64,000 nt of DNA from a virus. Made by a program: the position numbers and the translations under genes. The notes beneath the pieces were generated by a model. The model did no database searches, was not told where the DNA came from, and saw only the letters and a program-made list of their open reading frames with translations. Positions 1 to 64,000 of the stretch are shown in pieces (positions within the stretch are counted from its first letter, which is position 1; each line of letters begins with the position of its first letter). Location of the stretch: the IMG/VR virus record IMGVR_UViG_3300033145_000767, positions 1 to 64,000 of that record; one strand, written 5' to 3'.

Positions 1-461
1 GTTTGCCCTGCTATAAAAGTTTGTGCAGAATCATAAGCAGAATTAGCATAAACATTCCAGTTCTCACTCGCAGTTAATTGTTCTTGGTCTAATATTTCTC
101 CTGAACCTTTTAAAATGGTGTCAGTATCTTGCGTATGGTCTAATGTGTTAGCGTGTTTTTTGATGACAGCATCATCAATATCTTCTACTGAAGACGAAGG
201 TTTATCTTCTATACTGCCCCAAGATAATGATATAATATCTCCCTGGTCAGTCCAATCACTTAAAGAACCACTAGAAGCATTTAATGTCCATATATACAAA
301 TGACCGGTATCGTTGGTTATTCTACCATTATTAAGGGTATTCCCTGTTATAGGTAAGCTATTATATGTGTCTACGCCCTCTTGAAAATAAATTATCCCTG
401 CGTCATTTACAAGGTCAAACTTTCCTGAAATAGGGTTAAAAACTTGTTTATATAAACTCAT
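1..461 (-). CDS. Virion/tail-fibre-like protein, 5' part (runs off window)
   Basis: Open frame from ATG at 461 (MSLYKQVFNPISGKFDLV...KKHANTLDHTQDTD...AQTFIAG); T/S/G/D-rich composition typical of fibre proteins. Confidence 0.5.
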   Translation of the reverse strand, partial: MSLYKQVFNPISGKFDLVNDAGIIYFQEGVDTYNSLPITGNTLNNGRITNDTGHLYIWTLNASSGSLSDWTDQGDIISLSWGSIEDKPSSSVEDIDDAVIKKHANTLDHTQDTDTILKGSGEILDQEQLTASENWNVYANSAYDSAQTFIAGQ

Positions 462-476
462 AATAAATTCCTTATC

Positions 477-701
477 TTATAATTTCCAGTGGTCTAAAGT
501 GTAAAATGGGTAGGTATTAGGTGATGCTATAACAGTTGCAAATGCATCTGTTGTTAAACAAAATCTTGTAGAATCCGTAGCAGTTTCTATTTTTCTAATT
601 AAAACTTGTGCAAATTTATTAACATACACATAGTAATCATAACTACCTACAGTTACTTTTTCATGGAATTCAAACCCTTCAATTGCTTTATAATGAGCCA
701 T
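477..701 (-). CDS. Hypothetical protein
   Basis: 74-aa ORF translationally coupled to the upstream gene. Confidence 0.7.
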   Translation of the reverse strand: MAHYKAIEGFEFHEKVTVGSYDYYVYVNKFAQVLIRKIETATDSTRFCLTTDAFATVIASPNTYPFYTLDHWKL

Positions 702-1486
702 TAGTTACTCCTCTTTATATCTTCCTGTATTTTATCAAATAATTCTATTCTATAGTTTTCATATAACCATGGAATATAATCTTCTGCTACATTAAGAATT
801 AAACACACATCTTTTAATGTAATCTTTTTCTCATAATATAAACGAAATGTATGCTCATTAAATAGTAAGCCACCCCTTACAAACCAAGGATGTTCCATTA
901 TTGTATCTTTTTCTTTATCTAGTCTTCGTCTTACTAATTGTAAGTTTTGACAACTATCGCATCTATAAGTATAATTAGCCCTATTCTCTGGGTCATTTAT
1001 ATACTTTTTAAATCTAGCTTTTAATATATTTAAGGCCTTTACAGCATCATTACCTGATTTATCTTCTTCTTCTAATAAACCTAATTGCTTCTTTATTTTA
1101 ATGCATTGCTCAATTGCTTTATTATAAGCTTCTAGTTCTTTATGAGGTTGTGCATTATCTTTAGTACTTGAAGAATTTAACGATAGCTGTATTCTATGGA
1201 TAACAAGTTCTAAATAAGTTAGTTGCTTAAGTAGTTCCTTGTCAGATGGGTTATCTATACTGCCCGTTTTTAAATACTTGCGAATTAAGGTATAATAAAA
1301 TTCTACTTCTTTCTTTTTAGTAAGCCCTATATGCCATTCCTCATTAAAGTCTTCGCCTTCCATCTTAACTTTAACTGCTTTTTGAAGAGCCTCTTCATTA
1401 TCCTTATATTGGGCTAAGTGCTTGATTTTATTATAATACTTTTGCTCTCTGTCTGTCATTTTAAACCTTATCTTTGTGGAGCTCAT
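701..1486 (-). CDS. Hypothetical protein, possible terminase small subunit with CxxC (true start may be ATG at 1459)
   Basis: Helical D..LL..L..LE...IKKQLGL pattern as in TerS proteins; follows an HNH gene at the head of the leftward (late) unit. Confidence 0.4.
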   Translation of the reverse strand: MSSTKIRFKMTDREQKYYNKIKHLAQYKDNEEALQKAVKVKMEGEDFNEEWHIGLTKKKEVEFYYTLIRKYLKTGSIDNPSDKELLKQLTYLELVIHRIQLSLNSSSTKDNAQPHKELEAYNKAIEQCIKIKKQLGLLEEEDKSGNDAVKALNILKARFKKYINDPENRANYTYRCDSCQNLQLVRRRLDKEKDTIMEHPWFVRGGLLFNEHTFRLYYEKKITLKDVCLILNVAEDYIPWLYENYRIELFDKIQEDIKRSN

Positions 1487-1501
1487 GGAAAGAATCGAAC
1501 T

Positions 1502-1822
1502 CTAATCTCTTGAATGAAATTTTCTATGGCAATTAGAACATAATACTTCACATTTTTCTATTTCTTTTTTAATCCTTTTAAATGAATAGAAATGATGCAT
1601 AGCCCCAACTGTAAAATCTTTTTTACTGGGGTCTATATGGTGAAAGTCAAGGCATCTAATATCTTTTTCTCCACAAGAATTACATTTTAGTGTTTTCTTA
1701 AAAGATATGAACTCTTTTTTATTTTTAGCTCTCCAAGCATAGTTAATAGCAATTCGTCTTTTTTTATTCTTTTCATACCATTGCTTACCATAAGCTCTCA
1801 TGTCTTCTTTGTTTTTATACAT
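1502..1822 (-). CDS. HNH endonuclease
   Basis: CxxC...LDFHHIDP...EIEKCEVLCSNCHRKFH. Confidence 0.9.
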   Translation of the reverse strand: MYKNKEDMRAYGKQWYEKNKKRRIAINYAWRAKNKKEFISFKKTLKCNSCGEKDIRCLDFHHIDPSKKDFTVGAMHHFYSFKRIKKEIEKCEVLCSNCHRKFHSRD

Positions 1823-1829
1823 TAATTTC

Positions 1830-2128
1830 TCTTCTAGGAGGTGAGTTGAACACCCACCTATATCTTAGGTTAGTTTAGATTATACCAATAGTCTCTTAGT
1901 TATTTTTCCCTTAGGGGGCATCCTTTACTATGTGCGTAGTAATCTAAATTGCAATTGGCTAGGGCATGGAAATCCTTTTACAGCCCCAGATGGTAGTGGT
2001 TAGCCAGTTGTAAGCTTTTTAGTCATATGAGGGATATATTCCCTTATTTGTAACCTTTAGTTTTTAAGCAACATCAGTTTACTGGACTTATTAACCACTT
2101 GGTAGACAAGGGCAGAATATACCCTTAC
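1830..2128 (-). ncRNA. Candidate structured ncRNA with tRNA-like 3' T-arm
   Basis: Complementary pairs AGTGGTTA/TAACCACT, CCAGT/ACTGG, GGCTG/TAGCC, TTTAGATTA/TAATCTAAA, ACCTA/TAGGT and GGGTG-TTCAACT-CACCT; no ORF; lies downstream of a predicted promoter. Confidence 0.45.
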
Positions 2129-2135
2129 CTATATA

Positions 2136-2166
2136 TAAGTATAGGAATATATAAAGGATTCTTTAG
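2136..2166 (-). promoter_or_regulatory. Putative phage late promoter CTAAA-N16-CCTATACTTA (copy 1)
   Basis: Same motif and spacing as 2649-2679; resembles the sigma28/SigD consensus. Confidence 0.55.
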
Positions 2167-2648
2167 CTTTATTTTAAAATAATTCCTATTATCTACCATT
2201 ATCTTCTATTAGTTCTTATTTATACTTAAATCGCCGTTTTGTTCTTTCCGAGTCCATTCGTTCCTCTTACTGCGTAAGTGTTACTCATTCCCTCGTTAAA
2301 GTTAGAAAACAACGGTATAACCTAATAGCGTGCTTTCTAACTTCTAAAAGCTTATACCCTAGGGGGTTACAACTATGCCATAGAGACATCTGCTTTTATC
2401 TACCCTAACATGTGCTAAATATCTACCCTGTTGCTATTAAACAATTTAGAACTTCGGGCTTTAATATTTCCCATATTAAACCCCTTGTAAACAAAGGGGT
2501 TATATCAATAAATGCTGTTTTAGTACAATTACTCACATCTACCTAGTTTCTGCCCTGTTGGTACTAAACGACTTACACCAATATTAAAACATTCACCCTC
2601 TGAGAGCATACAAGATTACTTATATACACTTCAACCATCTTACGATAG

Positions 2649-2679
2649 TAAGTATAGGATTAAAACAGGAAAAGTTTAG
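2649..2679 (-). promoter_or_regulatory. Putative phage late promoter CTAAA-N16-CCTATACTTA (copy 2)
   Basis: Same motif and spacing as 2136-2166, with an A/T-rich upstream element. Confidence 0.55.
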
Positions 2680-3303
2680 GTATTTCTCAAAATAATAGCT
2701 ATATTCCAATGGTGTAGAGGGTAGCATGCCCTTGAGCCACAGAAACGCTAGGTGTCTACCGTAATAGACCCTTGACCCCCAGTAGGTTATACCGTTAGGT
2801 ATACCCTTACTACACCGTTATTATACCCGTAAAAACCTCCAGCGTCAGCTCCAAATACCGTAGGCTCCTAAAATAAAATCTGGGAGGAATGTGCTAATCC
2901 TAACCCCTCCCCCAGCTCTATCCCTTGTTACTCCATACACTTATGATTCCATGGGTAAAGGTTTACACACTATCCTATTAGGTTATACTGTAGCAGTACA
3001 CACACATAGTCCAATATATACTCTTATATTATAATACTGTTGCCCTGTGTTGTAGTGTTGTTTTAATACTTATTACTTGCATTCCTCAGGGTATGCTATA
3101 ACATCTTTTTTATTTACTAGGCTAATAACAGGCACTTTACACCAGATAATATTATAAGGTATATTTAAGACACTTTAAGCGATAGGCTATAGGTTCATAC
3201 CATTAAAGGTTAAACAGGCTTAAAAAGGTATCTGCAATGTTTTTAAAGGGGTATGCAACAGGGGGAGGGGGTATAGTTATTATCTTATTTTATAGGCAAT
3301 AAA

Positions 3304-3335
3304 AAAAGGGGCAAGCTGTTAGGCTTGCCCCTTTT
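3304..3335 (-). terminator. Rho-independent (possibly bidirectional) terminator
   Basis: AAAAGGGGCAAGC-loop-GCTTGCCCCTTTT just past the stop of 3347-3739. Confidence 0.85.
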
Positions 3336-3346
3336 GTAGCAGGGTA

Positions 3347-3739
3347 TTATTTGCTTGTAACTAAGTTGCCTGTGTTATCTACCTTGTTACCTCTTAGGTT
3401 AAAAACACATACCAGATTACTAAATTCCAGAGGGTTTTTATGGTGTTTACTTTGCAGTACACCATAAATGGTTCTTGCCTTACCAGAATTTAAGGCTTTA
3501 ATACCTGCTGTTATAGCCTTATTAATGTTAGTGTAACCTGTTTTTTCCTCTAACATTTTCATACTACTTGCCAGATAAATTTTATCACCTTTGTTAACCT
3601 TTTTTGACCTGCTGTAAGTATTTTTTGCTGTAGATTGAATAGAGGTTTTAATTACTGCTTTTTTACTGACAGTCTTTTTGCTCTTAATTGTTACTGACTT
3701 ACTGCTTTTTTTTGCCTGTTTTTTAATTGCCTTTTTCAT
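3347..3739 (-). CDS. Basic Lys-rich protein (H1-like N-terminal tail), putative DNA-binding
   Basis: KKAIKKQAKKSSKS...KKTVSKKAVIK; GGGAGG RBS before ATG at 3739. Confidence 0.7.
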   Translation of the reverse strand: MKKAIKKQAKKSSKSVTIKSKKTVSKKAVIKTSIQSTAKNTYSRSKKVNKGDKIYLASSMKMLEEKTGYTNINKAITAGIKALNSGKARTIYGVLQSKHHKNPLEFSNLVCVFNLRGNKVDNTGNLVTSK

Positions 3740-3786
3740 AATTCCTCCCATGTTACTGTTATAAAACAAATTAGTTATAATACCCT

Positions 3787-3939
3787 TTACAGCTTTATTA
3801 TCTTATAAAAATCCCCCCTTTGTTTTAGCATAATTTTTTGCCCCTCTTTTAATAGTGTATAGGCTCTATTGATTTTCCTCAGGCTTGCTTTTTTATGCTC
3901 TAGTAGTAATTGGATTTGTAAGATGTTTAATTTTCTCAT
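3787..3939 (-). CDS. Small basic protein, probably leaderless
   Basis: 50-aa ORF whose ATG lies 6 nt after the -10 box of the leftward promoter. Confidence 0.45.
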   Translation of the reverse strand: MRKLNILQIQLLLEHKKASLRKINRAYTLLKEGQKIMLKQRGDFYKIIKL

Positions 3940-3945
3940 AATTAA

Positions 3946-3974
3946 AGTATACCTGACGAATTTGAAAATTGCTA
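3946..3974 (-). promoter_or_regulatory. Leftward sigma70-type early promoter
   Basis: TAGCAA-N17-TATACT, mirror image of 4195-4223. Confidence 0.65.
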
Positions 3975-4027
3975 ATGAATTTGCTATTTTTTTTTAAAAT
4001 CAATTTTGCAGCAGATTTAGGGGACTT

Positions 4028-4043
4028 TGGCATGATTATTGCT
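4028..4043 (+). promoter_or_regulatory. Sigma54 (-24/-12) site
   Basis: TGGCATG-ATTA-TTGCT matches TGGCAC/TG-N4-TTGCW. Confidence 0.75.
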
Positions 4044-4068
4044 AAGGGAAATTATTTCGGGGATTTGT

Positions 4069-4084
4069 AGCAATTTCCGTGCCA
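4069..4084 (-). promoter_or_regulatory. Sigma54 (-24/-12) site
   Basis: Minus strand TGGCACG-GAAA-TTGCT, perfect consensus. Confidence 0.8.
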
Positions 4085-4194
4085 ATCCTCAGAAAAAATT
4101 ATTCCTTGCTTTCATCCATGGAGTGTATATAGGCAACTTGAAATACCTCTCCGAAATAGCCTTAAAATAAGGTTAAAAAAAATGCTTTTCCTAT

Positions 4195-4241
4195 TAGCAA
4201 TTTGCAGCATTACATGGTATACTTTAACAGGTTCATTGAAA
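4195..4241 (+). promoter_or_regulatory. Rightward sigma70 early promoter with extended -10, followed by a boxA-like element
   Basis: TAGCAA-N14-TGG-TATACT, then GTTCATTGAAA (4231-4241). Confidence 0.65.
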
Positions 4242-4244
4242 GCA

Positions 4245-4810
4245 TTATTTTATAGTATGAGGTAAAAAGCACTCAGTAGGGAAAGCCCCTCGTAAGTATT
4301 GAGGAGGTTAGTACCAAAAGCCGAAAGGCTGTGGAAGGTAAAGTCCTTTCTGGGTATGGCGAACCGAGTTTCCTACAACGAAATTCTCTACCATATCGGG
4401 AAGAAGGGTACTGAAGCGAGGATAGCGGGATTCCTGATAAACTATAACTTAGTTGGAAAGAGTATAAAGCCTATTATATTATATAGGAACTTAACCTATA
4501 TATACCGAGATTTTAGGCGGGAAGAATAAAAAAACTCCCCACTACTTAATCCCCTGCTGATAACATAGCAGGCTAATCTAATGGTTATCCGACATGGCTG
4601 GCATGGTACGGTGTGGGATGCTCGGTAAGATAATATCCGAGTTAAAAGAAAGCATACTATTTGACAGTAGGGAGAACATCCTATAATGATATAAAGTATG
4701 GTTAAAATGTCGAAATGGGAGCATACAATTATTTAGTTACCTTTATATAAGGGGCTAACCTTGCGTTCCCATAGGCTATATATAGTGATATGATAGCCCT
4801 GAGGAAGACA
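4245..4810 (+). ncRNA. Candidate long structured leader RNA
   Basis: GC-richer non-coding stretch with AGCC-GAAA-GGCT hairpin and crossing helices GTAGGGAAA/TTTCCTAC and GGTATGG/CCATATC. Confidence 0.45.
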
Positions 4811-4833
4811 AATCACTTAACAAGGGAGGAAAT

Positions 4834-5007
4834 ATGCAAAAAGATTTACATGATTTTTTATTAGAGGCTTGGAATCAAACAGAACACGGATGTATCAGCT
4901 TAGTAAACATAAAAGTTAGGGCAGAAAATGAAAAAGAAGCAAAAGAGAAAGCAAGGAAACTTGTTGATAGGGAAAGATTTACAGTAACCCATGTAACAGC
5001 TGCATAA
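4834..5007 (+). CDS. Small early protein (paralogue of 5023-5235)
   Basis: GGGAGG RBS; VRAENEKEAKEKARKL motif. Confidence 0.7.
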   Translation: MQKDLHDFLLEAWNQTEHGCISLVNIKVRAENEKEAKEKARKLVDRERFTVTHVTAA

Positions 5008-5022
5008 GCAGGGGAGAAAAAA

Positions 5023-5235
5023 ATGAAAGATGATGTAGATATTAAATCCAAAGGTTTAATTGAGGAAGTAAAAAGGTATATCATCCACGGGTGGAATTAT
5101 GTGGGGGTTAGTAAAAATGATAAGGAACTAATAAAATTAAGGGTTAAAGCAAAAAATGATAAGGAGGCTTTAATTAAAGCAAAAAGATTAGCAACTAGGG
5201 ATAATTATAATATAGTTGAAATAAGGGAGATTTAA
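5023..5235 (+). CDS. Small early protein
   Basis: RBS; VKAKNDKEALIKAKRL motif. Confidence 0.7.
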   Translation: MKDDVDIKSKGLIEEVKRYIIHGWNYVGVSKNDKELIKLRVKAKNDKEALIKAKRLATRDNYNIVEIREI

Positions 5236-5250
5236 ACAAAGGGAGGCAAC

Positions 5251-5670
5251 ATGGATAGGGTAAAAGGCAGATGTATTCATCTAATGGAATATGAGTGTTG
5301 TGCAATATGTTCAGGTCTTATGGAAAAGAAAGAAAAACAGCAACTGGAATATAGTGATGTAAGAGTACGGAGGTCAGAGGCTAGGGCAAGGCGTTTATAT
5401 ATGCAGGAATCTAGCAAGTTTTTCGCTACAAAGCACGCAGAACCCTACACAGATGAGGAATTGAAATATATCATTGTTAATACTAAGGATACCACAAGGC
5501 AAGATACCGAAATATTTTATAATATAGCAAAGGAAGTAAAAAGAAGGCTTGGTAGTATTGAATGGTTATGGAATTATATATGGCGTGAAGGATTTAATAA
5601 TGTTTTAAAAGCTGGTTATGATAATAAACTATATGAAAGAGTCCAACAATTAAAAAAGGGGTTAGTGTAA
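5251..5670 (+). CDS. Hypothetical protein with CxH..CxxC and Myb/SANT-like HTH
   Basis: RCIHLMEYECCAICSG; YTDEELKYI...IAKEVKRRLGSI. Confidence 0.65.
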   Translation: MDRVKGRCIHLMEYECCAICSGLMEKKEKQQLEYSDVRVRRSEARARRLYMQESSKFFATKHAEPYTDEELKYIIVNTKDTTRQDTEIFYNIAKEVKRRLGSIEWLWNYIWREGFNNVLKAGYDNKLYERVQQLKKGLV

Positions 5671-5861
5671 TGAGGTGTCCTCATTGTAATTATGTTCATA
5701 ATGAAATGAATGAATTTAACGAATGGGTGGAAGGAGAACATGGGGATTTTTATACAAATGATGTGTCTTTAATGCTAAGAGGGGCAGGGTTGGGAATTGG
5801 AGATGTAGAATCTAAACTTATAAAAGGATGCCCTAAATGCAACAAATTATTTATGTTATAA
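5670..5861 (+). CDS. Zn-ribbon protein
   Basis: CPHC...CPKC. Confidence 0.7.
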   Translation: MRCPHCNYVHNEMNEFNEWVEGEHGDFYTNDVSLMLRGAGLGIGDVESKLIKGCPKCNKLFML

Positions 5862-6129
5862 TTAAAAAGGGAGGCTGTATAATGTTTTATTGTATAGTTT
5901 GTAAGGAATGGCATGACTATTCGGAAAGTTTAGCCTGGGTAAGAAAAAGAAAAGGTAAGATATTAGGATTGGTTTGTGATGATTGTATAGATAATATTGA
6001 AAGGGAATAGTCATGAGGATGCATATGTTTCCACAGAGCAAAATGAGATTATCATTTATATTAGCATTTATCCTAATATTCGCTTTAATACTAAATACTC
6101 TGGGAAATTGCTACACGCTATAACTAATT

Positions 6130-6225
6130 GAGGGGGTAATACCGATAAGGTAATGGGAGGTCGAAACTCTCCATGGTAAGGTAGATAGTAATCTACTACT
6201 GCTTACTATGTAGGTATATCCCCTT
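6130..6225 (+). ncRNA. Candidate multi-stem structured RNA
   Basis: Closing stem AGGGGGTAATACC/GGTATATCCCCTT enclosing two hairpins; intergenic. Confidence 0.4.
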
Positions 6226-6247
6226 ATTTTTAATAAGGGAGGCAGTA

Positions 6248-6742
6248 ATGAAAAAGTTAAGGCTACTAATAACTGAGGATTGTAATAGGTCTTGCAAAGG
6301 ATGTTGTAATAAAGATTGGGATTTAAAGTCTTTACCTATAAATAAAGGTTATAAAGGCTATAAGGAAATAATGCTTACAGGTGGAGAGCCTATGTTATAC
6401 CCTAATCTTATTATAAAGATATGCAAGGAAATTAGAGAGCAAACTGATTGCCCTATATACCTATATACCGCAAAGGTTGAGGTATTATATGATATATTGG
6501 AAGTAATGTTTAATTTAAGCGGGATTTGTTTAACATTACATGAACAAAAGGATGTAAAACCTTTTATATATTTTAGTAATATGCTAAATCAGCTAGGAGC
6601 TAAAGGCTCTTTTAGGTTAAACATATTTAAAGGGATTAATACATACAATGTAGATTTATCTGCATGGAAGGTAAGAAAAGATATGGTATGGATGAAGAAT
6701 TGTCCTATACCAAAAGATGAAGTTTTTAAAAGGTATAACTAA
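6248..6742 (+). CDS. Radical SAM protein (minimal)
   Basis: CNRSCKGC (CxxxCxxC) and LTGGEP. Confidence 0.85.
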   Translation: MKKLRLLITEDCNRSCKGCCNKDWDLKSLPINKGYKGYKEIMLTGGEPMLYPNLIIKICKEIREQTDCPIYLYTAKVEVLYDILEVMFNLSGICLTLHEQKDVKPFIYFSNMLNQLGAKGSFRLNIFKGINTYNVDLSAWKVRKDMVWMKNCPIPKDEVFKRYN

Positions 6743-6760
6743 AACACTTGGGAGGGTGTC

Positions 6761-7030
6761 ATGGCTAAAAAATATATTCAATCAAGAGTACTGGATAAAA
6801 CAAAAGTTTATTCAAATGTAGGAAGTAAAATAGCAAAGCCTAAGAACAAAGGATATAAAGCATATACACATACCCTAAAGGCGGGGGAATCCTTAAAATG
6901 TTCATGCTGTAGATGTATGGCAAGGAGAAGTCAAGGACATAGGAAGGTATATATAATTACCCGTAAGAGTATTACAAGTGTATACTCCGTATTATGTTAT
7001 GAATGTAAGATTAAACTATTGAAGGGATAA
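6761..7030 (+). CDS. Basic Zn-finger protein
   Basis: CSCC...CYEC; RBS. Confidence 0.6.
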   Translation: MAKKYIQSRVLDKTKVYSNVGSKIAKPKNKGYKAYTHTLKAGESLKCSCCRCMARRSQGHRKVYIITRKSITSVYSVLCYECKIKLLKG

Positions 7031-7031
7031 A

Positions 7032-7271
7032 ATGCCAAAACCTATTATTAAATTGACAGTATTGGAGGAACATTTGGGTTTTAGGTTAGAGGTTAATGGT
7101 ATAGCTTCCGACCTAATGGTTATCAATAATGTCCTATCAATGATTAGGAGTATATGGTATAGATTTCATGAAAAGTATGCTATACACTTAAAGGAAGAGT
7201 TGACCTTTGAATTAACTCAAGGAGAACTTGACTACGCTTTTGGTAGACAAGATTCCTTAGTTATATACTAA
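7032..7271 (+). CDS. Hypothetical protein
   Basis: ORF coupled to the upstream gene. Confidence 0.6.
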   Translation: MPKPIIKLTVLEEHLGFRLEVNGIASDLMVINNVLSMIRSIWYRFHEKYAIHLKEELTFELTQGELDYAFGRQDSLVIY

Positions 7272-7588
7272 AATTTTATTGCCTGAACAGAAGTATAGAG
7301 GGGGGGGGGGTGTCTACCCTTTCTCCCCTCGCCTCCCAACAGAAAGGATAAAATGGATAAAATTGTTAATAGACTTGTATATGTATTCCTACACATAAGG
7401 TTGCATTTTTTAATTAAAAGGTTAAGACCTCGGGATTATGAATGTGTTAAAACAGCAAGGGCTATAAACTATACAAGGATGTTAATTTAAAAGGGGTATT
7501 GTATGACAGAGAAAATAATAGTAATAATATTATTATTTATTGTGTGCAACCAAGATATATGGGACTGGTTATCAAAAAAGGAGGACTA

Positions 7589-7780
7589 ATGGAGGGTGTA
7601 AATTTATTTAATGCGTTAGCATCGGATGCCATGAAAAAGAATATACATGAAATGGGGGAACAAAAAACATTAAAAGTTATTAAAGAATTAAATGTTTCTA
7701 AGGAAACTAAAAAGGTTTATCTTAAAGCATTTTTTCAAGAAGTTCAAAGAAGGGAGAATAACTTACATCCAAGTAAGTAG
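7589..7780 (+). CDS. Hypothetical protein
   Basis: GGAGGA RBS before ATG at 7589. Confidence 0.6.
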   Translation: MEGVNLFNALASDAMKKNIHEMGEQKTLKVIKELNVSKETKKVYLKAFFQEVQRRENNLHPSK

Positions 7781-7790
7781 TTACAGTCCG

Positions 7791-7856
7791 TGGGGTAGTC
7801 TTGATATTATAGGGAAGGTTCTGAACCTTAAGGGGTTAGATTCCCCTACTACCCCT
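7791..7856 (+). tRNA. Degenerate/miniature tRNA-like element (Gln-CTG-like loop)
   Basis: GGGGTAGT/ACTACCCC acceptor, AGGGG-TTAGATT-CCCCT T-arm, AAGG-TTCTGAA-CCTT anticodon arm, poor D-arm, no CCA. Confidence 0.4.
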
Positions 7857-7878
7857 TAACAAGTAAGAAAGGAATATT

Positions 7879-8265
7879 ATGTTTACTTTAATTAGTGTTA
7901 TTCTAATGATAGTTTTTGGGATATATTGTGTTATTCATGGGTTTTTCTTTGAAAGCGGATATGACCATTCTGGGACTATCCTCCTTGGTGTAGTAATTCT
8001 AATAGTCGGAGTAATGGCTATTGGTTTTAGTTACTACGAAAATATAGTAACTGCCCCACATGAATATACCTATTATAAAACTGTTGTTAAGGAAACAAAA
8101 GAAGTATTAAACTTATCTGCTGGGAAGCAGATTGAATTAAAAGATATTGAAATGGGAAAACAAATATCTAATGTTATAAAAGATTTAAGGAATTTTGAAA
8201 AGGGTATACAAATTAAAAAGGTTAGTCCTTTTACAATATTTAAGCCTACTATAGTAATTGACTAG
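7879..8265 (+). CDS. Membrane protein (2 TM)
   Basis: Two N-terminal hydrophobic helices. Confidence 0.7.
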   Translation: MFTLISVILMIVFGIYCVIHGFFFESGYDHSGTILLGVVILIVGVMAIGFSYYENIVTAPHEYTYYKTVVKETKEVLNLSAGKQIELKDIEMGKQISNVIKDLRNFEKGIQIKKVSPFTIFKPTIVID

Positions 8266-8280
8266 ATATTCCAAAGGAAT

Positions 8281-8405
8281 GTATAAGGCTGTTTAAGGGC
8301 TTTATTTTTAGGGTATATAGTACTTTATACCTCTATAAAGGGGGCTTAAACAGGCTTAAAACAGGCTTAAAACAGGCTATATTATAGGCTATAATACATT
8401 ACAGG
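8281..8405. repeat. ~11-bp periodic intergenic element (AAAACAGGCTT units), member of a dispersed family
   Basis: Tandem CAGGCTTAAAA repeats flanking a central AGGGTATA-N8-TATACCT palindrome. Confidence 0.7.
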
Positions 8406-8431
8406 CAAGCACAACAGAAAGGCCCTAAGGA

Positions 8432-8824
8432 ATGAAATTACTTTTTGTATATGGAACTTTAAAGCGCGGTTTCCAACTTAATGGCTATTTAAAAAAGGCT
8501 AGATATTTACAGGATGTTACACTACAAGGTTATACATTATTCCTATATACTAGGCTTAATTTTGCTTACCCATATATGATGAAATCATCAGAGGATGATT
8601 ATGTGAGTGGGGAATTGTGGGAAGTATCAGATTATTCTTTTGCACAAACTAAACTCATGGAATGTCGGGCAGGGTACTGGCATTGTGAATTTAATTCTGA
8701 CATGGGAGTAATAAACTCTTTCATAGTACAAAGGAAATTTCGTAAGGCAGATGAATGTATAGGTAATAATTTTACTAAGGAAATGCAAGATAAGGAGGGT
8801 GTGTATGCCCACAGTAAAAAATAG
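8432..8824 (+). CDS. Gamma-glutamylcyclotransferase (AIG2-like)
   Basis: LFVYGTLKRG...VSGELWEV. Confidence 0.9.
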   Translation: MKLLFVYGTLKRGFQLNGYLKKARYLQDVTLQGYTLFLYTRLNFAYPYMMKSSEDDYVSGELWEVSDYSFAQTKLMECRAGYWHCEFNSDMGVINSFIVQRKFRKADECIGNNFTKEMQDKEGVYAHSKK

Positions 8825-10121
8825 GGGTATTAAGTTAAAAGCAGGTATGAATGTAACTTGCACTATAGATGAAACACATATTCCCAAAGCTAAAATTCAA
8901 TTACAGGATGGGATGTTTTTTATATGTCAAAACAAAAAGAATGGTTCTATGTGCATAGATAGAATGGGATTTAGCTATTCTTGGGCAATAGGAACTGAGA
9001 AAACTCGTGATATACTTTTTCCTGATGAAGTAAAAAACTTGCGTGTTGTTCCCAACAATGGTAAAAATTATTTTACAGAGTGCTTGAACTGTGGGGTAGA
9101 CCTTAAAAGAAAAACAAGCAATTCAGGTTACTGTAAGGAGTGTTTAACAAGTTATAGGCTACATAAGTGCTATAAATGTGGGAAATATTATAGGAACATC
9201 CTAAGATATAATGCATGTGATAAAAGAGTATGTGAAAAATGCATCCCTACCTTACCTAAATGTTTTATATGTGGTATACATATTATCCCTAGATATAAAC
9301 TTTCTACTGGGGAGTTTTGTTGTACTTCTTGTAAGCATATGGAATTTGGTGTTACTCATGGGCATTTTAATAACTTTTCTAGGATGAAACATGAGGGTAA
9401 TGAAAAGAATTATATAGGATTTGAACTAGAGCTGGAGGTAAAAGAAAAACTAAGGCTTGCTTATCGGGGGAAAAATAAGTATAGTAGAGGTGGAGGTGTA
9501 CATTACTCTATAGGCTCTATGTTTATGATGATATTTGAAAAATTAGGGATAAAAAATCAGATATTCTCCGCAACTGATGGCTCACTATCTTGTGGGATTG
9601 AATTCCAGTCAGCCCCTTGTACCTATGCTTATCTAACAAAAAGATTCCCTTTAAAAAAATTCTTTATTCACTTAAAAAAATATTTTTCTTCCTTAAACTC
9701 TTGTGGGTTACATTTTCATATGAGTAGGGAAACACTTACTAATAATGATATATCTAAGCTATTTTTATTTATAGATAATAATAAAGATATACTTTGGAAA
9801 TTATCTTTAAGGGGTAGAAGTGATTATTGCAGCCCTTATACCTTAGATTTTGACTGGAAGAGAAATAAGTTTACCTCCAGTAAACACCTAGCCCTAAATG
9901 TATGCCAACATACTGTGGAGTTCAGGCTATTTAAAGCCCCTGAGACTTTTAAGGATTTTATGGTTGCCCTACAATTTACTAATCTTATGAGGATATTTGT
10001 TCAAGGTAATAGTAAATCCTCTTTTGTACATAGAAACAGATGGGAAGATTTTAAATCAATGGCTAAAGTATACGGATATAACTACTTACTAGAAGGCATA
10101 AAGGAAAGGTGTTCACAATGA
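8799..10121 (+). CDS. Putative amidoligase (COOH-NH2 ligase fold) with N-terminal CxxC repeats
   Basis: GFELELE, TDGSL, GIEFQSAP, CGLHFH, TVEFRLF. Confidence 0.8.
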   Translation: MCMPTVKNRGIKLKAGMNVTCTIDETHIPKAKIQLQDGMFFICQNKKNGSMCIDRMGFSYSWAIGTEKTRDILFPDEVKNLRVVPNNGKNYFTECLNCGVDLKRKTSNSGYCKECLTSYRLHKCYKCGKYYRNILRYNACDKRVCEKCIPTLPKCFICGIHIIPRYKLSTGEFCCTSCKHMEFGVTHGHFNNFSRMKHEGNEKNYIGFELELEVKEKLRLAYRGKNKYSRGGGVHYSIGSMFMMIFEKLGIKNQIFSATDGSLSCGIEFQSAPCTYAYLTKRFPLKKFFIHLKKYFSSLNSCGLHFHMSRETLTNNDISKLFLFIDNNKDILWKLSLRGRSDYCSPYTLDFDWKRNKFTSSKHLALNVCQHTVEFRLFKAPETFKDFMVALQFTNLMRIFVQGNSKSSFVHRNRWEDFKSMAKVYGYNYLLEGIKERCSQ

Positions 10122-11137
10122 AATGTTTTATCTGCGGGGAAAGAGAAAGCTGCAAAAAAGTGGATGGTAAAAGTTTATGTTATGAATGTCGTAACTATTC
10201 TTCCAGCACTTTTAAGTGTTTCCAATGTAATGAGGTTCATCTTACGGAAAATGCTGGGTATACTAGTTGTGATGATGAATCTATGTGTACTAAATGTTTA
10301 GGTATGAAGCAGGAAGACTTTAAAATAATTGAGGATTATAACTATGTACCTAGGAGATACACCTTTTATAAAGAAAAAGGGGAAAGACACCCTTTATTCA
10401 TGGGGTTTGAACTAGAGCTGGAAAGCATAGAGGATGAGGTAGATGATTCACTTATAAAATTAAATAAATTTATATATAAAGAGGAAATATCTAAATACTT
10501 TTATATAAAAAGTGATTCATCCATAGATTATGGGTTTGAAATTGTAAGCTTCCCTGCAACACTTAAGTATATGAAAAAACATTATAAATTGGATAAACTT
10601 TGTAAATTTTTACAAACTATAATGAAGGCGGATGATACCTGTGGTTTCCATGTTCATATACCTAGGAAGACTTTAGCTGTTAAGGAACTTGTTGCCCTGC
10701 AACATTTTGCATATGTTAATAGGGAAGAATTATTTAGTCTTAGTGGGAGAAGGGCAGAGTGGTTTTTATCCACAGATAGGGATGTAAAGGAGGTTTTAAA
10801 AACAGCGGATTGTTTTAGTTTCGTTGAAGTAACAAAAGAGGACATAAGTAAAAGTAAACTTTATAATTATAAATATATAGCCATAGCTCCTAGAGCACAA
10901 ACTATAGAATTTAGATTTTTTGGGAGTAGTTTAAATTCAAAACAAATAAACAACAACTTCCAAGTAATACAAAGTCTAATATCCTATTGCAAAGCTACTA
11001 AGCCTAAAGTAATAGGGGATTACCCTGAATTTAAGCATTTTGAAAAGTTTTTATTAAGGAACGAAAAGTTTGATGCTATTAAACCAATTATTAAAGAGGC
11101 AGGAGAAAAATTATTATGGGGTGTTCACACATATTAG
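10109..11137 (+). CDS. Putative amidoligase, second paralogue
   Basis: GFELELE, SDSSI, GFEIVSFP, CGFHVH, TIEFRFF. Confidence 0.8.
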   Translation: MFTMKCFICGERESCKKVDGKSLCYECRNYSSSTFKCFQCNEVHLTENAGYTSCDDESMCTKCLGMKQEDFKIIEDYNYVPRRYTFYKEKGERHPLFMGFELELESIEDEVDDSLIKLNKFIYKEEISKYFYIKSDSSIDYGFEIVSFPATLKYMKKHYKLDKLCKFLQTIMKADDTCGFHVHIPRKTLAVKELVALQHFAYVNREELFSLSGRRAEWFLSTDRDVKEVLKTADCFSFVEVTKEDISKSKLYNYKYIAIAPRAQTIEFRFFGSSLNSKQINNNFQVIQSLISYCKATKPKVIGDYPEFKHFEKFLLRNEKFDAIKPIIKEAGEKLLWGVHTY

Positions 11138-11547
11138 GAACTATGCCACAATGTAAGCACAGAATTTTTGAGGATAGGTGTATTTATTGCACAGGGGCAT
11201 GGCGGGAAATATTTACTCATGCATTACATCATATGTGTACTGAATCTATGGATTATAATTTAAGTGATAGTCTGGAAGCCCTTATTCAAAGGACTGAGGT
11301 ATTAGCAACAAGGGATGAAGATGTCTATGTAGATTCGGAGTTACAGTACATACTTAGGTGTTTCAGAGGAGTTAATTTATATGATTTTGAAAGCCTAGCA
11401 ATAATTGCAGAAAGGTGTGGAAGGTCTATTTTGGATATAATATATATTCAATCAAATTATTATGGTAAAGAGGAAGTTAAACATTTTAATTTAAGGCTAA
11501 GGTTTTTGGAGAAAAAATACAAAAAAAAGGAGGTAATAAGTGCTTAA
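11116..11547 (+). CDS. Hypothetical protein, paralogue of 5251-5670
   Basis: CKH...CIYCTG; YVDSELQYIL. Confidence 0.6.
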   Translation: MGCSHILGTMPQCKHRIFEDRCIYCTGAWREIFTHALHHMCTESMDYNLSDSLEALIQRTEVLATRDEDVYVDSELQYILRCFRGVNLYDFESLAIIAERCGRSILDIIYIQSNYYGKEEVKHFNLRLRFLEKKYKKKEVISA

Positions 11548-13483
11548 AATAGGCAGTAGAGTTATTAATAAATCAGGTAATTGCTCCTCGTGGGAAAGCC
11601 CTGTATGGGGAGAAAGAAGGCAGGGTAAAGTAATTGGAACAGTAGTCCAGATAAATAAGAATGGCACACTAAGAGTATTTTGGGATAATCATATAGGTGG
11701 ATTAAGTAGCCGTTCTTACTGTATTTCCAATCAACATATAGTTGAAGTAAAACCCCTAATGATTCCTTTAGGTATTGAAATTTATCTTAAAGATTATGTA
11801 GACTTTCCTGAACATGAAGGTATATATGGTACAGTAGTTCTAAGGAGTGCAAGACTTGGGGTTAAAGTAAAATTTGGAAGAATATCTAAATATGTTAATA
11901 TAAATAATATAGTCCCAAAATCTAATGATATACATAGTAGTTGTATCTATTGTGGGGAGAAGTTAGTAAAGGGAAAAGATAACATTGTATTTTTGAATGG
12001 ATTCTTTGCACATAAATACTGTTCCACTAAATGTATTCATTGTGGGTTAAAAAAAGATATAGTAGTTAGTAAGGATGAGATACATCCTATGAGAAATTTT
12101 TGTGATAGATGTGCTAAAAAACATTATTACTTTAAGTGTGCTATCTGTAAGGAAGTGCAGTATAAGGATGGAATGTTAAAGATACACACAGGGGAGTATT
12201 TTTGTTCTACTTGCATGGAAGAACATATAAGTAATTGTCAGCATTGTGGAGAAGCTGAGTTAAAGGATTCATTAATTTTGATAGGGGGTAGAAAAATATG
12301 TAGGGGTTGTCAAAGGTACATCCAATCATGCAGTATATGTGATGATAAAACAGTACAAGGATCTGAGTTTGATAGGGTTATATACTGCCCTAAGTGTAGG
12401 AAAAAACACTTTGGGGATTGTAGTAGATGTGGTCGTAACCTCCCTACAGGTTCTTTATCAGATTTTACTTTAAATGAGGAAGAATATAAGAAAGTATGTG
12501 CACATTGTAGGAGTAGATTAGAGGAAGACCTTTATATACATAGGTGGAATTATAAGCCTAACAGATACTATTATAGCAAAATGAAATATGATAAAAATCC
12601 CCTTTACTTAGGGTTGGAACTTGAAGTAGAATTACCTAATTGTACCGCTGGGGAAGGGGCAAAAGAAACTATAAAGGCTATTGAATCCTTTGGGGCTAGC
12701 AAATATTTTTATCTAAAACAGGACGGTTCTCTTAGTAGAGGACATAGTTTTGAACTAGTGGGGCAACCTGCAACCCTAGCATTTATAGGAAATAACTATA
12801 AGATATATAATCTATTAAACTTCTTTAAGGAAAAAGGTTATGACTGTGAAACAACTGGACAATGTGGTCTACATGTTCATGTATCTAATAAAGATTTATC
12901 TTTTAGGGATGTAGCAAAAATAAAGATGTTTATATGGAAGCATAAGAATATCCTTGATATATTTGGTAATAAAACTGCATCCTCACAGCAGAGGTATGCA
13001 AAGTATGAACCATATACAATTAAGGAATTTAAGAAAAAATATATGGTAAATTATATTCATACAAAATATATGGCGTGTAACCTAACAAATAATACTTTGG
13101 AATTTAGATTTTGGAAGGCTACATTTGACCACCTAAGATTCCTTGCAACACTATCCTTTAGTGAGGCTATAACCTACTATGTTAAAGATACATCCTTAGC
13201 AAAGATACATTATGGGAAGTTTGGTGATTTTGTTCAGTGGCTGTACAAATCGGAGTATTATCACTTAGTTAAATACTTTAACCTATTAAAACTTTCAGAA
13301 AAAGAGGAAGAGTATATAAAAAATCCGCCTAAAGAAAAAAAGGAAACAAAGAAACAAGAGGCCGTTTGGGACGGGTTTGTTACTAGGAGAGATATTCGTG
13401 TGGAAGTTGAGAGAGTAGAGGAAGTAGGCTATGCAAACCCTATATTTGTACATGAAGAAGAACCTTGTGAGGATGAAGGTTAA
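11540..13483 (+). CDS. Putative amidoligase, third paralogue, with long CxxC array
   Basis: GLELEVE, QDGSL, FELVGQP, CGLHVH, TLEFRFW; more than 10 CxxC motifs. Confidence 0.85.
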   Translation: MLKIGSRVINKSGNCSSWESPVWGERRQGKVIGTVVQINKNGTLRVFWDNHIGGLSSRSYCISNQHIVEVKPLMIPLGIEIYLKDYVDFPEHEGIYGTVVLRSARLGVKVKFGRISKYVNINNIVPKSNDIHSSCIYCGEKLVKGKDNIVFLNGFFAHKYCSTKCIHCGLKKDIVVSKDEIHPMRNFCDRCAKKHYYFKCAICKEVQYKDGMLKIHTGEYFCSTCMEEHISNCQHCGEAELKDSLILIGGRKICRGCQRYIQSCSICDDKTVQGSEFDRVIYCPKCRKKHFGDCSRCGRNLPTGSLSDFTLNEEEYKKVCAHCRSRLEEDLYIHRWNYKPNRYYYSKMKYDKNPLYLGLELEVELPNCTAGEGAKETIKAIESFGASKYFYLKQDGSLSRGHSFELVGQPATLAFIGNNYKIYNLLNFFKEKGYDCETTGQCGLHVHVSNKDLSFRDVAKIKMFIWKHKNILDIFGNKTASSQQRYAKYEPYTIKEFKKKYMVNYIHTKYMACNLTNNTLEFRFWKATFDHLRFLATLSFSEAITYYVKDTSLAKIHYGKFGDFVQWLYKSEYYHLVKYFNLLKLSEKEEEYIKNPPKEKKETKKQEAVWDGFVTRRDIRVEVERVEEVGYANPIFVHEEEPCEDEG

Positions 13484-13511
13484 ACAGGCGATATAACTAG
13501 GAGGATAAAAT

Positions 13512-14540
13512 ATGTGTATGATTTGCGTTAAACCCAAAGGGATAGAGTTTCCCCCAGAAGAACACCTATTAAATTCAGAGAATAGAAATAAGGATGGTAT
13601 AGGTATAGCCTATACAAAGTACATTAAAAATAAAAAAGGAACTACAGTAGTAATTAAAAAGGATTTTAAAGATGCTAAGGATTGTTATGCATGGATGAAG
13701 AAAAATCTTAAAGTAGAGCAGTCTATTATTATCCACCAAAGGTTAGGTACATCAGGCTTATCAGATGAAGGAACAAGACACCCCTTCCCTGTAACAACTG
13801 AATGTGAAATAATGAGGGAAGCAAATCAAAAATGCCCTATAGCCTTTGCTCATAATGGGATATTCTCTGGGCATGGTTCGGATAAAAAGTATAGTGATAG
13901 TATGTTAGTGCTATCAAAGTTCTTTGGAACATTAGGTAATTTAATATTCAACAATGAAAGTGTAAGGGAATTAGTACTAGAATTTGTTGGAAACTTTAAT
14001 AAAATTGTTTTTCTAAAGGCATCTGGAAAAGTTGCAATATTTGGTAGTGGCTGGATAGAACATCCTAATGGTTGTTTATATTCTAATGAAAACTATAGCT
14101 ACACAGTTGTAAAGAAAAAAGCTTATACCCCAACAAATACTTGGGATTCAAGGTCAACATCTAAACCACAATATAATAACCAACAGGGTTGTCTTCCTTA
14201 CTATGGTAAACCTCCTTCAGGACAGCCTAAGAAAAAATATCATTGTGATATGTGTCAACAAGGGAAAAAATCTAAATGGCGTGGAGATTTAGAAATGTAT
14301 GTGTGTTCCAAATGCTACAAATCTATTCACAATGAGGCTACAAAGGATGTACCTATGCTTTCAAGTAGTACCTTGATGTGTCATTACTGTGGAAGTAATC
14401 ATGGTGTGTGGAGATTTGAAATAAAAGAAAATTCATGTAGTAAATGCTTCAGGAATCAACTATGGTTTAAAAATAAGTTAAATGAATTAGAAGCAGGAAT
14501 AATTGACACTACAGGTAAAGTAATAAATGGGAGGAAATGA
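13512..14540 (+). CDS. Class II (Ntn) glutamine amidotransferase with C-terminal Zn ribbons
   Basis: N-terminal MC, NKDGIG, HQRLGTSG, HPF, HNG, SDS. Confidence 0.9.
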   Translation: MCMICVKPKGIEFPPEEHLLNSENRNKDGIGIAYTKYIKNKKGTTVVIKKDFKDAKDCYAWMKKNLKVEQSIIIHQRLGTSGLSDEGTRHPFPVTTECEIMREANQKCPIAFAHNGIFSGHGSDKKYSDSMLVLSKFFGTLGNLIFNNESVRELVLEFVGNFNKIVFLKASGKVAIFGSGWIEHPNGCLYSNENYSYTVVKKKAYTPTNTWDSRSTSKPQYNNQQGCLPYYGKPPSGQPKKKYHCDMCQQGKKSKWRGDLEMYVCSKCYKSIHNEATKDVPMLSSSTLMCHYCGSNHGVWRFEIKENSCSKCFRNQLWFKNKLNELEAGIIDTTGKVINGRK

Positions 14541-14965
14541 TGATACAAATAAGTAATAGAGATGTATTACAAAGGAGAGTGTTAGAATTAATGCTCTCGG
14601 AGGGCATTAAAGATTTAAAAACAGTTATGGATATTGTATATGCAGAATACGCATATACTAAGGATGCCCTAGTAAATGCCATTTATGATTTATCCACCAA
14701 ATGGTTTATAGAAACAGGTCGGGGAGGTTATAGTGAACCTGATGGAATCTATACTAGGTATCAAGTTATTATGTTTGATAAAAAAGGTAATGTGGAGTCT
14801 ACCCCTATATTTAAAGATGCGGATGATGCCTTAGATATGTATTCAATATGGAGAGATAAGCATATTTTTAATAGATGTAGGGTTGCAAAAATTGACACTC
14901 TCCATAGTAAAATACTAGATGTGTTATTAGATGATTTTGAAGTAGAGGAAGGGGATGATAAATAA
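14537..14965 (+). CDS. Hypothetical protein
   Basis: Coupled ORF within the ligase cluster. Confidence 0.65.
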   Translation: MMIQISNRDVLQRRVLELMLSEGIKDLKTVMDIVYAEYAYTKDALVNAIYDLSTKWFIETGRGGYSEPDGIYTRYQVIMFDKKGNVESTPIFKDADDALDMYSIWRDKHIFNRCRVAKIDTLHSKILDVLLDDFEVEEGDDK

Positions 14966-15696
14966 TGAGGATAGTGATGGCACAAGGCGGATGCAAGACA
15001 GCAAAACGATTATCAAAGGTTATAGGATGTCCTGCTAGGTATGGTCTTCCAAAAAAGAAAAAAGTATTTGTTGTTTCCTATGGAAGGGTACTACCTCAAG
15101 CAAATCTTAATAAAAGCATTATACCAAATAAAAGAAAAGCCTTAGAAATCCTTGAGAATAACGGGATAGGTGTGCCTAAAGTTATTGGTAAGCATGAAAT
15201 AAATAATTACCCTGAAGGAGAATTCCCTGTATTAGGTAGAAAAAATCATCATGCTAAAGGTCGGGATATTGTGTTTATAAAAACAAAAGCAGGCCTTGCG
15301 GAAGTTGATAAATCTAACATAGATTATTATGTAAAGTATATTCCTAAATGGGCAGAGTACAGGGTTCATGTCTTAGGTGGAGTAGCAAAGGTAGTTGCTG
15401 TTAAGATACATGATAATAAAGAGGAAGTAAAAAAGCAACCTGTATGGAACTATGATAGTGGCTGGAAACAATTCACTTACAATGGGGGGCATGAACAAAC
15501 CCTTAAAGAATTAGGAGAAAAAGTTATAGAAATTTTAGGTTATGACTTTGGGGCTATAGATATAATAAGAAAAGGTAGGGATTATTATGTGCTTGAAGTT
15601 AATTCAGCTCCAGCTTTAATACCAGAAAGACAAGAAGTGTATGCTAATTATTTTAAAGAAACAGAAAGAGTATGGAAATTAAACGGTAGGAGATAA
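14965..15696 (+). CDS. ATP-grasp ligase (RimK/YheC-D-like)
   Basis: EYRVHV, DFGAIDI, VLEVNSAP. Confidence 0.9.
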   Translation: MRIVMAQGGCKTAKRLSKVIGCPARYGLPKKKKVFVVSYGRVLPQANLNKSIIPNKRKALEILENNGIGVPKVIGKHEINNYPEGEFPVLGRKNHHAKGRDIVFIKTKAGLAEVDKSNIDYYVKYIPKWAEYRVHVLGGVAKVVAVKIHDNKEEVKKQPVWNYDSGWKQFTYNGGHEQTLKELGEKVIEILGYDFGAIDIIRKGRDYYVLEVNSAPALIPERQEVYANYFKETERVWKLNGRR

Positions 15697-15697
15697 G

Positions 15698-15934
15698 ATG
15701 ATACAAGCCCCAAAAGAACTTAAAGAAATACACACAAGGAAAAGTTTAAATAGAGGTTGGAAAGTATACTCTTTTAAAGGCAGGGAAGCTGCAGTAAGAG
15801 AACTTAGGAGTACTGATAGGGTACAATTTAATTTTTGTAATCATTGTAATAATAAAGGGGTGTATTTAATCATAGAACTATGGGATATTAAAAGCCACGT
15901 GCAGGAAGTGTGGGCTTGGTGCGGTAAGTGCTAA
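15698..15934 (+). CDS. Zn-ribbon protein
   Basis: CNHC...WCGKC. Confidence 0.65.
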   Translation: MIQAPKELKEIHTRKSLNRGWKVYSFKGREAAVRELRSTDRVQFNFCNHCNNKGVYLIIELWDIKSHVQEVWAWCGKC

Positions 15935-15939
15935 ATGGG

Positions 15940-16085
15940 GTATATTTTAACCTATAGTATAGGCTTATAACAGGCTATCTTAGAGGGGGTCTTATTAAGG
16001 TATAGACAAGCATATACCCTCTATAAAAGGGCCTTAAAACAGGCCCTAAGGGGCTTATTTAAGGCTATTATATAAGCCTATAACA
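15940..16085. repeat. ~11-bp periodic intergenic element
   Basis: Phased AGGC/AAAA units around AGGTATA-N8-TATACCC. Confidence 0.65.
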
Positions 16086-16113
16086 TACAATAACATATAA
16101 TACAAGGAATATT

Positions 16114-16386
16114 ATGAAAAAAGCTAAAGGATTCTTATATAGGGTTAGTAAAATAGTTCCTATATGGCTATGGTGTGCATATCTGGGGGGAAAGGACTTT
16201 AGTAAATACCTCCTAATACATCTAGGTAAATTACTTTTTGAAATACTTAAAAGAATTATCCTAGCAATACTAATAATTTTAGGTGGGGATACTTTCTTGT
16301 TTACCATATATGAACCAGAGGAATATTATAAACCTATTAAAAAGGGTAAAGTAAAATATGTCAAAGGCAGCATGAAAATAATCTAA
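16114..16386 (+). CDS. Hypothetical protein
   Basis: ORF with AAGGA RBS. Confidence 0.5.
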   Translation: MKKAKGFLYRVSKIVPIWLWCAYLGGKDFSKYLLIHLGKLLFEILKRIILAILIILGGDTFLFTIYEPEEYYKPIKKGKVKYVKGSMKII

Positions 16387-16395
16387 GGAGGAATA

Positions 16396-16563
16396 ATGAA
16401 AGCTACTAGAGAACCTGGCGAATGTAAAGTAATGTTTTGTGGATGTACTCATAAGTATCAGGATGAAAAGTATGGGCATCAAATGAGGATGCACAATGCT
16501 GGAAAAGGTATGGGTAATAGTTATACTTATAAATGTACTGTTTGTGGAACTAAGAAAATATAA
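16396..16563 (+). CDS. Small Zn-binding protein
   Basis: AAGGAGG RBS; CGCTH.YQD..YG...RMHN...CTVCG. Confidence 0.7.
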   Translation: MKATREPGECKVMFCGCTHKYQDEKYGHQMRMHNAGKGMGNSYTYKCTVCGTKKI

Positions 16564-16952
16564 AGGGGGGACAATATGGAAGACAAAATTAAAAACAGGA
16601 TAATGGTAGAAGGTCTAAGTAAGATTGTAAAATTGGAATTAAATGATACTTCATCTATAGAAAATTTAGCAAGTATGGTAGAACATTTACAGTCCATAGC
16701 TAAAGGCATATTAAAAAAGGTAGGTGTATAAAATGGAACTGCACAAAAATAATATATTTGCATTAGCTGAAAGACAGTTAATAAAAGAGTATGGGGAGAA
16801 GTTTCCTCCAGCAATGATTATAGATTATGCTGTTAAGATAAGATACTTCATGGATAGAAATGCTAAGTTTGCAAAGTATACCTTAGAAGGTGGAGAGATA
16901 TCCATACAAGGTTTAAGATACCATAATATATTGATAAGATGAGGGAGGATAT

Positions 16953-17138
16953 ATGTTAAAGGAACAAGTTACAAATATGGTTGATAGATTATTTGAGAGT
17001 GAATTTGGAAGTAATAACTTAATAATACATTGTTATCTTAACTTCCTAGAAAGTTCCTTATTAGCAGGAAACATATTTATATGTAGATATAGAGTAAAGT
17101 TTCTAGGGAAAGCAGATAAGGCTGTAACAATGCACTAA
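16953..17138 (+). CDS. Hypothetical protein
   Basis: GGGAGG RBS. Confidence 0.6.
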   Translation: MLKEQVTNMVDRLFESEFGSNNLIIHCYLNFLESSLLAGNIFICRYRVKFLGKADKAVTMH

Positions 17139-17150
17139 AAGGAGTATAGG

Positions 17151-17453
17151 ATGAATAAAAAATGTAGTGATTGTCCGTTTATGATTAACATTAAGGAGGA
17201 AGCTTATGCGTTATTTAGCAATAGGTGTCCTAAATGTGGAGCAGATTTAGTGCCTAGTAAGCTATCTACAATGAATGATTTGGGTTTAGTAGATAGGGTA
17301 AAACATTCAATCAACAAATGGTTTGGGGAACTAGGTATAGAAGGTACATTAGAAATGCTGGAGACAGGGGATAATTTCCCTCATTCAGAATTATTCTATG
17401 CAGAGTTATTTAGTAGAGGACTTAAAATAAGGGTAAAGAAAGCAGGGGGATAA
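17151..17453 (+). CDS. Zn-ribbon protein
   Basis: CSDC...CPKCG. Confidence 0.65.
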   Translation: MNKKCSDCPFMINIKEEAYALFSNRCPKCGADLVPSKLSTMNDLGLVDRVKHSINKWFGELGIEGTLEMLETGDNFPHSELFYAELFSRGLKIRVKKAGG

Positions 17454-17808
17454 GATGATACTGTGTATGGAATGTAAACAACCTGTTACTGAATGTAAAG
17501 GCGGATATTTTTGTGTAAACCCTGAATGTCCCTGCTATGTTGTAGCAATATTAAAGGGGGAACAAGTGTATAGGGAAGATAACCCTGTGGAATTTTTACT
17601 AGAAAGCTAAAAGAATGAGGAGGATATTATGGTTTGGTTAGGAATATATATACTAGGGGCAATTATAAGTGCAGGGGGGGTATTAGGTTATGAATATTAT
17701 AAGAATAATAGTACACTTGGGGAATCATTAGTTATGTCTATAACATTTGGTTTAATATCTTGGGTTGGAGTTATAGCCTTAATAGTGAAAGAATCCAGTT
17801 AGTTGAAA

Positions 17809-17829
17809 TTTCATACCTTATGGTATAAT
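17809..17829 (+). promoter_or_regulatory. Phage promoter class TTTCAT-N6-TGnTATA(A/C)T
   Basis: Same motif and spacing at 22583, 36671 and 48549. Confidence 0.65.
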
Positions 17830-17848
17830 TGTATTAGAGGGGGATATT

Positions 17849-18046
17849 ATGAGTAAGAGGAATGTTAAACATTTAATTGCAATCTTAGAAAATAATGGGT
17901 ACCAGTATTATATTGCTGGTATGGTTATACATTATGGCAAAGAAAAATATGATAAGAGAATGGGATGTGATTATATCCATATAGTAGGCGGAGAAATAGA
18001 TTATGCAAAAGGATTTTTAAAAATAGTTAATAAGATAACTAATTAA
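17849..18046 (+). CDS. Hypothetical protein
   Basis: First ORF after the promoter. Confidence 0.6.
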   Translation: MSKRNVKHLIAILENNGYQYYIAGMVIHYGKEKYDKRMGCDYIHIVGGEIDYAKGFLKIVNKITN

Positions 18047-18057
18047 AGAAGGGAAGA

Positions 18058-19062
18058 ATGAAACCTGTAAATAAACTTTCAGAATTTTTTAAAAACCTTT
18101 GGGGTACAGTAGAGGAGGAGGAAGAACCAACAGTTGAAATAATTGTTCCTACTCATACGACTAAGCCCCTAAGAAAATTTATATTTAGACCAAGGAATCT
18201 ATCTGAATATATAGGTCAGGAAAAAGCTAAGGCTTTGATAAGACTTAATATAAAAAAGATATGTAACATAAAGCCTGTCCATATACTTATAAATGGTAAT
18301 GCTGGGCATGGAAAGACTACTCTTGCCTATGTTATAGTAAATGAATTAAGGTCTAAAATGTACTCAGTTATAGGAAGTAATTTTACAAGGGAAGCTTTGT
18401 TAGATTTTATAAAAGCTAATGAACAGGACTTATATAACTTACACATACTTTTTATAGATGAAATCCACTCTATGTCTAAAGATATGGCAGAAGTATTATA
18501 TCCTATATTAGAAGATTTTAGGCAAGCAGATGTGGATTTAAAACCTTTTGTTATGATTGGAGCAACAACTGAAAAAGCAACTTTAATTAAAAGATTCCAC
18601 CCATTAGTAGATAGGTGTGGATGTCAGATTCATTTAGAATCCTATACTAATTTAGATATTGAAAAAGTATTATCACAATATAGTCAACAGTTATATGAGG
18701 AATATCTAGTACCCATAGATATTATTAAAATATTATCTGCTAGTAGTAAGAATGTTCCTAGAATAGCTATCGCTATGTTAGATGATTACATTGTATGTAA
18801 GGATATAGATATGGTTTTATCAGCACATAGAATGGTTAAGGGAAGTTTAAATGAAATTGATATACAGATATTACTATGTCTAAGAACAAATGGAAAACCT
18901 ATGGGGCAGAAAAATATTTCTACCAAAGTAGGGATAGACCAAGTAGACTATGTATATATGTATGAGCCCTTCCTAATAAAGGAAGACTATATAAATGTAA
19001 CCACAAGGGGCAGGGAGATTACACCTAAAGGCACAGCTGTCCTACAAGAGATAGGGGTTTAA
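18058..19062 (+). CDS. ruvB: Holliday junction branch-migration helicase RuvB-like AAA+ ATPase
   Basis: RPRNLSEYIGQE, GNAGHGKTT, LFIDEIH, MIGATT, C-terminal wHTH YEPFLI...TTRGR. Confidence 0.9.
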   Translation: MKPVNKLSEFFKNLWGTVEEEEEPTVEIIVPTHTTKPLRKFIFRPRNLSEYIGQEKAKALIRLNIKKICNIKPVHILINGNAGHGKTTLAYVIVNELRSKMYSVIGSNFTREALLDFIKANEQDLYNLHILFIDEIHSMSKDMAEVLYPILEDFRQADVDLKPFVMIGATTEKATLIKRFHPLVDRCGCQIHLESYTNLDIEKVLSQYSQQLYEEYLVPIDIIKILSASSKNVPRIAIAMLDDYIVCKDIDMVLSAHRMVKGSLNEIDIQILLCLRTNGKPMGQKNISTKVGIDQVDYVYMYEPFLIKEDYINVTTRGREITPKGTAVLQEIGV

Positions 19063-19063
19063 A

Positions 19064-19345
19064 ATGAAAAGTAATCAGCCTTCTGCAAGAGGAAAACCAA
19101 CTGTAATAAGGGCAGGAATACCTGAATTACCTAAACAACCCCCATTGAGAGAAATAGATTGTACACCTTTTCCTACTATAGCAGAGTTAAAGGATTTTAT
19201 TGCTTTAGGTATAGCAGGAATATGTACATCATTAGTATTTGGGGCTATAGGATATTTGGTTATATTTGATGCATTTTTTAGAACACTTTTTATTGCCCTT
19301 ATATTTGGGGGAACTTTTGTTTGGTCTTTAACAAAACTTAGATAA
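19064..19345 (+). CDS. Membrane protein (2 TM)
   Basis: C-terminal hydrophobic helices. Confidence 0.6.
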   Translation: MKSNQPSARGKPTVIRAGIPELPKQPPLREIDCTPFPTIAELKDFIALGIAGICTSLVFGAIGYLVIFDAFFRTLFIALIFGGTFVWSLTKLR

Positions 19346-19474
19346 GGAATAATATGACTAAAAATGAATTACTAGCTAATTTAATTATACAATACTTTGA
19401 AGTAGAATCCGCAGTAGCATGGGATTTTGTAACAGAGTATATGATAAAAGAGTATGAATTAAAAGAGGGGAAAG

Positions 19475-19786
19475 ATGATGTCAAGGAGTAGACTAGCTCG
19501 TTGCAGGAGGCATTTTAGATATAGAATATCTATAAGGTTTCATATTAAAAGGAAAATAGTTCTAAACCTAGAAATGATTTTAATGAGAAAGCTTTTCCTA
19601 GGTAAACTTATTATTGTGAAAGAAAACAAGCGTTCCTTAATGATATGGTATCCTGACTTGCATGAAAAATGTATACTAATTTTTGATAAAAAAAGGAATG
19701 TGTTTCTAACAGGGTATGTTGGAAATAGAAGTTACCTTGTTAAACATAAGGTATTAAAGCAGGGTGTATGTATACCTGCCTGTTAA
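19475..19786 (+). CDS. Basic hypothetical protein
   Basis: ORF with GAGGGG RBS. Confidence 0.6.
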   Translation: MMSRSRLARCRRHFRYRISIRFHIKRKIVLNLEMILMRKLFLGKLIIVKENKRSLMIWYPDLHEKCILIFDKKRNVFLTGYVGNRSYLVKHKVLKQGVCIPAC

Positions 19787-19921
19787 AAGTGCCTTAAAAC
19801 AGGCTATAGGGGGCTTTTAGGGGCATTTTTAAGGGGGTAAAACAGGCTTATATTGCACATGCAAAGGAATGAAAAGGGGTAATACATATATGGAAAATCA
19901 GCAAATACTTGGAGGAAGATA

Positions 19922-20758
19922 ATGAATAATATTGAGGTATTATCTGACTATTGCAATTATTTAACTGTAATGAAAAGCTCCAAGGTATATTATAACTCAC
20001 TTAAAGTATTTTTTAATGAATACCTAATACCAAAAGGTGTTTTTATTGGGGATGTTACTCGGGATAATATAACTGAATACCTTGCAGAAAAAAACTATGC
20101 CTCTAATTCCTTTAATACTTTTATAAAAGCAGGTAGACATTTGTTTAAGAATTACTTAGAGGTGGAAAAAAGTGTGTTCAGTAATATAAAACTTTTAAAA
20201 GTAGAAAGAAAGATACCTGACTATATAACAAAGGAAGAATTAAAACAAGGTGTAAAGTATGCTTTAGTTACTATGGAAAGATACAGTACCAAAAAGATTA
20301 TAGCTGTATTATATTTCATGTTTTATTCAGGTCTTAGAAAAGGAGAGATATTAAACTTAGTTAGAAATGATTTCTCTTTGGAGAAAAGACCTATAGAGGT
20401 TAAAGTAAGAATCCCTACAAAAGGTAAACGAGAAAGAATAGTTTATCTTCCACCCAAGTTAAGGGTAATGCTATATAGATACTTTAATTCAGAGGAAGAA
20501 AAGAATAATGCTTTTAACCTATGCACATCAGGGCTGGATTATTTAGTAAGAATTTTTGCAGATGCAGTCCCAGATAAGAAAATCTCTGCCCATACATTTA
20601 GACATTCATATGCTAAGGATTTAATAAAAGGAGATATAGATGTAACAATAGTATCAAAGCTCCTTGGGCATAAAAATATAGAAACCACTTTAATATATGT
20701 AGACCCAGACGAGGATATGGTAAGGAAAATTTATAAGGATAAAAACATAGGGAGATAA
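19922..20758 (+). CDS. Tyrosine recombinase (XerC/D-like)
   Basis: SGLRKGE, HTFRH, LLGH, TTLIY catalytic residues. Confidence 0.92.
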   Translation: MNNIEVLSDYCNYLTVMKSSKVYYNSLKVFFNEYLIPKGVFIGDVTRDNITEYLAEKNYASNSFNTFIKAGRHLFKNYLEVEKSVFSNIKLLKVERKIPDYITKEELKQGVKYALVTMERYSTKKIIAVLYFMFYSGLRKGEILNLVRNDFSLEKRPIEVKVRIPTKGKRERIVYLPPKLRVMLYRYFNSEEEKNNAFNLCTSGLDYLVRIFADAVPDKKISAHTFRHSYAKDLIKGDIDVTIVSKLLGHKNIETTLIYVDPDEDMVRKIYKDKNIGR

Positions 20759-20923
20759 TTATGAAGTTATACATTTTTGATATAATACTTTATTTTGCAT
20801 GGTGTATTTTTGTTTGTGCTGTATTAAATTTTTTAGGTTTTACAGGAAATTTATTATTATGTTTGGAATATTGGTTCTCTTGCTGGGTTGTTTGGGGGTT
20901 ACTATGTTTAACAGGGGGATAAT

Positions 20924-21259
20924 ATGAAAAGGTCTAATTGGTGTACTTGTGAAGATACTATGGATGAATTTGGTGGGTGTGTACCTAATGAGGAAAATAC
21001 TAAATGTATAGCTTGTGGAAAAAGAATTTCTAAAAGTCAACTAGAAAAGTTTAAAAAACGAATGTTATTTGAAAGTGGTTGGGATATAGAATTTGAAACT
21101 CAACTTAAAGAATATTGGGACTATGAAGGGTATGGTGGTTTTGGTTTTGATGAAGATACTACTGATGAAAATATGGGTAGTATTATTGAAAAATATATTG
21201 GAGAAAATAAAGTAAAACTTAATTGTAAGGATGGTTTAATACAGATAGAAAGGATATAA
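20924..21259 (+). CDS. Hypothetical protein, paralogue of 49554-49829
   Basis: Shared C-terminus EK.IGE.....CK.G.IQIERI. Confidence 0.65.
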   Translation: MKRSNWCTCEDTMDEFGGCVPNEENTKCIACGKRISKSQLEKFKKRMLFESGWDIEFETQLKEYWDYEGYGGFGFDEDTTDENMGSIIEKYIGENKVKLNCKDGLIQIERI

Positions 21260-21813
21260 TGAAGCTATTACTTATTGCATTACTATATGGTTTAATATGG
21301 GCATGGAGGGGTTGGGATAAGCCTAAGTTTATTCATGGGTACTTTAGGGCTTTTATTACCTCATTTGTTCTAATAGGTACTTACTATGGGTATACAGGGG
21401 GTACTATCTTTTGCCCTAATGGTATACTTGCTTTGGTAACTCTTACCTTAATTGAAAGTCTTTTAGGGTATGGGGAAACATGTGAAGTAATAGACATAAA
21501 TAAGGGTTCTTTCCTTAAATCTAAGGAAGACTATACATACTTAGGGCTTGTGTCTTACTTCTACTATATGCTTCCATTGTTTTTAATATCCAATCAAGTA
21601 TTTAATCTAACCATAATTAGTGGTACACAATTAGTAATTAGCTTTCTTGCTTTTCCAGTATTTAAGTATTTACAGGTAAAAGTAACTAAATTCTTTAAAG
21701 AAGAAGAATTTATATTTATCTTTGATACAGAGATACGCTTAGATACTATAGATACTTGGAAGTTATGTGTAGAATTTCCTATAGGTATGTTGTTTATACT
21801 ATGGTATGTGTAA
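21259..21813 (+). CDS. Multi-pass membrane protein
   Basis: About 5 hydrophobic segments. Confidence 0.7.
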   Translation: MKLLLIALLYGLIWAWRGWDKPKFIHGYFRAFITSFVLIGTYYGYTGGTIFCPNGILALVTLTLIESLLGYGETCEVIDINKGSFLKSKEDYTYLGLVSYFYYMLPLFLISNQVFNLTIISGTQLVISFLAFPVFKYLQVKVTKFFKEEEFIFIFDTEIRLDTIDTWKLCVEFPIGMLFILWYV

Positions 21814-21961
21814 AGGGGATAAAAATGAAAACTTATACTATAAAATTTACAAGAGTAGTACAGGTTAAAGCTAATAGTGTAGGACAAGCCGAAGAACATT
21901 TTTATAATAAAGGTTATTTAAAAGAATTAGTCAAGGAAGAAGTTGAAATCAAGGAGGTAAA

Positions 21962-22567
21962 ATGATTGATAAATTAGCAGTCCAATATAAAAAGACAGGT
22001 TATTTATCCGTAAGGGATGCTTTATTTAATAAGCTACTTCCTACTATTAAAGAAAAAGCTAAGTATGTATATTGGTATAAATCCTATAAGCTATATGACA
22101 AAGTATGTAAGGTTAAACATCTATATAGTATAACACAGGAAGATATATTTCAAGAATTATGCTTAGATGTACTAACTTGGATAGAAAACTTTAATAGTAA
22201 TGGTTCTTTTAGTACATATGTATTCTCTTGCCTTTGGAATTGGAGACCTAAGATTATAAATAAAGAAACCTATATGAATTTAAAATCCATTAAGTGCATG
22301 AGTTTAACATCAGAACAAAAAGAAAATTTTATGGATAGCCTATCAAAAGAGATTAAATTTGATATAAGAATAGGGGTTAATACTTTATTAGATTCCGTTA
22401 AAGGCTCTAATGAAAAAGCAGTATTAAAACTTCTATATATTAATCCAGACATACCAAAAAAAGATATAGCTAAAATCTTAGGGGTGTCAAGTGGTAGGGT
22501 TACACAGATATTCTCTAACCTCAAGAAGAACAAGGGGTTATATGAATTTATAAAAAAGGATTTATAA
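21962..22567 (+). CDS. Phage sigma70-family (group 3/4-like) sigma factor
   Basis: Region 2 (RDALFNKLLP...QEDIFQE...FSTYV) and region 4 HTH (DIAKILGVSSGRVTQI). Confidence 0.8.
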   Translation: MIDKLAVQYKKTGYLSVRDALFNKLLPTIKEKAKYVYWYKSYKLYDKVCKVKHLYSITQEDIFQELCLDVLTWIENFNSNGSFSTYVFSCLWNWRPKIINKETYMNLKSIKCMSLTSEQKENFMDSLSKEIKFDIRIGVNTLLDSVKGSNEKAVLKLLYINPDIPKKDIAKILGVSSGRVTQIFSNLKKNKGLYEFIKKDL

Positions 22568-22582
22568 TTTTATTTGTAGAAT

Positions 22583-22603
22583 TTTCATTTAGTGTGTTAT
22601 AAT
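22583..22603 (+). promoter_or_regulatory. Phage promoter class TTTCAT-N6-TGnTATAAT
   Basis: Conserved motif followed by TGTATTAGAGGGG, as at 17809. Confidence 0.65.
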
Positions 22604-22622
22604 TGTATTAGAGGGGGTATGT

Positions 22623-22829
22623 ATGAAAGAAGTCTTAGTTAAAATTAGAAAACCAACTACTAAGGAAGGGGAAAGCAATGATTTAGAAAAGTTCTTTGGT
22701 ATGTATAGAAAGCCTATAAGAAGATGGGTTTATGCTGTAGAATTTCCAGGTGGTAGGGTACATTATACTGCTAATGATAGTATTAGAACATTTATTGAAG
22801 AATATAAACAAAGAAATAATTTAATATAA
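22623..22829 (+). CDS. Hypothetical protein
   Basis: First ORF after the promoter. Confidence 0.6.
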   Translation: MKEVLVKIRKPTTKEGESNDLEKFFGMYRKPIRRWVYAVEFPGGRVHYTANDSIRTFIEEYKQRNNLI

Positions 22830-22841
22830 CAAGGAGGAAGT

Positions 22842-23873
22842 ATGGCGAAGAATAAAAGTAAATGGCAAGAAAGATTACCACAGTTAAAGATATTAGCTGA
22901 CTATGGGATGACACCTATAGAAATAGCTAAAGTCTTTGATGAAAGTCCTGCAGGGGCAGAAAGAGCCCTGCAGAGATATGGTATAAAGAGGAAGAAAAAG
23001 AAAGCCTCAGTTAATATATACGAAAAGCTATCGCAAAAAGAGATAGATAAGTTAAGGGCTTCCTTGGCTTTAGATTTTAAAATAAAAACTACTAATCTAA
23101 AAAAGAGTAGGAAGAAGAATAGCTTTAAAACTATAATTGCTTGTGCAGACCACCATGTACCTTATCAAAATGTTCCTGCCAATAGAGCTATGCTGTATTT
23201 GATGGAAGACATTAAGCCAGATGGGTTGTATATAATAGGTGATTATGTTGATATGGAACCTATATCTCATTGGTTGCAGGATAAAGGTAAGCGTAGAACA
23301 CTAGAAAATAAACGCATGCAGCAGGATTATATAGTAGGTAATTCTTTGTTAGACGAATATGATAAGAGATTACCTAAAGGAGCAGACAAAAGGTTTTGGT
23401 ACGGCAACCATGAAAGGTTTTACTATGACCTTATTGAGAAAATTCCTGCATTAGAAAATATGCTTAACCCTACTATAGAATTAAAATTAAGGGAAAGAGG
23501 GTATACAGTATATGAGGATATTAACCATATAGAAAGAGTGGGAAGACTAAGCATATGTCATGGTATGTATGCAGGAGTTAACTATGTAAAGAAACACATT
23601 GATGAATTTAAAACTAATGTATTATTTGGGCATCTTCATTCCCCAAGAATGAGGTTAGCATGTAGTCCTGCAAGAGAAATTGCTATAGCAGGTTACTGTC
23701 TAGGTACTATGGGCGATTTGAACCCTCAGTTCATGCAGAACAGACCTAATAAGTGGCAACATGGCTTTGCTGTGGTACACTTTTTTGATAACGGTTACTT
23801 TGATGTGCAGATGATTAGATTAGTAAAGGGTAGATTTGTTTTTAATGACAAACTTTATGACGGGAATGTATAA
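22842..23873 (+). CDS. Calcineurin-like metallophosphoesterase with N-terminal HTH
   Basis: ADHH, GDYVD, GNHE, CHG, GHLH. Confidence 0.85.
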   Translation: MAKNKSKWQERLPQLKILADYGMTPIEIAKVFDESPAGAERALQRYGIKRKKKKASVNIYEKLSQKEIDKLRASLALDFKIKTTNLKKSRKKNSFKTIIACADHHVPYQNVPANRAMLYLMEDIKPDGLYIIGDYVDMEPISHWLQDKGKRRTLENKRMQQDYIVGNSLLDEYDKRLPKGADKRFWYGNHERFYYDLIEKIPALENMLNPTIELKLRERGYTVYEDINHIERVGRLSICHGMYAGVNYVKKHIDEFKTNVLFGHLHSPRMRLACSPAREIAIAGYCLGTMGDLNPQFMQNRPNKWQHGFAVVHFFDNGYFDVQMIRLVKGRFVFNDKLYDGNV

Positions 23874-23882
23874 GGAGGAAGT

Positions 23883-24578
23883 ATGTTAAGTCAACTATTT
23901 AATTTAGCAAAGCTAAGCGGTAAAAGAGAAATAAAAGAGGTAGTAGTTAAACCTACTAAGGATAGTTTAAGTGTTTTAGCTACATCCCCAGATGAAAGCA
24001 TAGCAGTAAACTTACTTATTAAAAGTAATGATTTAGGGATTACAGCTCAGATAGGGCTTACAAACATAGTTAGTATACAAAAATATATAGCCCTGTTTGG
24101 GGAAGAGCCTAAGATTGTTGTAAAAGATAATAGGCTAATTTTAAGTAAAGGTAGAAAAAGAATTTCTTCCTTACTTAAAGAGGCAGAATATGTAACATCT
24201 AAGATAGGGAAGGACAAGTATGACACTATAAGAAAACTTGTTGAAGACGGGGAAGAAGTACAGATTTCATCCGATGATGTAAAGAAAATAAAAGATTATC
24301 TTAATGCAACAGGTGTGGAAGCCTTTAAACTAACAGTAGAGGGTAAAGAAATCTTAGTTGAAGTAGGGGGTGCAAATACAGATACTATAACTGATGTTAT
24401 AGATATCCCAAATAAGGTTGCAAATAAGGTATCAGTTGTTTTAGGGCAGGCTTTTATTGATGCCACTACAAATCTAAGTGGTACTATAACCTTAGTATTA
24501 AAAAATGATTCGCCTGTGTTAGTTAAAGCTGAGGCAACTACATATAAATATGAGGCTCTAGTAGCTTTATTCGGTTAA
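23883..24578 (+). CDS. DNA sliding clamp (PCNA/T4 gp45-like)
   Basis: 231 aa, two beta-alpha repeats, C-terminal DSPVLV...Y.ALVA pattern; directly upstream of the clamp loader. Confidence 0.7.
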   Translation: MLSQLFNLAKLSGKREIKEVVVKPTKDSLSVLATSPDESIAVNLLIKSNDLGITAQIGLTNIVSIQKYIALFGEEPKIVVKDNRLILSKGRKRISSLLKEAEYVTSKIGKDKYDTIRKLVEDGEEVQISSDDVKKIKDYLNATGVEAFKLTVEGKEILVEVGGANTDTITDVIDIPNKVANKVSVVLGQAFIDATTNLSGTITLVLKNDSPVLVKAEATTYKYEALVALFG

Positions 24579-24583
24579 ATAAC

Positions 24584-24699
24584 AAGGGCTTGGCGTAGGA
24601 TAATGGTTCAAACTCTTCCAGCTAAATAGGATAGATGCATGGTGAAAGTCCAAACCCATGATTGCTTGAAAGCGTTAGGGGCTATCCCGCAAAGCCTTT
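24584..24699 (+). ncRNA. Candidate structured RNA between clamp and clamp loader
   Basis: Closing helix AAGGGCTT-GCG-GGATA/TATCC-CGC-AAGCCTTT; internal CATGG-TGAAAGTCCAAAC-CCATG and GCT-TGAA-AGC hairpins. Confidence 0.5.
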
Positions 24700-24720
24700 C
24701 ATTTATATATAAGGAGAAAC

Positions 24721-25632
24721 ATGATTAAGTTACCATTTGTAGAAAAATATAGAGCAAAAAACCTAGATGAAATAGTACTGGATGAAAATAGCAAGGAGTT
24801 AATATTTAATGCTATTTCAGAGGGTAATATGCCTAATCTATTCTTTCATAGCTATTCAGCAGGTACAGGTAAGACCTCTATGGCTAAGATAATAATAGCT
24901 ACAATAGGCTGTGATAAGCTTACACTTAACGCCTCAGATGAAAGGGGTATAGACACTATAAGAGAAAAAGTAAGTGGGTTTTGTAAAACAATGTCAATGA
25001 TAAAGGACATAAAGAAGTGTGTGTTCCTTGATGAAGCAGATTACTTAACATCACAGGCACAAGCTAGTTTAAGAAACCTGATGGAAGAAGTTAGCAGTAA
25101 TGCTTTCTTTATTCTTACAGCTAATTATGAAGAAAAAATTATAGCGCCTTTAAGGAGTAGGTGTATATCAATAAACTTTAATACCCCTCCAAGGCATGCA
25201 ATAGGGCAAAGGCTTATAGAAATTGTTAATAAAGAAAAGTTAGATGTGGAAGTTGAAGTTTTAGACGATATGATAGATTATTTCTACCCAGATATTAGAA
25301 GTATGGTATCTTCTCTACAAGCAATAAAGCTAGGGGCGAACTATGAAGATATGTTTAAGCAATATAAGGTCTTTAAAGAGGTACTAACAGAGATTTCACG
25401 GGGTAAATATGATAGGGTAAGGCAAAGAATTATAAATGAACAGATAGATGTTAAGCGTTTTATAAAATGGTTGTTTGAAAAAACTGTTGATTTGAATTTG
25501 CCTTTTAATAAGGTTGGAGAATTATGTTTAATTCTATCAGACATAGAGAAATATATTTCTAATGGAGTAACACCAAAGATTATATTCCTAGCTAATATAG
25601 TGAGGTTAAATAAATGTTTGACTATCAATTAG
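24721..25632 (+). CDS. Clamp loader ATPase subunit (RFC-small/T4 gp44-like)
   Basis: FVEKYR, AGTGKTS, LNASDERGID, FLDEAD, LRSRC. Confidence 0.92.
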   Translation: MIKLPFVEKYRAKNLDEIVLDENSKELIFNAISEGNMPNLFFHSYSAGTGKTSMAKIIIATIGCDKLTLNASDERGIDTIREKVSGFCKTMSMIKDIKKCVFLDEADYLTSQAQASLRNLMEEVSSNAFFILTANYEEKIIAPLRSRCISINFNTPPRHAIGQRLIEIVNKEKLDVEVEVLDDMIDYFYPDIRSMVSSLQAIKLGANYEDMFKQYKVFKEVLTEISRGKYDRVRQRIINEQIDVKRFIKWLFEKTVDLNLPFNKVGELCLILSDIEKYISNGVTPKIIFLANIVRLNKCLTIN

Positions 25633-26006
25633 TTGCAAACTTATTTTTAAAGAAAGGTATAAAAAAGTATGTTAGAAATAATAGCATTTCTATTGGGGGC
25701 ATTATTGTCTGTATTAGCATCCTTAATAACCATTACATTTATGATATTTATGTCCGTAATGCAATTAGTATGCTCTTTACTGTTAAACCCTTACATACTT
25801 ATATTTATCTTTATTACAATATTCCTAAAAGAAATAGTATGCCACATACAAGGAAGATAATAAAGTTTAAAACGGAGTTATGCCCTGAATATGAGGCTTT
25901 AGGGAGAGCATTTGGTTGGTCTACAAGGACGACATTCAGAAATAAACTATTATTAGATAGATTGTATAATAAAGAGGGCTTAAAAAGAGAGTTAGGGATA
26001 AAATGA
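25614..26006 (+). CDS. Probable clamp loader second subunit (gp62-like)
   Basis: Position after gp44-like gene; YLYYNIPK and FGWS.R patterns. Confidence 0.5.
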   Translation: MFDYQLVANLFLKKGIKKYVRNNSISIGGIIVCISILNNHYIYDIYVRNAISMLFTVKPLHTYIYLYYNIPKRNSMPHTRKIIKFKTELCPEYEALGRAFGWSTRTTFRNKLLLDRLYNKEGLKRELGIK

Positions 26007-26366
26007 GACAGTTAAAACTTTTAACCTGTGGTATAATTAAAATATTTCTATTTTTAGTGTGCATTATACCTGTAATTGTTATATTAATTATACAGGTTAT
26101 AGGTGGGGCAGATGATTGTGAAACTCTAGCTGATTTTTATTGGGATAAAATAGATGATTTGCAAAATATATTGACAAAGGAGTAATATGAAATATTTTTT
26201 CAAAGGTATTTTAAATATGGCAGTTATAGTAGTGTCTTCCCCCTTATGGGTTATATTTGCAGTAGTATCCTGCATACAGCTAGTTGGGGATTGCCCTGTA
26301 GAGGAAAGTGCATTTGTAAAGTTTACTAATTTTGCAGACAAATTAATGAAAGTATAAGAGGTTAAT

Positions 26367-26714
26367 ATGAAACTAGGTAAATTTCTTCCAGAAGAAGATA
26401 GATTAGGTAGCCAATATGAAACTTTCTTAAAACTTAAAAAGAAGTTTGAAAAGGAAGGTATCCCAGAGAATATAGCAACATACAAAGCAAGTTATGTGCT
26501 AGAGCCTAAGAAGTTAAAGAAGATTAAAATGCTTGCTAGTAAGAAGGGCGAGAGCAAGTCAAGGGTTATATCTTTCTTCTTTGATAGTGATGAAGATATA
26601 GCTTTAGTAAGTAAATACTTTAATGTATCAGTACTAAACAATAGAGAGCCACAAGTAGGGCACTCAGACCTATTAATAGCTATATTAAAGGAATTAGATA
26701 AGTATGGTAAATAA
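26367..26714 (+). CDS. Hypothetical protein
   Basis: GAGG RBS, 115 aa. Confidence 0.65.
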   Translation: MKLGKFLPEEDRLGSQYETFLKLKKKFEKEGIPENIATYKASYVLEPKKLKKIKMLASKKGESKSRVISFFFDSDEDIALVSKYFNVSVLNNREPQVGHSDLLIAILKELDKYGK

Positions 26715-27282
26715 ACTTTGCACTAAATGTAAATTAACAAAAAAGTTAAATGAATTTCCACCGCATAGAAAATATAAAAGTGGAAGAAATTCTTGGTGTA
26801 GAAAATGTAAAAATCAATATATGAGGGCATTTAGAAAAAATTATCCTTGGCTTTGTTCTTATAAATCTGCAAAGAATAGGTGCAATAACAAAAATTGTAA
26901 TGATTATAAAGATTACGGTGGTAGAGGTATTAGATTTTTATTGACCAAGGAACAGATAAAGAAACTTTGGTATAGAGATAAGGGTTATAAACTAACACAG
27001 CATAGTATAGACCGTATAGATAATGATGGAGACTATACATTTAATAATTGTAGGTTTATAGAATTAAGTGAAAATTCAATAAAACAAGAACATAATAAAA
27101 AAGAAAAAGAGGTATATCAATACAGTTTGCAAGGAAAATCCCTTAACAAATGGAAGAGTATGTCAGAAATCTCTAATAAATTAAATTACGATATTAGTGG
27201 TATATCTAAGGCTTGTTCAGGAAAACAAAAAACATCTTATGGGTTTATATGGAAACTTAAAGAAATGGAGAAATTAAAATGA
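26704..27282 (+). CDS. HNH-type homing endonuclease with NUMOD1 HTH
   Basis: YGGRGI, SIDRIDNDGDY..NCRF, C-terminal KTSYGFIWK. Confidence 0.85.
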   Translation: MVNKLCTKCKLTKKLNEFPPHRKYKSGRNSWCRKCKNQYMRAFRKNYPWLCSYKSAKNRCNNKNCNDYKDYGGRGIRFLLTKEQIKKLWYRDKGYKLTQHSIDRIDNDGDYTFNNCRFIELSENSIKQEHNKKEKEVYQYSLQGKSLNKWKSMSEISNKLNYDISGISKACSGKQKTSYGFIWKLKEMEKLK

Positions 27283-27576
27283 AAAAACTAATTACAAAAA
27301 AATTAAAAAATATTGAATTTGAATATAATGAGGATGATACAGGGCTTGCTTTAAGAGTAACAGCGTATAATGGGCGAAGTTATTATTTGCACAAAAAAGA
27401 AGCTAAGGCTTTAGGTAAGTTTATTAATAAGGAGATAAAATGATATATAACATACTATATGTACTTATGTTGGTAGGTTTTATAGGGTGTTCTTTATACA
27501 GCCCTAGCCTTAGAATGAAAGCAATAGGGTTGCTTTTAGCACTTGTAAATGGTTTATTATTTTATAAAGGTTAGTT

Positions 27577-28149
27577 ATGATAACTAAAGAATTTTTAGTA
27601 GAACAATATATAAATCAAAAGAAGTCCACCAATTTAATAGGTAAAGAGATTGGTTCTTCTAGTGGGGATGTATATTATTATCTAAAGAAATATGGTATAA
27701 AACTTAGGGATAAAAGCACATTAATGATGGGGAATACCAATTCAAAAGATAGGGTAGTTACAGAAAAGACTAGAAAATTATTAAGCAAAATACATAAAGG
27801 AAAATCGAAATCAGAAGAGCATAAGAAAAAATGTAGCTTAGCACAGATAAAAAGATTTAAGGATAACCCTGAACATGGGGAACACCTAAGAAAAATTAGA
27901 TTAGGTATTAAAATGTCTACAGAACAAAAAGAAAAAATTTCTAAAAGTGTACTTAAAAATAATAAAGTAAAACATCATATATTTGGAAAAGAATATAATG
28001 ACCTAATAGATTTAACTAGAAGTAAACACATGAGTTTACACCATAGTGCTTACTTTTACATACTAGACAAACATGGCAAAGAAGGTATATTAGATTACCT
28101 TAATTGGTTTGATACAAAACATGGGCTAGGAGAAAATTATGGCGTGTAG
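27577..28149 (+). CDS. NUMOD3/HNH homing endonuclease
   Basis: N-terminal HTH, SEEHKKK repeats, KHH...L.RSKH..LH. Confidence 0.75.
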   Translation: MITKEFLVEQYINQKKSTNLIGKEIGSSSGDVYYYLKKYGIKLRDKSTLMMGNTNSKDRVVTEKTRKLLSKIHKGKSKSEEHKKKCSLAQIKRFKDNPEHGEHLRKIRLGIKMSTEQKEKISKSVLKNNKVKHHIFGKEYNDLIDLTRSKHMSLHHSAYFYILDKHGKEGILDYLNWFDTKHGLGENYGV

Positions 28150-29491
28150 TAAAGGATATACTTCCCCAAGAATTTCATCGGAGTATAAGGATTGCGGACT
28201 TATTTTGACTTTTGACCAATACAATATATGTGGTTTTGGTTTTGGGAAACAATGTGCAGGATGTTTGTATTGTTTTAGTAATTCCCAGAAAATAAACCAC
28301 CCAATGTACCAAGAAAAAGCATTTCAAGTAAGGTCAGTAAACCCTGATAAAGTAGTTGACATGCTTACAGGAAAAAGTAAGTCTAAATATTATGATAATT
28401 TCTTTAAATATAGATTCCCCTTTCATTGGGGGGGTTTAGCAGACCCATTCTGTTACATGGAGGAGAAAGAAAGAGTTGGTTTAAAAATATTACAAGGTGC
28501 AAGTAAAGTACAGTATCCTATAATATTCTCTACAAAAGGCACTTTTATGTGCTATGATAAAGAGTATCTTAAAGTATTTGAAAGTTATAAGAAAAGTAAA
28601 AACTTAGGGTTTAGCTTTAGTATAATTACTAATGAAGAAAGTCTTGCAAGTAAAATAGAAAAAGAAGTGCCAACTGTAGAAGAAAGACTTAAAGCAATGA
28701 AAATTCTTTCTGACATGGGCTTTTGGACAGTTCTTAGGCTAAGACCCTTTATGATTGGTATAACAGATATTAACTTAGAAACCCTCTTAGAAAGGGCTAA
28801 AAAGGCCGGTGCAAGGGCAGTATCAACAGAGTTTTATTGCCTAGACCTTAGAAGTTTAAGCACCTTAAATGAAAGACTTAAAGAAATGAATAAAATAACA
28901 GGTCTTGACTATAGAAAATATTATAAAGCTTTATCCCCAAGTAGCAGAGGAACTTACTTGAGATTGAATAGGCTGGCAAAAGAGCCCTATATGAAAAGGT
29001 TACTAAAGAAATGTAAGGAACTAGATTTAAAGGTTTCTATATCAGACCCAGACTTTAAAGAGTTTAATTTTTCTGGGTGTTGCTGTGGCTACCCTGAAAC
29101 TAAAGAAGAATATAATAGTGAAATTTGTAATTGGTCTAAAGGTCAATTAACATATCATTTAACAGAATTAAGAAAAAAGTATTGGTCTGGTTATAGACCT
29201 GCATTATTAACTTGGGACGAGGTTAAAGATACTATAGCTAATGATTGGGCAAGTGATGGGAGATACTTTAAAGATAGTATAAAATATTGGTCAACAGATT
29301 TTAGAAAGAAACAGCAATCACACATAGATGAATTTCTACAGTCATGGAATAGTACTAAGTCAAGTGATAGCCCATACAGTTATTTTGATGGGTTATTAGT
29401 CCCATATAAATTAGACGACAATGGTAATATAGTTTATAAATATGAACCTTCTGATTCTGAGCTTAGATTGCGTAAGGACGGAATTGTATGA
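28139..29491 (+). CDS. Radical SAM enzyme, spore-photoproduct-lyase-like phage family
   Basis: FDQYNICGF...CAGCLYCF, WGGLADPF, FSTKG, LRLRPF, C-terminal CCCG. Confidence 0.85.
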   Translation: MACSKGYTSPRISSEYKDCGLILTFDQYNICGFGFGKQCAGCLYCFSNSQKINHPMYQEKAFQVRSVNPDKVVDMLTGKSKSKYYDNFFKYRFPFHWGGLADPFCYMEEKERVGLKILQGASKVQYPIIFSTKGTFMCYDKEYLKVFESYKKSKNLGFSFSIITNEESLASKIEKEVPTVEERLKAMKILSDMGFWTVLRLRPFMIGITDINLETLLERAKKAGARAVSTEFYCLDLRSLSTLNERLKEMNKITGLDYRKYYKALSPSSRGTYLRLNRLAKEPYMKRLLKKCKELDLKVSISDPDFKEFNFSGCCCGYPETKEEYNSEICNWSKGQLTYHLTELRKKYWSGYRPALLTWDEVKDTIANDWASDGRYFKDSIKYWSTDFRKKQQSHIDEFLQSWNSTKSSDSPYSYFDGLLVPYKLDDNGNIVYKYEPSDSELRLRKDGIV

Positions 29492-29574
29492 ATAAAAAAG
29501 AATATATGAAAGAATATAGATTAAATAACATTTATATGTTATACTTGTTTGCATAGGAGGAAAGAGGAGATAAT

Positions 29575-29817
29575 ATGAAAAAGTTTATTACCATGTTACT
29601 AATGATACTAATGGTTTGGGTAGTTGTTGATAAACAATGCACACATAGCAGAAATTATTTTGTGTTAGAAAATAAAATAGGGGTTAGAAAAGTTTTCCAT
29701 AGCCATGCCTCTAAGGATAATGAGGTTATTATTGGGGATAGAGTAAAAATTAAAATACCCACAAAAAGATTAAAATGGTATGAAGATTCATATAAGTACT
29801 TAGAGGGGGTAATATGA
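29575..29817 (+). CDS. Hypothetical protein with N-terminal TM
   Basis: GAGGAG RBS. Confidence 0.55.
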   Translation: MKKFITMLLMILMVWVVVDKQCTHSRNYFVLENKIGVRKVFHSHASKDNEVIIGDRVKIKIPTKRLKWYEDSYKYLEGVI

Positions 29818-30368
29818 TAAACGAAAAAGAAGTTAGTAACTTATTACTAGAAAAAGTTGGTACTCATAGTAGTATCTTTATGTTCAAAGCAAAAGTTATA
29901 TTCGATAAGAAAATAAAAACTTACTGTTGCTTAGAGTATAATGGGAAAAAAGGGTGTCCTAACTATGGTAAAAAGAAAGGGTGTCCACCAAACAATAGAG
30001 ATATAGATGAAGTGCTAGATGTAACAGAAGACATTTATGTATTTGGTATGTCTTTTAACTTAAAGATACACGCAGATGAAATGAAAAAGAAACACCCTAA
30101 GTGGACACAAAGGCAATGCTATAATGTAATATATTGGCAACCAAAGCAGAGAAAGAAATTTAAGATGTTTATAGATAACTTTAAAAAGAAGTACCCTGAA
30201 TTAAGGGTAGACACCTTGCCAGAGGGGCATGGGGTTGATGTAACTAAAATGTTAAAAGATGCAGGTGTAGGTATATCCTGGGACTACCCTTTGGACACAG
30301 TTTGGACAGTTGCAATAGCAGGTAAGAAGGCTAAATATAAAAGAAAAAAGAGGGTTAAAAATGTATAA
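29814..30368 (+). CDS. DUF2284-like metal-binding protein
   Basis: CC...GCPNYG...GCPP; PEGHGVDV. Confidence 0.75.
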   Translation: MINEKEVSNLLLEKVGTHSSIFMFKAKVIFDKKIKTYCCLEYNGKKGCPNYGKKKGCPPNNRDIDEVLDVTEDIYVFGMSFNLKIHADEMKKKHPKWTQRQCYNVIYWQPKQRKKFKMFIDNFKKKYPELRVDTLPEGHGVDVTKMLKDAGVGISWDYPLDTVWTVAIAGKKAKYKRKKRVKNV

Positions 30369-31155
30369 GGTATACATTCCTACAAAAGGCAGAGCAAATA
30401 ACTTATACCTAAATAGGTTAGTAGATGTCATTAAGGTAAAACCTATATTAGTTGTAGAACCTCAAGAGTTAGAGGAGTATAATAAAGCATACAAGAATAA
30501 GGTATACTATGAGGTATTAGCTAAAGATAATATGGGGTATAATTACCTTATAAAAAAATTATATAAAACTATAAAGCTATTTAACTTTAATGCTTTTATC
30601 ATTGATGATGATATATGTAATATATACTTAAAAGAAGTGGGGAAGAAAAGGTTAAATCTAGGTATAGAAAACATAAATTTTGCACTAAACTATATATCCT
30701 GTTATACCCCATATGCCCTAACAGGTAGCGTATTTAAACAACACCAATGGGTGTGTGAAACAGATTTTCAAGACTTTGGCAGACCTTCAGCTTTTGTATA
30801 TATAAAAGGCAATGAGATAACGGATGAAGTTTTGTCATATTTCAATAGATATGATATACTTAGTTATAGGCTTAAAGCAGACATTATGTTTGCCACAGCC
30901 TGCTTATATAACGGTTTAAAGATAGGTATGTGTGGTAGATATGGGTTTACTACACCCGATATGGCTAAAAGTAAAGGGGGTTGTTATGATGATTACCAAA
31001 CAGACCAGCAATCTTTATGTAGTAAAGAAATACACAATATAGTAGGTAGTAATTTTTCATCAGTAATACATAGAAGGGGTAGAACAGAAGTAAAGATAGC
31101 ATGGAAAAAGCTATATGATGCAAAAGTAAAAACTAAACAGAACAAACTATTTTAG
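30361..31155 (+). CDS. GT-A glycosyltransferase (TET/GREB1-associated phage DNA GT-like)
   Basis: VYIPTKGRA, VVEPQE..Y, IIDDDI, KADI, SKGGC, I.WKK. Confidence 0.8.
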   Translation: MYKVYIPTKGRANNLYLNRLVDVIKVKPILVVEPQELEEYNKAYKNKVYYEVLAKDNMGYNYLIKKLYKTIKLFNFNAFIIDDDICNIYLKEVGKKRLNLGIENINFALNYISCYTPYALTGSVFKQHQWVCETDFQDFGRPSAFVYIKGNEITDEVLSYFNRYDILSYRLKADIMFATACLYNGLKIGMCGRYGFTTPDMAKSKGGCYDDYQTDQQSLCSKEIHNIVGSNFSSVIHRRGRTEVKIAWKKLYDAKVKTKQNKLF

Positions 31156-31164
31156 GAGGGTAAT

Positions 31165-31380
31165 ATGAGTGAATTAAATTTGGTAGCCACAGAAGATTTA
31201 CTAAAAGAGTTGGTAAGAAGAACAGACAATATTGTTGTAGTAGGAGAAAAAGTTTTAGATGAGGGCACATGCGAGGTTATTCACACAATTAACGGAGACC
31301 CCTTGAAGTGTTTAGGTTTAGTTGAACTTATAAAACTGTCAATAATGCCAGAGGCTATTAATACTAACTACGAGGGATAA
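31165..31380 (+). CDS. Hypothetical protein
   Basis: AGGAGG RBS; LVATEDLLKEL..R. Confidence 0.7.
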   Translation: MSELNLVATEDLLKELVRRTDNIVVVGEKVLDEGTCEVIHTINGDPLKCLGLVELIKLSIMPEAINTNYEG

Positions 31381-31383
31381 ATT

Positions 31384-31602
31384 ATGTTAGGAAAAATATT
31401 ACGAAAAATAATAGACTTAATAACAATGTTCACAATAAGTATTGCAGGGAGTTTATGTGTTTTAACCATGCTTAAGCTAAAGGACTTTACTCTTACAAAT
31501 ATGACTGCTATGATATATCTAGGTGTCTTTATGGGTATGGTGAGCCTTTATGTGCAGGAAGGTATTAGAGAGGGAGAAAATGAATCCAATAAGGTTCGAT
31601 AA
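31384..31602 (+). CDS. Membrane protein (2 TM)
   Basis: Two hydrophobic segments. Confidence 0.6.
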   Translation: MLGKILRKIIDLITMFTISIAGSLCVLTMLKLKDFTLTNMTAMIYLGVFMGMVSLYVQEGIREGENESNKVR

Positions 31603-32215
31603 AGAAAAATTTAAAGATGGTTTTTTTACACTAAGGAGTAAAGTAGCATGGGCAAAGGATATTGTCTCTATACTTAATGTTAGAAAACTTATTATATATG
31701 CTATAGTTATAGGGCTATTCATTGGTTATGGTTACTGGAAGGGGGTAAAAGAAAAACCAGTCCATTTAGATTTAAAACAAAAAATTACAGTTCATTTAGA
31801 TAAGAAAAAAATCAATGCTATGGAACAACCAACTATAGTTAAACAGGAGTTTGAAACTACATTTAACTATACTGATTATATCAATGGTAAGAAACATGGT
31901 GTAGTTAAAGTAGATAAAATAGAAGAACTTAGAAAGAAATATAAACCATACGGCTTTACTAATAAAGTTATAGGTGTAATGGGGTTAGGTGTAAGTGCTA
32001 ATGATGTGTCTGGGGAATCAGGGGTAGGTTACAGGTATGCTAGATTATGGAAGTTTAGAACTGAAATAGTGGTTACAGATAAGGGATTTTATCCTATTAG
32101 CGTGTCTTATAAACCAGATTGGTTCTTTAGTAACACAAGTATAAATGTAGCTGGTGGAAAAGCGTGGGAAGACGGTTCAAACAGAGCCTTTTTAGGCGTA
32201 AATGTGGAGTTTTAA
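31580..32215 (+). CDS. Membrane-anchored protein with C-terminal amphipathic beta-strands
   Basis: TM LIIYAIVIGLFIGYGYW; ends AFLGVNVEF. Confidence 0.65.
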   Translation: MNPIRFDKEKFKDGFFTLRSKVAWAKDIVSILNVRKLIIYAIVIGLFIGYGYWKGVKEKPVHLDLKQKITVHLDKKKINAMEQPTIVKQEFETTFNYTDYINGKKHGVVKVDKIEELRKKYKPYGFTNKVIGVMGLGVSANDVSGESGVGYRYARLWKFRTEIVVTDKGFYPISVSYKPDWFFSNTSINVAGGKAWEDGSNRAFLGVNVEF

Positions 32216-32762
32216 AATGAGGTGTAAACGATGTGGAGATAGTCCTTGTATATATAAACATGGTAAAATAAGCAGATGTATTGTTTGTGGATGCACTGTT
32301 TTTACTGATGGCGTAAAATTATATGGAAATGAAAAAGTTTAAATTAAAAGATAGAAAAATAAAAATCGAGCTTGAAGTTTGTAATCCAGATAATAAATTT
32401 TTTAGTGATTTTTTAAAGATGGAGAATTAAAATGACGCCAAAAGAAATTTGTCCGATTTGTTATAATGATTCTTTAAATTTCGATATTAAAAACGAGAAA
32501 GTTATAATTACTTGTAGTAAATGTTATTATAAACATACTAAATATAAAAGTACATATGTCAGTCTTGTTAGTAATGAAGGGTGGAAATTAAAATGATAAA
32601 TAAAGAATTTTTATTAGAAACCATGTTAGACATTTTAGTTAAAGGAAGAGAAATTAATAAGGAAGCCAAGAGATTAGATATTGACGATATGGAATTGAGG
32701 TATTGTTTTTGTACTCAATTAGACTGTTTAGAATAAAATCCACAAGGCAATAGGAGGGTAAA

Positions 32763-33209
32763 GTGATGGATAAACCTAGATTGGTAACAGATAGGGAATA
32801 TGGAGATTGGGCTAAAAAGAAGATAGAATCGCTGACTAAACAGGTTGAGGAGTTAAAAGAGGTAGTTAAGAAAACAAACTTCTTAATCAGAGAACCAAAT
32901 ACTACTGTTAATGTTGGTGCTTTAATTCAAGAAAACCAAGAGTTGAAAGATGAAATCCAAATTATTACTGCACCACAAAATTCAACAGGTAAGGTATATT
33001 TAGACCTCCAAGCACGCATTAAAGAACAGGGTAATGTTTTACAAAAGTCAGCAATTTCACAAGCTAAAATCCAAGCCAAGTTATCAAGAGTAACTAAAGT
33101 AGCCAATTACCCAGAAGAGCCTAATGGTGCTAATATGAATAAAAGTTTAGTCTGGGATTATAAAGAAAGATTAGATTCAATAGTCAACATGATAGAGGGT
33201 AAGAAATAA
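32763..33209 (+). CDS. Coiled-coil hypothetical protein
   Basis: AGGAGG RBS; heptad pattern. Confidence 0.6.
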   Translation: MMDKPRLVTDREYGDWAKKKIESLTKQVEELKEVVKKTNFLIREPNTTVNVGALIQENQELKDEIQIITAPQNSTGKVYLDLQARIKEQGNVLQKSAISQAKIQAKLSRVTKVANYPEEPNGANMNKSLVWDYKERLDSIVNMIEGKK

Positions 33210-33214
33210 TAAAC

Positions 33215-33243
33215 TTGCAATTTCAACATTTATGGGATATACT
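33215..33243 (+). promoter_or_regulatory. Sigma70 promoter
   Basis: TTGCAA-N17-TATACT followed by GGAGG RBS. Confidence 0.6.
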
Positions 33244-33259
33244 ATATATGGAGGATAAA

Positions 33260-33616
33260 ATGAAAAGATTAATGGCGTGTGTGGTTTTGGTTATGGCAGT
33301 TATGGTAATATCACTTGGCAGATTAGGAAATAATAGAGAAAGTAATTTTGGGTCGGCAACTGTTGTGCATTCTCCTGTAAATCAGGTTAAACCGCTTGAT
33401 GTTCAAATAATAGAAATACAAGAAGCTATTGATGCTCAAAGTAAAGAATTAAGAGAATTAAAAATTAGAGTACAAGCTGATTTTATTCGTCAAGGTTATG
33501 GCAACAGGACTCTTTATGCGTATATTAAACAGCTAAAACAAGAAAATAGGAATATAAAACAATATTTAGAGTTAAAAGGTAAAGATGAGTGTAAAGGTGA
33601 TGGTGATTGCAAATGA
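33260..33616 (+). CDS. Secreted/membrane-anchored coiled-coil protein
   Basis: Signal-like MKRLMACVVLVMAVMV; GGAGG RBS. Confidence 0.6.
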   Translation: MKRLMACVVLVMAVMVISLGRLGNNRESNFGSATVVHSPVNQVKPLDVQIIEIQEAIDAQSKELRELKIRVQADFIRQGYGNRTLYAYIKQLKQENRNIKQYLELKGKDECKGDGDCK

Positions 33617-34092
33617 GTAAAGAACTAATAGTAATGGCTGGGAACATAGGTACAGGTAAGACCACTTATGTTAAGAATTATCAGAAGGAAGGCTATATAG
33701 TTATAGCAAGAGATACCTTAAGATATGCAATAGGTGGGGGAACTTATGTATTTAACCTAGACTATGAACCTATTGTACATGCAACAGAAAAATATTTACT
33801 TAGAAAATTTCTTGATTTAGGTGTAAACATAGTTATAGATGAAACAAATGTTACAGCAAGAAGTAGGAGAGTTTTGGATGTAGAGGCAAAACAGGGGGGT
33901 TACAAAGTAATATGCATAGTAATGCCTAGGCTATCTAAAAAGGATAGTGTTGATAGGCGTATGCAAAACCCCCATGATTGCCCAGATAGAACAGTATGGG
34001 AAGGTGTATGGGGAAGATTTAATGACAAGTATGAAGAACCTAAGTACTCAGAAGGCTTTGATGAGATTAATTTTATAACTGATTGGGCTTAA
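33613..34092 (+). CDS. P-loop kinase (AAA_33/polynucleotide-kinase-like)
   Basis: GNIGTGKTT, RDTLR, VIDETN. Confidence 0.85.
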   Translation: MSKELIVMAGNIGTGKTTYVKNYQKEGYIVIARDTLRYAIGGGTYVFNLDYEPIVHATEKYLLRKFLDLGVNIVIDETNVTARSRRVLDVEAKQGGYKVICIVMPRLSKKDSVDRRMQNPHDCPDRTVWEGVWGRFNDKYEEPKYSEGFDEINFITDWA

Positions 34093-34393
34093 TATGCATA
34101 AAGTAATTATACTTTTAAAAGAGGGTAAAAAGGTTGAAAGCTCTTTTACCGAATATGATAAAGCTTGTGAGGCTGTATCTTTATTATGGTACGGTACAGG
34201 GGAGGTACACCCTTATATGATTGAAAAAATCTTCTTGGAGGCTGACAATGGAAAGAGAAAATAATTGTGATATGAAAGAATTTTGTCAGAATAACTTTGA
34301 AAAGCATGGCATGTACACATGCTTTAACCAGATTTATTACTACGATAATTTATGTACTAGAATAGGTAAAAGAAAAAAGAAAGGCTATCAAAA

Positions 34394-34702
34394 ATGCGAG
34401 ACAAAAGAGAAGAGGCAATTGAAGCAAAGGAAAGACTTGAAAGAGAGAACAGAAAAAAGAAGGGCAACAAAGAAAAGAGTAATGAAAAAGTACAGGACAA
34501 AGAACCACTAAAATTCTTTGTACAGATTGGGGACTGTAACCCTCATATATACAATATAGTTATAGGGTTCAACCCTGAAATTGATTATGCTGGTTTAAAA
34601 TTTGATGAGAATTTATTAAAGGGTATAGTAGAAGATACAAATAAAGCATTAGTACCAGTACTTAAAAGATATGTTAAACAACTAAAAAAGGCTAACAAAT
34701 AA
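34394..34702 (+). CDS. Hypothetical protein
   Basis: ORF abutting the transporter gene. Confidence 0.55.
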   Translation: MRDKREEAIEAKERLERENRKKKGNKEKSNEKVQDKEPLKFFVQIGDCNPHIYNIVIGFNPEIDYAGLKFDENLLKGIVEDTNKALVPVLKRYVKQLKKANK

Positions 34703-34963
34703 ATGAAAAAAGAATTTAAAATCCCATTTTGGACATTCATGTTCTTTATTATATGCTACTCTAATCAAGGGTTAGCAGGTTTACCAGAACAATGTTTGTA
34801 TTATTTAAAGAGGGAATCTTGGGGTTTGTCAGCTACATCTATAGGCCTTATTGGTATAATAACAGGTCTAGCTTGGTATACAAAGGTCTTGTGGGGCTAT
34901 CTAAATGATTATACTCCGTTAAGAAAAATAAAAATAAGATTTAGAAAAAAAGGAAAGAAATGA
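34703..34963 (+). CDS. MFS/BT1 (folate-biopterin) transporter, N-terminal part (TM1-2)
   Basis: QGL...YYLKRE.WGLS...LAWYTKVLWGYLNDYTPL matches the BT1 N-terminus. Confidence 0.75.
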   Translation: MKKEFKIPFWTFMFFIICYSNQGLAGLPEQCLYYLKRESWGLSATSIGLIGIITGLAWYTKVLWGYLNDYTPLRKIKIRFRKKGKK

Positions 34964-35991
34964 TTATTAAACTACCTTATAAGTATGAAGTAACTATTGA
35001 AATAACAAAAGACAGGTACTTATCTAAGTACTATTTATATATAGCTTATTCATTGATTATAGCTTGTATACTATATATAGTTACATTTGGCTTAAATATT
35101 GTAAGCCTTATTGTAACAGGGTTACTAATTAATATTGGAATTGCTTTAGCAGATGTAGCAAATGATAAGCAGATGTGTTTAATAGAAAGAGAGCATAATT
35201 TAAAAGGGAAGGTTCAAGCTATTCAATGGGCATCATTAAGTGTATGTAGCTTAGTTGTATCTTTACTTGGGGCATACTTAGCTTCCACATTACCAGAACC
35301 TTTAAATTATAAACTAGCTTATGGTATTTGTATAATAATACCTATAAGTGCATTAATATATTTGAGAACAAAATATTTTGAAGAGCCTGTAAAAGAAGTT
35401 AAGAAGTTTACTTTAAGTGTATTTAGATATTTGAAAAATAAAGACTTCTTACTTGGTCTAGCCTTTATAGTTTTACTTAGGTTTAGCCCATCCTTTGGTA
35501 CAGGGCTTATGATTAAATGCAGAGAAGAATTATTTATTGGTAAGATGTTCCTAGGTTATGTTGGGGCATTGGGTACAGTAGTAGGTATGGTAGGTTATGG
35601 CTTATATTATTGGAAAGCACATAAGTTTCCTATTAAAAAAATGTTATATTTTACAATAGTATTTGGGGCTATAACAAGTCTTTTCTACCTATATCTGCCT
35701 AGTAAGTGGTTTTTAGTTGCTTACAGTCTATTATTTGGGGCATTTGAGGGTATATCTTTCTTAGCTGTTATGTCCTTCATGGTTAAGATATTACCTACTG
35801 GAAGTGAAGCTATGTTTTATGCATTAGTTACATCAGCTAATAACTTATCTAGTAGATTAGGTAGTGCATTTGGTGGTATAATATATGATAACTTTGGCTA
35901 TAATATGAATGTAGTAGTAGCAAGTTTGTGCACTTTTTTATGCATATTCATAATCCCACACTTAAAAATAGAGGAGATACCTAATGAGTAA
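34960..35991 (+). CDS. MFS/BT1 transporter, C-terminal part (TM3-12)
   Basis: ALADVAND, VQAIQW, P.GSEAMFYALVTS.NN; about 10 TM. Confidence 0.8.
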   Translation: MIIKLPYKYEVTIEITKDRYLSKYYLYIAYSLIIACILYIVTFGLNIVSLIVTGLLINIGIALADVANDKQMCLIEREHNLKGKVQAIQWASLSVCSLVVSLLGAYLASTLPEPLNYKLAYGICIIIPISALIYLRTKYFEEPVKEVKKFTLSVFRYLKNKDFLLGLAFIVLLRFSPSFGTGLMIKCREELFIGKMFLGYVGALGTVVGMVGYGLYYWKAHKFPIKKMLYFTIVFGAITSLFYLYLPSKWFLVAYSLLFGAFEGISFLAVMSFMVKILPTGSEAMFYALVTSANNLSSRLGSAFGGIIYDNFGYNMNVVVASLCTFLCIFIIPHLKIEEIPNE

Positions 35992-36037
35992 GTTAAAAGT
36001 ATTAAACTTATATGCAGATATAGGGGGTAAAAGATGA
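35984..36037 (+). pseudogene. Stub of C5-cytosine DNA methyltransferase (motif I only)
   Basis: MSKLKVLNLYADIGGKR* resembles K.LNLYAGIGGNR of phage C5 MTases; GAGGAG RBS intact. Confidence 0.5.
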
Positions 36038-36336
36038 AAAAATTGTTAGCCAAACTAAACTTATGGTGGGCAGTAAAAACTAATAAGAAAGTGAAACAGC
36101 AGTATGAAGCAAAGAAAAAAATGGATTTCTTTTATAAGAGGTTAAAATTAGGCTTATGGGTACTTTATCTTGTTGATAATAAAATGAAAGAGTTAGGGTT
36201 TAGTAGAGAGCAAAAGAAACAAATGAGGAGAAGTTACTTTAAAGATGGTATATTATCTTCAACATTTATGAATAAACTAATCAATGACACTAACATTATT
36301 GAGGAGATAAAGAATTATGAACGAAGAAAGGTATAA
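36034..36336 (+). CDS. Hypothetical protein
   Basis: Coupled ORF. Confidence 0.6.
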   Translation: MKKLLAKLNLWWAVKTNKKVKQQYEAKKKMDFFYKRLKLGLWVLYLVDNKMKELGFSREQKKQMRRSYFKDGILSSTFMNKLINDTNIIEEIKNYERRKV

Positions 36337-36661
36337 AACACCAGATGATAAGTTGACCTGTAAAGACTGTAAGGCAGTTATTGAAGATAAAGTGAACTGT
36401 TTAGCAAACATAATAATTCTTACAGAAGATGCAGAATCAATAATAACCCTTGAGATGAAACAAGCTTTAAACATAATAGAGGACTATAGTTATAAAAAAT
36501 ATTACCATTTAAGTGCCTCACAGATAGTATTATTTAGACCAGATATTGCAGTAAAGGCATTTAAAAGAATATTTAAAAAACCTATATTCTTTGGGTTTGA
36601 GTTTAGCATACTTTGTAAGAGTTGCTATGCATTACATAAGGTTAAACACCCTCTCAAATAG
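36317..36661 (+). CDS. Zn-finger protein
   Basis: CKDC...LCKSC. Confidence 0.6.
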   Translation: MNEERYKTPDDKLTCKDCKAVIEDKVNCLANIIILTEDAESIITLEMKQALNIIEDYSYKKYYHLSASQIVLFRPDIAVKAFKRIFKKPIFFGFEFSILCKSCYALHKVKHPLK

Positions 36662-36670
36662 TTGTTGAGT

Positions 36671-36691
36671 TTTCATCCAATATGCTATAAT
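36671..36691 (+). promoter_or_regulatory. Phage promoter class TTTCAT-N6-TGnTATAAT
   Basis: Conserved motif heading the deoC-like operon. Confidence 0.65.
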
Positions 36692-36733
36692 TGAAGTAGA
36701 GGGTAGAAATAGGTAGAAACTTAAAAAGGAGAC

Positions 36734-37447
36734 ATGATGATACACATAGAGAGATTTATAGATAATACATTTTTAAAGGGGGGCAATAGAGCAAAGTTGC
36801 TAGATGATTTTATGAGTACATATAAACATGCCTTTAGGTCATTATGTACCAATGAGGGTAACCTTGAGTTAGCTAAAGAGGCTAAAGTGTTATTCCCTTC
36901 ATCCCCAACTAAACTGGCTATTGTTAGAAATTTTCCTTATGGAACATCTAGTAAGCCTGCACCTATAGAAGATAGGGAAATTGACGAATATGATGTAGTT
37001 ATACCGCATAAGTTAATAGCAAGAAACAAAGTAGACAAGGTAAAGTTTTTCTTAGACGCCTACTACAGAACAGGTAGAACCATTAAGTGGGTAATAGAAG
37101 AACCTCTATATGAAGACTATGAAATATCGGAGCTAGTAAATTTTATATACTCTCATTATATGGAGGGAAGATATAATAATAGAGTTTATATAAAATCAAA
37201 CTCTGGGTTTGTAGACAGAAAGAGGGCATTTAATACAGTTGTTAAACTATTTCCAAGCCTTGTTAGAAGGGTTGCACCTAAAGAACACCTTGGGGTAAAG
37301 ATTTCGGGTTGGGTATCAACACTAAAACAGGCGAGGAGAATTGCACAGCAAGATTGTATTATGGGCTCATCTAAAGGTTTAAAAATATTTTATGAACAGC
37401 AGAACTTAAAATATGATACTGCAAATAAAAGAATTATAGAGGGGTAG
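36734..37447 (+). CDS. deoC: Deoxyribose-phosphate aldolase-like TIM barrel
   Basis: IDNTFLK, NFPYG, EYDVV, IKWVIE, YIKSNSGF (Schiff-base Lys), GVKISG, MGSS. Confidence 0.75.
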   Translation: MMIHIERFIDNTFLKGGNRAKLLDDFMSTYKHAFRSLCTNEGNLELAKEAKVLFPSSPTKLAIVRNFPYGTSSKPAPIEDREIDEYDVVIPHKLIARNKVDKVKFFLDAYYRTGRTIKWVIEEPLYEDYEISELVNFIYSHYMEGRYNNRVYIKSNSGFVDRKRAFNTVVKLFPSLVRRVAPKEHLGVKISGWVSTLKQARRIAQQDCIMGSSKGLKIFYEQQNLKYDTANKRIIEG

Positions 37448-37448
37448 T

Positions 37449-37604
37449 ATGAAGAAGTATAAACTTTTTGTAACCTATGGACTAATGGTGGCCAGTAATA
37501 ACCCTTTGTACCTAAGAGTAGGGTTTCATAATAGGGGGGCAAAGTATGGGTTATACATTGATACCTTAGTAAGTAGAACATGGGTGTACCTGAAAAGAGG
37601 TTAG
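37449..37604 (+). CDS. Small hypothetical protein
   Basis: 51-aa ORF with GAGGGG RBS, immediately after the deoC-like stop. Confidence 0.5.
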   Translation: MKKYKLFVTYGLMVASNNPLYLRVGFHNRGAKYGLYIDTLVSRTWVYLKRG

Positions 37605-37606
37605 TT

Positions 37607-37825
37607 ATGGTAAGAAAAAATAGTAAAAAGTATAGAATAGCTAAAAGACTAGGGGAAATATACTTAGCCTTAAAAGAACTCTCTGGAGAATTGCAGGAAT
37701 TTGCAGAAGACCATGAACTAGGTAGTATAGGTAATATGCTTTTAGATGATATTAAAAAGATAGAGCAAGCAGACCACGATTTAATTCGGGTTGCTCACAA
37801 ATTAATAAAAGAGGGGGGAAACTAG
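37607..37825 (+). CDS. Hypothetical protein
   Basis: GAGG RBS; helical. Confidence 0.6.
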   Translation: MVRKNSKKYRIAKRLGEIYLALKELSGELQEFAEDHELGSIGNMLLDDIKKIEQADHDLIRVAHKLIKEGGN

Positions 37826-38418
37826 TGTTAATTAATAAAATAAACTCTATGAAAAATCTTGATGATTTTTTATATACTACTTACCTAATTGGTGCTATGG
37901 AAGAGAAAGCCGAAGGTGATAGTGGAGAGTCTAAAAGAGAGGTATTTTTTAATGGGTTAGTAAAAAGAAATGTATTCCCTATAGACTCAACTAGAACTGA
38001 AGTTATGAGAACAGGTTTTACTTCTAAAGAACTTAAAGAAAAAATGGCAGGTTGGACAGCTTCAGGTAATAAAGAACTAAGAAAAAAATATGCTAAATGT
38101 ATCTGGGAAGGAAGAAATATGGTTGATGAAGATTTTAACCTAATATACATTCCAGGCGATTTTCATGCAGTTAAGATTTCTAATTGGATAACAGCCGTTA
38201 TAAATGAAGGGGATAGACCTTGTGGTACATTTGGTGAAGCTGGTGTAGCTACAGATATAAAGATACCTATTTATATAATAACTGAGCTACCAAAATATAA
38301 ATTGCCAGGAAGCTTAATACAATGGATGGATATTAATGATGGGGAAGTATTTAAAACTCAAAGAGAGTATTTTAACTTTATAGATAAAAAATATGTTTTA
38401 AAGGAGAAAAAAAGATGA
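37825..38418 (+). CDS. Nucleoside 2-deoxyribosyltransferase / dNMP N-glycosidase-like protein
   Basis: TYLIGAME, D...V..S, CGTFGEAG (catalytic Glu), IPIY. Confidence 0.75.
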   Translation: MLINKINSMKNLDDFLYTTYLIGAMEEKAEGDSGESKREVFFNGLVKRNVFPIDSTRTEVMRTGFTSKELKEKMAGWTASGNKELRKKYAKCIWEGRNMVDEDFNLIYIPGDFHAVKISNWITAVINEGDRPCGTFGEAGVATDIKIPIYIITELPKYKLPGSLIQWMDINDGEVFKTQREYFNFIDKKYVLKEKKR

Positions 38419-38876
38419 GCAATGAAAAACCCACTAACCCAAAAGGTATTATTGGTAGTAGTAAACTACCTTTTCACCTTTGCCCAACAACCTTTATAGC
38501 AGGGGTATCAATGGCTTTTCTTGAAGGTTGCTTAAAGTATGGCAGAAGTAATTTTAGAGCAGCAGGGGCAAGGTCTAGTATTTATTATGATGCAACAATG
38601 AGGCATTTAATATCATGGTTTGAGGGGGAAGATATAGACCCTGATAGCGGGATACATCATTTATATAAAGCAGGGGCTTGTTTAGCAGTAATAGCTGATG
38701 CTATGGAAGCAGATAAATTAAATGATGATAGAATGATTAAGGGAGGTTATGAAGATATAATTAAAAAATTTACCCCTTTAATTAAAGAGATAAAAGAAAG
38801 GCATAAAGGTAAAAACCCTAAACATTATACTATAAAAGATAACAAAAAGGAGGAACAGGATGAAGTTAAAAGTTAA
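38415..38876 (+). CDS. dATP/dGTP diphosphohydrolase (DUF5664)
   Basis: NPK..IG..KLP..L.P, EG.LKYGR.NF, YYDA.MRH..SW.EGED.DPDSG.HHL. Confidence 0.9.
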   Translation: MSNEKPTNPKGIIGSSKLPFHLCPTTFIAGVSMAFLEGCLKYGRSNFRAAGARSSIYYDATMRHLISWFEGEDIDPDSGIHHLYKAGACLAVIADAMEADKLNDDRMIKGGYEDIIKKFTPLIKEIKERHKGKNPKHYTIKDNKKEEQDEVKS

Positions 38877-39219
38877 AGAAGTACTAAGTATGAAAGAAGT
38901 TTTACAGAAACTAATAGGTCAAGATTTAGATACAGTAGTAAGTTATGATGTAGAGGAAATAGTTTCAAGTATTAATGAAGAATTAGCTACTTATAATAAA
39001 ACTAAAACTAAACTTATAAAGAAACTAGGTAAAGAAGATAAAGATAAAAAGACTATTGTAGTTGAAAAAGAAAACATAGAAAAATATAATAAAGAGTTAG
39101 TTAAAATATTAGAAAAAGAAGTAGAAATAAAAGGTAACAAAATTAAAGTTTCAAGACTAGAGGGAAGTAAATTAAATGTTATAGAAGTTGCTAGAATTAA
39201 ACCTATACTAGAAAGATGA
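38860..39219 (+). CDS. Hypothetical phage protein
   Basis: AGGAGG RBS; charged helical. Confidence 0.65.
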   Translation: MKLKVKEVLSMKEVLQKLIGQDLDTVVSYDVEEIVSSINEELATYNKTKTKLIKKLGKEDKDKKTIVVEKENIEKYNKELVKILEKEVEIKGNKIKVSRLEGSKLNVIEVARIKPILER

Positions 39220-39671
39220 AAATGAGCATTAAAAATGAGTACTACAAAAAGTATCCTTGGCTACACTCTTTAATGTTAGCTAAACAAAGGTGTAACAATA
39301 AAAAAAATAATAGGTATAAAACCTATGGTGGTAGGGGTATAAAACTATTTTTAACCAAGGAAGCCATAAAGAAACTTTGGTTTAGAGATAAAGCATTTAA
39401 TATGATTAAGCCCTCTATAGACCGTATTAATAATGATGGGAATTATGGGTTTAGTAATTGTAGGTTTATTGAAACATCCGATAATGTAATTAAATCTAAA
39501 GAAAAAATTATTAATCAATATGATTTACAAGGTAAATTTATTAAATCTTGGAAAAGCCAAATTGAAATACAAAATACTTTAGGTTTTTTACAATGCTGTA
39601 TTTCAGATGTTTGTAGAAAGAAACAAAAAACTGCTTATAGTTTTATTTGGAAGTTTAAAAAAGAGAGGTAG
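39216..39671 (+). CDS. HNH-type homing endonuclease with NUMOD1
   Basis: YGGRGI, PSIDRINNDGNY..NCRF. Confidence 0.85.
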   Translation: MKMSIKNEYYKKYPWLHSLMLAKQRCNNKKNNRYKTYGGRGIKLFLTKEAIKKLWFRDKAFNMIKPSIDRINNDGNYGFSNCRFIETSDNVIKSKEKIINQYDLQGKFIKSWKSQIEIQNTLGFLQCCISDVCRKKQKTAYSFIWKFKKER

Positions 39672-39676
39672 TACTA

Positions 39677-40140
39677 TGGAAAAAGTCGTAACTTATAGTG
39701 AATTAGTAGACTTATGTAAATCAGAGGGGGGTATAGAACAGCTTAAGGGTTATATACAGGATGTAGCAGATATAGTAAATGACTGTACTTTAGATTTTTT
39801 AAATGATGTAGCTTTTACTATAGACGAATACCAGAAGATACAGAAAACCTTAACAGGTTGTGTAATGTATTTAAACCCTATAGTTAATTATGCTAGTACA
39901 GTTAAGAGAAATGAATCCTTAAGAAAGTTTGTATCTCTTAAAGACAACTTTATTCCTGCTACTGTAAAGGATAAGTTTGTAGCTACATCAGCAACTAATG
40001 AAGCAGAGCTTAGTGTAGCTAGTTTTAGGGAAGTAAGAGACATGGCAGAAGCTTATCTTAAATCTTCTGAAAGTGGTATATATACCTGTAAAGACAGAGT
40101 ATTAGAGAAGAAGAAAGAATTTAAGGCAAGTAATGAATAG
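39677..40140 (+). CDS. Helical protein, possibly UvsY-like recombination mediator
   Basis: Long helical protein in the replication/recombination block; GAGG RBS. Confidence 0.35.
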
Positions 40141-40233
40141 TATATTTATTATAATAGTTATTAATTTGAATACGCCATCTGAAGAAGATGAATACTGGCA
40201 TAATCATTTTATGAAAAACCTGGAGGAAGATGA

Positions 40234-40554
40234 ATGAGTAACACTAAGAGAGGTAAATCAACAGATAAGTATAAAAAATATAATCATCACCATGAAATAC
40301 TAAATGAACATAAAATAGTGGATTTTAATAATGGTAAATTTGTAGCTAATATTGAAGCTATACCTTTATTAAAAGCACTTAATGAAATAGGTTTAAGAAC
40401 AAGAACACATCACATTGGAAAAGAAAAAGAGGCTTTTATAAGTATTTTATTAGATAAAGATGTAAGTATAGAAATAAAAACTGTATTTGAAAGAGATGCA
40501 GATAGAACTAAATACACTGGTAAAAAAGAATTATTAATTTCTTGGAGAAAATAA
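40234..40554 (+). CDS. Hypothetical protein
   Basis: I.PLLKALNEIGL.T..H pattern. Confidence 0.6.
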   Translation: MSNTKRGKSTDKYKKYNHHHEILNEHKIVDFNNGKFVANIEAIPLLKALNEIGLRTRTHHIGKEKEAFISILLDKDVSIEIKTVFERDADRTKYTGKKELLISWRK

Positions 40555-41156
40555 TGAGTAAAATAATATTAGGGTATATAGCAGAAGAAGGTGATGCAAA
40601 ACGAATGGAAGAATTTCAAATATCGCCTGAAACTAATGAATGTCTAAAACCTATTTATAAGAAAAATAAAATAATAGTAATAGATAAAATAAAAAAACAA
40701 TTTCTAAAGAAGTATTTTCTTAAATACCCTTGGATGAAGCATTATTTCAATGCTAGAAGAAGGTGCAAAGATAAAAAGTTCTATAGCTATAAATATTACG
40801 GTAAACTTGGCATTAAATGTCTAATTAATAGGGTTGAAATTGAGGAAAGATGGTATAAAGATAAAGCATATAAAATGAAGAAACCGACTTTAAGTCGTAG
40901 TAGCCATGATAAAGATTACACTTTTAAAAATGCTAGGTTTATAGAGAATTCTAATAATATAGCGGAAAGAAATAAAAGAGTATGCTCAAAAAAAATAGAA
41001 CAATATGACTTAGAAGGTAATTTTATTAAAGAATGGGAAAGCCAATCTCAAATAGAAAGGTGGTTAGGTTACGACCAAGGTAATATATCAAATGTATGTA
41101 GGGGCAAGTATAAACAGTCATATGGTTTTGTTTGGAGGTTTAAAGATGCCAAATAA
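40542..41156 (+). CDS. Homing endonuclease paralogue (divergent HNH plus NUMOD1)
   Basis: YPW..HY.NARRRC, YGKLGIK, NARFIE, SYGFVWRF. Confidence 0.75.
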   Translation: MEKIMSKIILGYIAEEGDAKRMEEFQISPETNECLKPIYKKNKIIVIDKIKKQFLKKYFLKYPWMKHYFNARRRCKDKKFYSYKYYGKLGIKCLINRVEIEERWYKDKAYKMKKPTLSRSSHDKDYTFKNARFIENSNNIAERNKRVCSKKIEQYDLEGNFIKEWESQSQIERWLGYDQGNISNVCRGKYKQSYGFVWRFKDAK

Positions 41157-41889
41157 AGTTATTGTGGTGGATCATGGATACGTTATGTTCACCGCCATAC
41201 ATGTATTTAGAAAGACATATGCTATGCCGGCTACTGACATGTATTTGTCCATGATACTAGGGTATTTAAGAATACTAGGAGCTACTCTTGATGATACTAT
41301 AATCATAGCACAGGACAGCTTTAAAGGTTCTTGGCGTAGAAGCATATACCCTGAATATAAAGCCCAGAGAAAAGGAAACAGGGAGGCCCAAGAGGACAAA
41401 GACTGGTGGGATGAGGTATTCGGGGAGTTCAATGACCAAAAGAAAGTACTAGCTAGGGGTTTACCTTGGAATTGGGTAAGCGTAACACGCATGGAGGCAG
41501 ACGATATAGCTAGTGTAGCTTGCAGATACTACAAAGATAGGGAAGTAGTACTCGTATCTAGCGATAGTGATTGGGGCATGCTCCTACAATATCCGAATGT
41601 AAAGATTCTTAGCATTAAAACAAAGAAGTTTAAGGAAGTAAAAGACCCTTTAGCAATCCTCAAAGACAAAATAGAAAACGGGGACAGAGCAGACAACATC
41701 CTAAACAAGCCCAAGAGCGGAAGCGAGTGGGCTGTTAGGAAACAAATCGTGTCGTTGCTGGAATTGCCAGTTGAGGTAGAAAATGCTATTAAATGGGAAT
41801 TATCAAACATTAATGTTAAGAGTGCAGATTTATCAGTAATTAGTAGTGGTATGCTTAGAAAGAGATTAAAAAAAATATATAACATATAA
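41146..41889 (+). CDS. 5'-3' exonuclease / T4 RNase H-like (PIN/FEN) nuclease
   Basis: VVD, QDS..GSWRR.IYPEYKAQR, EADDI, SSDSDW, GDRADNI. Confidence 0.9.
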   Translation: MPNKVIVVDHGYVMFTAIHVFRKTYAMPATDMYLSMILGYLRILGATLDDTIIIAQDSFKGSWRRSIYPEYKAQRKGNREAQEDKDWWDEVFGEFNDQKKVLARGLPWNWVSVTRMEADDIASVACRYYKDREVVLVSSDSDWGMLLQYPNVKILSIKTKKFKEVKDPLAILKDKIENGDRADNILNKPKSGSEWAVRKQIVSLLELPVEVENAIKWELSNINVKSADLSVISSGMLRKRLKKIYNI

Positions 41890-41901
41890 GGAGGAATAAA
41901 A

Positions 41902-41985
41902 ATGGCAGGACGTAAAGGAGATTGTGGTGGAACACCAAGAACAGGAAGAAAAGGGGACGCAAAACCAAGAAGAGGCAGGAAATAA
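41902..41985 (+). CDS. 27-aa Arg/Gly/Lys-rich peptide
   Basis: AAGGAGG RBS; MAGRKGDCGGTPRTGRKGDAKPRRGRK. Confidence 0.55.
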   Translation: MAGRKGDCGGTPRTGRKGDAKPRRGRK

Positions 41986-42004
41986 ATCATAAAAGGAGAA
42001 CAAT

Positions 42005-42490
42005 ATGAGTAATGTTATAACAGGTCAACTTAAAGCTAAAGCTAGAACAAATAAAGCTTTCAAGCTAGATGATAATAAATGGTATGAAGTATCAGGTAAG
42101 ACAGAGGAATTTCTTGCCAATATGAATAAGCCTTACCCGCAGGTAGAGGTAACTTATGAACAGAATGGCTATAAAAGAAAAGTAACTTTTATTAAGCCTG
42201 TAGGGGCAGGGGAAGCCCCAGCACAGAATACAACAGTTGTAAATAATACTGTTGTTGATACAGGTAGTAAATCTAAACCTTCTTATGATTATAAGAAATC
42301 TGCAAAAAAGCAAGAAGATAAACCTACTCAAGAATATTGGGATAAAAGAGGTTTGGATATTAAAAAAGGTAATGCTTTAAATGCTTCAGCTTATGCATTA
42401 TCAGGAACAGAGCCAGATGTAGAAGCATTAGCAGAGAAAGTTTTGTTTCTAGCAAATAAATTTTATGAGTATTTAACCTTAGAGGATTAA
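42005..42490 (+). CDS. Probable single-stranded DNA-binding protein
   Basis: OB-like N-terminus, flexible linker, C-terminal helical domain; upstream of the primase. Confidence 0.5.
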   Translation: MSNVITGQLKAKARTNKAFKLDDNKWYEVSGKTEEFLANMNKPYPQVEVTYEQNGYKRKVTFIKPVGAGEAPAQNTTVVNNTVVDTGSKSKPSYDYKKSAKKQEDKPTQEYWDKRGLDIKKGNALNASAYALSGTEPDVEALAEKVLFLANKFYEYLTLED

Positions 42491-42503
42491 TCAGGAGATA
42501 ACA

Positions 42504-44375
42504 ATGGATATAGGTAAAAAGCTATTTGAGTATTTAGAGCTTAAATTGCCTGACTTCAATCAGACCAGAAATAAAAAGGGTAAGATACTATTTACTTGCC
42601 CTAATTATTATGGTCATAAGTTTAAAAAAGGTTCTCCTACCGCTATGTTTACTATGGGCGATAGCAAGAAAATATGTTGTCTCCAATGTGGCTGGAAGGG
42701 GGATGCTTATGATGCTGTTAGAACAGTTGAGGCTGATAAGAAAAATTCTGATAATGCAGGCATACTAAAGCATCTTATGGATATATTGGATTTAGATGTG
42801 TTCTCTGAACTTAATGATTATAAAAAACTTGGATTTTCAATACTACCTGTAGCTAGAAATGGTAAAGAGGCTATTGAACCTAAGTGGCAACAGATAACCC
42901 ATTATGAAAAAGTAGATTGGATTAAATGGTTAAACAATGGTTTAAATATAGGTCTTAGGACAGGGGAAGTATCTGGTGTTACTGTAGTTGATTATGATAT
43001 AAAAGGGGAAGAGACAGAAGAGCAAAAAGCAATTCTTAAGTCTTTACGGGATTCTGATACGCTTGTACAGAAAACACCAAGTGGGGGTAAACACTTTATT
43101 TTTAAGTTTGATGAAGAAGTACCTCAACAAGTAAACTTAGGTGGGATACACATAGATACAAGAAACACAAATGGTTATGTATTAGTTGCACCTTCTAAAA
43201 GAACAGAAGGGGATTATGCTATTGAAGACTTTGGTAAAGAGATTAAAGACATACCAAAGGAAATTAGAGAATTTATATTAGCTAATGCTAACAAGTCTAA
43301 AAAAGAGAAAGATGTTAAAATAATACTAAAAGATGGGGTAGATTTAGGTATAGACTTAACAGCAATAAACCAAGTAAAAGAAGGGGACGGTAGAAATACT
43401 ATAATCACATCTTTAGGGGGTTTATTAATAAAGAAATTTAATATACAACAGACTGCTGACATTGTAAGTATAATCAATCATAATTTTTTTACACCCCCTC
43501 TATCTAAAAAAGAGATACTAAATACTTTACATAGTTTGGCTAAGTATCAAGATAGTGATGATTTAACGCATGAGCAGACTGTATATGATTATTGTAAAGA
43601 AATGCAGAGTGATATTACTGCTAGAGATATGATGGATAGTTTACAGTTGCCAAGAGCAACAGTAGATAAGTATTTATCTAAGTTTAAGAAAGAACATATA
43701 TTAATTAGGTGTGGCAGGGGGAGATACAAATTTAGAGAGGTAATAGAATGGTCTAAAGAATCTCCTAAGACACTTGAAGAATACCCATATGAAATTAAAT
43801 ATTTTAGTGAATGTAACCATTTTCAAACAGGGGATATTCTACTACTTGGGGGTCAAACAAATATAGGTAAAACAACAATAGCTTTAAATATGTTAAAACA
43901 TATGATTGCTCAGAATGTTACACCTTACTATATTTATTTAGAATCTGGTAGTAGGTTTCAAAAGACAAGCAAGATACTAGATATTTCACACAAGTACTTT
44001 CATGCCTATCATGCAGACCCAATGAGTATAGATATTATACCTGATAGCTTTACAATAATAGATTGGTTGCATATTAGTATGAAGGAATATACTGATACAG
44101 TATTTAAACATCTTAGTGATGAAATACAAAGAAAAGGTGGCATACTTGTAGTATTTACTCAGTTAAAAGAAACTAATGATTGGTTTGCCCCTAATTTAAT
44201 TAAATCTTTTCCTACCTTTGCTTCTAGGTATTTTCAAGATAAAGATAATAAATCAGGGGGCTACTGGAAAATAGATAAATTAAAAGAACCTAAAGGTAAT
44301 TATACAAGTTATGAGATACCTTGTCAATATAACTTTGAAACAAGAGAACTAAATAGGAAGGATTTACTTTACTAA
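42504..44375 (+). CDS. Zn-finger + Prim-Pol (AEP) + PriCT + P-loop helicase fusion
   Basis: CP..H...CLQC; NIGLRTG..SG..VVDYD; TPSGGKH; EGDGRN; GGQTNIGKTT; IIDW. Confidence 0.88.
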   Translation: MDIGKKLFEYLELKLPDFNQTRNKKGKILFTCPNYYGHKFKKGSPTAMFTMGDSKKICCLQCGWKGDAYDAVRTVEADKKNSDNAGILKHLMDILDLDVFSELNDYKKLGFSILPVARNGKEAIEPKWQQITHYEKVDWIKWLNNGLNIGLRTGEVSGVTVVDYDIKGEETEEQKAILKSLRDSDTLVQKTPSGGKHFIFKFDEEVPQQVNLGGIHIDTRNTNGYVLVAPSKRTEGDYAIEDFGKEIKDIPKEIREFILANANKSKKEKDVKIILKDGVDLGIDLTAINQVKEGDGRNTIITSLGGLLIKKFNIQQTADIVSIINHNFFTPPLSKKEILNTLHSLAKYQDSDDLTHEQTVYDYCKEMQSDITARDMMDSLQLPRATVDKYLSKFKKEHILIRCGRGRYKFREVIEWSKESPKTLEEYPYEIKYFSECNHFQTGDILLLGGQTNIGKTTIALNMLKHMIAQNVTPYYIYLESGSRFQKTSKILDISHKYFHAYHADPMSIDIIPDSFTIIDWLHISMKEYTDTVFKHLSDEIQRKGGILVVFTQLKETNDWFAPNLIKSFPTFASRYFQDKDNKSGGYWKIDKLKEPKGNYTSYEIPCQYNFETRELNRKDLLY

Positions 44376-44626
44376 TGAATGCTTTTTATAACTTTTGGAT
44401 AAATCAACTAGGGTATTTGAACATTACTATATTATTAATAGCTGGGTTGATGATAGTTAGTACTAAAAGAAAAGTTAAGCTTATTGCTTGTTGGTTGTAT
44501 ATACTAAGTAATATTATTATCTTTTTAAGGGGTTATATGACCAATGTAGATTCTTTTATAAGTGCAAGTCTTATATTTGGTGCATTAACTGTGATAAATA
44601 TGGTTAGAATATATAAACAAAAGTAG
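44375..44626 (+). CDS. Small membrane protein (3 TM)
   Basis: Hydrophobic helices. Confidence 0.6.
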   Translation: MNAFYNFWINQLGYLNITILLIAGLMIVSTKRKVKLIACWLYILSNIIIFLRGYMTNVDSFISASLIFGALTVINMVRIYKQK

Positions 44627-44639
44627 AGGGGGTTTACTA

Positions 44640-44828
44640 ATGGATATTAAAAAAGGTTTAAAAGTTTACACAGATGATTTTTGGTATGATTTAGCCCATG
44701 GAGGGTATATACACCCTACAAGTATATGTGTAAAAGAAAGTGATGCTATGAAGGTATTAAACGCTTTAGCTATAATACAAGATTTTGAAGATTCTTGTGA
44801 AGAACAAATAGGGGGGTTTATTCAATGA
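44640..44828 (+). CDS. Hypothetical protein
   Basis: DFWYDL..GGYI.P motif; RBS. Confidence 0.65.
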   Translation: MDIKKGLKVYTDDFWYDLAHGGYIHPTSICVKESDAMKVLNALAIIQDFEDSCEEQIGGFIQ

Positions 44829-45535
44829 GTCAAAAGAAACACTATAATATAGGTAGAAAAAACCCAAATTGGGGAAGTAAAAGTTTTACCCCAAGTACTA
44901 TACAAAAATTTAAGAAGTTAAGTTGTAAAGAAAATCATTCACGATGGAAAAAAATACCTAAAAAAATAATAGAAGGTTTATATTTAAACCAAAAGCGGTC
45001 TATTGCAGAGATAGCTAAAATTCTTAAGTGTAGTACAACTGCTATTTACAATAAGTTACTCTATTATAAAATTAAGAGAAGAACACAATCAGAGGCTATG
45101 AAAGAAAAATTCTTGGGTAGAAAACTATCAAAAGAACATAAAGAAAAAATTAGTAAAAGTAGAATTAAGAAGAAATCAGCAAGAGGTAAGCATAACCCAA
45201 TGTTTGGTAAAAAGCATAGCACAAAAACTAGAAGTAAAATGAGTATAATAGCAGGCGGCTCTGGCATACCTTATGAAGATAAACAGTATACTTACTATTT
45301 TTATAGTATTCGTGATAAAATAAGAAAAGGGGATAAAAATATTTGTCAGTTATGTAAAAAAATTAAACTAAAGAATGGGAATAATTTAGATGTTCACCAT
45401 ATTGACTACAATAAGAATAATAATAAATTTATTAACTTAATTAGTTTATGTAAAAAGTGCCATCTTAAAACAAATAGAAATAGAGAACTTTGGAAGGAAG
45501 TGTTTTTACCATGTCGCAACACAATAATTCTTTAG
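44825..45535 (+). CDS. NUMOD3/HNH homing endonuclease
   Basis: NPMFGKKHS, CQLC...LDVHHIDYNK.N....NLISLCKKCH. Confidence 0.9.
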   Translation: MSQKKHYNIGRKNPNWGSKSFTPSTIQKFKKLSCKENHSRWKKIPKKIIEGLYLNQKRSIAEIAKILKCSTTAIYNKLLYYKIKRRTQSEAMKEKFLGRKLSKEHKEKISKSRIKKKSARGKHNPMFGKKHSTKTRSKMSIIAGGSGIPYEDKQYTYYFYSIRDKIRKGDKNICQLCKKIKLKNGNNLDVHHIDYNKNNNKFINLISLCKKCHLKTNRNRELWKEVFLPCRNTIIL

Positions 45536-45846
45536 AGTTGGCTATAGCAGAAGAACTTAAGTCTAGGGGTTTAGACATATATGCAAGACCTACAAAGGCT
45601 AGTGGGGCTAGTACAGAGTTGGGGGATGTAGAGAATAAATTGCTCATGGTTGAAGCAAAGCAACAGCTTACAAAGAAACACCTTACTATAAACAGTAATG
45701 TATTCCTAGAAAATGAAGCTTTGTTGCCATACAATTCCAAGAAAATAGCAATTATGGCTTTAGAGAATAAAACCCTAGGAAAGTTAATTGCCTTACGCAT
45801 GAATGACTTTTTTGACCTTTTAGAAAGAGCAGAAAAAAATGATTAG
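45511..45846 (+). CDS. PD-(D/E)XK nuclease, Hjc-like Holliday junction resolvase
   Basis: LE..IAE.L, ASGA...GDV, VEAKQ. Confidence 0.7.
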   Translation: MSQHNNSLELAIAEELKSRGLDIYARPTKASGASTELGDVENKLLMVEAKQQLTKKHLTINSNVFLENEALLPYNSKKIAIMALENKTLGKLIALRMNDFFDLLERAEKND

Positions 45847-46234
45847 CGAGAAGACAAAATACAACAAGCTATATTATAAGAAAAATAAAGCTAGAGAATT
45901 AGAGCGGGCTAAAAAATGGGCAGTAGATAATAGAGATAAAAGAAGAGCAAGCCTTAAAAAATACTATAGGGAGAACCCATGGATGAATGCTTATAGAGGA
46001 GCAAAGGCTAGGTGCAATAACCAAAATAACAATAGATATAACTCTTATGGTAAGAGGGGTATAAAGTTTTTATTAACCAAGGAAGAACTAAAGAAGTTAT
46101 GGTTTAGAGATAAAGCATTTAATATGATTAAGCCTTCTATAGACCGTATTAATAATGATGGGAATTATGAGTTTAATAATTGTAGATTTATTGAATTAAA
46201 GGCTAATTTATTAAAAAGGCATAGTAAGATATAG
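45839..46234 (+). CDS. HNH-type homing endonuclease paralogue (no NUMOD1)
   Basis: YGKRGIKF, PSIDRINNDGNYEFNNCRF. Confidence 0.85.
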   Translation: MISEKTKYNKLYYKKNKARELERAKKWAVDNRDKRRASLKKYYRENPWMNAYRGAKARCNNQNNNRYNSYGKRGIKFLLTKEELKKLWFRDKAFNMIKPSIDRINNDGNYEFNNCRFIELKANLLKRHSKI

Positions 46235-46341
46235 GTTATGTATAAAATAGCCTTAAAAGTGCTTTGAGAACAAGATTTTAGGTAAACTAATAGTACTTAG
46301 ATTAGGCGATTTCTTCGATATACTAGAAAAAGCTATAAAAG

Positions 46342-46788
46342 GTGGTAATAATGATAGGTAAAATAGTATTTTTATTTGTATTAGCTTATCTTCATGCCTT
46401 ATGGGAAACAGAGATTGAAGGCAAAGATGGTTGGGCTAAGAATCTTCCTACATGGCGTATATCAAATCCCTATAAGAAAACATTTAATGGTAAAGATATA
46501 ACAGGTTATCATACATTTATGGTATTAATATTTACTTTATTCTTCCATAGCTACTTTCTTTATAACTCTTGGAGCTTTGGTAGAGAATTAATATGCATAG
46601 GTACAATGTTAATCTATCTCATAGTAGAAGATTTTTTATGGTTTATTGTAAACCCATACTATGAAACAAAGAAATTCTTTGAAAAAAAAGTTAGATGGCA
46701 TAAGAAATGGTTTTTATACTTACCTATAGATTATTGGGCAATGATAATTATTGGTTCATATTTAATTTTAATAGGGAGTAAAATATGA
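46342..46788 (+). CDS. Membrane protein
   Basis: WETEIEG..GWA.NLPTW, 4 TM, EDFLWF..NP. Confidence 0.7.
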   Translation: MVIMIGKIVFLFVLAYLHALWETEIEGKDGWAKNLPTWRISNPYKKTFNGKDITGYHTFMVLIFTLFFHSYFLYNSWSFGRELICIGTMLIYLIVEDFLWFIVNPYYETKKFFEKKVRWHKKWFLYLPIDYWAMIIIGSYLILIGSKI

Positions 46789-47030
46789 TAAGAGGCTTTA
46801 TATTAACAGGGCATCCCTGCCAATACAAATATTATATTAAACTTCAGAAACTTAAGAGTAAAGAGTTTCCTGAACTGAAAAGTATTAAACAACTTAGGGA
46901 TAACCCTCAAGCAATATTAATAGAAGTAGGTACTTATTGGTTACACCCCATATATGAAAGGGTACAGACATGGCAAAGAAAAGAAAATCTAAAGAACCAG
47001 AAGTGGTTGAACAGGGTAAAGAGAAACTAG
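46785..47030 (+). CDS. Hypothetical protein
   Basis: Coupled ORF, overlaps recA start. Confidence 0.45.
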   Translation: MIRGFILTGHPCQYKYYIKLQKLKSKEFPELKSIKQLRDNPQAILIEVGTYWLHPIYERVQTWQRKENLKNQKWLNRVKRN

Positions 47031-47950
47031 CTAAGTTAGCAATTAGGGGACTAAATAAAAAATTTGGTTATGAAGCTTTAAAACCTGCCTCAGAAGAAAA
47101 AGAAAGAGAAAGAATACCTTTTGATTTAGATATTCTAAATGAATTGACAGGTGGGGGTATACCCCTTGGTATGTTTAGTATTTTATGGGGGAATAAGTCC
47201 TGTGGTAAAACTACTCATACTTATGGGCTAATAGCAAGGGCACAGAAAATGGGTAAGTTGTGTGCTTTTTTTGACTTAGAACATTCTTTTGATACACATT
47301 GGGCTAAGAAATTTGGTGTGGATATAGATAAATTATTGATAGGGCATTTTGATACTGCTGAACAAGCTATGGATACATTTATAGAATTAGCAGATAAGAA
47401 AGCTATAGACTTTGTAGTACTTGATAGTGTTCAATCTTTAAGCCCTGAGGGGGAACAACATAAAAAGAAGAGTGAAAAGATTAAATCTACAAGTGATGAT
47501 ACAATGGCTCTATTAGCTAGAAAGCTATCACAGTTCTTTAGAATGAGTGGTAATAGGGCATATAAGGCTAATGTAGGTTTACTTCTTATAGGTCAAGCTA
47601 GAGTAGACCTAAGTGGTTTTATACCAATGCAGAAAATAAGTGGTGGTAATGCTTTAGAACATTGGTCTTCTTTAATTTTACATATAAGAAGGGGTACTAA
47701 AGCTAATGCCCCTAGATATAAATTTAATAATGAAGAAGGTAAAAAAAGAGAAATAATTATAGGGTTTGATACATGTGTTGTTTTAGATAAAAAGAAACTA
47801 CCTTTTTGTGCCCCTGAAAAAACAGAAGTTCACTTCCCATTCTTTGAGTCAGCTGGCTGGAATGAACCAACAAGGGAACAGATAGAGGAATGCTACGGAG
47901 ATTGGATAGAATTTGAAAAGGAGGCTGAATCTGATGAAGATAGCGATTAA
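46970..47950 (+). CDS. recA: RecA/UvsX recombinase
   Basis: GGGIP.G, GNKSCGKTT, DLEHSFD, VLDSV, LARK.SQ, SGGNAL. Confidence 0.92.
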   Translation: MAKKRKSKEPEVVEQGKEKLAKLAIRGLNKKFGYEALKPASEEKERERIPFDLDILNELTGGGIPLGMFSILWGNKSCGKTTHTYGLIARAQKMGKLCAFFDLEHSFDTHWAKKFGVDIDKLLIGHFDTAEQAMDTFIELADKKAIDFVVLDSVQSLSPEGEQHKKKSEKIKSTSDDTMALLARKLSQFFRMSGNRAYKANVGLLLIGQARVDLSGFIPMQKISGGNALEHWSSLILHIRRGTKANAPRYKFNNEEGKKREIIIGFDTCVVLDKKKLPFCAPEKTEVHFPFFESAGWNEPTREQIEECYGDWIEFEKEAESDEDSD

Positions 47951-48545
47951 ATCCTTAGAAAAAAAGCTAGGTAAAAAACTAAAAAGAAATCTTACAGTTC
48001 TTGGGATAGATTCAGCAAGTACAGCAGGTATGGCTTTATTAAAAGTAAATAGTAGAAGTATAGATTTTACAACCCAGAAACTAAAATTTGGTACACATAA
48101 AAAAGGTACACCAATTAATAGTAAATTAGATACTGGGATTAAAGCAATTCAAGAATATATTGCTTTTAACATACACAAACCAATGGATTTAATTGTCATT
48201 GAAAATGCTTATTTAAACTTAAATAAGTATACTTATGGTTTACTTAGAATGTTATCAGGTATATTTTACTGTGAGTTTTCAGAGTATTCTAAGGATATTG
48301 TATTTTATTATCCTACTGAACATAGAAAGATTACAGGTTTTGATTCTAAAAAAATGAAGGGGGATGCATTAAAGAAATTAGTTGTAACTTGGGTTGAATA
48401 CCTGGGGTTTGGTAAACTATCGCATGATGAAGCAGATGCAATAATGTTAGCTTTAGCAGGCTTAGTTATACAACCCCCTGTGCAACAAGCACTTGAGAAG
48501 AAAAAGAAAGTAAAAGCAAAGAAAAAAAGAATTAAAAAAGCTTAG
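47934..48545 (+). CDS. ruvC: RuvC-like Holliday junction resolvase
   Basis: VLGIDSAS..G, VIENAY, HDEADA. Confidence 0.8.
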   Translation: MKIAIKSLEKKLGKKLKRNLTVLGIDSASTAGMALLKVNSRSIDFTTQKLKFGTHKKGTPINSKLDTGIKAIQEYIAFNIHKPMDLIVIENAYLNLNKYTYGLLRMLSGIFYCEFSEYSKDIVFYYPTEHRKITGFDSKKMKGDALKKLVVTWVEYLGFGKLSHDEADAIMLALAGLVIQPPVQQALEKKKKVKAKKKRIKKA

Positions 48546-48548
48546 TTT

Positions 48549-48569
48549 TTTCATACTTTATGGTATACT
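48549..48569 (+). promoter_or_regulatory. Phage promoter class TTTCAT-N6-TGnTATACT
   Basis: Conserved motif upstream of the protease/polymerase genes. Confidence 0.65.
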
Positions 48570-48594
48570 TATATTGAAGGGTAGGTGTTAATTA

Positions 48595-49554
48595 ATGAAA
48601 GATTTACGAAGGTATATTGCTGTAGTTTTGTTACTAACTGTTGTGGGGCTAAACTCTTATGGTATAAACAAAAATACTGCACATGCTAATTCAAATGCAA
48701 GAGCTACAATTTCATTATCTGGGGGTGTTATTATATTAGCCGATTCTTTTTCTTATTTTATAAAAAATTATATTAAAACTAGAGATTCATCTAATAGTGG
48801 GATGAAAGAACTAGCCCATAGAGAGCTTGAAAATCATGTAAATATCGCTAGAAATAAAGGAAGTATAAAAAGCAATAAAATAACAGCCATGATTAATAAA
48901 GCTTTTATAATACACAATGAGATTGAAATAGAAAATATAAACAAAAAACCTTCATACAAGTATCTTAAATCAGTAACAGTATTTGTAGAGGGGTTACAGC
49001 TAGTTTTTAAAACAGAAGACACACCATTTGATGTAAAAAGATGGTCGGGAACAGGTGTAGTAGTTAAGATAGATAATAAAAACACCTATATATTAACTAA
49101 TAAGCATGTAGCTGGTGGTTATAGAGATGGGCATAAAGAAATCTATATTGCAACTGCAAATAGAAAGTATACATGTGAAATAGTAAAATTACATAAATCA
49201 CAGGATTTAGCGTTATTAAAAATAAACGCTGTTTTAAAAGGCAAAGAGGTTGTTAAGGGTTATAATACACCTGCTATTACTGAACAGGTATTTACAGTAG
49301 GTCATTCTTTAGCCAGACCTTTCATGTATGGTGAAGGTATATTTGCAGGAACAACAATAGAGCATGATGTTTACCAGTTGCCTACAATCGGAGGTCAATC
49401 TGGGAGTGGGGTGTTCAATAAAAATGGTGAATTACTTGGGTTACTATATAGTATATCTGGTACACGAAATGGCTTTGGTGTACAATGGGATTTTACTAGG
49501 GGTAATGTAGTTAAAAGCGTATATGTTAGAGAATTTTTAGAGGAGAATCTATAA
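48595..49554 (+). CDS. Trypsin-like (S1/HtrA-type) serine protease, secreted or membrane-anchored
   Basis: LTNKHV, QDLALL, GGQSGSG triad; N-terminal signal/TM. Confidence 0.9.
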   Translation: MKDLRRYIAVVLLLTVVGLNSYGINKNTAHANSNARATISLSGGVIILADSFSYFIKNYIKTRDSSNSGMKELAHRELENHVNIARNKGSIKSNKITAMINKAFIIHNEIEIENINKKPSYKYLKSVTVFVEGLQLVFKTEDTPFDVKRWSGTGVVVKIDNKNTYILTNKHVAGGYRDGHKEIYIATANRKYTCEIVKLHKSQDLALLKINAVLKGKEVVKGYNTPAITEQVFTVGHSLARPFMYGEGIFAGTTIEHDVYQLPTIGGQSGSGVFNKNGELLGLLYSISGTRNGFGVQWDFTRGNVVKSVYVREFLEENL

Positions 49555-49829
49555 TGAGTGAAATAAATAAATATAAGAAATGTAAATCAAAGAAGTGTAA
49601 TAATAAAGTCCATGTTATGCATCCATCAGGGATATGTGCTTTTTGCCCTGTAAAACCATATTGGCAAGAAGAATTTGAAGATAAAATACAGTTTAGTAAT
49701 TGGGGTGATTTAGATTTTTTAAGCACTGATTATAACATAGAAAGACTATGTGAAAAATTTATCGGAGAAGCTAAACAAAAAGTTAAAGTTAAATGTAAAG
49801 GTGGAATGATACAGATAGAGAGAATATAA
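49554..49829 (+). CDS. Hypothetical protein, paralogue of 20924-21259
   Basis: Shared C-terminus; CxxxxC/CxxC N-terminus. Confidence 0.65.
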   Translation: MSEINKYKKCKSKKCNNKVHVMHPSGICAFCPVKPYWQEEFEDKIQFSNWGDLDFLSTDYNIERLCEKFIGEAKQKVKVKCKGGMIQIERI

Positions 49830-51562
49830 TGGGATTATTTGATGCTATAAAGAAAAAGGAAGCTTTAGCAAATGGTATACTAAATAACATAGATGAAGTA
49901 GATTTTGTTGGGGGTAGAATAACCCTTGATATTGAAACTAATTCTCTTCAAGATAATGCAAAAATACTGGGGGTTGGTTTAAGAACAAATGACAAAAGTT
50001 ATTTTGTACCTTTTGAAAGAATAATAGTTGATAAGTTAAGCAAGTTACTTATGAAAGCTGACCCTCTTATTCTTCATAATGCTATCTTTGATTTAAACTT
50101 ATTAAAAATAAATGGGGTAAACTTTACAGAAAATGTATTTTGTACTCAAGTAGCCTCATGGCTAGAAGACGAAAATCAATCTCATAAATTAGTAGATTTA
50201 ACCTTCGTTAAATTTGGGGAAGAGATTACAGAATATAAAGAATTTAGTAACCCTGATTTAATACAATTAGCTATACATTGTAAAAAGCAAATACCTGCAA
50301 CAGAAATGTTGTATGATTACTATATGGAAAATCTAGATATACCTATGGATTTGATAAATCTAGAAATGAAGATTACTCCTATATTGTTACATATGCAGAG
50401 GGAAGGGCTATATATAGATGTTGATAAGCTCCTTGACTTAAAAAAAGAATATAAAGTAGAGGTAAAAAAGCTAGAAAAAGAAGTATTAGCCTTAATGCCT
50501 AGTAAAGTAGATATAATGTCCCCAAAGCAACTAAGTAATATGCTCTTTAATATTATGGGGTTTAGACCCGAGGGGGAGTTAAATAAGGCCGGTTACTATT
50601 CAACGGCTAAAGAAGTTCTTAAGAAGTTAGGATTAAAGCATGCAGTAGCAAAGAAGATTTTAGAATTTAGGGAAAAGATTAAAACTCAAAATACTTATAT
50701 AGACCCCCTGCTTATTAAAAGATGGGCAGATGGTAAGGTACACACCCATTTTAAGCCTACAGGCACTAGGGTGGGTAGACTTTCTTCTAAGAACCCTAAT
50801 GTTCAACAGGTTACAAATAAAGAGCCTAGAATTAGAAAGATATTTAAAGCCCCAAGGGGGTATAAGTTATTGATTGCTGATTATAGCCAAATGCATTTAA
50901 GGATATTGGCTCACTTTTCACAAGAACCAAAAATGCTTAAAATATTTAATGACCCCAAAGGGGACATTCACCAAACTACTGCTGACTTAGTAGGTGTTTC
51001 AAGGGATGAAGCAAAGATAGTAAACTTTGGTATACTATATGGATTTTCAGCCGGGAGTTTATCAGAGTTTTTGAAAGTACCTTATAAAAAAGGTAAGCAA
51101 ATAATGAAAGAGTATAAAGAAACATATAAGTGTGTGTTTCAGTTTATGGCCCAGGTTATACAGTTCTTTAAAGCTAATGGTTATGTATATACGCTTCTAG
51201 GGAGAAAAAGAAGGTTAATATATGATAGTAGCTTTTCAGAAGGTAAGAAAGGTTATCTAGAAAGGGAAGCTTTTAACTCAGTAGTTATTGGTAGTGAAGC
51301 TGATATAATGAAGACAGGCATGGTTAATGTATATGAATTAACTAAACAATATGGCTTTAGTATGGTTAATCAGGTACATGATGAATTAGTGTTACAAATT
51401 AAAGAAGAAGATATAACAAAAGAACTGCTATTAAAGGTGCAAGAAGCTTTAGATTATGATTTAGGTTCTGTTGTAGTTAATAGTGAAATTATAATAGCTG
51501 ACAACTGGGGAGAGAAAAAGACAGGCGAAAAGTTTGATATAGAAAGCTATGAAGGGATATAA
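49829..51562 (+). CDS. polA: Family A DNA polymerase (3'-5' exo + pol) with atypical conserved residues
   Basis: DIET, HNAIFD, GRLSS..PN.Q, ADYSQMHLR, R..AK.VNFG.LYG, VHDEL. Confidence 0.93.
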   Translation: MGLFDAIKKKEALANGILNNIDEVDFVGGRITLDIETNSLQDNAKILGVGLRTNDKSYFVPFERIIVDKLSKLLMKADPLILHNAIFDLNLLKINGVNFTENVFCTQVASWLEDENQSHKLVDLTFVKFGEEITEYKEFSNPDLIQLAIHCKKQIPATEMLYDYYMENLDIPMDLINLEMKITPILLHMQREGLYIDVDKLLDLKKEYKVEVKKLEKEVLALMPSKVDIMSPKQLSNMLFNIMGFRPEGELNKAGYYSTAKEVLKKLGLKHAVAKKILEFREKIKTQNTYIDPLLIKRWADGKVHTHFKPTGTRVGRLSSKNPNVQQVTNKEPRIRKIFKAPRGYKLLIADYSQMHLRILAHFSQEPKMLKIFNDPKGDIHQTTADLVGVSRDEAKIVNFGILYGFSAGSLSEFLKVPYKKGKQIMKEYKETYKCVFQFMAQVIQFFKANGYVYTLLGRKRRLIYDSSFSEGKKGYLEREAFNSVVIGSEADIMKTGMVNVYELTKQYGFSMVNQVHDELVLQIKEEDITKELLLKVQEALDYDLGSVVVNSEIIIADNWGEKKTGEKFDIESYEGI

Positions 51563-51595
51563 TGAGTAAAAAAGGTGAAAAACACTATATGAAAA

Positions 51596-51910
51596 ATGAT
51601 TAAGTGGCTACCAATTACAATAATATATTACATAATTCACTCAGTAATCTCTTACAAAGTAAATATTGTAGGGGGTTGGAAGTGGGGGGCAATATGTTAT
51701 GCTCTAGGTTTCATACCCCTGTGGTTATGGGTGTGCATGGTGTCAGATAACCTATTAAGAGATGGGTTAATATTTGATACAGTATTAGTTGTTACATGTG
51801 CTTTAACATATGCTTATTTGGGTTATGGTAGTAAGTTTACAGTACTTCAATGGGTAGGTGTAGCAGTAGCAGTAATAGGGTTTTTAATCATTCAACTAGG
51901 GGGTAAATAA
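51596..51910 (+). CDS. Small DMT/SMR-like membrane protein
   Basis: 4 TM; QWVGVAVAVIG. Confidence 0.6.
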   Translation: MIKWLPITIIYYIIHSVISYKVNIVGGWKWGAICYALGFIPLWLWVCMVSDNLLRDGLIFDTVLVVTCALTYAYLGYGSKFTVLQWVGVAVAVIGFLIIQLGGK

Positions 51911-52320
51911 TGTATACTGAAATGTACGCTAAGCTAGCTTTAGCATTATGCATTGGTTATTTACTTGGCATTGATAGGGGAAGGTTTCAGAAACCTGCAG
52001 GACTTAGAGACCTTATATTCGTAACACTATCGGGGTGCTTATGCTCACTATTAGGGCTAGAACTACTAAAAATGGGTATGCCAAATGTAGATATGTCAAG
52101 AGTTTTATACGCCCCAATTATAGGGCTAGGGTTTTTAGGTAGTGGGGTTATTATACAATATAAACAAAACATAGAAGGTATCACAACAGCTAGTCTTTTA
52201 TTATTATCAGTAATTCTAGGGCTACTTTGTGGCATAGGCTCATATGAAATAGTCTGTGTAGCAACTTTAGTATCTTATATAGTTTTAAAAGGAAAGTTTG
52301 TGGAAGGGGTGAAAAAGTAA
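51910..52320 (+). CDS. MgtC/SapB family membrane protein
   Basis: LGIDR....KPAGLR, GLGFLGSG.I, EGITTA. Confidence 0.88.
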   Translation: MYTEMYAKLALALCIGYLLGIDRGRFQKPAGLRDLIFVTLSGCLCSLLGLELLKMGMPNVDMSRVLYAPIIGLGFLGSGVIIQYKQNIEGITTASLLLLSVILGLLCGIGSYEIVCVATLVSYIVLKGKFVEGVKK

Positions 52321-52868
52321 TGAGATTTTATTTTACTGCGGATTGCCATTTTAATCATGGGAATGTAATTAAGTATTGTGGGAGACCATTCTCAGATTAT
52401 ACCGAGATGAACGAAACTATAATCAGGAATTGGAACTCAATAGTTAAGCCTGAAGACACAGTATTTCATATTGGGGATTTCATCTTCTATAGAGGTAAGG
52501 AGTGTCCTGAAGGGGAGGATAAGGCAAAGACAATACAGGATAGGCTAAATGGTACAATTATACATATAGAAGGTAATCACGATAAGAATAATACTGTTAA
52601 AGCAATTATACGAAGTTGTGTAATAAAGCTTGGTGGAAAATCTTTATTTCTAGTACATAACCCTAGCTATTCAAATAAGAAATACCCTATCAATCTAGTA
52701 GGTCATGTGCATGAAAAGTGGCTAGTTAGAGAGAATGGTAATAATTCAGTATGCATAAATGTAGGGGTAGACCAGCATAACTTTCGACCTATTGACATAA
52801 ACACTATTTTAAACATATACTATAAGTTTATAAAGGCAAAAGATGAAACACACAAATCTATACTTTAA
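52320..52868 (+). CDS. Calcineurin-like phosphoesterase
   Basis: ADCHFNH, IGDF, GNHD, GHVH, INVGVD. Confidence 0.9.
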   Translation: MRFYFTADCHFNHGNVIKYCGRPFSDYTEMNETIIRNWNSIVKPEDTVFHIGDFIFYRGKECPEGEDKAKTIQDRLNGTIIHIEGNHDKNNTVKAIIRSCVIKLGGKSLFLVHNPSYSNKKYPINLVGHVHEKWLVRENGNNSVCINVGVDQHNFRPIDINTILNIYYKFIKAKDETHKSIL

Positions 52869-53145
52869 TAAAAAAGTTAGAAAAACTTGGGCTGTCAACC
52901 CAGTTGAAAAAGTTAAGAGAAGTAAAAAGAAATACAATAGACAAACAGCTAAGAAAGAGCTAAGGAGAATTAAAAATGATAGTCTATAATGTAACAATAG
53001 AGTATGTGGTGGATGGTGAAAAAATTTATGAAAATAAAACAATGAAAAGAAATGAAGAAATGGATGTAATTAATGACCTTTATTATGAATACCCAGAAGA
53101 GGATTATGAACAATTTAGAATACTATCTATAGAAAGAATATTATA

Positions 53146-54036
53146 ATGAAAGTACTTATTTTCTCAGACCTTCACATAGATAAAAATAGTAGAGAGGAAT
53201 GCAGGAGTATCCTTGCTGAAATACTAAAAATTGCAGGGAAACATAATGTAGATGCCCTATGGAACTTAGGGGATACCTTTAATATGTATAGCCCAGCATC
53301 GGAATGCTTAGATATGTATGCATTATTTGTTTTCTCATGGGGAAAAGACATACTAAATGTAGTAGCTTCCTCACATGAAAGTACTGAATTAGGTAAGAGT
53401 GTTCTAAATCATTTTGAAATACTGTCAAAAGACTACTATATTAAACACCATGAGACAGAGTTATATGGTTATCTATTAGGTCATTATATGTTAAATGAAA
53501 GTTCATGTGGTTATAAGGTAAAGAGAAGTGTTAAGGAACTAAAAAAGTACAAAAGAGTATTCTTAGGGCATCAGCATACTTCTCAAGAGATGGGAAATGC
53601 TATTCACATTGGTAGTTGTAGATATGTAAGCTTTTCAGAATACCTAGATACTAAAAGAGTTTTAATACTAGATTTAGAAACAGATATACTAGAAGAAATT
53701 ATTTTAGAGTCCCCTATACCTATGTCTGTAGTTGGGTGTGATAAAGATAGTATAAATAAACTTTGGTGTGAATTGAAGATTTTAAACCCAAGGAACAAGG
53801 TAAAGGTAATATTTAACGACTTAGAAAGCTACAAAAATAGTATAAACTCTATGTCAGGGTGGTCAAACAAATTTGTAGAATTTAAAATAGAATTGAATTT
53901 TCAAATTAAAGGCACAGAAATTAAAGAAAATAATGATGATAGTTTTAGTAATGATTTTATAAAATGGCTAGATGATAATAACATTGACAAGGAGATTAAA
54001 GAGGTATTAAAGAAAGAAGTTGAAAATGTCAGATAA
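53146..54036 (+). CDS. sbcD: SbcD/Mre11-like nuclease
   Basis: SDLH, LGDTF, SHE, LGHQH, GS.RY.SF.E; next to SbcC. Confidence 0.85.
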   Translation: MKVLIFSDLHIDKNSREECRSILAEILKIAGKHNVDALWNLGDTFNMYSPASECLDMYALFVFSWGKDILNVVASSHESTELGKSVLNHFEILSKDYYIKHHETELYGYLLGHYMLNESSCGYKVKRSVKELKKYKRVFLGHQHTSQEMGNAIHIGSCRYVSFSEYLDTKRVLILDLETDILEEIILESPIPMSVVGCDKDSINKLWCELKILNPRNKVKVIFNDLESYKNSINSMSGWSNKFVEFKIELNFQIKGTEIKENNDDSFSNDFIKWLDDNNIDKEIKEVLKKEVENVR

Positions 54037-54232
54037 AATTGTTAGGTGTTCAAACTGTAGAGAGGAAATATATGAATATATAAATCCCTATAAAAATGAT
54101 GCGTGCGTATCCTCAGATTTTATGGGCATTAATGGTAATAGAAACCCTATAGAAGGGGAAGAAACTTCTTGCCCTAGGTGTAACTATAACATCTTTAACG
54201 ATTTAGCAAAAATAGCAGGGGTGAATAGATGA
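54026..54232 (+). CDS. Zn-ribbon protein
   Basis: CSNC...CPRC. Confidence 0.6.
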   Translation: MSDKIVRCSNCREEIYEYINPYKNDACVSSDFMGINGNRNPIEGEETSCPRCNYNIFNDLAKIAGVNR

Positions 54233-55671
54233 GAGTAAAAAGATTATACCTTAATAATTTTAAACTATTTATAGAAGAAAATATAGAGCCTAAAGGTCTT
54301 AATATTTTTATAGGGGATAATAGGGATAATGAAAGTTCTAACGCTTCTGGTAAGTCTACACTAGCTTTAGAGGCTTTAATGTTCGTATTATATGGGTATA
54401 CTACTGCTAAATTAGCAGATACTATTTCTAAAGGTAAAAATATGGCATCTGTAGAAGTTTTACTAGAGTTAAAAGGTATTGAGTATAAGATTAGTAGAGA
54501 AATACCAAGTAAGCTCTATATGGAAGTTAATGGCGAGGAAAAGCAATTTGCTACAGCTACTATAGCCCAAAAATATATTAACGCCATCTTTGGGGATGTT
54601 GACTTCTTTAAAAAGTTTAGAACTCTTGATATGCAAAGCGGTATAAACCTATTAGACTTAGGTAATACTTCTTTAAAGAATTTACTTATGCAATTTATAC
54701 AAGATTACTTTACCAAGATAAGAAAATCTTTACAAGAGAAGAAACAAAACATGGCTAGATTTCACATCAAGCATAGAATATTCACACATTTTTATTCTGA
54801 GAAAAGAATAGCAGTACTTGACAAACAAATTACTAGGCTTAAGGGTGAATTTGGTTCTACTAAGGGAGACCCTAATACACAAGCTAGAGAGATATATAGT
54901 GAGTTATGTGGAAGTAATACTGCAATTATTAATATAGCACAACATCTTGAAGAGATTAGTAGAAATAACTGCCCTACATGCAATAGGAAACTTCCTAAAG
55001 AGATAAATAAGAAACTAGTAGATGAACTTAATGAAGAGTTAGATATAGCTACAGATAGGAGCCAAGAACTTACAGAACAGTTAGGTAAAACTAATAAAGA
55101 TATAGGAAATTATAACAAAAGGTTAGAAGAAGTACATAATGATTTAAACCATGTTCGTGAGTTAAAGCAAAAAATAGAGCATATGAAAATATTAAAAGAC
55201 TATAAATATACTGATAGGGATGTATCAATCTATACTAGTTCCCTGAGGGTACTTGATAATTTCTCTGCTCTTTATATAGAAAATTGGTTAGCAAGTTTGA
55301 GTGTTATAATCAACGCATTGTTAAAAGAAATAAATATAAGTATCAAATTTGATGCTACCAAAGAATTTATGACAATACAAGATGGTACAGAAACAATGAA
55401 GTATGACCAGCTTAGCACAGGTCAAAAAAGATTTCTTAACATAATATTTAAGTTATCAATATTAATGCATAAAAATTTAGAAGGTATTATAGTAATAGAT
55501 GAGGGAATAGATGCCTTAGATATTACTAATCTTAAAAGATTAATTAGAGTATTTGAATCTTTACCTTTTCAAGTATTTTTAATATCTCAACACTCTGACA
55601 TAAAGAGTTTGAAAGATGTTAAATGTTTTAATATACTTAGGCAAAACAACAAGGCTAAGGTGGTTGCATGA
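54229..55671 (+). CDS. sbcC: SbcC/Rad50-like ATPase
   Basis: NASGKST, CPTC Zn-hook, LSTGQ, IDEG, ISQH. Confidence 0.92.
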   Translation: MRVKRLYLNNFKLFIEENIEPKGLNIFIGDNRDNESSNASGKSTLALEALMFVLYGYTTAKLADTISKGKNMASVEVLLELKGIEYKISREIPSKLYMEVNGEEKQFATATIAQKYINAIFGDVDFFKKFRTLDMQSGINLLDLGNTSLKNLLMQFIQDYFTKIRKSLQEKKQNMARFHIKHRIFTHFYSEKRIAVLDKQITRLKGEFGSTKGDPNTQAREIYSELCGSNTAIINIAQHLEEISRNNCPTCNRKLPKEINKKLVDELNEELDIATDRSQELTEQLGKTNKDIGNYNKRLEEVHNDLNHVRELKQKIEHMKILKDYKYTDRDVSIYTSSLRVLDNFSALYIENWLASLSVIINALLKEINISIKFDATKEFMTIQDGTETMKYDQLSTGQKRFLNIIFKLSILMHKNLEGIIVIDEGIDALDITNLKRLIRVFESLPFQVFLISQHSDIKSLKDVKCFNILRQNNKAKVVA

Positions 55672-56111
55672 GTGCGAAAGGTATAAGATTCTATAAAAGA
55701 AACCCTTGGTTAAGGCACTATTATAATGCTAAAACTAGATGCGAAAATATTAAATATAAAAATTATAAAAACTATGGAGGTAGAGGAATAAAGTTTTTAT
55801 TAACCAAAGAAGAAATAAAGACTATATGGTTTAGGGATAAAGCATGGTTATTAAATAAACCAAGTATAGATAGGGTAAACAATGATGAAGATTATACTTA
55901 TGGTAATTGTAGGTTTATAGAGATAGAAGAAAACAGAATTAAAGATAGTATAAAGGGTGTAAATCAATATAATTTAGAGGGTGTTTTTATCTGTAATTGG
56001 AAAAGTGCCAGACAGATAGAAAGAATATTAGGTATACCTAATAGTAATATTTCTAGTGTATGTAAGGGAAAAAGAATATCAGCACATGGGTATACTTGGA
56101 GGTTTATATAA
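55668..56111 (+). CDS. HNH-type homing endonuclease with NUMOD1
   Basis: YGGRGIKF, PSIDRVNND..Y..NCRF, SAHGYTWRF. Confidence 0.85.
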   Translation: MSAKGIRFYKRNPWLRHYYNAKTRCENIKYKNYKNYGGRGIKFLLTKEEIKTIWFRDKAWLLNKPSIDRVNNDEDYTYGNCRFIEIEENRIKDSIKGVNQYNLEGVFICNWKSARQIERILGIPNSNISSVCKGKRISAHGYTWRFI

Positions 56112-56626
56112 TGAGAAAAGAACCTAAATGGAAATATTTTGTAAGAATGGCTCACTTCTTAATGGGTAGGTTTGGTTTTGATAAGCCCTTAGTTGTGGTA
56201 CGAGATAATAGAATTGATTGTCCCTGCTGTGTAGATGATTGGAATGACGCAGAAAAGATTAAAATTCAATACCACTCAAGAAGACTTGGGCGGGTTCCTT
56301 ACTGTTATGTACTTAGTTTCTTACTACACGAAATAGGTCATTTAGTTAATGAAATGCCTTATGCTACAGATATGGAAGTAATTGAAAGCGAAAGGGAAGC
56401 AGAACGATTCTCTAATGAAACCATTAAAGAAGAGTACCCTGAAGTATACAAACAAATGATAAAGGAGATGAGAAAAAGAAAAAGCTTAGTAAAAATATTT
56501 AGAGAAAAAACCTGTAGAAACCCATACTATTGGGCATACAAAGAATTAAAAGAGTATAAAATAACTACATCAAAGGAGGATAAGAAATGGTTAAGAAAAA
56601 AAGAGAGCCAATTAAAATCCCTGTAG
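56111..56626 (+). CDS. Zn metallopeptidase-like protein (HExxH)
   Basis: LLHEIGH...EREAERF. Confidence 0.7.
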   Translation: MRKEPKWKYFVRMAHFLMGRFGFDKPLVVVRDNRIDCPCCVDDWNDAEKIKIQYHSRRLGRVPYCYVLSFLLHEIGHLVNEMPYATDMEVIESEREAERFSNETIKEEYPEVYKQMIKEMRKRKSLVKIFREKTCRNPYYWAYKELKEYKITTSKEDKKWLRKKESQLKSL

Positions 56627-57222
56627 AAGTTAGAAAAGCAAAAGAAAAAGAAGTAAATCACATCACTTTAGATTATGGGGATAAGGTATATTCAGCTATA
56701 CTAAATAAGTATAGACGCGTATTTATGTATGGTAATATATCTACTACCTCAGCAGAAGAGCTTAACAAAAAATTAATTGCTATGTCTATTGATAGCCCTG
56801 AAAAACCTATTACCATAGAAATAAATAGTGGAGGTGGAAGTTGTATAGCAGGTCTTTCTATAATAGACACAATTGAAAGTCTATCTTGCCCTGTGTACAC
56901 AATAATAACAGGTGTTTCAGCCTCTATGGCAACATTTATTAGCATAGCGGGGGATAGAAGGTTCATCACAAAAAATGCTTATTGGATGGCACACCCTATC
57001 AGCTTAATGAAAGCAGATTATATTGGGTTTTTAAAAGATAGTATGCCTTGGTTGAAGGGGCTAGAAAAAAGATGCTTATCCATGTATTTAAAGAAAACTA
57101 ATCTACCTAAAGAAACCATTGAAAAATGCAAGCGTGGGGAAGTGTGGTTAAATGCAAAGCAATGCATTAAGTATAATGTAGCAGATGAAATTCTTAAAAA
57201 ACAAGTAATAGTAAGGAGATAA
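56587..57222 (+). CDS. clpP: ClpP-like protease
   Basis: INSGGG, G.SASMA (Ser), MAHP (His), WLNA.Q.I.Y..AD. Confidence 0.88.
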   Translation: MVKKKREPIKIPVEVRKAKEKEVNHITLDYGDKVYSAILNKYRRVFMYGNISTTSAEELNKKLIAMSIDSPEKPITIEINSGGGSCIAGLSIIDTIESLSCPVYTIITGVSASMATFISIAGDRRFITKNAYWMAHPISLMKADYIGFLKDSMPWLKGLEKRCLSMYLKKTNLPKETIEKCKRGEVWLNAKQCIKYNVADEILKKQVIVRR

Positions 57223-57224
57223 TA

Positions 57225-57917
57225 ATGCGGACAGCCCTCATAACAGGAAGTTCTAAAGGAATAGGTTACCAAATAGCTAAAGATTTTTTAGCTAAAGGTT
57301 ACTATGTTATTACGAACTCAAGAAAAATGCAGTATGATTTACCTGAAAATCAGCTACATTTATGTGGGGATTTATCTAGCCATAAAGGATGTATGTCTTT
57401 ATGTTCTAAAGTTAAAGACTTAGATACTAAGTTAGATAGCATTGTTCTAAGTGTAGGTGTAACAGATAGAACCCCTTTTGGGAATATTAAATACTCTAAC
57501 TGGGGTAAAGTTATAGATACAAATTTAAACCTACCTTTTTTCCTAGTTCAGCAGTTGAAAGAATGTATCAAACGCAATGGTAGTATAATTTTTATTTCAT
57601 CTGTTCTAGGTAGTCTCCCTAGGTCAAGAAGTATATCCTATGGGGTTTCAAAAGGGGCATTAGAACCTTTAATTAAATACCTAGCTGTAGAGTTTACATA
57701 TAATAATATTACTGTCAATGGTGTAGCTCCAGGGTTTATTAACACAGATTGGCATAAAGGTAAAACAAAAAAAATACTTAATAGTATTAAGTATTCTATA
57801 CCTATGGGTAGATTTGGTAGCACTAAAGAGATTAGCAGTACTGTAATGTTCTTAGCTAATAATAGGTATATTACAGGGCAGATGATTACTGTAGATGGGG
57901 GGTATAGCTTAGCATGA
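57225..57917 (+). CDS. Short-chain dehydrogenase/reductase
   Basis: ITGSSKGIG, YGVSK, VAPG.I.T, ITGQ.I.VDGG. Confidence 0.92.
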   Translation: MRTALITGSSKGIGYQIAKDFLAKGYYVITNSRKMQYDLPENQLHLCGDLSSHKGCMSLCSKVKDLDTKLDSIVLSVGVTDRTPFGNIKYSNWGKVIDTNLNLPFFLVQQLKECIKRNGSIIFISSVLGSLPRSRSISYGVSKGALEPLIKYLAVEFTYNNITVNGVAPGFINTDWHKGKTKKILNSIKYSIPMGRFGSTKEISSTVMFLANNRYITGQMITVDGGYSLA

Positions 57918-58402
57918 TTACCACTAAGGTAATAGAGCCTAAAGTATTAGTTAAGTACCTAAGTAATAAAGTTAGAGATTGGTGTAAAGGGTGTAAAAGG
58001 TATGCACAAAATTTGCCTTGTTGCCCGCCAAGCTTAATGCCTATAAAAAGGTATAAGCGTTTGATTCTATCTTATAAAAACGCAATGCTAATAGCTGTTA
58101 AATTCGATATTGATAGTGAAATACATTGGAAAGTACAGGGCAGAGAATCAAGCAAACTATTAGTATCTATACTAAAGTCTTATGCGAAAGAATTTAAAAA
58201 CCATATAATCTTTGGGGCAGGGTCTTGCAAAAGCTGTGATATTTGTAGTAACCCCTGTAAAAACCTTAAAGGTAAAGTAATAGCAGTAGAAGCTATTGGT
58301 ATCAATGTGGTTAAGTTAATGGCAGAGCAAACAGATATTAAACTATTTTTCCCTGTAGAAAAGAAGGGCTACTTTTATAGAATAGGGTTATTATTATGGT
58401 AA
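57914..58402 (+). CDS. DUF2284-like metal-binding protein
   Basis: C..C..Y....CCPP; GAGSCKSCDIC..PC; EAIGINV. Confidence 0.8.
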   Translation: MITTKVIEPKVLVKYLSNKVRDWCKGCKRYAQNLPCCPPSLMPIKRYKRLILSYKNAMLIAVKFDIDSEIHWKVQGRESSKLLVSILKSYAKEFKNHIIFGAGSCKSCDICSNPCKNLKGKVIAVEAIGINVVKLMAEQTDIKLFFPVEKKGYFYRIGLLLW

Positions 58403-58848
58403 ATGTAACCAATTTATATGTTCCAGGCACTTTTGACCTATTCCATGTAGGGCATATTAGAATGTTTAAGTATGCATCTAAGTTTGGGAATGTAATTGCA
58501 GGGGTCAGTACTGATGAACTAGTACTCTCATATAAGAATTTAGCTCCTATATACCCATTTAAGGAGAGATGGGAGACGGTTGATGCATGTAGATATGTTA
58601 ATAGGGTAATTCCTCAGAGAAAATTTTTTAGTATTCCACAACTAAAGAAATTAAATATATGCTATGTTATACTTGGTAGCGATTGGGAAGGTAAAGACTT
58701 CCCTGAATTAGACCAAGCCCAAAAAGCTTTAGGTTTTGAGATAATATATAAACCTTATACAGAAGAAACAAGTTCATCAAAAATAAAAGAGAGAATTATT
58801 CGTAATAGCTTTGATATTATTAAAGCTCAACTAGAAAGAGACCTATAA
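58396..58848 (+). CDS. TagD-like (glycerol/ribitol-phosphate) cytidylyltransferase
   Basis: GTFDLFHVGH, GVSTDE, GSDW, YT..TSSS.I. Confidence 0.9.
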   Translation: MVNVTNLYVPGTFDLFHVGHIRMFKYASKFGNVIAGVSTDELVLSYKNLAPIYPFKERWETVDACRYVNRVIPQRKFFSIPQLKKLNICYVILGSDWEGKDFPELDQAQKALGFEIIYKPYTEETSSSKIKERIIRNSFDIIKAQLERDL

Positions 58849-60767
58849 TGAGCCACGAAAACTTTAGCTACGATAACTATACACCATACTTAAGAGCTTT
58901 AACCAAAATAATGGCTACCTTTAAAGCTATTAATATTCCTCTTTGTTTGCATGGAGGAACTTTATTGGGTAGTGTAAGAGAAGGCGATTTCATCCAAGAT
59001 GATGATGATATAGATATTTTCTATATTAGTAGAGGGAAAAACAAGTATCAGGTTAAAAAAGAGTTTGAAGAACTAATATTACCTGCTCTAAAGAAAGCAA
59101 GATATGATGTCAAACCAATTTCTTGGACTTTTCATAATGGTAAGAAAGAGATTTTTGGTCAGTACCATGTAACTAAAAATGGCATAACTTTAGATGTATG
59201 GATGGCATGGACTGATGAAAATGATAAATTCTTTTTATCCCCCTATATATCTGGTCAACTAGATAAGAAAGACATTTACCCTCTTAAAAAAGGTAAGATA
59301 AAAAATAACAAGTTTTTAATACCTAATAAGGCAGAAAAGCTTATAGAATTAATATATGGCAGTGAGTGGAAAATACCTAGTAAGTTTAGGGCAAGTTTAA
59401 ATCGTTACTTTGTTAAGAAGAATATGCTAAAAATAATTGATGAATTTGGTTGGGCTTATTACTTTATAGCTAAAGAGCAACAAGTGTATACAGTACACAA
59501 CATATCTTATATTAGGCTAAAAGATTATACTGATAGTATACTAAAAGATATTGACATAGTATACTTTCCATCCCCAGGAATCCAAGCACCAATAGTTACC
59601 AAAGTATGCAAGGGTATAAGAGCTAAGTACCCTAAAATAAAAATAATAGGAGCGTATGCAGGGGAAAATAGATTCATTTATACTGATGTTGACATAATAG
59701 TATCTATATCAGCTAAGTTTGTTCCCGTACTAAGGGATAGATACCCAAATAAGGAAGTTATCTTCTTACCTGAATCAATTGACACAAACTACTTTAAACC
59801 TAATACTAAAAAGGCTAAGGAGTTTACTGTTGGTTACGCAGGAAGAAAAAACCCTTATATAAAGAGAACGCCTTTACTTGAAAAATTAGATTACCCTGTT
59901 GTAAAAAAGATGAATCATGGTAAAGATTTCTTTGTAGAAGGCAGCGACCGTACAGAAATGATAAACTTCTATAATAGTGTCTCATGCTTGGTATTAGTTA
60001 GTAGAACTGAATGTATGCCAAGGGTTATACTAGAGGCTATGGCTTGTGGTAAAGCAGTTGTGTGTACTGATGTAGGTAGTATTAGAATGTTATTAGACCT
60101 TGAATGGGTTGTACCTGTAAACCCAGATGAAGTTGTTATCTCAGAGGTAAATGCTAGATTAAATATATTAAACAAATACCCTAGTGTATTAAAAGCAGTA
60201 GGTAAACGAAATAGAGAATATATACACAAATACTTCTCATGGGAAAAGAATCAACACTTATGGGATTCAGTAGTAGATTATTTATACCTAGAGGACTATA
60301 AAACTATACTAGAGATTGACGACCAGTATTGTGAGTTGTTTAAAGATATTGAACCAGCATTGGTTGAGAAAGATGTTGTATCTGCTTTAACTATAGAAGT
60401 AACTACTAAAGTTATTGAGCCTCCTAAGGTTACTTACCTAGCAGACCCTATAACTTTTAATTCTAAAGGTATTAAAGACCCAATAGCTCTATCTATGGAA
60501 TTAAACTATAGAGGAATAGATTTCTGGTTATTGTCAGATTCATGCCTATCTTTAGTTAATCATAAAGAGTTGAGGGGTAACAAGTTACATATAGGGGTTA
60601 GTAGTAAGGCATTAAAAGACAAGATAAAAGAACTCTATGCACATAAAAATTTATTTATTAAAGTAGAACCTAAACGAAAAGTAAAATCATATGGGGCCTA
60701 CAAAGTTCCTGTGCCAGTAGTTTCTTACCTACATGAGCTTTTTGGTAGCGAATGGGACTCTTTCTAA
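58848..60767 (+). CDS. LicD-family phosphotransferase fused to GT4 glycosyltransferase and a degenerate LicD-like tail
   Basis: GGTLLGSVREGDFI..DDDIDI; SRTECMPRVILEAMACG..VV.TDVG; C-terminal P.P..SYL..LFG.EW. Confidence 0.85.
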   Translation: MSHENFSYDNYTPYLRALTKIMATFKAINIPLCLHGGTLLGSVREGDFIQDDDDIDIFYISRGKNKYQVKKEFEELILPALKKARYDVKPISWTFHNGKKEIFGQYHVTKNGITLDVWMAWTDENDKFFLSPYISGQLDKKDIYPLKKGKIKNNKFLIPNKAEKLIELIYGSEWKIPSKFRASLNRYFVKKNMLKIIDEFGWAYYFIAKEQQVYTVHNISYIRLKDYTDSILKDIDIVYFPSPGIQAPIVTKVCKGIRAKYPKIKIIGAYAGENRFIYTDVDIIVSISAKFVPVLRDRYPNKEVIFLPESIDTNYFKPNTKKAKEFTVGYAGRKNPYIKRTPLLEKLDYPVVKKMNHGKDFFVEGSDRTEMINFYNSVSCLVLVSRTECMPRVILEAMACGKAVVCTDVGSIRMLLDLEWVVPVNPDEVVISEVNARLNILNKYPSVLKAVGKRNREYIHKYFSWEKNQHLWDSVVDYLYLEDYKTILEIDDQYCELFKDIEPALVEKDVVSALTIEVTTKVIEPPKVTYLADPITFNSKGIKDPIALSMELNYRGIDFWLLSDSCLSLVNHKELRGNKLHIGVSSKALKDKIKELYAHKNLFIKVEPKRKVKSYGAYKVPVPVVSYLHELFGSEWDSF

Positions 60768-60941
60768 CAATCTATGGAGGAATACAATGAGTAGTAAAAT
60801 TAAGAGACAGTTTGCATTGATTAAAGAATATCAGCGTAAAGTAGACTTAGCTAGAAACGCATATGATACAGAAGTTGATTATTTAGAAGACCATATTGCC
60901 AAATTGTTAAAAATGGTTAAAAAAGAATTGAGGTAAATCAA

Positions 60942-61142
60942 ATGACAGTTCGTAAACTAAGTTGTGGGTGTGAAGTTTGGAATAGCTACACAAAGAAAGA
61001 GTGTAAAAAGCATAAAGAGATGTGCCATTGGGGTAGTTGTACTAAAGTAGCTATAAAGGATAAGTTCTATTGTGAAGTACACAAAAAGCTACTGGCTGAC
61101 TTCAACTACGAAGGTGAAGGGCATTATAAGGGGGGTGTTTAA
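60942..61142 (+). CDS. Cys/His-rich small protein
   Basis: CGC...CKKH..C...C...YCEVH. Confidence 0.6.
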   Translation: MTVRKLSCGCEVWNSYTKKECKKHKEMCHWGSCTKVAIKDKFYCEVHKKLLADFNYEGEGHYKGGV

Positions 61143-61248
61143 ACCCCTTTACAAGCAGTTTAAGGCATAAATATGCTATATGTAGGGTAACCTATGGGTT
61201 AGTATATAAAAAGACCTTATACATAATAGTTGGTGAGTTATAACAAAT

Positions 61249-61258
61249 ATGGTATACT
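61249..61258 (+). promoter_or_regulatory. Extended -10 promoter
   Basis: ATGGTATACT upstream of GAGG RBS. Confidence 0.45.
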
Positions 61259-62061
61259 TATAATAGAGAGGATATAATATGCAAATAGTATCAATTAATA
61301 CATTAGTTAAAAAGTATAGGTTTAAAATATGTAAATCTATAATGAGAAGTAAGAAAAGAGATGGGGGAGATGTAGGGGCTATAAAGATAATAATACAAGT
61401 ACCTTATAGAATATACAACATTTTTATAGGGGAATTTAACTTATCTAAAACATTTAAAATATAGAAAGGCTACCTATGAGTAAATTAATAGATAAAGCAT
61501 GTGCAGTTACCCTTATAGTATTAATATCACTTGCTTTCTGGTGTGTAGCTATAAAAATAATAATGGAGATTTTCTAATGAGTACATTAAAAGAGTGGGTA
61601 GTTATAATTTTAATAGTGGGGGGTTTAATAGCTTTAGTGTTTGGTCTTGGTGGACATGCTAAAGAATGTGGAATTGATATAATTAAAATACTTATAGATT
61701 CACCTTTAAGTCTTAAAGTAGCATCTGCTGGTCTTTTTTCTTTTGCAATCGGGATGAGTATATTAGATATATAGAGGGAGTAAATATGAACATACTAAAA
61801 GAGTGGTTGATTAGAGTGGCAACTATTGTAGGCATAGTAATGTTTATTCATGTTATGTTCTACTTAGGTGAAATGGCTTATGTAGCAGGGGGGTTATTCG
61901 CACTATGAAAACATTGCATGAATGTGTAAGTAGCTGGTATTGTACTAATTATGTAATTTGCCCTATATGCAAATGTAGAGCAGGGTATGATGTGATGTAT
62001 GATAGTGAAACAAAGAAGGTATTTAAGTGCAAATGTAATAAAGGGTTAAAACAAATAAAGG

Positions 62062-62826
62062 ATGAAAATGCATAAAATAGCTATATGCTTAACTACTTTT
62101 ATGAGAAATGAATTATTAATTGATACTGTAGATAGTATCATTAAGTACTTCCCAGAAAATAGTGTACTATACATAGCAGACCAAGGGAATAAATCACAAG
62201 TTAAAGATAGATACTTTTCTTACCTTACCAGTAAAACTGGTAGGGTTTTTTACTTTAACCTTCCTTATGACTGTGGTTTAAGCTATGCTAGAAATTACCT
62301 TGTTGATGTGGCTAAGCACGCTGGTATAGATTATTGCCTTATTACAGCAGATAGTTTAAGATTTATAAATAAACTTAATCTTGAACCAATAGTAAATGGC
62401 ATGGAAAAGAATGTAGATGCTCTTGTAGGTTTTGAGATAAAAGATAGAATACCTTGGGAGTGGAATATAGAACTAGTCCCTGAAAAACATTTCTGGTTAT
62501 CTAAAATTAGCCCTGATGCTATTATACAGCATGAGGGTTTTATTATTAAGCGAGTAGAGCTATGTAGAAACTTCTTCTTAGCTAAGACAGAGGCTTTACT
62601 AGATGTTAAATGGGACAATGATTTAAAGCTTGCAGAACATGAAGACTTCTTTTATAGGCTTAAGCTGAAGGGGTATAAGTGTATATGGACTAATATAGTG
62701 TCAGCAGAGTATATAGAAGATAAGCCAGAAGAATATAGAAAGATGCGAGATAGAATGTATAACCACTTTCAATACATAATGTTAAAGAAATATAATATTA
62801 AACAATGGATGAAATATGAGATATAG
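62062..62826 (+). CDS. GT2 glycosyltransferase
   Basis: TTFMR, IADQ, GLSYARN, LAEHEDFF. Confidence 0.88.
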   Translation: MKMHKIAICLTTFMRNELLIDTVDSIIKYFPENSVLYIADQGNKSQVKDRYFSYLTSKTGRVFYFNLPYDCGLSYARNYLVDVAKHAGIDYCLITADSLRFINKLNLEPIVNGMEKNVDALVGFEIKDRIPWEWNIELVPEKHFWLSKISPDAIIQHEGFIIKRVELCRNFFLAKTEALLDVKWDNDLKLAEHEDFFYRLKLKGYKCIWTNIVSAEYIEDKPEEYRKMRDRMYNHFQYIMLKKYNIKQWMKYEI

Positions 62827-63475
62827 TATAACTAAGTTTTTAAGACCGTTCACAGGTACAGGTGCAATATTCTTTCCAGTTGGGCATCCCCCATTTGGGA
62901 CGTGTGAAAATGCTACACCTGATTGTTACCATTATTGTTATGCAGTAGATAAGGAAGACTTAAACTTTGATGAAGAATTAAGAATATCTAAAGTGGAAAA
63001 ACGAGCAATATATAATTACTTTGTAACAACCAATAATAAAAAACTTAAATCAAGAATAATTAGAGAGCTAGATGGGCTACAAACACCTATACTGCATTGG
63101 TTTGGTACAGGTGATTGCCTTAATAAAGATTTACCTAAGATTAGTAAACTTATAGATGTTTTAAGAGGGGAAAATGTTATACAAATGGGGTTTACTAGAA
63201 ATAAAAAATTATGGGAACTGCATAAAGATGTATTTGCATTAAGCATTGATTCAAAAAAAGAGGCTACAGACCCTAATGCAATGTATTCCATACCAGATTA
63301 TAAAAAACAAATATCTGTAATGTATTGCCCTTCATATCAAGTTGTAGGAGGTTATTGTGGGGCTCTTACTTGCAGAGATAAAGATAAATCAAGAACTAAT
63401 TTAGAACATTATATAAATTGTAGAACTTGTTTAAGAATGAAAACTGGATGTTTTGATAGGAGGAATAATGTATAA
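62816..63475 (+). CDS. Gp88-like Fe-S/radical-SAM-like protein
   Basis: GTC..AT..C...CY, HWFGTGD, GFTR, C-terminal C..C....GC. Confidence 0.65.
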   Translation: MRYSITKFLRPFTGTGAIFFPVGHPPFGTCENATPDCYHYCYAVDKEDLNFDEELRISKVEKRAIYNYFVTTNNKKLKSRIIRELDGLQTPILHWFGTGDCLNKDLPKISKLIDVLRGENVIQMGFTRNKKLWELHKDVFALSIDSKKEATDPNAMYSIPDYKKQISVMYCPSYQVVGGYCGALTCRDKDKSRTNLEHYINCRTCLRMKTGCFDRRNNV

Positions 63476-63609
63476 AGTAACTGTTTATTTTAAAAATGGG
63501 GCTACAATAGTTAAATATATATCAGGATATAATTATGCTTGTGTTTATTCAACTAATGTATGGAAAGAACTTGATGATGTAATTAAAACAGAATTGAAAG
63601 AGGTTAAAC

Positions 63610-63810
63610 ATGGAAAAATTTAACAGTAAGGTTAAAAAGAAAGTAGTAGAGAAGATTAAATGTGAAGTCTGTGGTAAGTTAAGAAGCTGGGAAGGTATGA
63701 AGTTATTAGATACTTGTGTTTGTTTAGATAATACAACTATTAAGTTTAAAACCAAAAGGCATAGGACAAGGCTTTCTAATATGAAACTTATTCGTAGGAG
63801 AAAAAAATAA
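63610..63810 (+). CDS. Basic Zn-ribbon protein
   Basis: CEVCG...CVC. Confidence 0.5.
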   Translation: MEKFNSKVKKKVVEKIKCEVCGKLRSWEGMKLLDTCVCLDNTTIKFKTKRHRTRLSNMKLIRRRKK

Positions 63811-64000
63811 CAAGTAAGAAAGGTTAAAAAATGAGTAACTCATGTAAAGATTGTATATGTAGAAAAGATAATAAGTGTATGAGATTCCCCCCAAGTATAG
63901 GAGAATTTGGTAATACAGTATCCGGTTACCCTACAATTAGGTATGAAAGAGTAATACCTTATAAACCAACTGAAATTATTTATTGTTATGCATGTTTTGA

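Follow-up and report, generated by a model that had tools for sequence, protein, structure and literature searches.

The window analysed here is a stretch of 64,000 nucleotides (GC content ~0.32) and covers positions 1–64,000 of an IMG/VR virus record with a length of 90,469 bp. This record possesses 114-bp identical ends and is rated complete. Its plus-strand gene arm extends from ~4.8 kb to 66.5 kb and carries the genes for clamp loaders, a primase, a UvsX-like recombinase, PolA, SbcCD and three amidoligases. The minus-strand arm runs from 66.5 kb via the record end to 3.9 kb and encodes the major head protein, the tape measure and a tail protein. The replication and early genes lie on the right arm and the structural genes on the left. 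A single divergent gap (~3940–4830) is the point of the whole genome where both gene arms part, and the GC skew changes its sign at ~4000, inside this gap. A Shine-Dalgarno word was detected upstream of 113 of the 147 genes, compared to a background of 0.20. No tRNAs were found in the phage genome, and none of 10 further proteins was recognisable as a lysin.

On the left side of the gap the first solid leftward gene (3347–3739, minus strand) encodes a lysine-rich protein of 130 aa. It is preceded by a strong ribosome-binding site, and a strong intrinsic terminator consisting of a 13-bp stem and a subsequent T run is located 3' of it (3304–3335, minus strand). Four homologues of the 130-aa protein were obtained with 60–75% identity. 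Closer to the gap lies an ORF of 50 aa (3787–3939, minus strand) of uncertain status, for which neither a Pfam or PHROG match nor a homologue was found. Its ATG is situated 7 nt past the −10 element of the leftward promoter described below, and the corresponding mRNA would be leaderless if the ORF is real. On the right side, an ORF-free leader of ~600 nt (4230–4833, plus strand) spans the distance from the rightward promoter to the first rightward gene, which starts at 4834. The fold z-score of this leader was −3.06 (20 shuffles). Searches against Rfam yielded zero matches in the window at gathering thresholds and zero in the region 3700–4900 at E ≤ 1, and a homologue of a 57-aa ORF at 4356–4529 was absent among 1.84 billion representatives. 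The early protein of 139 aa encoded at 5251–5670 (plus strand) shows a conserved C-x-H...C-x2-C N-terminus and a tryptophan-rich C-terminus and served as a marker of the relatives of the phage. Five homologues with 58–70% identity were found, one of them on a contig of 90,813 bp. The AlphaFold model of this protein reached a mean pLDDT of 63. No informative Pfam or PHROG match was obtained for the hub proteins.

Contigs of 5,917 and 11,752 bp were reported for homologues of both the 130-aa and the 139-aa protein. Should the two length matches reflect identical contigs, the stretch of hub separating the two genes would be syntenic in them. An alignment profile used to look for relatives gave no match in metagenome, viral or genome contigs, and a degenerate DNA pattern for a conserved peptide gave 0 matches in metagenome contigs. 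Similarly, nothing was returned by tblastn against GenBank phages or by blastn of positions 3000–6000. No sequencing run, of RNA or otherwise, was listed for positions 2500–6500. A protein of 261 aa had no IMG/VR match, and the IMG/VR matches of PolA reached at most 30% identity. The radical-SAM-like protein matched a contig at 54% identity (L005), which is a fragment without the hub and without an intact site. In general, the IMG/VR matches of proteins other than the two hub proteins were distant or non-syntenic.

The gap contains two outward sigma-70-type promoter sequences. The leftward one, P_L (3946–3995, minus strand), consists of an A9 tract, N12, ATTAGCAATTT with the −35 element TAGCAA, an N17 spacer and the −10 element GGTATACT. 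The rightward one, P_R (4175–4223, plus strand), consists of an A8 tract, N12, ATTAGCAATTT, an N17 spacer and TGGTATACT. An alignment of both revealed a shared A8–9 tract, a 12-nt gap, ATTAGCAATTT, a second 12-nt gap and GGTATACTTTAA. The first-pass annotation had described a mirror-image pair of TAGCAA-N17-TATACT promoters, and indeed this pattern was found at 3974–3946 (minus strand) and 4195–4223 (plus strand) and nowhere else in the genome. P_L and P_R are predicted to be paralogous outward promoters with UP-like tracts.

The facing sigma-54-type sites and the surrounding heptamers

At the strand switch, nested between the two outward promoters, lie two sigma-54-type −24/−12 sites. One of them (TGGCATGATTATTGCT, 4028–4043, plus strand) points to the right and the other (TGGCACGGAAATTGCT, 4069–4084, minus strand, read from 4084 to 4069) points to the left. 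The right-pointing site lies to the left of the left-pointing one, so that the two are crossed, and a 25-bp spacer (4044–4068) separates them. Two facing consensus sites had already been proposed at this place; their positions, the exact matches and the correct GG-N10-GC spacing in both 16-mers were confirmed. The plus site is co-oriented with the plus arm (genes from 4834) and the minus site with the minus arm (from 3939 or 3739). Each site is located upstream of one outward promoter and has the same direction as this promoter.

Transcription starts were estimated by a rule used in the available text of PMC4591121, according to which transcription begins 19 bp downstream of the centre of the motif. 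This resulted in ~4054 for the plus site and ~4058 for the minus site, as expected from the earlier claim that the two starts nearly coincide. Both estimated starts fall into the spacer at a distance of 4 bp, and the two transcripts would overlap by ~5 nt. A distance of 29 bp separates the −12 elements, and each 16-mer corresponds to about +15 to +31 of the other promoter.

The number of exact matches to TGGCAYNNNNNTTGCW (TGGCAY-N5-TTGCW) in the 64-kb window was 2 compared to 0.10 expected. No further exact match exists in the complete 90,469-bp genome, in which the backwards control gave 0. When up to one mismatch was allowed, 4 matches were found compared to 2.94 expected, which is chance level, with only 2 matches beyond the exact pair. 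A chance co-occurrence of two consensus matches has to be considered, since 1 of 100 window shuffles reached 2 exact matches anywhere in 64 kb. However, the two matches face each other within 57 bp in the sole divergent gap, and for a facing pair with a gap of 15–35 bp only ~8e-7 occurrences per 64 kb are expected from the shuffle rate. Moreover, the face-to-face pattern with this gap was found in at least 119 IMG/VR stretches, compared to 0 for the reversed pattern. A coincidence is extremely improbable in view of these numbers. The pair is a real, non-random feature.

The two sites agree at every consensus position and also share the T in front of TGG and the G in position 7, but only 2 of their 5 spacer bases, and the 25-bp centre is asymmetric. 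The agreement of the critical positions together with the differing spacers and centre fits selection for sigma-54 contacts and not a simple palindrome. Symmetry extending through half-site and centre, as in a dyad-symmetric operator, was absent. As single-stranded DNA the region 4020–4092 folds weakly (−10.8 kcal/mol, z −2.4), which makes for a weak cruciform. The extended sigma-54 consensus is reportedly mrNrY-TGGCACGr-N3-TTGCW, a compilation ascribed to Barrios et al. (1999). The flanked minus site, aggaT-TGGCACGG, fits this consensus at every position. The plus site, with a T directly before TGG and G and A at its positions 7–8, fits at Y, G7 and r8 and misses two upstream positions.

A second repeated element is superimposed on this layout. 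Four TAGCAAT heptamers are clustered between 3968 and 4201, namely at 3974–3968 and 4044–4038 on the minus strand and at 4068–4074 and 4195–4201 on the plus strand, and a TAGCAAA variant is present at 3986–3980 (minus strand). Four of the 18 copies in 90 kb are located inside these 234 bp. The Poisson probability of this clustering is ~2e-7, a value that depends in part on the promoter duplication and on the TTGCW consensus. In P_L and P_R the heptamer constitutes the −35 element, and in each of the two sigma-54-type sites it overlaps the −12 element. Since ATTGCTA at both −12 elements is the outward −35 heptamer, another protein could be the real reader. The pair would then be an operator at which a different phage or host protein recognises TAGCAAT or TTGGCA half-sites and controls the outward promoters, and the sigma-54 match would be partly coincidental. 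The arrangement of the heptamers, two per side and all reading outward, would suit such a protein, as would the small orphan genes that flank the hub. On the other hand, a bipartite 16-bp half-site which is present twice with exact GG-N10-GC spacing and full consensus is an unlikely by-product of an operator, and spacer and centre are devoid of dyad symmetry. Furthermore, pairs occur in 40 unrelated viral families among the matches listed, and no common hub protein was detected (blastp, E ≤ 0.05). Because these families share no hub protein, a common host factor is the simpler reader. Overall we consider an operator for another protein rather unlikely.

Site pairs in other viruses

The at least 119 IMG/VR loci fall into 40 DNA-similarity families among the matches listed, with 62, 8, 6, 5, 2 and 2 members and 34 singletons. 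The listed loci are unrelated to the present phage by protein; the best match was PolA at 20–26% identity. When 14 hub proteins were compared by blastp with 3,202 ORFs in the vicinity of other pairs, nothing was returned at E ≤ 0.05. Blastn searches for named relatives of two further phage families that carry such sites gave no useful match. At least two consensus sites within tens of base pairs, beyond the control, were thus observed in phages, and the present genome contains one such cluster in the form of a single facing pair.

The base composition of the viral sites was analysed at positions left free by the search pattern. Among the matches listed, 518 unique viral sites showed a T before TGG with a frequency of 0.70, G or A at position 7 with a frequency of 0.96, and A/T preferences after TTGC. 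The pattern-free positions follow the extended sigma-54 consensus given above. The same pattern gave 62 stretches in total in 596 Gb of prokaryote genomes, many of which lie on short MAG contigs or are perfect hairpins. A purine at position 7 in both halves was present in 29 of these 62 prokaryote stretches compared to 108 of 113 unique viral pairs among the matches listed. It is implausible that the 2.9 million viral contigs, for which total bases are not given, exceed the prokaryote set in size. Consequently, the element is concentrated in viruses. Its recurrence in other phages is the best circumstantial support for a sigma-54 identity of the sites.

With a gap of 21–29 bp, 65 facing and 108 back-to-back stretches were obtained from IMG/VR, the back-to-back pattern being slightly looser as it lacked the two outer W positions. 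Neighbouring sites in the ascertained loci were tandem in 181, facing in 172 and back-to-back in 100 cases among the matches listed. The facing gap had no preferred value after de-replication of the listed matches. Since the back-to-back arrangement is at least as common, the facing geometry is not specially selected across phages. Judged by these counts, phages cluster sigma-54-type sites in several geometries, and the crossed pair is one of them.

The genetic context of the pairs was assessed by a crude ORF call, on which all of the following counts rest. Divergent ORFs flanked 42 of the 73 intergenic pairs with both flanks known, compared to a baseline of 162 of 1,085 adjacent ORF pairs. 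By family, 10 of the 40 listed were divergent, 13 co-directional and 2 convergent; in 10 others the pair fell within an ORF of 80 aa or more, and in 5 it lay at the edge of a contig. In ~50 of the at least 119 loci, mostly belonging to the 62-member family, the pair lies within 3 kb of terminase genes. A layout like that of the present phage was observed on an unrelated contig of GC content 0.33 (L070). There, a weak leftward promoter-like match (9/12), a facing pair and a strong rightward sigma-70-type promoter (11/12) follow each other, and genes are located on both sides of the hub. The promoter scan of this 600-bp region gave 3 matches compared to 3.2 expected, and the 9/12 match itself is at chance level.

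At another locus (L014), a facing pair is directly adjoined by five tandem repeats of 17 bp. Together with the pairs near terminase genes, the change of the GC skew at ~4000 and the A and T tracts and repeated heptamers flanking the present pair, these repeats would fit an origin of replication or a different site of DNA handling at the strand switch, with the boxes as a landing pad for replication or packaging. However, the skew change coincides with the switch of the coding strand and hence is not independent of it. Moreover, the pair has no initiator gene next to it and lies 4 kb from the contig start, and a literature search found nothing that ties sigma-54-type boxes to replication. This explanation is very unlikely.

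A host factor as the candidate reader

Among bacterial sigma factors, only sigma-54 keeps polymerase waiting on the DNA for release by an ATPase. The activators of sigma-54 promoters are AAA+ proteins with a GAFTGA loop, and their binding site is usually located 80–150 bp upstream. The first-pass annotation had noticed no GAFTGA-type activator. This observation holds for the whole phage genome, where GAFTGA did not occur in any of the six frames. An RpoN-box peptide was likewise absent from the phage genome, and neither GAFTGA nor the RpoN-box was found in loci L001–L132. A PF00158 match at 18058–19062 was tried as an activator candidate and rejected, because it represents a clamp loader and the family scores in 14 of 14 control genomes. 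Sigma54_DBD is not encoded by the phage. Since the phage possesses neither an activator nor a sigma-54 of its own, the reader must come from the host. No IHF consensus and no upstream activator site were found in the region 3880–4260, and none of the repeats in the hub was assignable as an activator site. With regard to the host class, the heavy Shine-Dalgarno use and the −35/−10 promoters argue against a Bacteroidota-type host, given what is generally known of Bacteroidota.

The pair most likely represents a minimal crossed pair of putative host sigma-54 sites, framed by two sigma-70-type promoters. To the reading that both are genuine binding sites of host sigma-54 holoenzyme, placed face to face at the single divergent control hub, we assign a probability of roughly 0.45. 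Each arm would be served by a constitutive sigma-70 promoter and a distal enhancer-dependent sigma-54 promoter. This arrangement resembles glnA P1/P2, where sigma-54 and sigma-70 promoters are found in tandem. Sigma-54 holoenzyme could occupy the sites without firing, as an ATPase activator is needed. The phage encodes none, so a host activator would have to act. Since the estimated starts are 4 bp apart and each site lies in the initially transcribed region of the other, one polymerase at a time would be expected to open or leave. Footprints of sigma-54 extend from about −34 to −5 in the closed complex and out to about +20 in the open complex. Two closed complexes might or might not coexist on the pair. 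An open complex would need DNA of the other site, and firing one at a time would follow from this geometry.

A mutually exclusive sigma-54 switch had been suggested before. The sites themselves held up with respect to their excess over chance, their consensus, their position and their recurrence, and for the exclusion the argument is one of geometry. We infer that sigma-54 would bind and fire here, that the two sites would exclude each other and that their use would depend on the state of the host. A left/right switch is plausible on the geometry. A link of the pair to the nitrogen or stress state of the host is speculation.

Alternatively, the sites may bind sigma-54 holoenzyme without making RNA and act as a docking or anchoring point, as an insulator between the arms or as a sigma-54 sink. 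In the last case, the multiplying phage genomes would draw scarce sigma-54 away from the stress operons of the host. The available portions of PMC4591121 report that inactive holoenzyme stably occupies consensus sites in E. coli, among them silent and intragenic sites with no obvious activator, and that most sites are silent in a given condition. Since such sites are occupied without an activator, binding without firing is, according to these portions, an established state. The E. coli silent sites are scattered singly and mostly within genes, whereas the present ones form an intergenic pair at a hub and belong to a kind that is concentrated in viral contigs. The phage encodes no activator and no upstream activator site was found in 3880–4260, and the dense mixed-orientation arrays in other viruses (181 tandem, 172 facing and 100 back-to-back neighbours among the matches listed) resemble docking arrays more than promoters; the sites within 3 kb of terminase genes in ~50 of the at least 119 loci also agree with docking. 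However, both sites are rightly oriented as promoters of the arm that they face. The sink, which had been put forward earlier, is unattractive with only two sites per genome. The earlier idea of a roadblock on the sigma-70 promoters found no support: the outward promoters fire away from the pair, which leaves nothing obvious to block, and their expected footprints fall short of it, which speaks against direct occlusion as well. On balance, docking without firing is a possible but doubtful explanation.

Apart from phage YuA, our literature search retrieved no paper on the use of sigma-54 by phages and no account of sigma-54 site pairs or arrays in phages. Judged by their accessible parts, PMC3391216 and PMC7693777 mention only a sigma-54-type regulator carried by a phage and a weak sigma-54-like protein, and no binding sites. 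The initial statement that phage use of sigma-54 is poorly described is fair, but YuA is a precedent. It is conceivable, although we hold this view only tentatively, that many unrelated phages share an undescribed class of control element, in which docking sites for host sigma-54 are clustered in control hubs without a phage activator. In the present phage the crossed pair would constitute a poised bidirectional start that is used one at a time, with host activators choosing whether the early or the structural arm receives extra transcription. If the sites are real, they would provide phages with a widespread and compact means of making their expression responsive to host signals or of capturing a scarce host factor. 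The present genome is the simplest test object, as it has a single pair instead of an array, with a clear promoter on either side.

Known enhancer-dependent sigma-54 (RpoN) promoters include glnAp2, nifH and pspA. Bacterial sigma-54 promoters share with the present sites the TGGCAC-N5-TTGCW core, the GG-N10-GC spacing and the extended flanks, as well as a position upstream of, and co-oriented with, the genes that they face. In contrast, the present sites face each other and their estimated starts are separated by 4 bp, neither an activator gene nor a recognisable activator site accompanies them, and they are located on a phage and not on a chromosome. Divergent sigma-54 promoter pairs with a common activator site are found at hycA/hypA and zraP/zraSR of E. 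coli. There, as here, two sigma-54 promoters serve opposite units from one intergenic region. However, the activator site of those back-to-back promoters lies between them, and the polymerases do not compete for one stretch of DNA, whereas the present promoters are crossed. General properties of bacterial sigma-54 promoters are covered in the available parts of PMC4591121 and PMC5053324.

According to the accessible text of PMC5053324 and of bioRxiv 10.1101/2023.10.13.562163, the development of the Pseudomonas phage YuA depends on host sigma-54. In the latter source, a sigma-54-like promoter region was also seen by ONT-cappable-seq. Like the present phage, YuA has no sigma-54 of its own, and its −24/−12 promoters are read by the host factor. 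The dependence of YuA on host sigma-54 is said to have been described by Ceyssens et al. in 2008. The YuA record NC_010116 contains three annotated −24/−12 promoter fragments, which are single, co-directional and located inside late structural genes, in contrast to the perfect-consensus facing pair in the early control hub of the present phage. None of these fragments contains a match within 1 mismatch, and the sole match in the 50 kb examined, at position 14765 on the minus strand, lies outside them.

Regions on either side of the facing pair

At positions 3937-3951, the ATG of a 50-aa open reading frame is located 7 nt downstream of the -10 element of the sigma-70-type leftward promoter. Judged from the sequence, this spacing is the predicted layout of a leaderless mRNA. 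The same layout is known from the lambda cI gene, which yields a leaderless mRNA when transcribed from P_RM. A search for homologues of the 50-aa ORF found none.

Further to the left, a stretch of 1.5 kb (1823-3346) that reaches from an HNH gene to the terminator at 3304-3335 contains no ORF of at least 60 aa. Several of its segments exhibit long-range complementarity. For example, positions 2311-2324 are complementary to 2783-2796 over 14 nt (100%), and 2312-2328 to 2975-2991 (94%). The Rfam search of the window at gathering thresholds matched no family to this stretch, which may represent a large non-coding RNA.

On the opposite side, the rightward leader (4230-4833) comprises approximately 600 nt and has a higher GC content than the neighbouring DNA. 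Its predicted fold gave a z-score of -3.06, which was better than 20 of 20 shuffled sequences. The search of the leader against Rfam revealed no match, and for the 57-aa ORF of the leader no homologue was detected among 1.84 billion representatives.

Early protein and repeats of the rightward arm

The 139-aa early protein (5251-5670, plus strand) is conserved in five relatives. Residues C8, H10, C17 and C20 are invariant, and the C-terminal block is rich in tryptophan (RRLGSIEWLWNY). Neither Pfam nor PHROG provided a matching family for this protein, and its AlphaFold model was poor (pLDDT 63).

A motif close to CTTAAAACAGGC is repeated in the intergenic gaps 8266-8431, 15935-16113 and 19787-19921 of the rightward arm, where some copies are arranged in tandem. 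One further copy of this type is located at 3205-3226 within the ORF-free stretch. The motif is a candidate phage middle-promoter or regulator site. Two additional "gaps" in the crude gene call (39220-39606 and 40555-41091) are similar to one another and have the look of coding sequence; a small nuclease-like gene may be present there in degenerate or mis-started copies.

Facing pairs in other viral and prokaryotic sequences

In approximately 50 of the 119 listed IMG/VR loci (L006-L124), the DNA up to 3 kb from the site pairs encodes a small AT-hook-like protein, an M15-type peptidase and a large terminase, all named by eye from their sequences. Thus, the largest group of site-bearing phages carries the site cluster beside its packaging genes.

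Among the 62 prokaryote matches from GTDB genomes (L134-L195), several (for example L139, L143, L169 and L179) are perfectly self-complementary hairpins, the spacer bases included. These matches look like terminator-type palindromes that fit the facing-pair pattern accidentally.

In L014, an unrelated viral contig with a GC content of 0.36, a 17-bp unit is present five times in tandem (11315-11374) and adjoins a facing sigma-54-type pair. These units resemble either iterons or an activator array.

Follow-up and report, generated by a model that had tools for sequence, protein, structure and literature searches.

An rSAM-glycosyltransferase cassette as a candidate oxygen-independent DNA hypermodification system in an uncultured phage

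Which enzyme prepares the base for a DNA-type glycosyltransferase in a phage genome that encodes neither of the known base-preparing enzymes? In the accessible parts of the literature, the hydroxyl handle that underlies phage pyrimidine hypermodification comes either from thymidylate-synthase homologues, working ahead of replication, or from TET/JBP dioxygenases, which work after it and require O2. According to the available portion of bioRxiv 10.1101/2023.12.21.572611, about 65% of phage glycosyltransferase contigs have no known partner. The window analyzed here, a stretch of 64,000 nucleotides of viral DNA, carries a radical SAM enzyme (rSAM) near a glycosyltransferase of the TAGT family. 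Because rSAM adjoins this DNA-type glycosyltransferase and the genome lacks either known base-preparing enzyme, rSAM probably performs the base-preparing step without oxygen.

Organization of the locus

The whole genome of this uncultured phage spans 90,469 bp; it has direct terminal repeats, and CheckV puts its completeness at 100%. The ORFs for rSAM, a DUF2284-like protein and TAGT were all found on the plus strand where the initial annotation had placed them (Table 1). That annotation described three genes clustered downstream of the clamp and clamp loader. The genes, their positions and their clustering stand, with the correction that a small ORF separates rSAM from the DUF2284-like gene and that two homing-endonuclease-like genes lie between the clamp loader and rSAM. 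The small ORF overlaps the start of the DUF2284-like gene by 4 bp, and the latter shares 8 bp with the beginning of TAGT. No relatives of the small ORF were found by phmmer in 74 related loci, and searches of Pfam, PHROG and NCBIfam placed it in no family at the thresholds applied. In related phages the cassette sits directly after the clamp/clamp-loader module, and clamp-loader family c2 was found in 42 of 55 related loci.

Table 1. Features of the cassette and its surroundings
Feature	Position	Strand	Remarks
SPL-like radical SAM enzyme (rSAM), proposed entry enzyme	28139-29491	+	450 aa; family matches, alignment, AF2 model
Small ORF, hydrophobic N-terminus	29575-29817	+	80 aa; between rSAM and DUF2284-like gene
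Divergent DUF2284-like protein	29814-30368	+	184 aa; PF10050, c17 family HMM
TAGT-family GT-A glycosyltransferase	30361-31155	+	264 aa; PF20691, phrog_842, c6 family HMM
Putative sliding clamp (context)	23883-24578	+	position and c3 family only
Clamp loader (context)	24721-25632	+	c2 family
Homing-endonuclease-like, HNH/NUMOD1 (context)	26704-27282	+	family matches
Homing-endonuclease-like, second gene (context)	27577-28149	+	overlaps rSAM start
Canonical DUF2284 paralogue in same genome	57914-58402		CxxCxC...C block present

TAGT matches PF20691 at 28.1 bits (cut-off 27.5) over its N-terminal 90 residues only, phrog_842 over its full length (1e-15) and family HMM c6 at 2.1e-22. Its conserved residues are R11, DDD 82-84 and GG 206-207. 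The aspartates D82, D83 and D84 are invariant in 20/20 aligned sequences and fit a DxD motif, the GT-A catalytic motif for metal and nucleotide-sugar. The only GenBank phage match is gp27 of Nonlabens phage P12024L (24% identity over 95%), which adjoins a TET gene. This TAGT-TET/JBP association is absent here, with 0 TET matches in the genome and in 50/50 rSAM-bearing records.

The DUF2284-like protein matches PF10050 at 33 bits (cut-off 25) across residues 45-93 only. A weak second stretch brings the sum to 33.6 bits, over HMM positions 19-66 and 126-150, and the c17 family HMM matches at 1.6e-39. C38, C48 and C57 are invariant in the family and H94 nearly so. A full-length canonical DUF2284 match was rejected, as the second cysteine cluster is missing: the CxxCxC...C block of the paralogue is a gap in the alignment. 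The gene occurs in 9/55 rSAM loci (8/43 dereplicated lineages), always embedded in the cassette, and is an optional cassette member. The initial idea that DUF2284 supplies electrons or a metal/Fe-S cofactor is thereby reduced to an association, the protein being divergent, confined to few lineages and weak in its fold matches (Z<=6.0).

The rSAM family and its relationship to spore photoproduct lyase

The rSAM family is large and almost virus-only: 340 homologues were collected, and the family is found on 252 IMG/VR contigs, while 185,579 species genomes yielded 4 loci. A tblastn search of 50,697 GenBank phage records gave no match at E<=1e-5, so cultured phages appear to lack the family, which counts against the proposal made below. 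The protein scores 26.3 bits with Pfam Radical_SAM PF04055 (cut-off 29.5); many homologues carry the PF04055 annotation, and the fold is clearly radical SAM. It also matches phrog_13321 at 2.4e-15. Membership of the COG1533-type PA0069 family (4.1e-16, 58.9 bits) or Rv2578c family (6.3e-11, 41.9 bits) was rejected, since the scores fall far under the NCBIfam curated cut-offs of 360 and 430.

The radical SAM three-cysteine motif for the [4Fe-4S] cluster, CX3CX2C, is present in most family members, and the cluster cysteines C31, C42 and C45 are invariant in 30/30 aligned sequences. The window protein has a 7-residue insertion giving C-x10-C-x2-C, common to three aligned relatives and two intein-bearing relatives. 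Inteins in rSAM relatives are inserted exactly at cluster Cys45. Elsewhere in the family alignment, C315 and C316 are invariant, and C19 and C292 near-invariant. The residue after the third cluster cysteine, F46, is an invariant Phe, whereas the corresponding residue in spore photoproduct lyase (SPL) is presumably Tyr.

SPL is a radical SAM enzyme acting on thymine in DNA, and its chemistry proceeds via a thymine methyl radical, with a catalytic Cys as H-atom donor and a Tyr relay. When an AF2 model of rSAM (pLDDT 90.6) was compared with 48,161 solved chains, SPL (4fhc_A) was the top fold match (Z 18.1, rmsd 3.4, 266 aligned; next 15.6). Model residues 1-303 align to SPL 10-341 (Z 18.1-18.4) at about 12% identity, with a Foldseek E of 1.2e-5. 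Judged from the predicted structure, SPL is the nearest solved fold of the rSAM catalytic domain. No SPL model appears among the rSAM NCBIfam matches at E<=0.1, and the family profile finds no SPL match among all PDB sequences at E<=1; rSAM was accordingly rejected as a sequence member of the SPL family. The initial annotation, which called the enzyme SPL-like, is borne out for the fold, with the refinement that the likeness does not extend to the sequence. SPL (PDB 4FHC and related) and rSAM share the radical SAM chemistry class and the catalytic-domain fold, yet the single-domain architecture of SPL (about 340 aa) does not fit the longer rSAM. Only rSAM has an extra C-terminal domain of ~150 residues (about 304-450), which lies outside the SPL alignment, bears the invariant Cys-Cys pair and has no known fold match in structure comparisons. 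Moreover, rSAM resides in a phage replication module and is fused to the glycosyltransferase in relatives.

Partners of rSAM and the distribution of entry enzymes

Genomic context was surveyed in 55 full-length rSAM loci (+-10 kb; 43 lineages after dereplication at 90% identity). TAGT lies within +-10 kb of rSAM in 27/55 loci and 19/43 lineages, the two genes being separated by a median of 245 bp; by Pfam, it is present in 25/50 rSAM-bearing records. The clustering of the annotated genes exceeds chance, since TAGT recurs in so many loci and the DUF2284-like gene in 9/55, while the lack of TAGT in about half of the loci was counted against the proposal. Fusions of rSAM and TAGT form eight protein clusters in both gene orders: the 24 family representatives of at least 560 aa include three TAGT-rSAM, four rSAM-TAGT and one P-loop protein-rSAM-TAGT. 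ADDT occurs in 7/55 loci (PF18724 at 1.7e-15), always with a Walker-A (P-loop) protein; these two make up the second set of enzymes with known activity on 5-hydroxymethyluracil (5hmU) in DNA. Second rSAM/SPASM genes are found in 17/55 loci. A ParB-like family that adjoins rSAM in some members also adjoins TET where TAGT is present (E 1.7e-24 to 6.7e-45); according to the accessible part of PMC13229309, ParBs of this kind are activators of T-dioxygenases in phages.

The lack of a TET/JBP dioxygenase, first noticed in the window, extends to the complete 90,469-bp genome, where no match was found at E<=1 by a search that detects a control TET at 2.8e-29. This absence is imperfect evidence, as PF12851 fails to detect some 5-17% of the 5mYOX contigs of phages (PMC13229309, in its accessible part). 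Across the whole genome there are likewise no matches to the ThyA family at E<=10, or to ThyX, peptidase U32 or 2OG-FeII_Oxy_3. The initial annotation had named the methyl group of either T or 5mC as the substrate; with no C5-methyltransferase match in the genome and 0/44 full-length-type rSAM records passing the cut-off, 5mC is unlikely and thymine is left as the candidate.

Entry enzymes were then compared across TAGT-bearing records, chosen as the best 80 of 151 for their similarity to a single rSAM-linked TAGT (L012); the virus records are related to one another, and their counts are not independent. In this set the TAGT relatives are 32-47% identical to the L012 protein. rSAM is absent from 49/49 comparison records, with a control search finding 5/5. 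Within these 49, again from the best 80 of 151, a ThyA homologue occurs in 39 (within 3 kb of TAGT in 35/39) and TET in 7, never alongside ThyA; the remaining three are fragments, 11-42% complete. Records with both TAGT and rSAM (n=25) contain TET in none and ThyA in two. TAGT-bearing records thus use ThyA, TET and rSAM almost exclusively of each other, and the co-occurrence and TET/JBP exclusivity that the initial annotation had proposed to compute both emerged. Three observations argue for functional coupling of rSAM and TAGT, as that annotation had supposed: their adjacency is conserved, they are fused in either order, and the entry enzymes show this near-exclusive distribution. In the TAGT tree, rSAM-linked proteins are scattered among those linked to ThyA or TET, six of them forming a clade nested in a 28-row clade (support 97).

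Proposed chemistry, alternatives and related systems

The locus may be a post-replicative DNA base hypermodification cassette in which rSAM would act on phage DNA. A 5'-deoxyadenosyl radical would abstract hydrogen from the thymine C5-methyl, and the allylic radical would be oxidized and then trapped by water to give 5hmU with no O2. By analogy with its family, TAGT would move a sugar from a nucleotide sugar onto the hydroxyl, while the DUF2284-like protein may be an optional accessory, perhaps redox- or cofactor-related. The acceptor is probably 5hmU made from thymine. For the cassette as a whole, with rSAM producing 5hmU without O2 and TAGT glycosylating it, the evidence leans slightly in favor. 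We know of no precedent for a radical SAM enzyme that hydroxylates a base in DNA, which counts against the proposal.

Alternatively, rSAM could be a tailoring enzyme that alters a base adduct or sugar, like the M6 gp53 isomerase, the acceptor coming from an unrecognized enzyme or TAGT glycosylating a canonical base position directly. The accessible part of PMC8989533 provides a precedent for a late-acting rSAM in thymidine hypermodification, and the second rSAM/SPASM genes indicate that tailoring by radical chemistry takes place in cassettes of this kind. A ThyA-like gene is present in 4/50 rSAM records; in L010, the closest IMG/VR relative (51% identity), and likewise in L057, a 470-aa ThyA-like protein directly follows rSAM, which fits a later, tailoring role there. 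Such a role is nevertheless unlikely in general: it leaves 23/25 rSAM+TAGT records and the complete genome without an acceptor source, rSAM is unlike M6 gp53 and has no phage match at 1e-5, and rSAM stays constant across changing partners (TAGT, ADDT plus P-loop protein, unknowns), a pattern typical of an entry step.

It is also improbable that rSAM makes a different handle, such as a 5-hydroxy-pyrimidine, a thymine-CH2-S or -N adduct straight from the radical, or a modification on another base, with 5hmU not an intermediate. Recent work has established 5-hydroxycytosine, made by ThyA homologues, as an acceptor for glycosylation (PMC13326640, in its available portion). The C315-C316 pair with C19 and C292 could be the site of a covalent intermediate or the ligands of an auxiliary cluster, and the extra C-terminal domain resembles no known fold. 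Against this, rSAM is accompanied by both of the enzyme sets that are known to serve 5-hydroxymethylpyrimidines (TAGT, and ADDT together with a P-loop protein), its TAGTs branch within those linked to ThyA or TET, and SPL chemistry passes through a thymine methyl radical. Very improbable is a true SPL-type repair lyase that removes UV lesions from densely packed phage DNA and lies near TAGT only incidentally. SPL is indeed the nearest solved structure, the JGI label on homologues is 'DNA repair photolyase', and cellular SplB-like rSAMs are tied to SOS/repair operons (PMC3765255, in its accessible part). TAGT fusions in both orders, a distribution complementary to ThyA/TET, the failure to match SPL in NCBIfam or PDB sequences, the additional domain and the near-absence of rSAM from cellular genomes all argue against repair.

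Among the known systems closest to the proposed 5hmU cassette are phage 5mYOX (TET/JBP) + TAGT cassettes (PMC8256090, PMC13229309, bioRxiv 10.1101/2023.12.21.572611), exemplified by gp26 (TET/JBP), gp27 (TAGT) and gp28 (methyltransferase) of P12024L. Both have an entry enzyme directly upstream of a glycosyltransferase of the same GT-A family and a post-replicative logic, and some rSAM-family members share the ParB-like partner family; comparable systems described by NEB are the TET/GT systems of phages and the T-dioxygenases that depend on ParB. The window differs in having a radical SAM enzyme in place of the O2-/2-oxoglutarate-dependent dioxygenase, and no methyltransferase. Thymidylate-synthase-homologue + glycosyltransferase pathways (T-even 5hmC type; RB69/DLP3 5hoC type, available part of PMC13326640) employ TAGT relatives, in the tight ThyA-TAGT pairs seen in the best 80 of 151; in them the mononucleotide receives its handle ahead of replication. 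In the present genome, homologues of both ThyA and ThyX are missing. Thymidine hypermodification clusters (5-HMUDK + AADT, with or without the M6 gp53 radical SAM isomerase; PMC8989533, PMC5889632) take DNA as substrate, as proposed for rSAM here, and rSAM relatives adjoin ADDT and a Walker-A protein. The window, in contrast, has TAGT rather than ADDT, and rSAM belongs to a different family from M6 gp53 and would come into play at the first step instead of a late one.

More tentatively, and with somewhat less confidence than in the cassette itself, the rSAM family could represent a third, O2-independent route to 5hmU in DNA: a thymine C5-methyl hydroxylase with water as oxygen source, the first radical SAM enzyme to install a primary hypermodification handle, present in hundreds of uncultured phage lineages and feeding glycosyl-, amino-acid- and other transferases. 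If true, this would be a new reaction type for radical SAM chemistry on DNA and an O2-independent tool to write 5hmU. It would give a function to a share of the partnerless phage glycosyltransferase contigs and explain post-replicative DNA hypermodification by phages of anoxic habitats, marking those with the cassette as probably resistant to many restriction systems.

The cassette and its genome

The window covers positions 1-64,000 of a 90,469-bp virus record that has direct terminal repeats and a CheckV completeness of 100%. The gene cluster described in the initial annotation is present; four co-directional open reading frames (ORFs) at this place encode a radical SAM protein (rSAM), a small protein, a DUF2284-like protein and a TET-associated-type glycosyltransferase (TAGT), with overlaps of 4 and 8 bases linking the last three. 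The family assignments hold up but are mostly marginal in Pfam, and firmer in NCBIfam and PHROG. rSAM scores 26.3 bits against Pfam Radical_SAM, under the 29.5 cut-off, and matches the NCBIfam PA0069-family rSAM at 4.1e-16. The DUF2284-like protein matches Pfam DUF2284 with 33 bits over residues 45-93 only, and TAGT reaches 28.1 bits in Pfam (cut-off 27.5) and matches phrog_842 over its full length (1e-15). Upstream lie a putative clamp, a clamp loader and, just 5′ of rSAM, two free-standing homing-endonuclease-like genes, the second of which overlaps the rSAM start. The locus has no blastn match among GenBank phages, and a promoter and terminator scan returned chance level only. A kinase gene considered as a 5-HMUDK analogue was dropped from the cassette; its product resembles polynucleotide kinases and has only the P-loop in common with the Walker-A protein of related loci (family c15).

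Features of the window and of two related IMG/VR loci (L010, L012)
Source	Feature	Positions	Remarks
Window	Second small radical SAM/Fer4_12 protein	6248-6742	164 aa
Window	Early-region cluster with GGACT-family hit	8432-15696
Window	Amidoligase_2 protein	10109-11137	in early-region cluster
Window	ATP-grasp protein	14965-15696	in early-region cluster
Window	Clamp loader	24721-25632
Window	Two homing-endonuclease-like genes	26704-28149
Window	rSAM	28139-29491	450 aa
Window	Small ORF	29575-29817	80 aa, hydrophobic N-terminus
Window	DUF2284-like protein	29814-30368	184 aa
Window	TAGT glycosyltransferase	30361-31155	264 aa
Window	Kinase	33607-34092	not in cassette
Window	MFS/BT1 gene	34703-35991	86-aa and 343-aa ORFs, 4-bp overlap
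Window	dATP/dGTP diphosphohydrolase N-terminal domain protein	38415-38876	2.7e-21
Window	SDR	57225-57917
Window	Second, canonical DUF2284	57914-58402	75 bits
Window	Cytidylyltransferase	58396-58848
Window	LicD+GT1 protein	58848-60767
Window	Later part of the region, with GT2	62062-62826
L010	ThyA-like protein	11317-12726	470 aa
L012	Related cassette with additions	12964-17955	APS kinase at 1.6e-57

No enzyme known to supply the acceptor for glycosylation was recovered in six-frame family searches of the whole 90,469-bp genome: TET/JBP, thymidylate-synthase family, ThyX, U32 peptidase-type hydroxylase, 2OG-FeII_Oxy_3 and C5-cytosine methyltransferase all gave no match. The TET search works on its positive control, Nonlabens phage P12024L, where it picks up gp26 (2.8e-29). 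The lack of TET/JBP first noted for the window extends to the complete genome. According to PMC13229309, PF12851 annotated just 83-94.6% of the contigs detected by phage-specific 5mYOX profiles; a very divergent dioxygenase could therefore still be encoded.

Outside the cassette, the window's SDR, canonical DUF2284, cytidylyltransferase, LicD+GT1 and GT2 set looks like a CDP-alditol or teichoic-acid-type pathway, which could serve DNA glycan extension or host-surface alteration. Amidoligase genes occur near thymidine hypermodification genes, as described by Lee et al. 2021 (PMC8989533), and one lies in the early region with an ATP-grasp gene. The diphosphohydrolase-domain protein is found in a phage with no recognised PurZ or deazaguanine pathway, and the MFS/BT1 (folate-biopterin transporter family) gene is apparently split.

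Fold, family and neighbourhood of the radical SAM protein

The AlphaFold2 model of rSAM (mean pLDDT 90.6) has spore photoproduct lyase (SPL) as its best match both in Foldseek (E 1.2e-5) and in VIA-align (Z 18.1-18.4, rmsd 3.3-3.4 over 264-266 residues; second-best SuiB, 15.6-15.7), with residues 1-303 aligning with SPL 10-341. Residues 304-450 form an added domain for which the fold search gave no recognised relative; an Atlas search with this C-terminal domain scored 0.78, a level that discriminates nothing. The family profile has no hit among PDB sequences at E ≤ 1, SPL included. The designation "SPL-like" is thus valid for the fold and not for membership of the sequence family.

A word-indexed search yields 340 homologues, mostly of 440-480 aa and 40-80% identical over their full length, the closest (P0002) at 81%; with clustering at 50% identity, an exhaustive profile search counts 294 clusters for E ≤ 1e-30, a number that rises to 1,072 for E ≤ 1e-10. 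C31, C42, C45, C315 and C316 are invariant in a 30-sequence alignment (A3), and C19 and C292 nearly so. Most members carry a canonical CX3CX2C motif, which has a 7-residue insertion in the window protein and its closest relatives, and an intein sits exactly before Cys45, the third cluster cysteine, in two relatives (P0003, P0006). The family is nearly virus-only. The A3 profile finds it on 252 IMG/VR contigs, a detection that required the alignment, as a single-protein scan of IMG/VR with rSAM found nothing. Cellular genomes hold 4 loci among 185,579 species (one genome each), three of them on 3-4 kb MAG contigs, and tblastn against 50,697 GenBank phage records gave no match. The second small radical SAM protein of the window, in the early region, is of activase or QueE type and has no identified partner gene.

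Neighbours of rSAM were clustered in 74 IMG/VR loci and the clusters named with Pfam and PHROGs. The usual order is DnaB-like helicase, clamp, clamp loader, small clamp-loader subunit, a 130-aa protein, rSAM and TAGT (median rSAM-TAGT gap 245 bp), followed by DNA polymerase, gp32-like and RecA-like genes. Frequencies were obtained with cluster HMMs over the 55 loci with full-length rSAM, which dereplicate at 90% identity to 43 lineages. Neither Pfam nor PHROG matches were obtained for the neighbour families c16, c20 and c23, and hhalign gave them no likeness to TAGT.

Gene families near full-length rSAM
Neighbour	Loci	Lineages
TAGT	27/55	19/43
Second rSAM with SPASM domain	17/55	10/43
Walker-A protein (c15)	13/55	11/43
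Unknown 366-aa family	9/55	8/43
DUF2284-like	9/55	8/43
ADDT (amino acid:DNA transferase), in every case with c15	7/55	6/43
None of TAGT, ADDT, Walker-A protein or 366-aa family		6/43

Variants of this arrangement exist. In L012, a second rSAM with SPASM domain and an APS kinase are added to a related cassette, and a Pol III alpha polymerase is fused to uracil-DNA glycosylase. In loci L064-L080 the rSAM is short (about 340 aa), and its relatedness is confined to residues 1-231; it is always 3′ of a ParB-like gene, adjoins the small and large terminase genes and lacks TAGT, the same setting as that of ParB-dependent T-dioxygenases.

The DUF2284-like protein is a true but optional cassette member. 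The c17 HMM places it (1.6e-39) in a family conserved among these cassettes, in which C38, C48 and C57 are invariant; the second block of cysteines seen in canonical DUF2284 is missing from it. In 8/9 loci it directly adjoins rSAM (4/9), the Walker-A protein (5/9) or both, and in two it also abuts TAGT; no fused forms were found. Its model (pLDDT 76.8) has no Foldseek match at E ≤ 0.001, and VIA-align gives likenesses to nitroreductase-like, MetH-activation, QueG and MMACHC folds that are too weak (Z ≤ 6.0) to name the fold. The papers found to mention DUF2284 assign it no function, and the present results speak neither for nor against the electron or cofactor role put forward in the initial annotation.

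Candidate substrate base and proposed reaction

The initial annotation proposed that rSAM activates a thymine or 5mC methyl group anaerobically before sugar transfer. A C5-methyltransferase scores above cut-off in none of 44 full-length-type rSAM records (1/6 of the short type) and is absent from this genome, which points to thymine if the substrate is a 5-methylpyrimidine. Thymine is also favoured by the link of rSAM relatives to ADDT, which takes part in thymidine hypermodification (PMC8989533). Lee et al. 2021 (PMC8989533) name SPL and M6 gp53 as the only radical SAM enzymes then tied to DNA.

A plausible route begins with hydrogen abstraction by rSAM from the methyl of a flipped-out thymine. 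SPL catalysis runs via a thymine methyl (allylic) radical, and the same radical would here be generated directly. It could then pass one electron back to the cluster, or on to an auxiliary site for which C19, C292, C315 and C316 are candidates, and capture of water would give 5hmU. To our knowledge, hydroxylation of a DNA base by a radical SAM enzyme has no precedent. Neither an rSAM-TAGT system nor an rSAM acting as thymine hydroxylase is described in the main texts searched, a set that does not extend to the paper defining TAGT (reportedly Iyer et al. 2013, NAR). The main counter-indication to rSAM as the entry enzyme comes from the closest IMG/VR relatives, L010 and L057, where a 470-aa ThyA-like gene lies directly 3′ of rSAM; in L010 a Walker-A protein follows, and the ThyA-like product there matches a thymidylate-synthase-like domain in part (phrog_160 at 7e-8, Pfam at 20.5 bits). 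The overall interpretation in the initial annotation is partly supported.

Coupling to TAGT and exchange of the putative entry enzyme

Fusions are the strongest single argument for coupling of rSAM and TAGT. Among 24 rSAM-family representatives of at least 560 aa, three are TAGT-rSAM fusions (P0177, P0178, P0217), four are rSAM-TAGT fusions (P0188, P0190, P0201 and the intein-bearing P0197) and one joins the Walker-A protein, rSAM and TAGT (P0194); the rest carry mostly inteins or fusions to unknown families.

The displacement test, which the initial annotation called for, uses the best 80 of 151 TAGT hits in IMG/VR, fetched with a sub-alignment (A6) narrower than the full one (A4), so that the set is biased towards relatives of L012. 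Whole-record searches of 49 TAGT records without nearby rSAM (L150 lies outside this set) found the rSAM profile in 0/49 (control 5/5). ThyA homologues are present in 39/49, within 3 kb of TAGT in 35 of these 39, and TET in 7/49; no record has both. The remaining three, which lack both, have completeness values of 11%, 30% and 42%. Records bearing rSAM have TET in 0/50 and ThyA in 4/50, and of the 25/50 also carrying TAGT, two have ThyA; one of these two genes encodes 257 aa and lies about 8 kb away beside a deaminase-like gene, a pair that may be for ordinary dTMP supply.

A quick maximum-likelihood tree covers 58 TAGTs labelled by partner (rSAM, ThyA or TET). The labels require 8 changes on it, where the minimum is 2 and shuffling gives a mean of 22.7. 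A clade of six rSAM-linked TAGTs nests, with support 97, in a clade of 28 rows whose other members are linked to ThyA or TET. The sole GenBank phage relative of the window TAGT sits in a TET-TAGT-methyltransferase trio. In L053, L054 and the loci with short rSAM, the ParB-like protein encoded just 5′ of rSAM comes from the family that neighbours TET in TAGT loci; according to PMC13229309, such ParB homologues activate thymine dioxygenases of phages on double-stranded DNA. The proposed role of the rSAM-TAGT cassette is well supported by comparative evidence, and the interleaving of labels on the TAGT tree indicates repeated exchange of the putative entry enzyme around one glycosyltransferase family. 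The TET-TAGT and ThyA-homologue-glycosyltransferase pathways would share the working logic of the window cassette and differ from it in the first enzyme.

What the first reader, a model, noticed from the sequence alone, without database searches (positions are those of the whole stretch)
36671..38876. Operon that could dismantle a canonical dNTP completely: DUF5664 -> NDT-like glycosidase -> DeoC
Seen: a dedicated promoter, then a DeoC-like aldolase (both catalytic Lys and the Asp retained), two small ORFs, an NDT/dNMP N-glycosidase-like gene and a DUF5664 gene. Established: DUF5664 enzymes hydrolyse dATP/dGTP to dNMP and occur in phages that substitute a purine. NDT-fold hydrolases such as DNPH1/MilB release base plus (deoxy)ribose-5-P from nucleoside monophosphates, and DeoC cleaves deoxyribose-5-P. 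Inference: a three-step route dNTP -> dNMP -> base + dR5P -> G3P + acetaldehyde that removes one host nucleotide. Alternatively, base exchange onto an imported base via the adjacent BT1 transporter and kinase. No PurZ or Que genes are visible in this window.
Basis: partly seen in the sequence, partly recalled or inferred. Interest (0 to 1): 0.75.

Follow-up and report, generated by a model that had tools for sequence, protein, structure and literature searches.

The report
Phage deoxynucleotide-breakdown three-gene module
An uncultured 90-kb phage carries, in one gene row, three enzymes that together could take a DNA building block apart (strip the phosphates, cut off the base, split the sugar); two of them resemble an enzyme pair described in other phages in 2026, and the sugar-splitting enzyme is the new addition.

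Summary
On the + strand lie a diverged deoxyribose-phosphate aldolase (DERA/DeoC-like, 36737-37447, catalytic Asp and three Lys kept), two small ORFs, a protein of the nucleoside-deoxyribosyltransferase (NDT) fold with the Tyr/Asp/Glu triad (37825-38418) and a standalone DUF5664/PF18909 protein (38415-38876).

The chain is more than neighbourhood. Among 13 related viral loci, a PF18909 gene follows the NDT-like gene in 12 (10 above Pfam's cut-off). A DERA gene abuts it upstream in 4, and one metagenomic protein fuses DERA-like and NDT-like domains. In 84 loci of a distant NDT-like subfamily, none has DUF5664.

A 2026 paper shows that standalone DUF5664 hydrolyses dATP/dGTP/dUTP to dNMP, and that the NDT-like DmtZ cleaves dAMP to adenine plus deoxyribose-5-phosphate. 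The likeliest reading is therefore dNTP -> dNMP -> base + dR5P -> G3P + acetaldehyde.

The target nucleotide and the purpose are unknown. The complete genome lacks PurZ, ThyA/ThyX, dUTPase, QueC/QueD, FolE and TGT. No enzyme was assayed.

I class it as a new variant of a known kind. This scan noted DeoC + NDT-like pairs before on other DNA (e1-6110502, e1-5863006 and others); I did not check those notes.

The parts
36683..36691 (+). Promoter-like extended -10 (TGNTATAAT) in the 72-base gap upstream of the aldolase gene. The -35 is weak, at a 15-base spacing.
   Evidence: Read. It is 1 of 20 such sites in the window against 10.65 expected. The consensus scan did not list it. Function not shown.
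36737..37447 (+). Diverged deoxyribose-phosphate aldolase (DERA/DeoC-like), 236 aa (237 aa from the ATG at 36734). D87, K118, K154 (the Schiff-base position) and K189 are kept.
   Evidence: (1mzh, E 9.1e-13). No Pfam hit for this protein itself.
37449..37604 (+). 51-aa ORF. It has no homologue and no family hit, and may not be a gene.
37580..37825 (+). 81-aa conserved small phage protein of unknown role. In relatives it lies 2 to 2.5 kb upstream of the NDT-like gene, so it is not tied to the module.
   Evidence: tblastn matches in L004 (E 9e-7) and L005 (E 4e-8). No Pfam family.
37825..38418 (+). NDT-superfamily enzyme of a subfamily without a Pfam model, 197 aa. Y20, D112 and E138 form the triad. 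P55 sits at the 'transferase' proline column. P132 sits where classical NDTs have the 5'-OH-binding Asp. Predicted to be a dNMP N-glycosidase, possibly also a dR5P transferase.
   Evidence: Activity not assayed.
38415..38876 (+). Standalone DUF5664 (PF18909) protein, 153 aa. Predicted dNTP pyrophosphohydrolase. It overlaps the NDT-like gene by 4 bases.
   Evidence: 75.8 bits; phrog_801, E 5.7e-20. Activity of a standalone homologue is reported in PMC12884076.
33607..34092 (+). P-loop kinase-like protein (AAA_33), 161 aa. Neighbour only; membership in the module is not shown.
   Evidence: 49.1 bits. No homologue found in the 10 related loci.
34703..35991 (+). MFS/BT1-type transporter split into two ORFs (86 + 343 aa). 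L001 has one 400-aa ORF. Neighbour only; membership not shown.
   Evidence: MFS_1 54.3 bits, BT1 42.7 bits.

Best explanation
The three genes encode a catabolic shunt for deoxynucleotides that the phage runs alongside replication.

- Step 1 (inferred from a characterised homologue): DUF5664 removes pyrophosphate from one or a few dNTPs, giving dNMP.
- Step 2 (inferred from fold, conserved triad and gene context): the NDT-fold enzyme attacks C1' of the dNMP with Glu138, positioned by Tyr20 and Asp112. It releases the free base and, after hydrolysis of the covalent intermediate, 2-deoxyribose-5-phosphate.
- Step 3 (inferred from conserved catalytic residues): the DERA forms a Schiff base at Lys154 and splits dR5P into glyceraldehyde-3-phosphate and acetaldehyde. 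This makes the drain irreversible and feeds glycolysis.

The NDT-like/DUF5664 pair is the conserved core. DERA is an accessory that several lineages have coupled directly to the NDT-like gene. Which dNTP is drained is unresolved: it could be a canonical purine dNTP, as in phage Wayne, or dUTP. Whether the aim is exclusion, pool balancing or clean-up is also unresolved.
For: 1. Identity of the parts: see the observation check.

2. Core pair.
- In 10 viral loci holding the window's NDT-like subfamily (31-78% identity), the gene 0 to 2 ORFs downstream matches PF18909 in 9 of 10. Seven are above the 27-bit cut-off and 2 are sub-threshold.
- In 3 loci of a second subfamily (28-30% identity to the window's protein), PF18909 lies 0.5 to 2.4 kb downstream. 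L014 scores 73.7 bits and L016 120.1 bits. L015 matches L014 in its HMM hits.
- In the window the two genes overlap by 4 bases.

3. DERA link.
- DERA ORFs with D/K/K/K intact abut or overlap the start of the NDT-like gene in L002/L011 (PF01791 35.3 bits) and in L014, L015 and L016 (local HMM E 6e-31, 6e-31 and 2.5e-25; Pfam 21-22 bits, sub-threshold).
- Two more relatives (G006, G008) carry an intact DERA 11 to 15 kb away.
- P0096 (426 aa) fuses a DERA-like domain to an NDT-like domain (hhalign to the window's family: probability 94.8, E 5.3e-8).
- DERA is rare in phage records. A tblastn with L011's DERA finds 21 of 50,697, and several of these are named or look like bacterial fragments.

4. 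Specificity control. In 84 loci of distant NDT-like subfamilies, 0 have DUF5664 and 2 have a weak DERA-like hit 5 to 6 kb away.

5. Other neighbours of the NDT-like gene are also nucleotide-degrading: NT5C deoxynucleotidase directly upstream in L006 (143 bits) and an HD-domain protein in L002.

6. Enzymology in print (PMC12884076; passages and sections 21-24 read).
- Standalone DUF5664 of phage Wayne converts dATP, dUTP and dGTP to dNMP.
- NDT-like DmtZ hydrolyses dAMP to adenine + dR5P, with a Tyr/Asn/Glu triad.
- The authors measured that reaction by coupling it to E. coli DeoC, the same chain as the one encoded here.

7. Inteins sit directly before the Cys of the active-site motif in NDT-like homologues of about 520-546 aa. 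This marks the motif as functionally critical.
Against: - No activity was measured for any of the three proteins.
- The window's DERA and NDT-like proteins miss every Pfam model. The DERA is only 22-28% identical to the other phage DERAs and has Trp where they have Gly next to K189's loop, so its substrate could differ.
- DERA is absent within 6 kb in 9 of the 10 loci of the window's own subfamily. It is absent from 3 of 6 relatives' records that are at least 73% complete (G004, G007, G010). It is therefore dispensable.
- The loci come from related phages with shared gene order, so the counts are not independent events.
- The fused protein P0096 has lost three of the four catalytic residues of its DERA half.
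- The NDT-like family keeps the proline that the DmtZ paper links to transferases. This leaves transfer rather than hydrolysis open.
- The window's DUF5664 is a distant relative of the assayed one. I did not see whether phage Wayne is among the 547 matching records.
- A reason to destroy dNTPs is missing: no replacement-base pathway was found in the complete genome.
Confidence: 0.55

Rival explanations
1. Base swap at the nucleotide level, as with DmtZ. DUF5664 makes a donor dNMP from a canonical dNTP. The NDT-like enzyme transfers the deoxyribose-5-phosphate onto a non-canonical base, either imported (the MFS/BT1 transporter) or made by the phage. A kinase re-phosphorylates the product. DERA only clears dR5P from the hydrolytic side reaction.
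For: - DmtZ does exactly this with dAMP and the Z base.
- The family keeps the proline column linked to transferases (P55 is at least 90% conserved).
- P132 replaces the 5'-OH-binding Asp of classical NDTs, which fits a 5'-phosphate substrate.
- In L014 and L016 a QueD/PTPS gene (88 and 78 bits) lies between the NDT-like and DUF5664 genes. L016's record also holds QueC and FolE2.
- Hutinet et al. 2019 wrote that undetected 2'-deoxyribosyltransferases in 7-deazaguanine phages cannot be ruled out (PMC6884629; one passage read).
- A transporter and a kinase lie just upstream in the window, and the transporter also in L001.
- Unchecked scan notes report PurZ-linked NDT/DERA-like pairs (e1-5362522, e1-5991353).
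Against: - The complete genome has no PurZ, QueC, QueD, FolE, FolE2 or TGT.
- No PurZ was found in any of 10 relatives' records.
- The transporter gene is split here.
- The kinase has no homologue in the 10 related loci.
- L016's record has a 273-aa ORF that could be a DNA-level transglycosylase by its motifs (my reading; no Pfam hit), which would make a nucleotide-level swap unnecessary there.
- A DERA that destroys the transferred group is an odd partner for a transferase.
Confidence: 0.2
2. The genes are neighbours without a shared pathway. Each acts on its own in the replication and nucleotide region of the genome, and the apparent chain is a by-product of inherited gene order.
For: - All loci with the pair share the same flanking replication genes (FEN exonuclease, primase-helicase), so synteny may be inherited.
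- The window's DERA is separated from the NDT-like gene by two ORFs.
- DERA is missing from several relatives.
Against: - The pair survives down to 28-31% identity of the NDT-like protein, while the ORFs around it change.
- DERA/NDT-like junctions overlap or abut in three lineages.
- A natural fusion exists.
- 0 of 84 loci of distant subfamilies show the partners.
Confidence: 0.1
3. Anabolic direction. DERA condenses acetaldehyde with glyceraldehyde-3-phosphate to make dR5P for deoxynucleotide supply. The acetaldehyde could be the QueD by-product (a chemistry that I recall and did not check in a call).
For: - PTPS/QueD is present in the records with an adjacent DERA (G002, G011, G013; L015 of G012 is near-identical to L014 but was not scanned).
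- PTPS/QueD is absent from four complete records without an adjacent DERA.
- The phage has no ribonucleotide reductase NrdD.
Against: - The window's own genome has an adjacent DERA but no PTPS.
- Free dR5P is not an activated donor for an NDT-type glutamate nucleophile (established mechanism; my reasoning).
- No phosphopentomutase or nucleoside phosphorylase was seen among the 70 window proteins scanned with Pfam.
Confidence: 0.05

Closest known systems
DmtZ with DUF5664-1 or DutZ in PurZ0 actinophages Wayne and Ghobes (Poubanne et al., NAR 2026, PMC12884076)
   Same: - A standalone DUF5664 dNTP pyrophosphohydrolase works with an NDT-fold enzyme that acts on the dNMP and releases base + dR5P.
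- The catalytic Tyr/(Asp or Asn)/Glu triad and the proline are shared.
- The genes appear to be near neighbours: the protein accessions given in the paper are two apart. I did not verify this.
   Different: - No PurZ0 in this genome or in 10 relatives' records.
- No detectable BLAST similarity of the NDT-like protein to any of 50,697 GenBank phage records.
- The NDT-like protein carries a ~40-residue helical insert (residues 56-95 in the model).
- A phage-encoded DERA is added here. The paper uses E. coli DeoC only as an assay reagent.
DNPH1/Rcl (2'-deoxynucleoside 5'-phosphate N-hydrolase) followed by cellular DERA
   Same: Same two-step chemistry (dNMP -> base + dR5P -> G3P + acetaldehyde) and the same fold. 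DNPH1 and Rcl chains are among the structural matches.
   Different: - DNPH1/Rcl ranks below the bacterial NDTs (Rcl Z 9.2 against 13.6).
- This is a separate subfamily, phage-encoded, and coupled to a dNTP pyrophosphohydrolase.
Classical nucleoside 2'-deoxyribosyltransferases (PF05014, PF15891)
   Same: - Best structural matches (7m5h, 7o62, 6evs, 8rh3, 1f8x).
- Profile hit to 2a0k at E 9.8e-8.
- 34 of 66 and 25 of 66 distant family members match the two Pfam models.
   Different: - The window protein itself matches neither model.
- Pro132 sits at the column of the 5'-OH-binding Asp.
- The context (DERA, DUF5664, NT5C) points to phosphorylated substrates.
DatZ/MazZ/DUF550 dNTP-clearing enzymes of PurZ phages
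   Same: Phage enzymes that drain chosen dNTPs from the pool.
   Different: Different folds. No HD-type or DUF550 protein was found in this genome (control silent; local search).

Membership tests
Deoxyribose-phosphate aldolase (class I, DeoC/LacD PF01791) | Significant full-length sequence similarity to solved DERAs | tested here: met
   Profile A2 against the PDB: the best 26 of 30 listed are DERA or 'aldolase'; 1mzh E 9.1e-13 over residues 1-220. The single sequence gives 1vcv at E 2.1e-5.
Deoxyribose-phosphate aldolase (class I, DeoC/LacD PF01791) | Schiff-base Lys plus the Asp and the two further Lys of the active site | tested here: met
   D87, K118, K154 and K189 are invariant in 5 homologues and aligned to D/K/K/K of 1mzh. 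They are kept in 8 of 9 phage DERA-like sequences. Their catalytic roles are recalled from the DERA literature.
Deoxyribose-phosphate aldolase (class I, DeoC/LacD PF01791) | Match to the Pfam model (an operational test, not a defining chemistry) | tested here: not met
   No Pfam family at E <= 0.1 for the window protein. L011's DERA passes (35.3 bits against 23.8). L014 and L016 are sub-threshold (21.1 and 22.1 bits).
Deoxyribose-phosphate aldolase (class I, DeoC/LacD PF01791) | Cleaves 2-deoxyribose-5-phosphate | not testable with these tools
   Needs an enzyme assay.
Nucleoside deoxyribosyltransferase superfamily | NDT-type Rossmann-like fold | tested here: met
   Model pLDDT 83.7. VIA-align ranks 1-10 are all NDT-superfamily: Z 13.6 (rmsd 3.6, 136 aligned) to 10.2. 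Unrelated flavodoxin-like folds score 10.0 or less. Foldseek alone gave no E <= 0.001.
Nucleoside deoxyribosyltransferase superfamily | Catalytic Tyr, Asp/Asn and Glu nucleophile | tested here: met
   Y20 and E138 are invariant and D112 is at least 90% conserved in 69 sequences. They align to the Tyr, Asn and Glu columns of 2a0k. The triad is defined in PMC12884076.
Nucleoside deoxyribosyltransferase superfamily | Match to PF05014 or PF15891 | tested here: inconclusive
   The window protein matches none. Of 66 distant members found with its profile, 34 match PF05014 and 25 match PF15891.
dNMP N-hydrolases (DNPH1/Rcl, DmtZ) | Acts on 5'-phosphorylated deoxynucleotides and releases dR5P | not testable with these tools
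   Indirect evidence only: Pro132 at the column of the 5'-OH-binding Asp, and DERA adjacency and fusion.
DmtZ (PurZ0-phage clade) | Sequence membership in the DmtZ clade | tested here: inconclusive
   No DmtZ sequence was on hand. tblastn of the window protein against 50,697 GenBank phage records gave no match. I did not verify that Ghobes and Wayne are in that collection.
DmtZ (PurZ0-phage clade) | Genome also encodes PurZ0 | tested here: not met
   PF00709 is absent from the complete genome, and the control found it in 14 of 14 genomes. It is also absent from 10 relatives' records.
DUF5664 / PF18909 (dGTP_diPhyd_N) | Match above Pfam's gathering score | tested here: met
   75.8 bits against 27, model positions 2-99 of 99.
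DUF5664 / PF18909 (dGTP_diPhyd_N) | dNTP pyrophosphohydrolase activity | not testable with these tools
   Shown for phage Wayne's standalone protein. My model of the window's protein was unusable (pLDDT 51.1).

The most novel reading that the evidence does not exclude
The module is a general, PurZ-independent machine for replacing a base at the nucleotide level.

- DUF5664 turns a canonical dNTP into the donor dNMP.
- The NDT-like enzyme moves the deoxyribose-5-phosphate onto a non-canonical base. In the QueD/QueC/FolE2-bearing relatives that base would be a 7-deazaguanine. In this phage it would be a base imported through the adjacent MFS/BT1 transporter.
- The neighbouring kinase re-phosphorylates the product.
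- DERA burns the dR5P lost to hydrolysis.

The virion DNA would then carry a base not yet identified. An earlier scan note says this phage has a remodelled polymerase pocket (not checked here), which could be what copies such DNA.
Probability: 0.15. Interest if true: 0.85.

Novelty: new variant of a known kind. Interest (0 to 1): 0.6.

Why it matters
Phages are known to clear chosen dNTPs from the host pool. The only described case that goes on to cut the base off the nucleotide is the DmtZ system of Z-genome actinophages (2026).

Three things are new here:
- The same logic, DUF5664 plus an NDT-fold enzyme, is a conserved core in a separate lineage of phages known here only from metagenome-derived records, and these lack PurZ.
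- The enzyme belongs to a subfamily that no Pfam model sees (431 representatives at E <= 0.001).
- Several lineages have added, and one has fused, a deoxyribose-phosphate aldolase, so the nucleotide can be taken apart down to central metabolites.

My searches of the open-access library found no paper that combines a phage, a deoxyribosyltransferase and deoxyribose-phosphate aldolase. The DmtZ paper mentions DeoC only as an assay reagent.

If the chain works as read:
- It is a new phage-encoded metabolic route.
- It marks genomes whose DNA chemistry or precursor economy deserves a look.
- It gives three small, expressible enzymes with clear assays.

Tried and rejected
Searches that gave nothing:
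- blastn of 33500-39300 against GenBank phages: no match.
- tblastn of the DeoC-like, the NDT-like and L014's NDT-like proteins against the same collection: no match. P0063 gave one hit, in an uncultured 595-kb phage.
- The close-family profile A1 against the PDB gave nothing meaningful. Foldseek gave no E <= 0.001. The fold became clear only with VIA-align and the wider profile.
- The DeoC-like family could not be found in viral contigs or in metagenome contigs (both scans spent).
- P0096 was not found in viral contigs.
- A1 was not found in genome contigs.

Consequence: I could not see the contigs of the four closest DeoC-like homologues (P0002-P0005) or of the fusion P0096. That P0004 and P0006 lie on one 20,034-base contig is only suggested by equal contig lengths.

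I then used narrower ones (A10, A11) and single proteins.

Models that could not be used:
- Complex prediction of DeoC-like with NDT-like returned 'no answer' (score 0.00). This is no evidence either way.
- The AlphaFold model of DUF5664 from 10 sequences was poor (pLDDT 51.1) and was not used for a fold search.

Other points:
- The 221-aa protein at 31550-32215 co-occurs with the NDT-like gene in 4 of 10 loci. It stayed without a family.
- TET/JBP (PF12851) and DUF550 (PF04447) searches of the genome found nothing, but their controls were silent, so absence is not shown.
- I considered and dropped a LOG/SLOG or TIR-type assignment for the NDT-like protein. Those folds score Z 10.0 or less, below ten NDT-family chains.
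- Supplementary files of PMC12884076 (hand-made NDT-like HMM, trees) were not seen. They may show whether this subfamily was already in the authors' NDT tree.

Full report
SETTING. The window is the first 64,000 bases of a 90,469-base virus record with direct terminal repeats, estimated 100% complete. G+C is about 32%, and nearly all genes from 4 kb to 66 kb are on the + strand. The finding lies in the replication and nucleotide part of the genome. Upstream are a clamp-loader-like AAA+ protein, a radical SAM/DUF2284/TAGT cluster, an AAA_33 kinase-like protein and an MFS/BT1 transporter. Downstream are HNH/NUMOD endonucleases, a 5'-3' exonuclease, a primase-helicase, RecA and a family A polymerase. 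blastn finds no GenBank phage similar to this stretch.

THE THREE PROTEINS.

(a) Aldolase, 36737-37447.
- Pfam and PHROGs do not see it.
- phmmer finds two solved DERAs.
- A profile of the protein with its four homologues gives 30 PDB sequences at E <= 1. The best 26 are all deoxyribose-phosphate aldolases or 'aldolase', led by 1mzh at E 9.1e-13 over the full length.
- D87, K118, K154 and K189 are invariant and fall on the D, K, K, K of 1mzh. The C-terminal G-x-S-x-G stretch is also aligned.

(b) NDT-fold protein, 37825-38418.
- No Pfam or PHROG hit, and no PDB hit by sequence with the close family.
- Fifteen homologues were found.
- The AlphaFold model (pLDDT 83.7) is a three-layer alpha/beta fold with a helical insert at residues 56-95.
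- Foldseek gave only E of about 1e-3, though the list was dominated by DprA, YtoQ, NDT, MilB and DNPH1.
- VIA-align against 48,161 chains put ten NDT-superfamily chains first (Z 13.6 to 10.2), above TIR, B12-binding and CheY-like folds (Z 10.0 or less).
- A search of 1.84 billion representatives found 431 relatives at E <= 0.001. Of 66 distant members that I scanned, 34 match PF05014 and 25 match PF15891.
- A 69-sequence profile hits T. brucei NDT at E 9.8e-8. The beta-1 Tyr, the Pro after beta-2, the Asp/Asn column and the G-T-x-x-E nucleophile motif are all aligned.
- At the column where that NDT has the Asp that holds the 5'-OH (role recalled), the window's close family has an invariant Pro132.

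(c) DUF5664, 38415-38876.
- PF18909 at 75.8 bits, covering the whole model.
- It overlaps the NDT-like gene by four bases.

COMPARATIVE TEST OF THE CHAIN.

- IMG/VR holds 10 loci with the window's NDT-like subfamily, at 31-78% identity. In 9 of 10, a PF18909 protein is encoded 0 to 2 ORFs downstream. Seven are above the gathering score. L003 and L004 are sub-threshold at 20.9 and 19.2 bits.
- The exception, L002, has instead a sub-threshold DUF1599 protein and an HD-domain protein downstream. Its record is also the only one of five tested that holds a dUTPase (78.5 bits). The window's genome and G004, G006, G008 and G010 have none. With n this small, that is only a hint that DUF5664 fills a Dut-like role, as the 2026 paper found for Wayne.
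- By tblastn, the window's DeoC-like protein found nothing within 6 kb in any of the 10 loci. Its profile, run over the whole records, then found DERA ORFs in 3 of 10. In G002 the DERA lies directly upstream of, and overlaps, the NDT-like gene (PF01791 35.3 bits). In G006 and G008 it lies 11 to 15 kb away. Of the six records at least 73% complete, three have a DERA.
- A second NDT-like subfamily, 28-30% identical to the window's, gave three loci (L014 and L015 are near-identical). In all three, a DERA ORF ends at or overlaps the start of the NDT-like gene, and a PF18909 gene follows 0.5 to 2.4 kb downstream. A QueD/PTPS gene lies between them.
- All eight non-fused phage DERA-like sequences keep D/K/K/K.
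- One metagenomic protein, P0096, is a DERA-like domain fused to an NDT-like domain. Its DERA half keeps only the Schiff-base Lys.
- As a control, 84 loci of two distant NDT-like subfamilies showed 0 DUF5664 and 2 weak DERA-like hits 5 to 6 kb away. The partners therefore belong to particular subfamilies and not to NDT-like genes in general.
- DERA is rare in deposited phage records: 21 of 50,697 by tblastn, and several of these are named or look like bacterial fragments.

WHAT IS IN PRINT.

- PMC12884076 (NAR 2026; I read the DUF5664 passages, sections 21-24 and the DeoC passage) shows three things.
  - The standalone DUF5664 of Arthrobacter phage Wayne converts dATP, dUTP and dGTP to dNMP.
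  - The NDT-like DmtZ of Ghobes and Wayne hydrolyses dAMP to adenine + dR5P, and also transfers dR5P onto 2-aminoadenine.
  - Tyr6, Asn77 and Glu103 are essential for DmtZ.
- The authors measured DmtZ by coupling it to E. coli DeoC. They do not report a phage-encoded aldolase.
- A full-text search for 'deoxyribose-phosphate aldolase' + 'deoxyribosyltransferase' + 'phage' found no paper.
- 'DmtZ' in the enzyme sense occurs in that one paper only, among the 10 listed of 35.
- Hutinet et al. 2019 note, in one passage that I read, that undetected 2'-deoxyribosyltransferases in 7-deazaguanine phages cannot be ruled out.

WHAT THE GENOME LACKS.

- The complete genome has no match to PurZ/PurA, ThyA, ThyX, dUTPase, QueC, QueD/PTPS, FolE, FolE2, TGT/DpdA or NrdD. 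The controls for all of these found the family elsewhere.
- TET/JBP and DUF550 also gave nothing, but their controls were silent.
- No PurZ was found in 10 relatives' records, and no ThyA in five.
- DUF5664 itself is common: 547 GenBank phage records hold a relative, led by Mycobacterium, Propionibacterium and Arthrobacter phages. It does not mark purine substitution.

READING.

- The best-supported mechanism is a drain: dNTP -> dNMP (DUF5664) -> base + dR5P (NDT-like, Glu138 as nucleophile) -> G3P + acetaldehyde (DERA, Lys154 Schiff base).
- What is shown: the identities, the conserved catalytic residues, the conserved pairing and the fusion.
- What is inferred: every activity, the substrate, and above all the purpose.
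- DERA adjacency and fusion are the best indirect evidence that the NDT-like enzyme releases a phosphorylated deoxy-sugar. That means it works on dNMPs, not on nucleosides or ribonucleotides.
- The NT5C deoxynucleotidase directly upstream of the NDT-like gene in L006 (143 bits) fits a nucleotide-degrading neighbourhood.
- The main rival is a DmtZ-style base swap. It is favoured by the conserved 'transferase' proline, the QueD gene inside the module in L014 and L016, and the transporter and kinase next door. It is disfavoured by the absence of any base-synthesis pathway in this genome and by the split transporter gene.

COMPARISON AND NOVELTY.

- The module works like DmtZ + DUF5664 and like animal DNPH1 + DERA.
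- It is a member of the NDT superfamily, the DERA family and PF18909 by the tests above. It is not shown to be a member of the DmtZ clade, and it fails the PurZ0 criterion.
- I class it as a new variant of a known kind: a known enzyme pair in a new subfamily and a new genomic setting, extended by a phage-encoded aldolase.
- Earlier notes of this scan report DeoC + NDT-like pairs on other DNA: another 90-kb phage, a T4-like phage, PurZ jumbo phages and an Asgard archaeon. I did not check them, except that my own finding in L002 matches the description in e1-6110502. They suggest that the coupling is wider than the loci examined here.

Noticed in passing
proteins P0021, P0023 (and P0026, P0028, P0033, P0034, P0056, P0066 by length and split matches): NDT-like homologues of about 520-546 aa carry an intein inserted directly before the Cys of the P-C-G-T..E active-site motif. 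The insert starts with Cys and ends with His-Asn followed by Cys. Pfam finds Intein_splicing in 3 of 66 and LAGLIDADG_3 in 2 of 66 other members.
   Followed up: partly
protein P0100 (526 aa): A radical SAM domain (a CxxxCxxC-type motif; Radical_SAM counted once among the 66 members) is fused to a C-terminal NDT-like domain. This is a second fusion that ties this family to nucleotide or base chemistry.
   Followed up: no
window 34703-35991: The MFS/BT1-type transporter is split into two overlapping ORFs (86 + 343 aa) in different frames, around an A-rich stretch. The closest viral relative, L001, has a single 400-aa ORF. This could be a real split, a decaying gene or an assembly error.
   Followed up: partly
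L016 1-9489 and L017 (record G013): This relative carries FolE2 (275 bits), QueC (219 bits), a ClpP-like gene and a 273-aa ORF with no Pfam hit that by its motifs may be a DpdA-like transglycosylase (my reading). About 6 kb further on lies the row DERA, NDT-like, 78-aa ORF, QueD (78 bits), DUF5664 (120 bits). It is a likely 7-deazaguanine phage with the module.
   Followed up: partly
L006 5290-5880; L002 7611-8195; L011 2856-3227; L010 6600-7208: Other neighbours of the NDT-like gene in relatives: NT5C deoxynucleotidase (143 bits) directly upstream in L006; an HD-domain protein and a sub-threshold DUF1599 ('nucleotide modification associated domain 1', 19.9 bits) downstream in L002; a SprT-like protein between the NDT-like and DUF5664 genes in L010.
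   Followed up: partly
L007 2470-3030, L008 4389-5135, L009 5264-5806, L014 9182-9646: A second, weaker NDT-like paralogue lies within about 1.5 kb of the main one in four relatives (local HMM E 5e-10 to 7e-4; L014's copy scores PF05014 23.9 bits, sub-threshold).
   Followed up: no
records G000, G002, G004, G006, G008, G010: Complementary pattern. dUTPase (PF00692) is present only in G002, the one relative without DUF5664 next to the NDT-like gene. It is absent from the window's genome and from four relatives that have DUF5664 there. QueD/PTPS is present in G002, G011 and G013 (adjacent-DERA lineages) and absent from the others tested.
   Followed up: partly
loci L019-L098: A distant NDT-like subfamily (alignment A10) is very common in viral contigs: 408 relatives, on contigs up to 232 kb. 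It has neither DUF5664 nor an adjacent DERA in the 80 loci fetched. Its partners were not examined.
   Followed up: no
window 28139-31155 and 57225-60767: First cluster: radical SAM (450 aa), DUF2284 and a TET-associated-type glycosyltransferase (28.1 bits). Second cluster: SDR, DUF2284, a cytidylyltransferase and a LicD + GT1 protein. No TET/JBP was found, but that control was silent. These are possibly DNA or surface glycan modification genes.
   Followed up: no
window 8432-15696: GGACT cyclotransferase, three Amidoligase_2-like proteins and a RimK-type ATP-grasp lie in one early-region cluster.
   Followed up: no
window 31550-32215: A 221-aa protein with no family or PDB match has homologues within 6 kb of the NDT-like gene in 4 of 10 related loci (L001, L002, L004, L006). 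The Atlas shows only unnamed viral clusters.
   Followed up: partly
window 26704-27282, 39216-39671, 40542-41156, 44825-45535, 55668-56111: Several NUMOD/HNH homing-endonuclease-like genes are scattered through the replication region. Three of them match the same ORF of L001.
   Followed up: no
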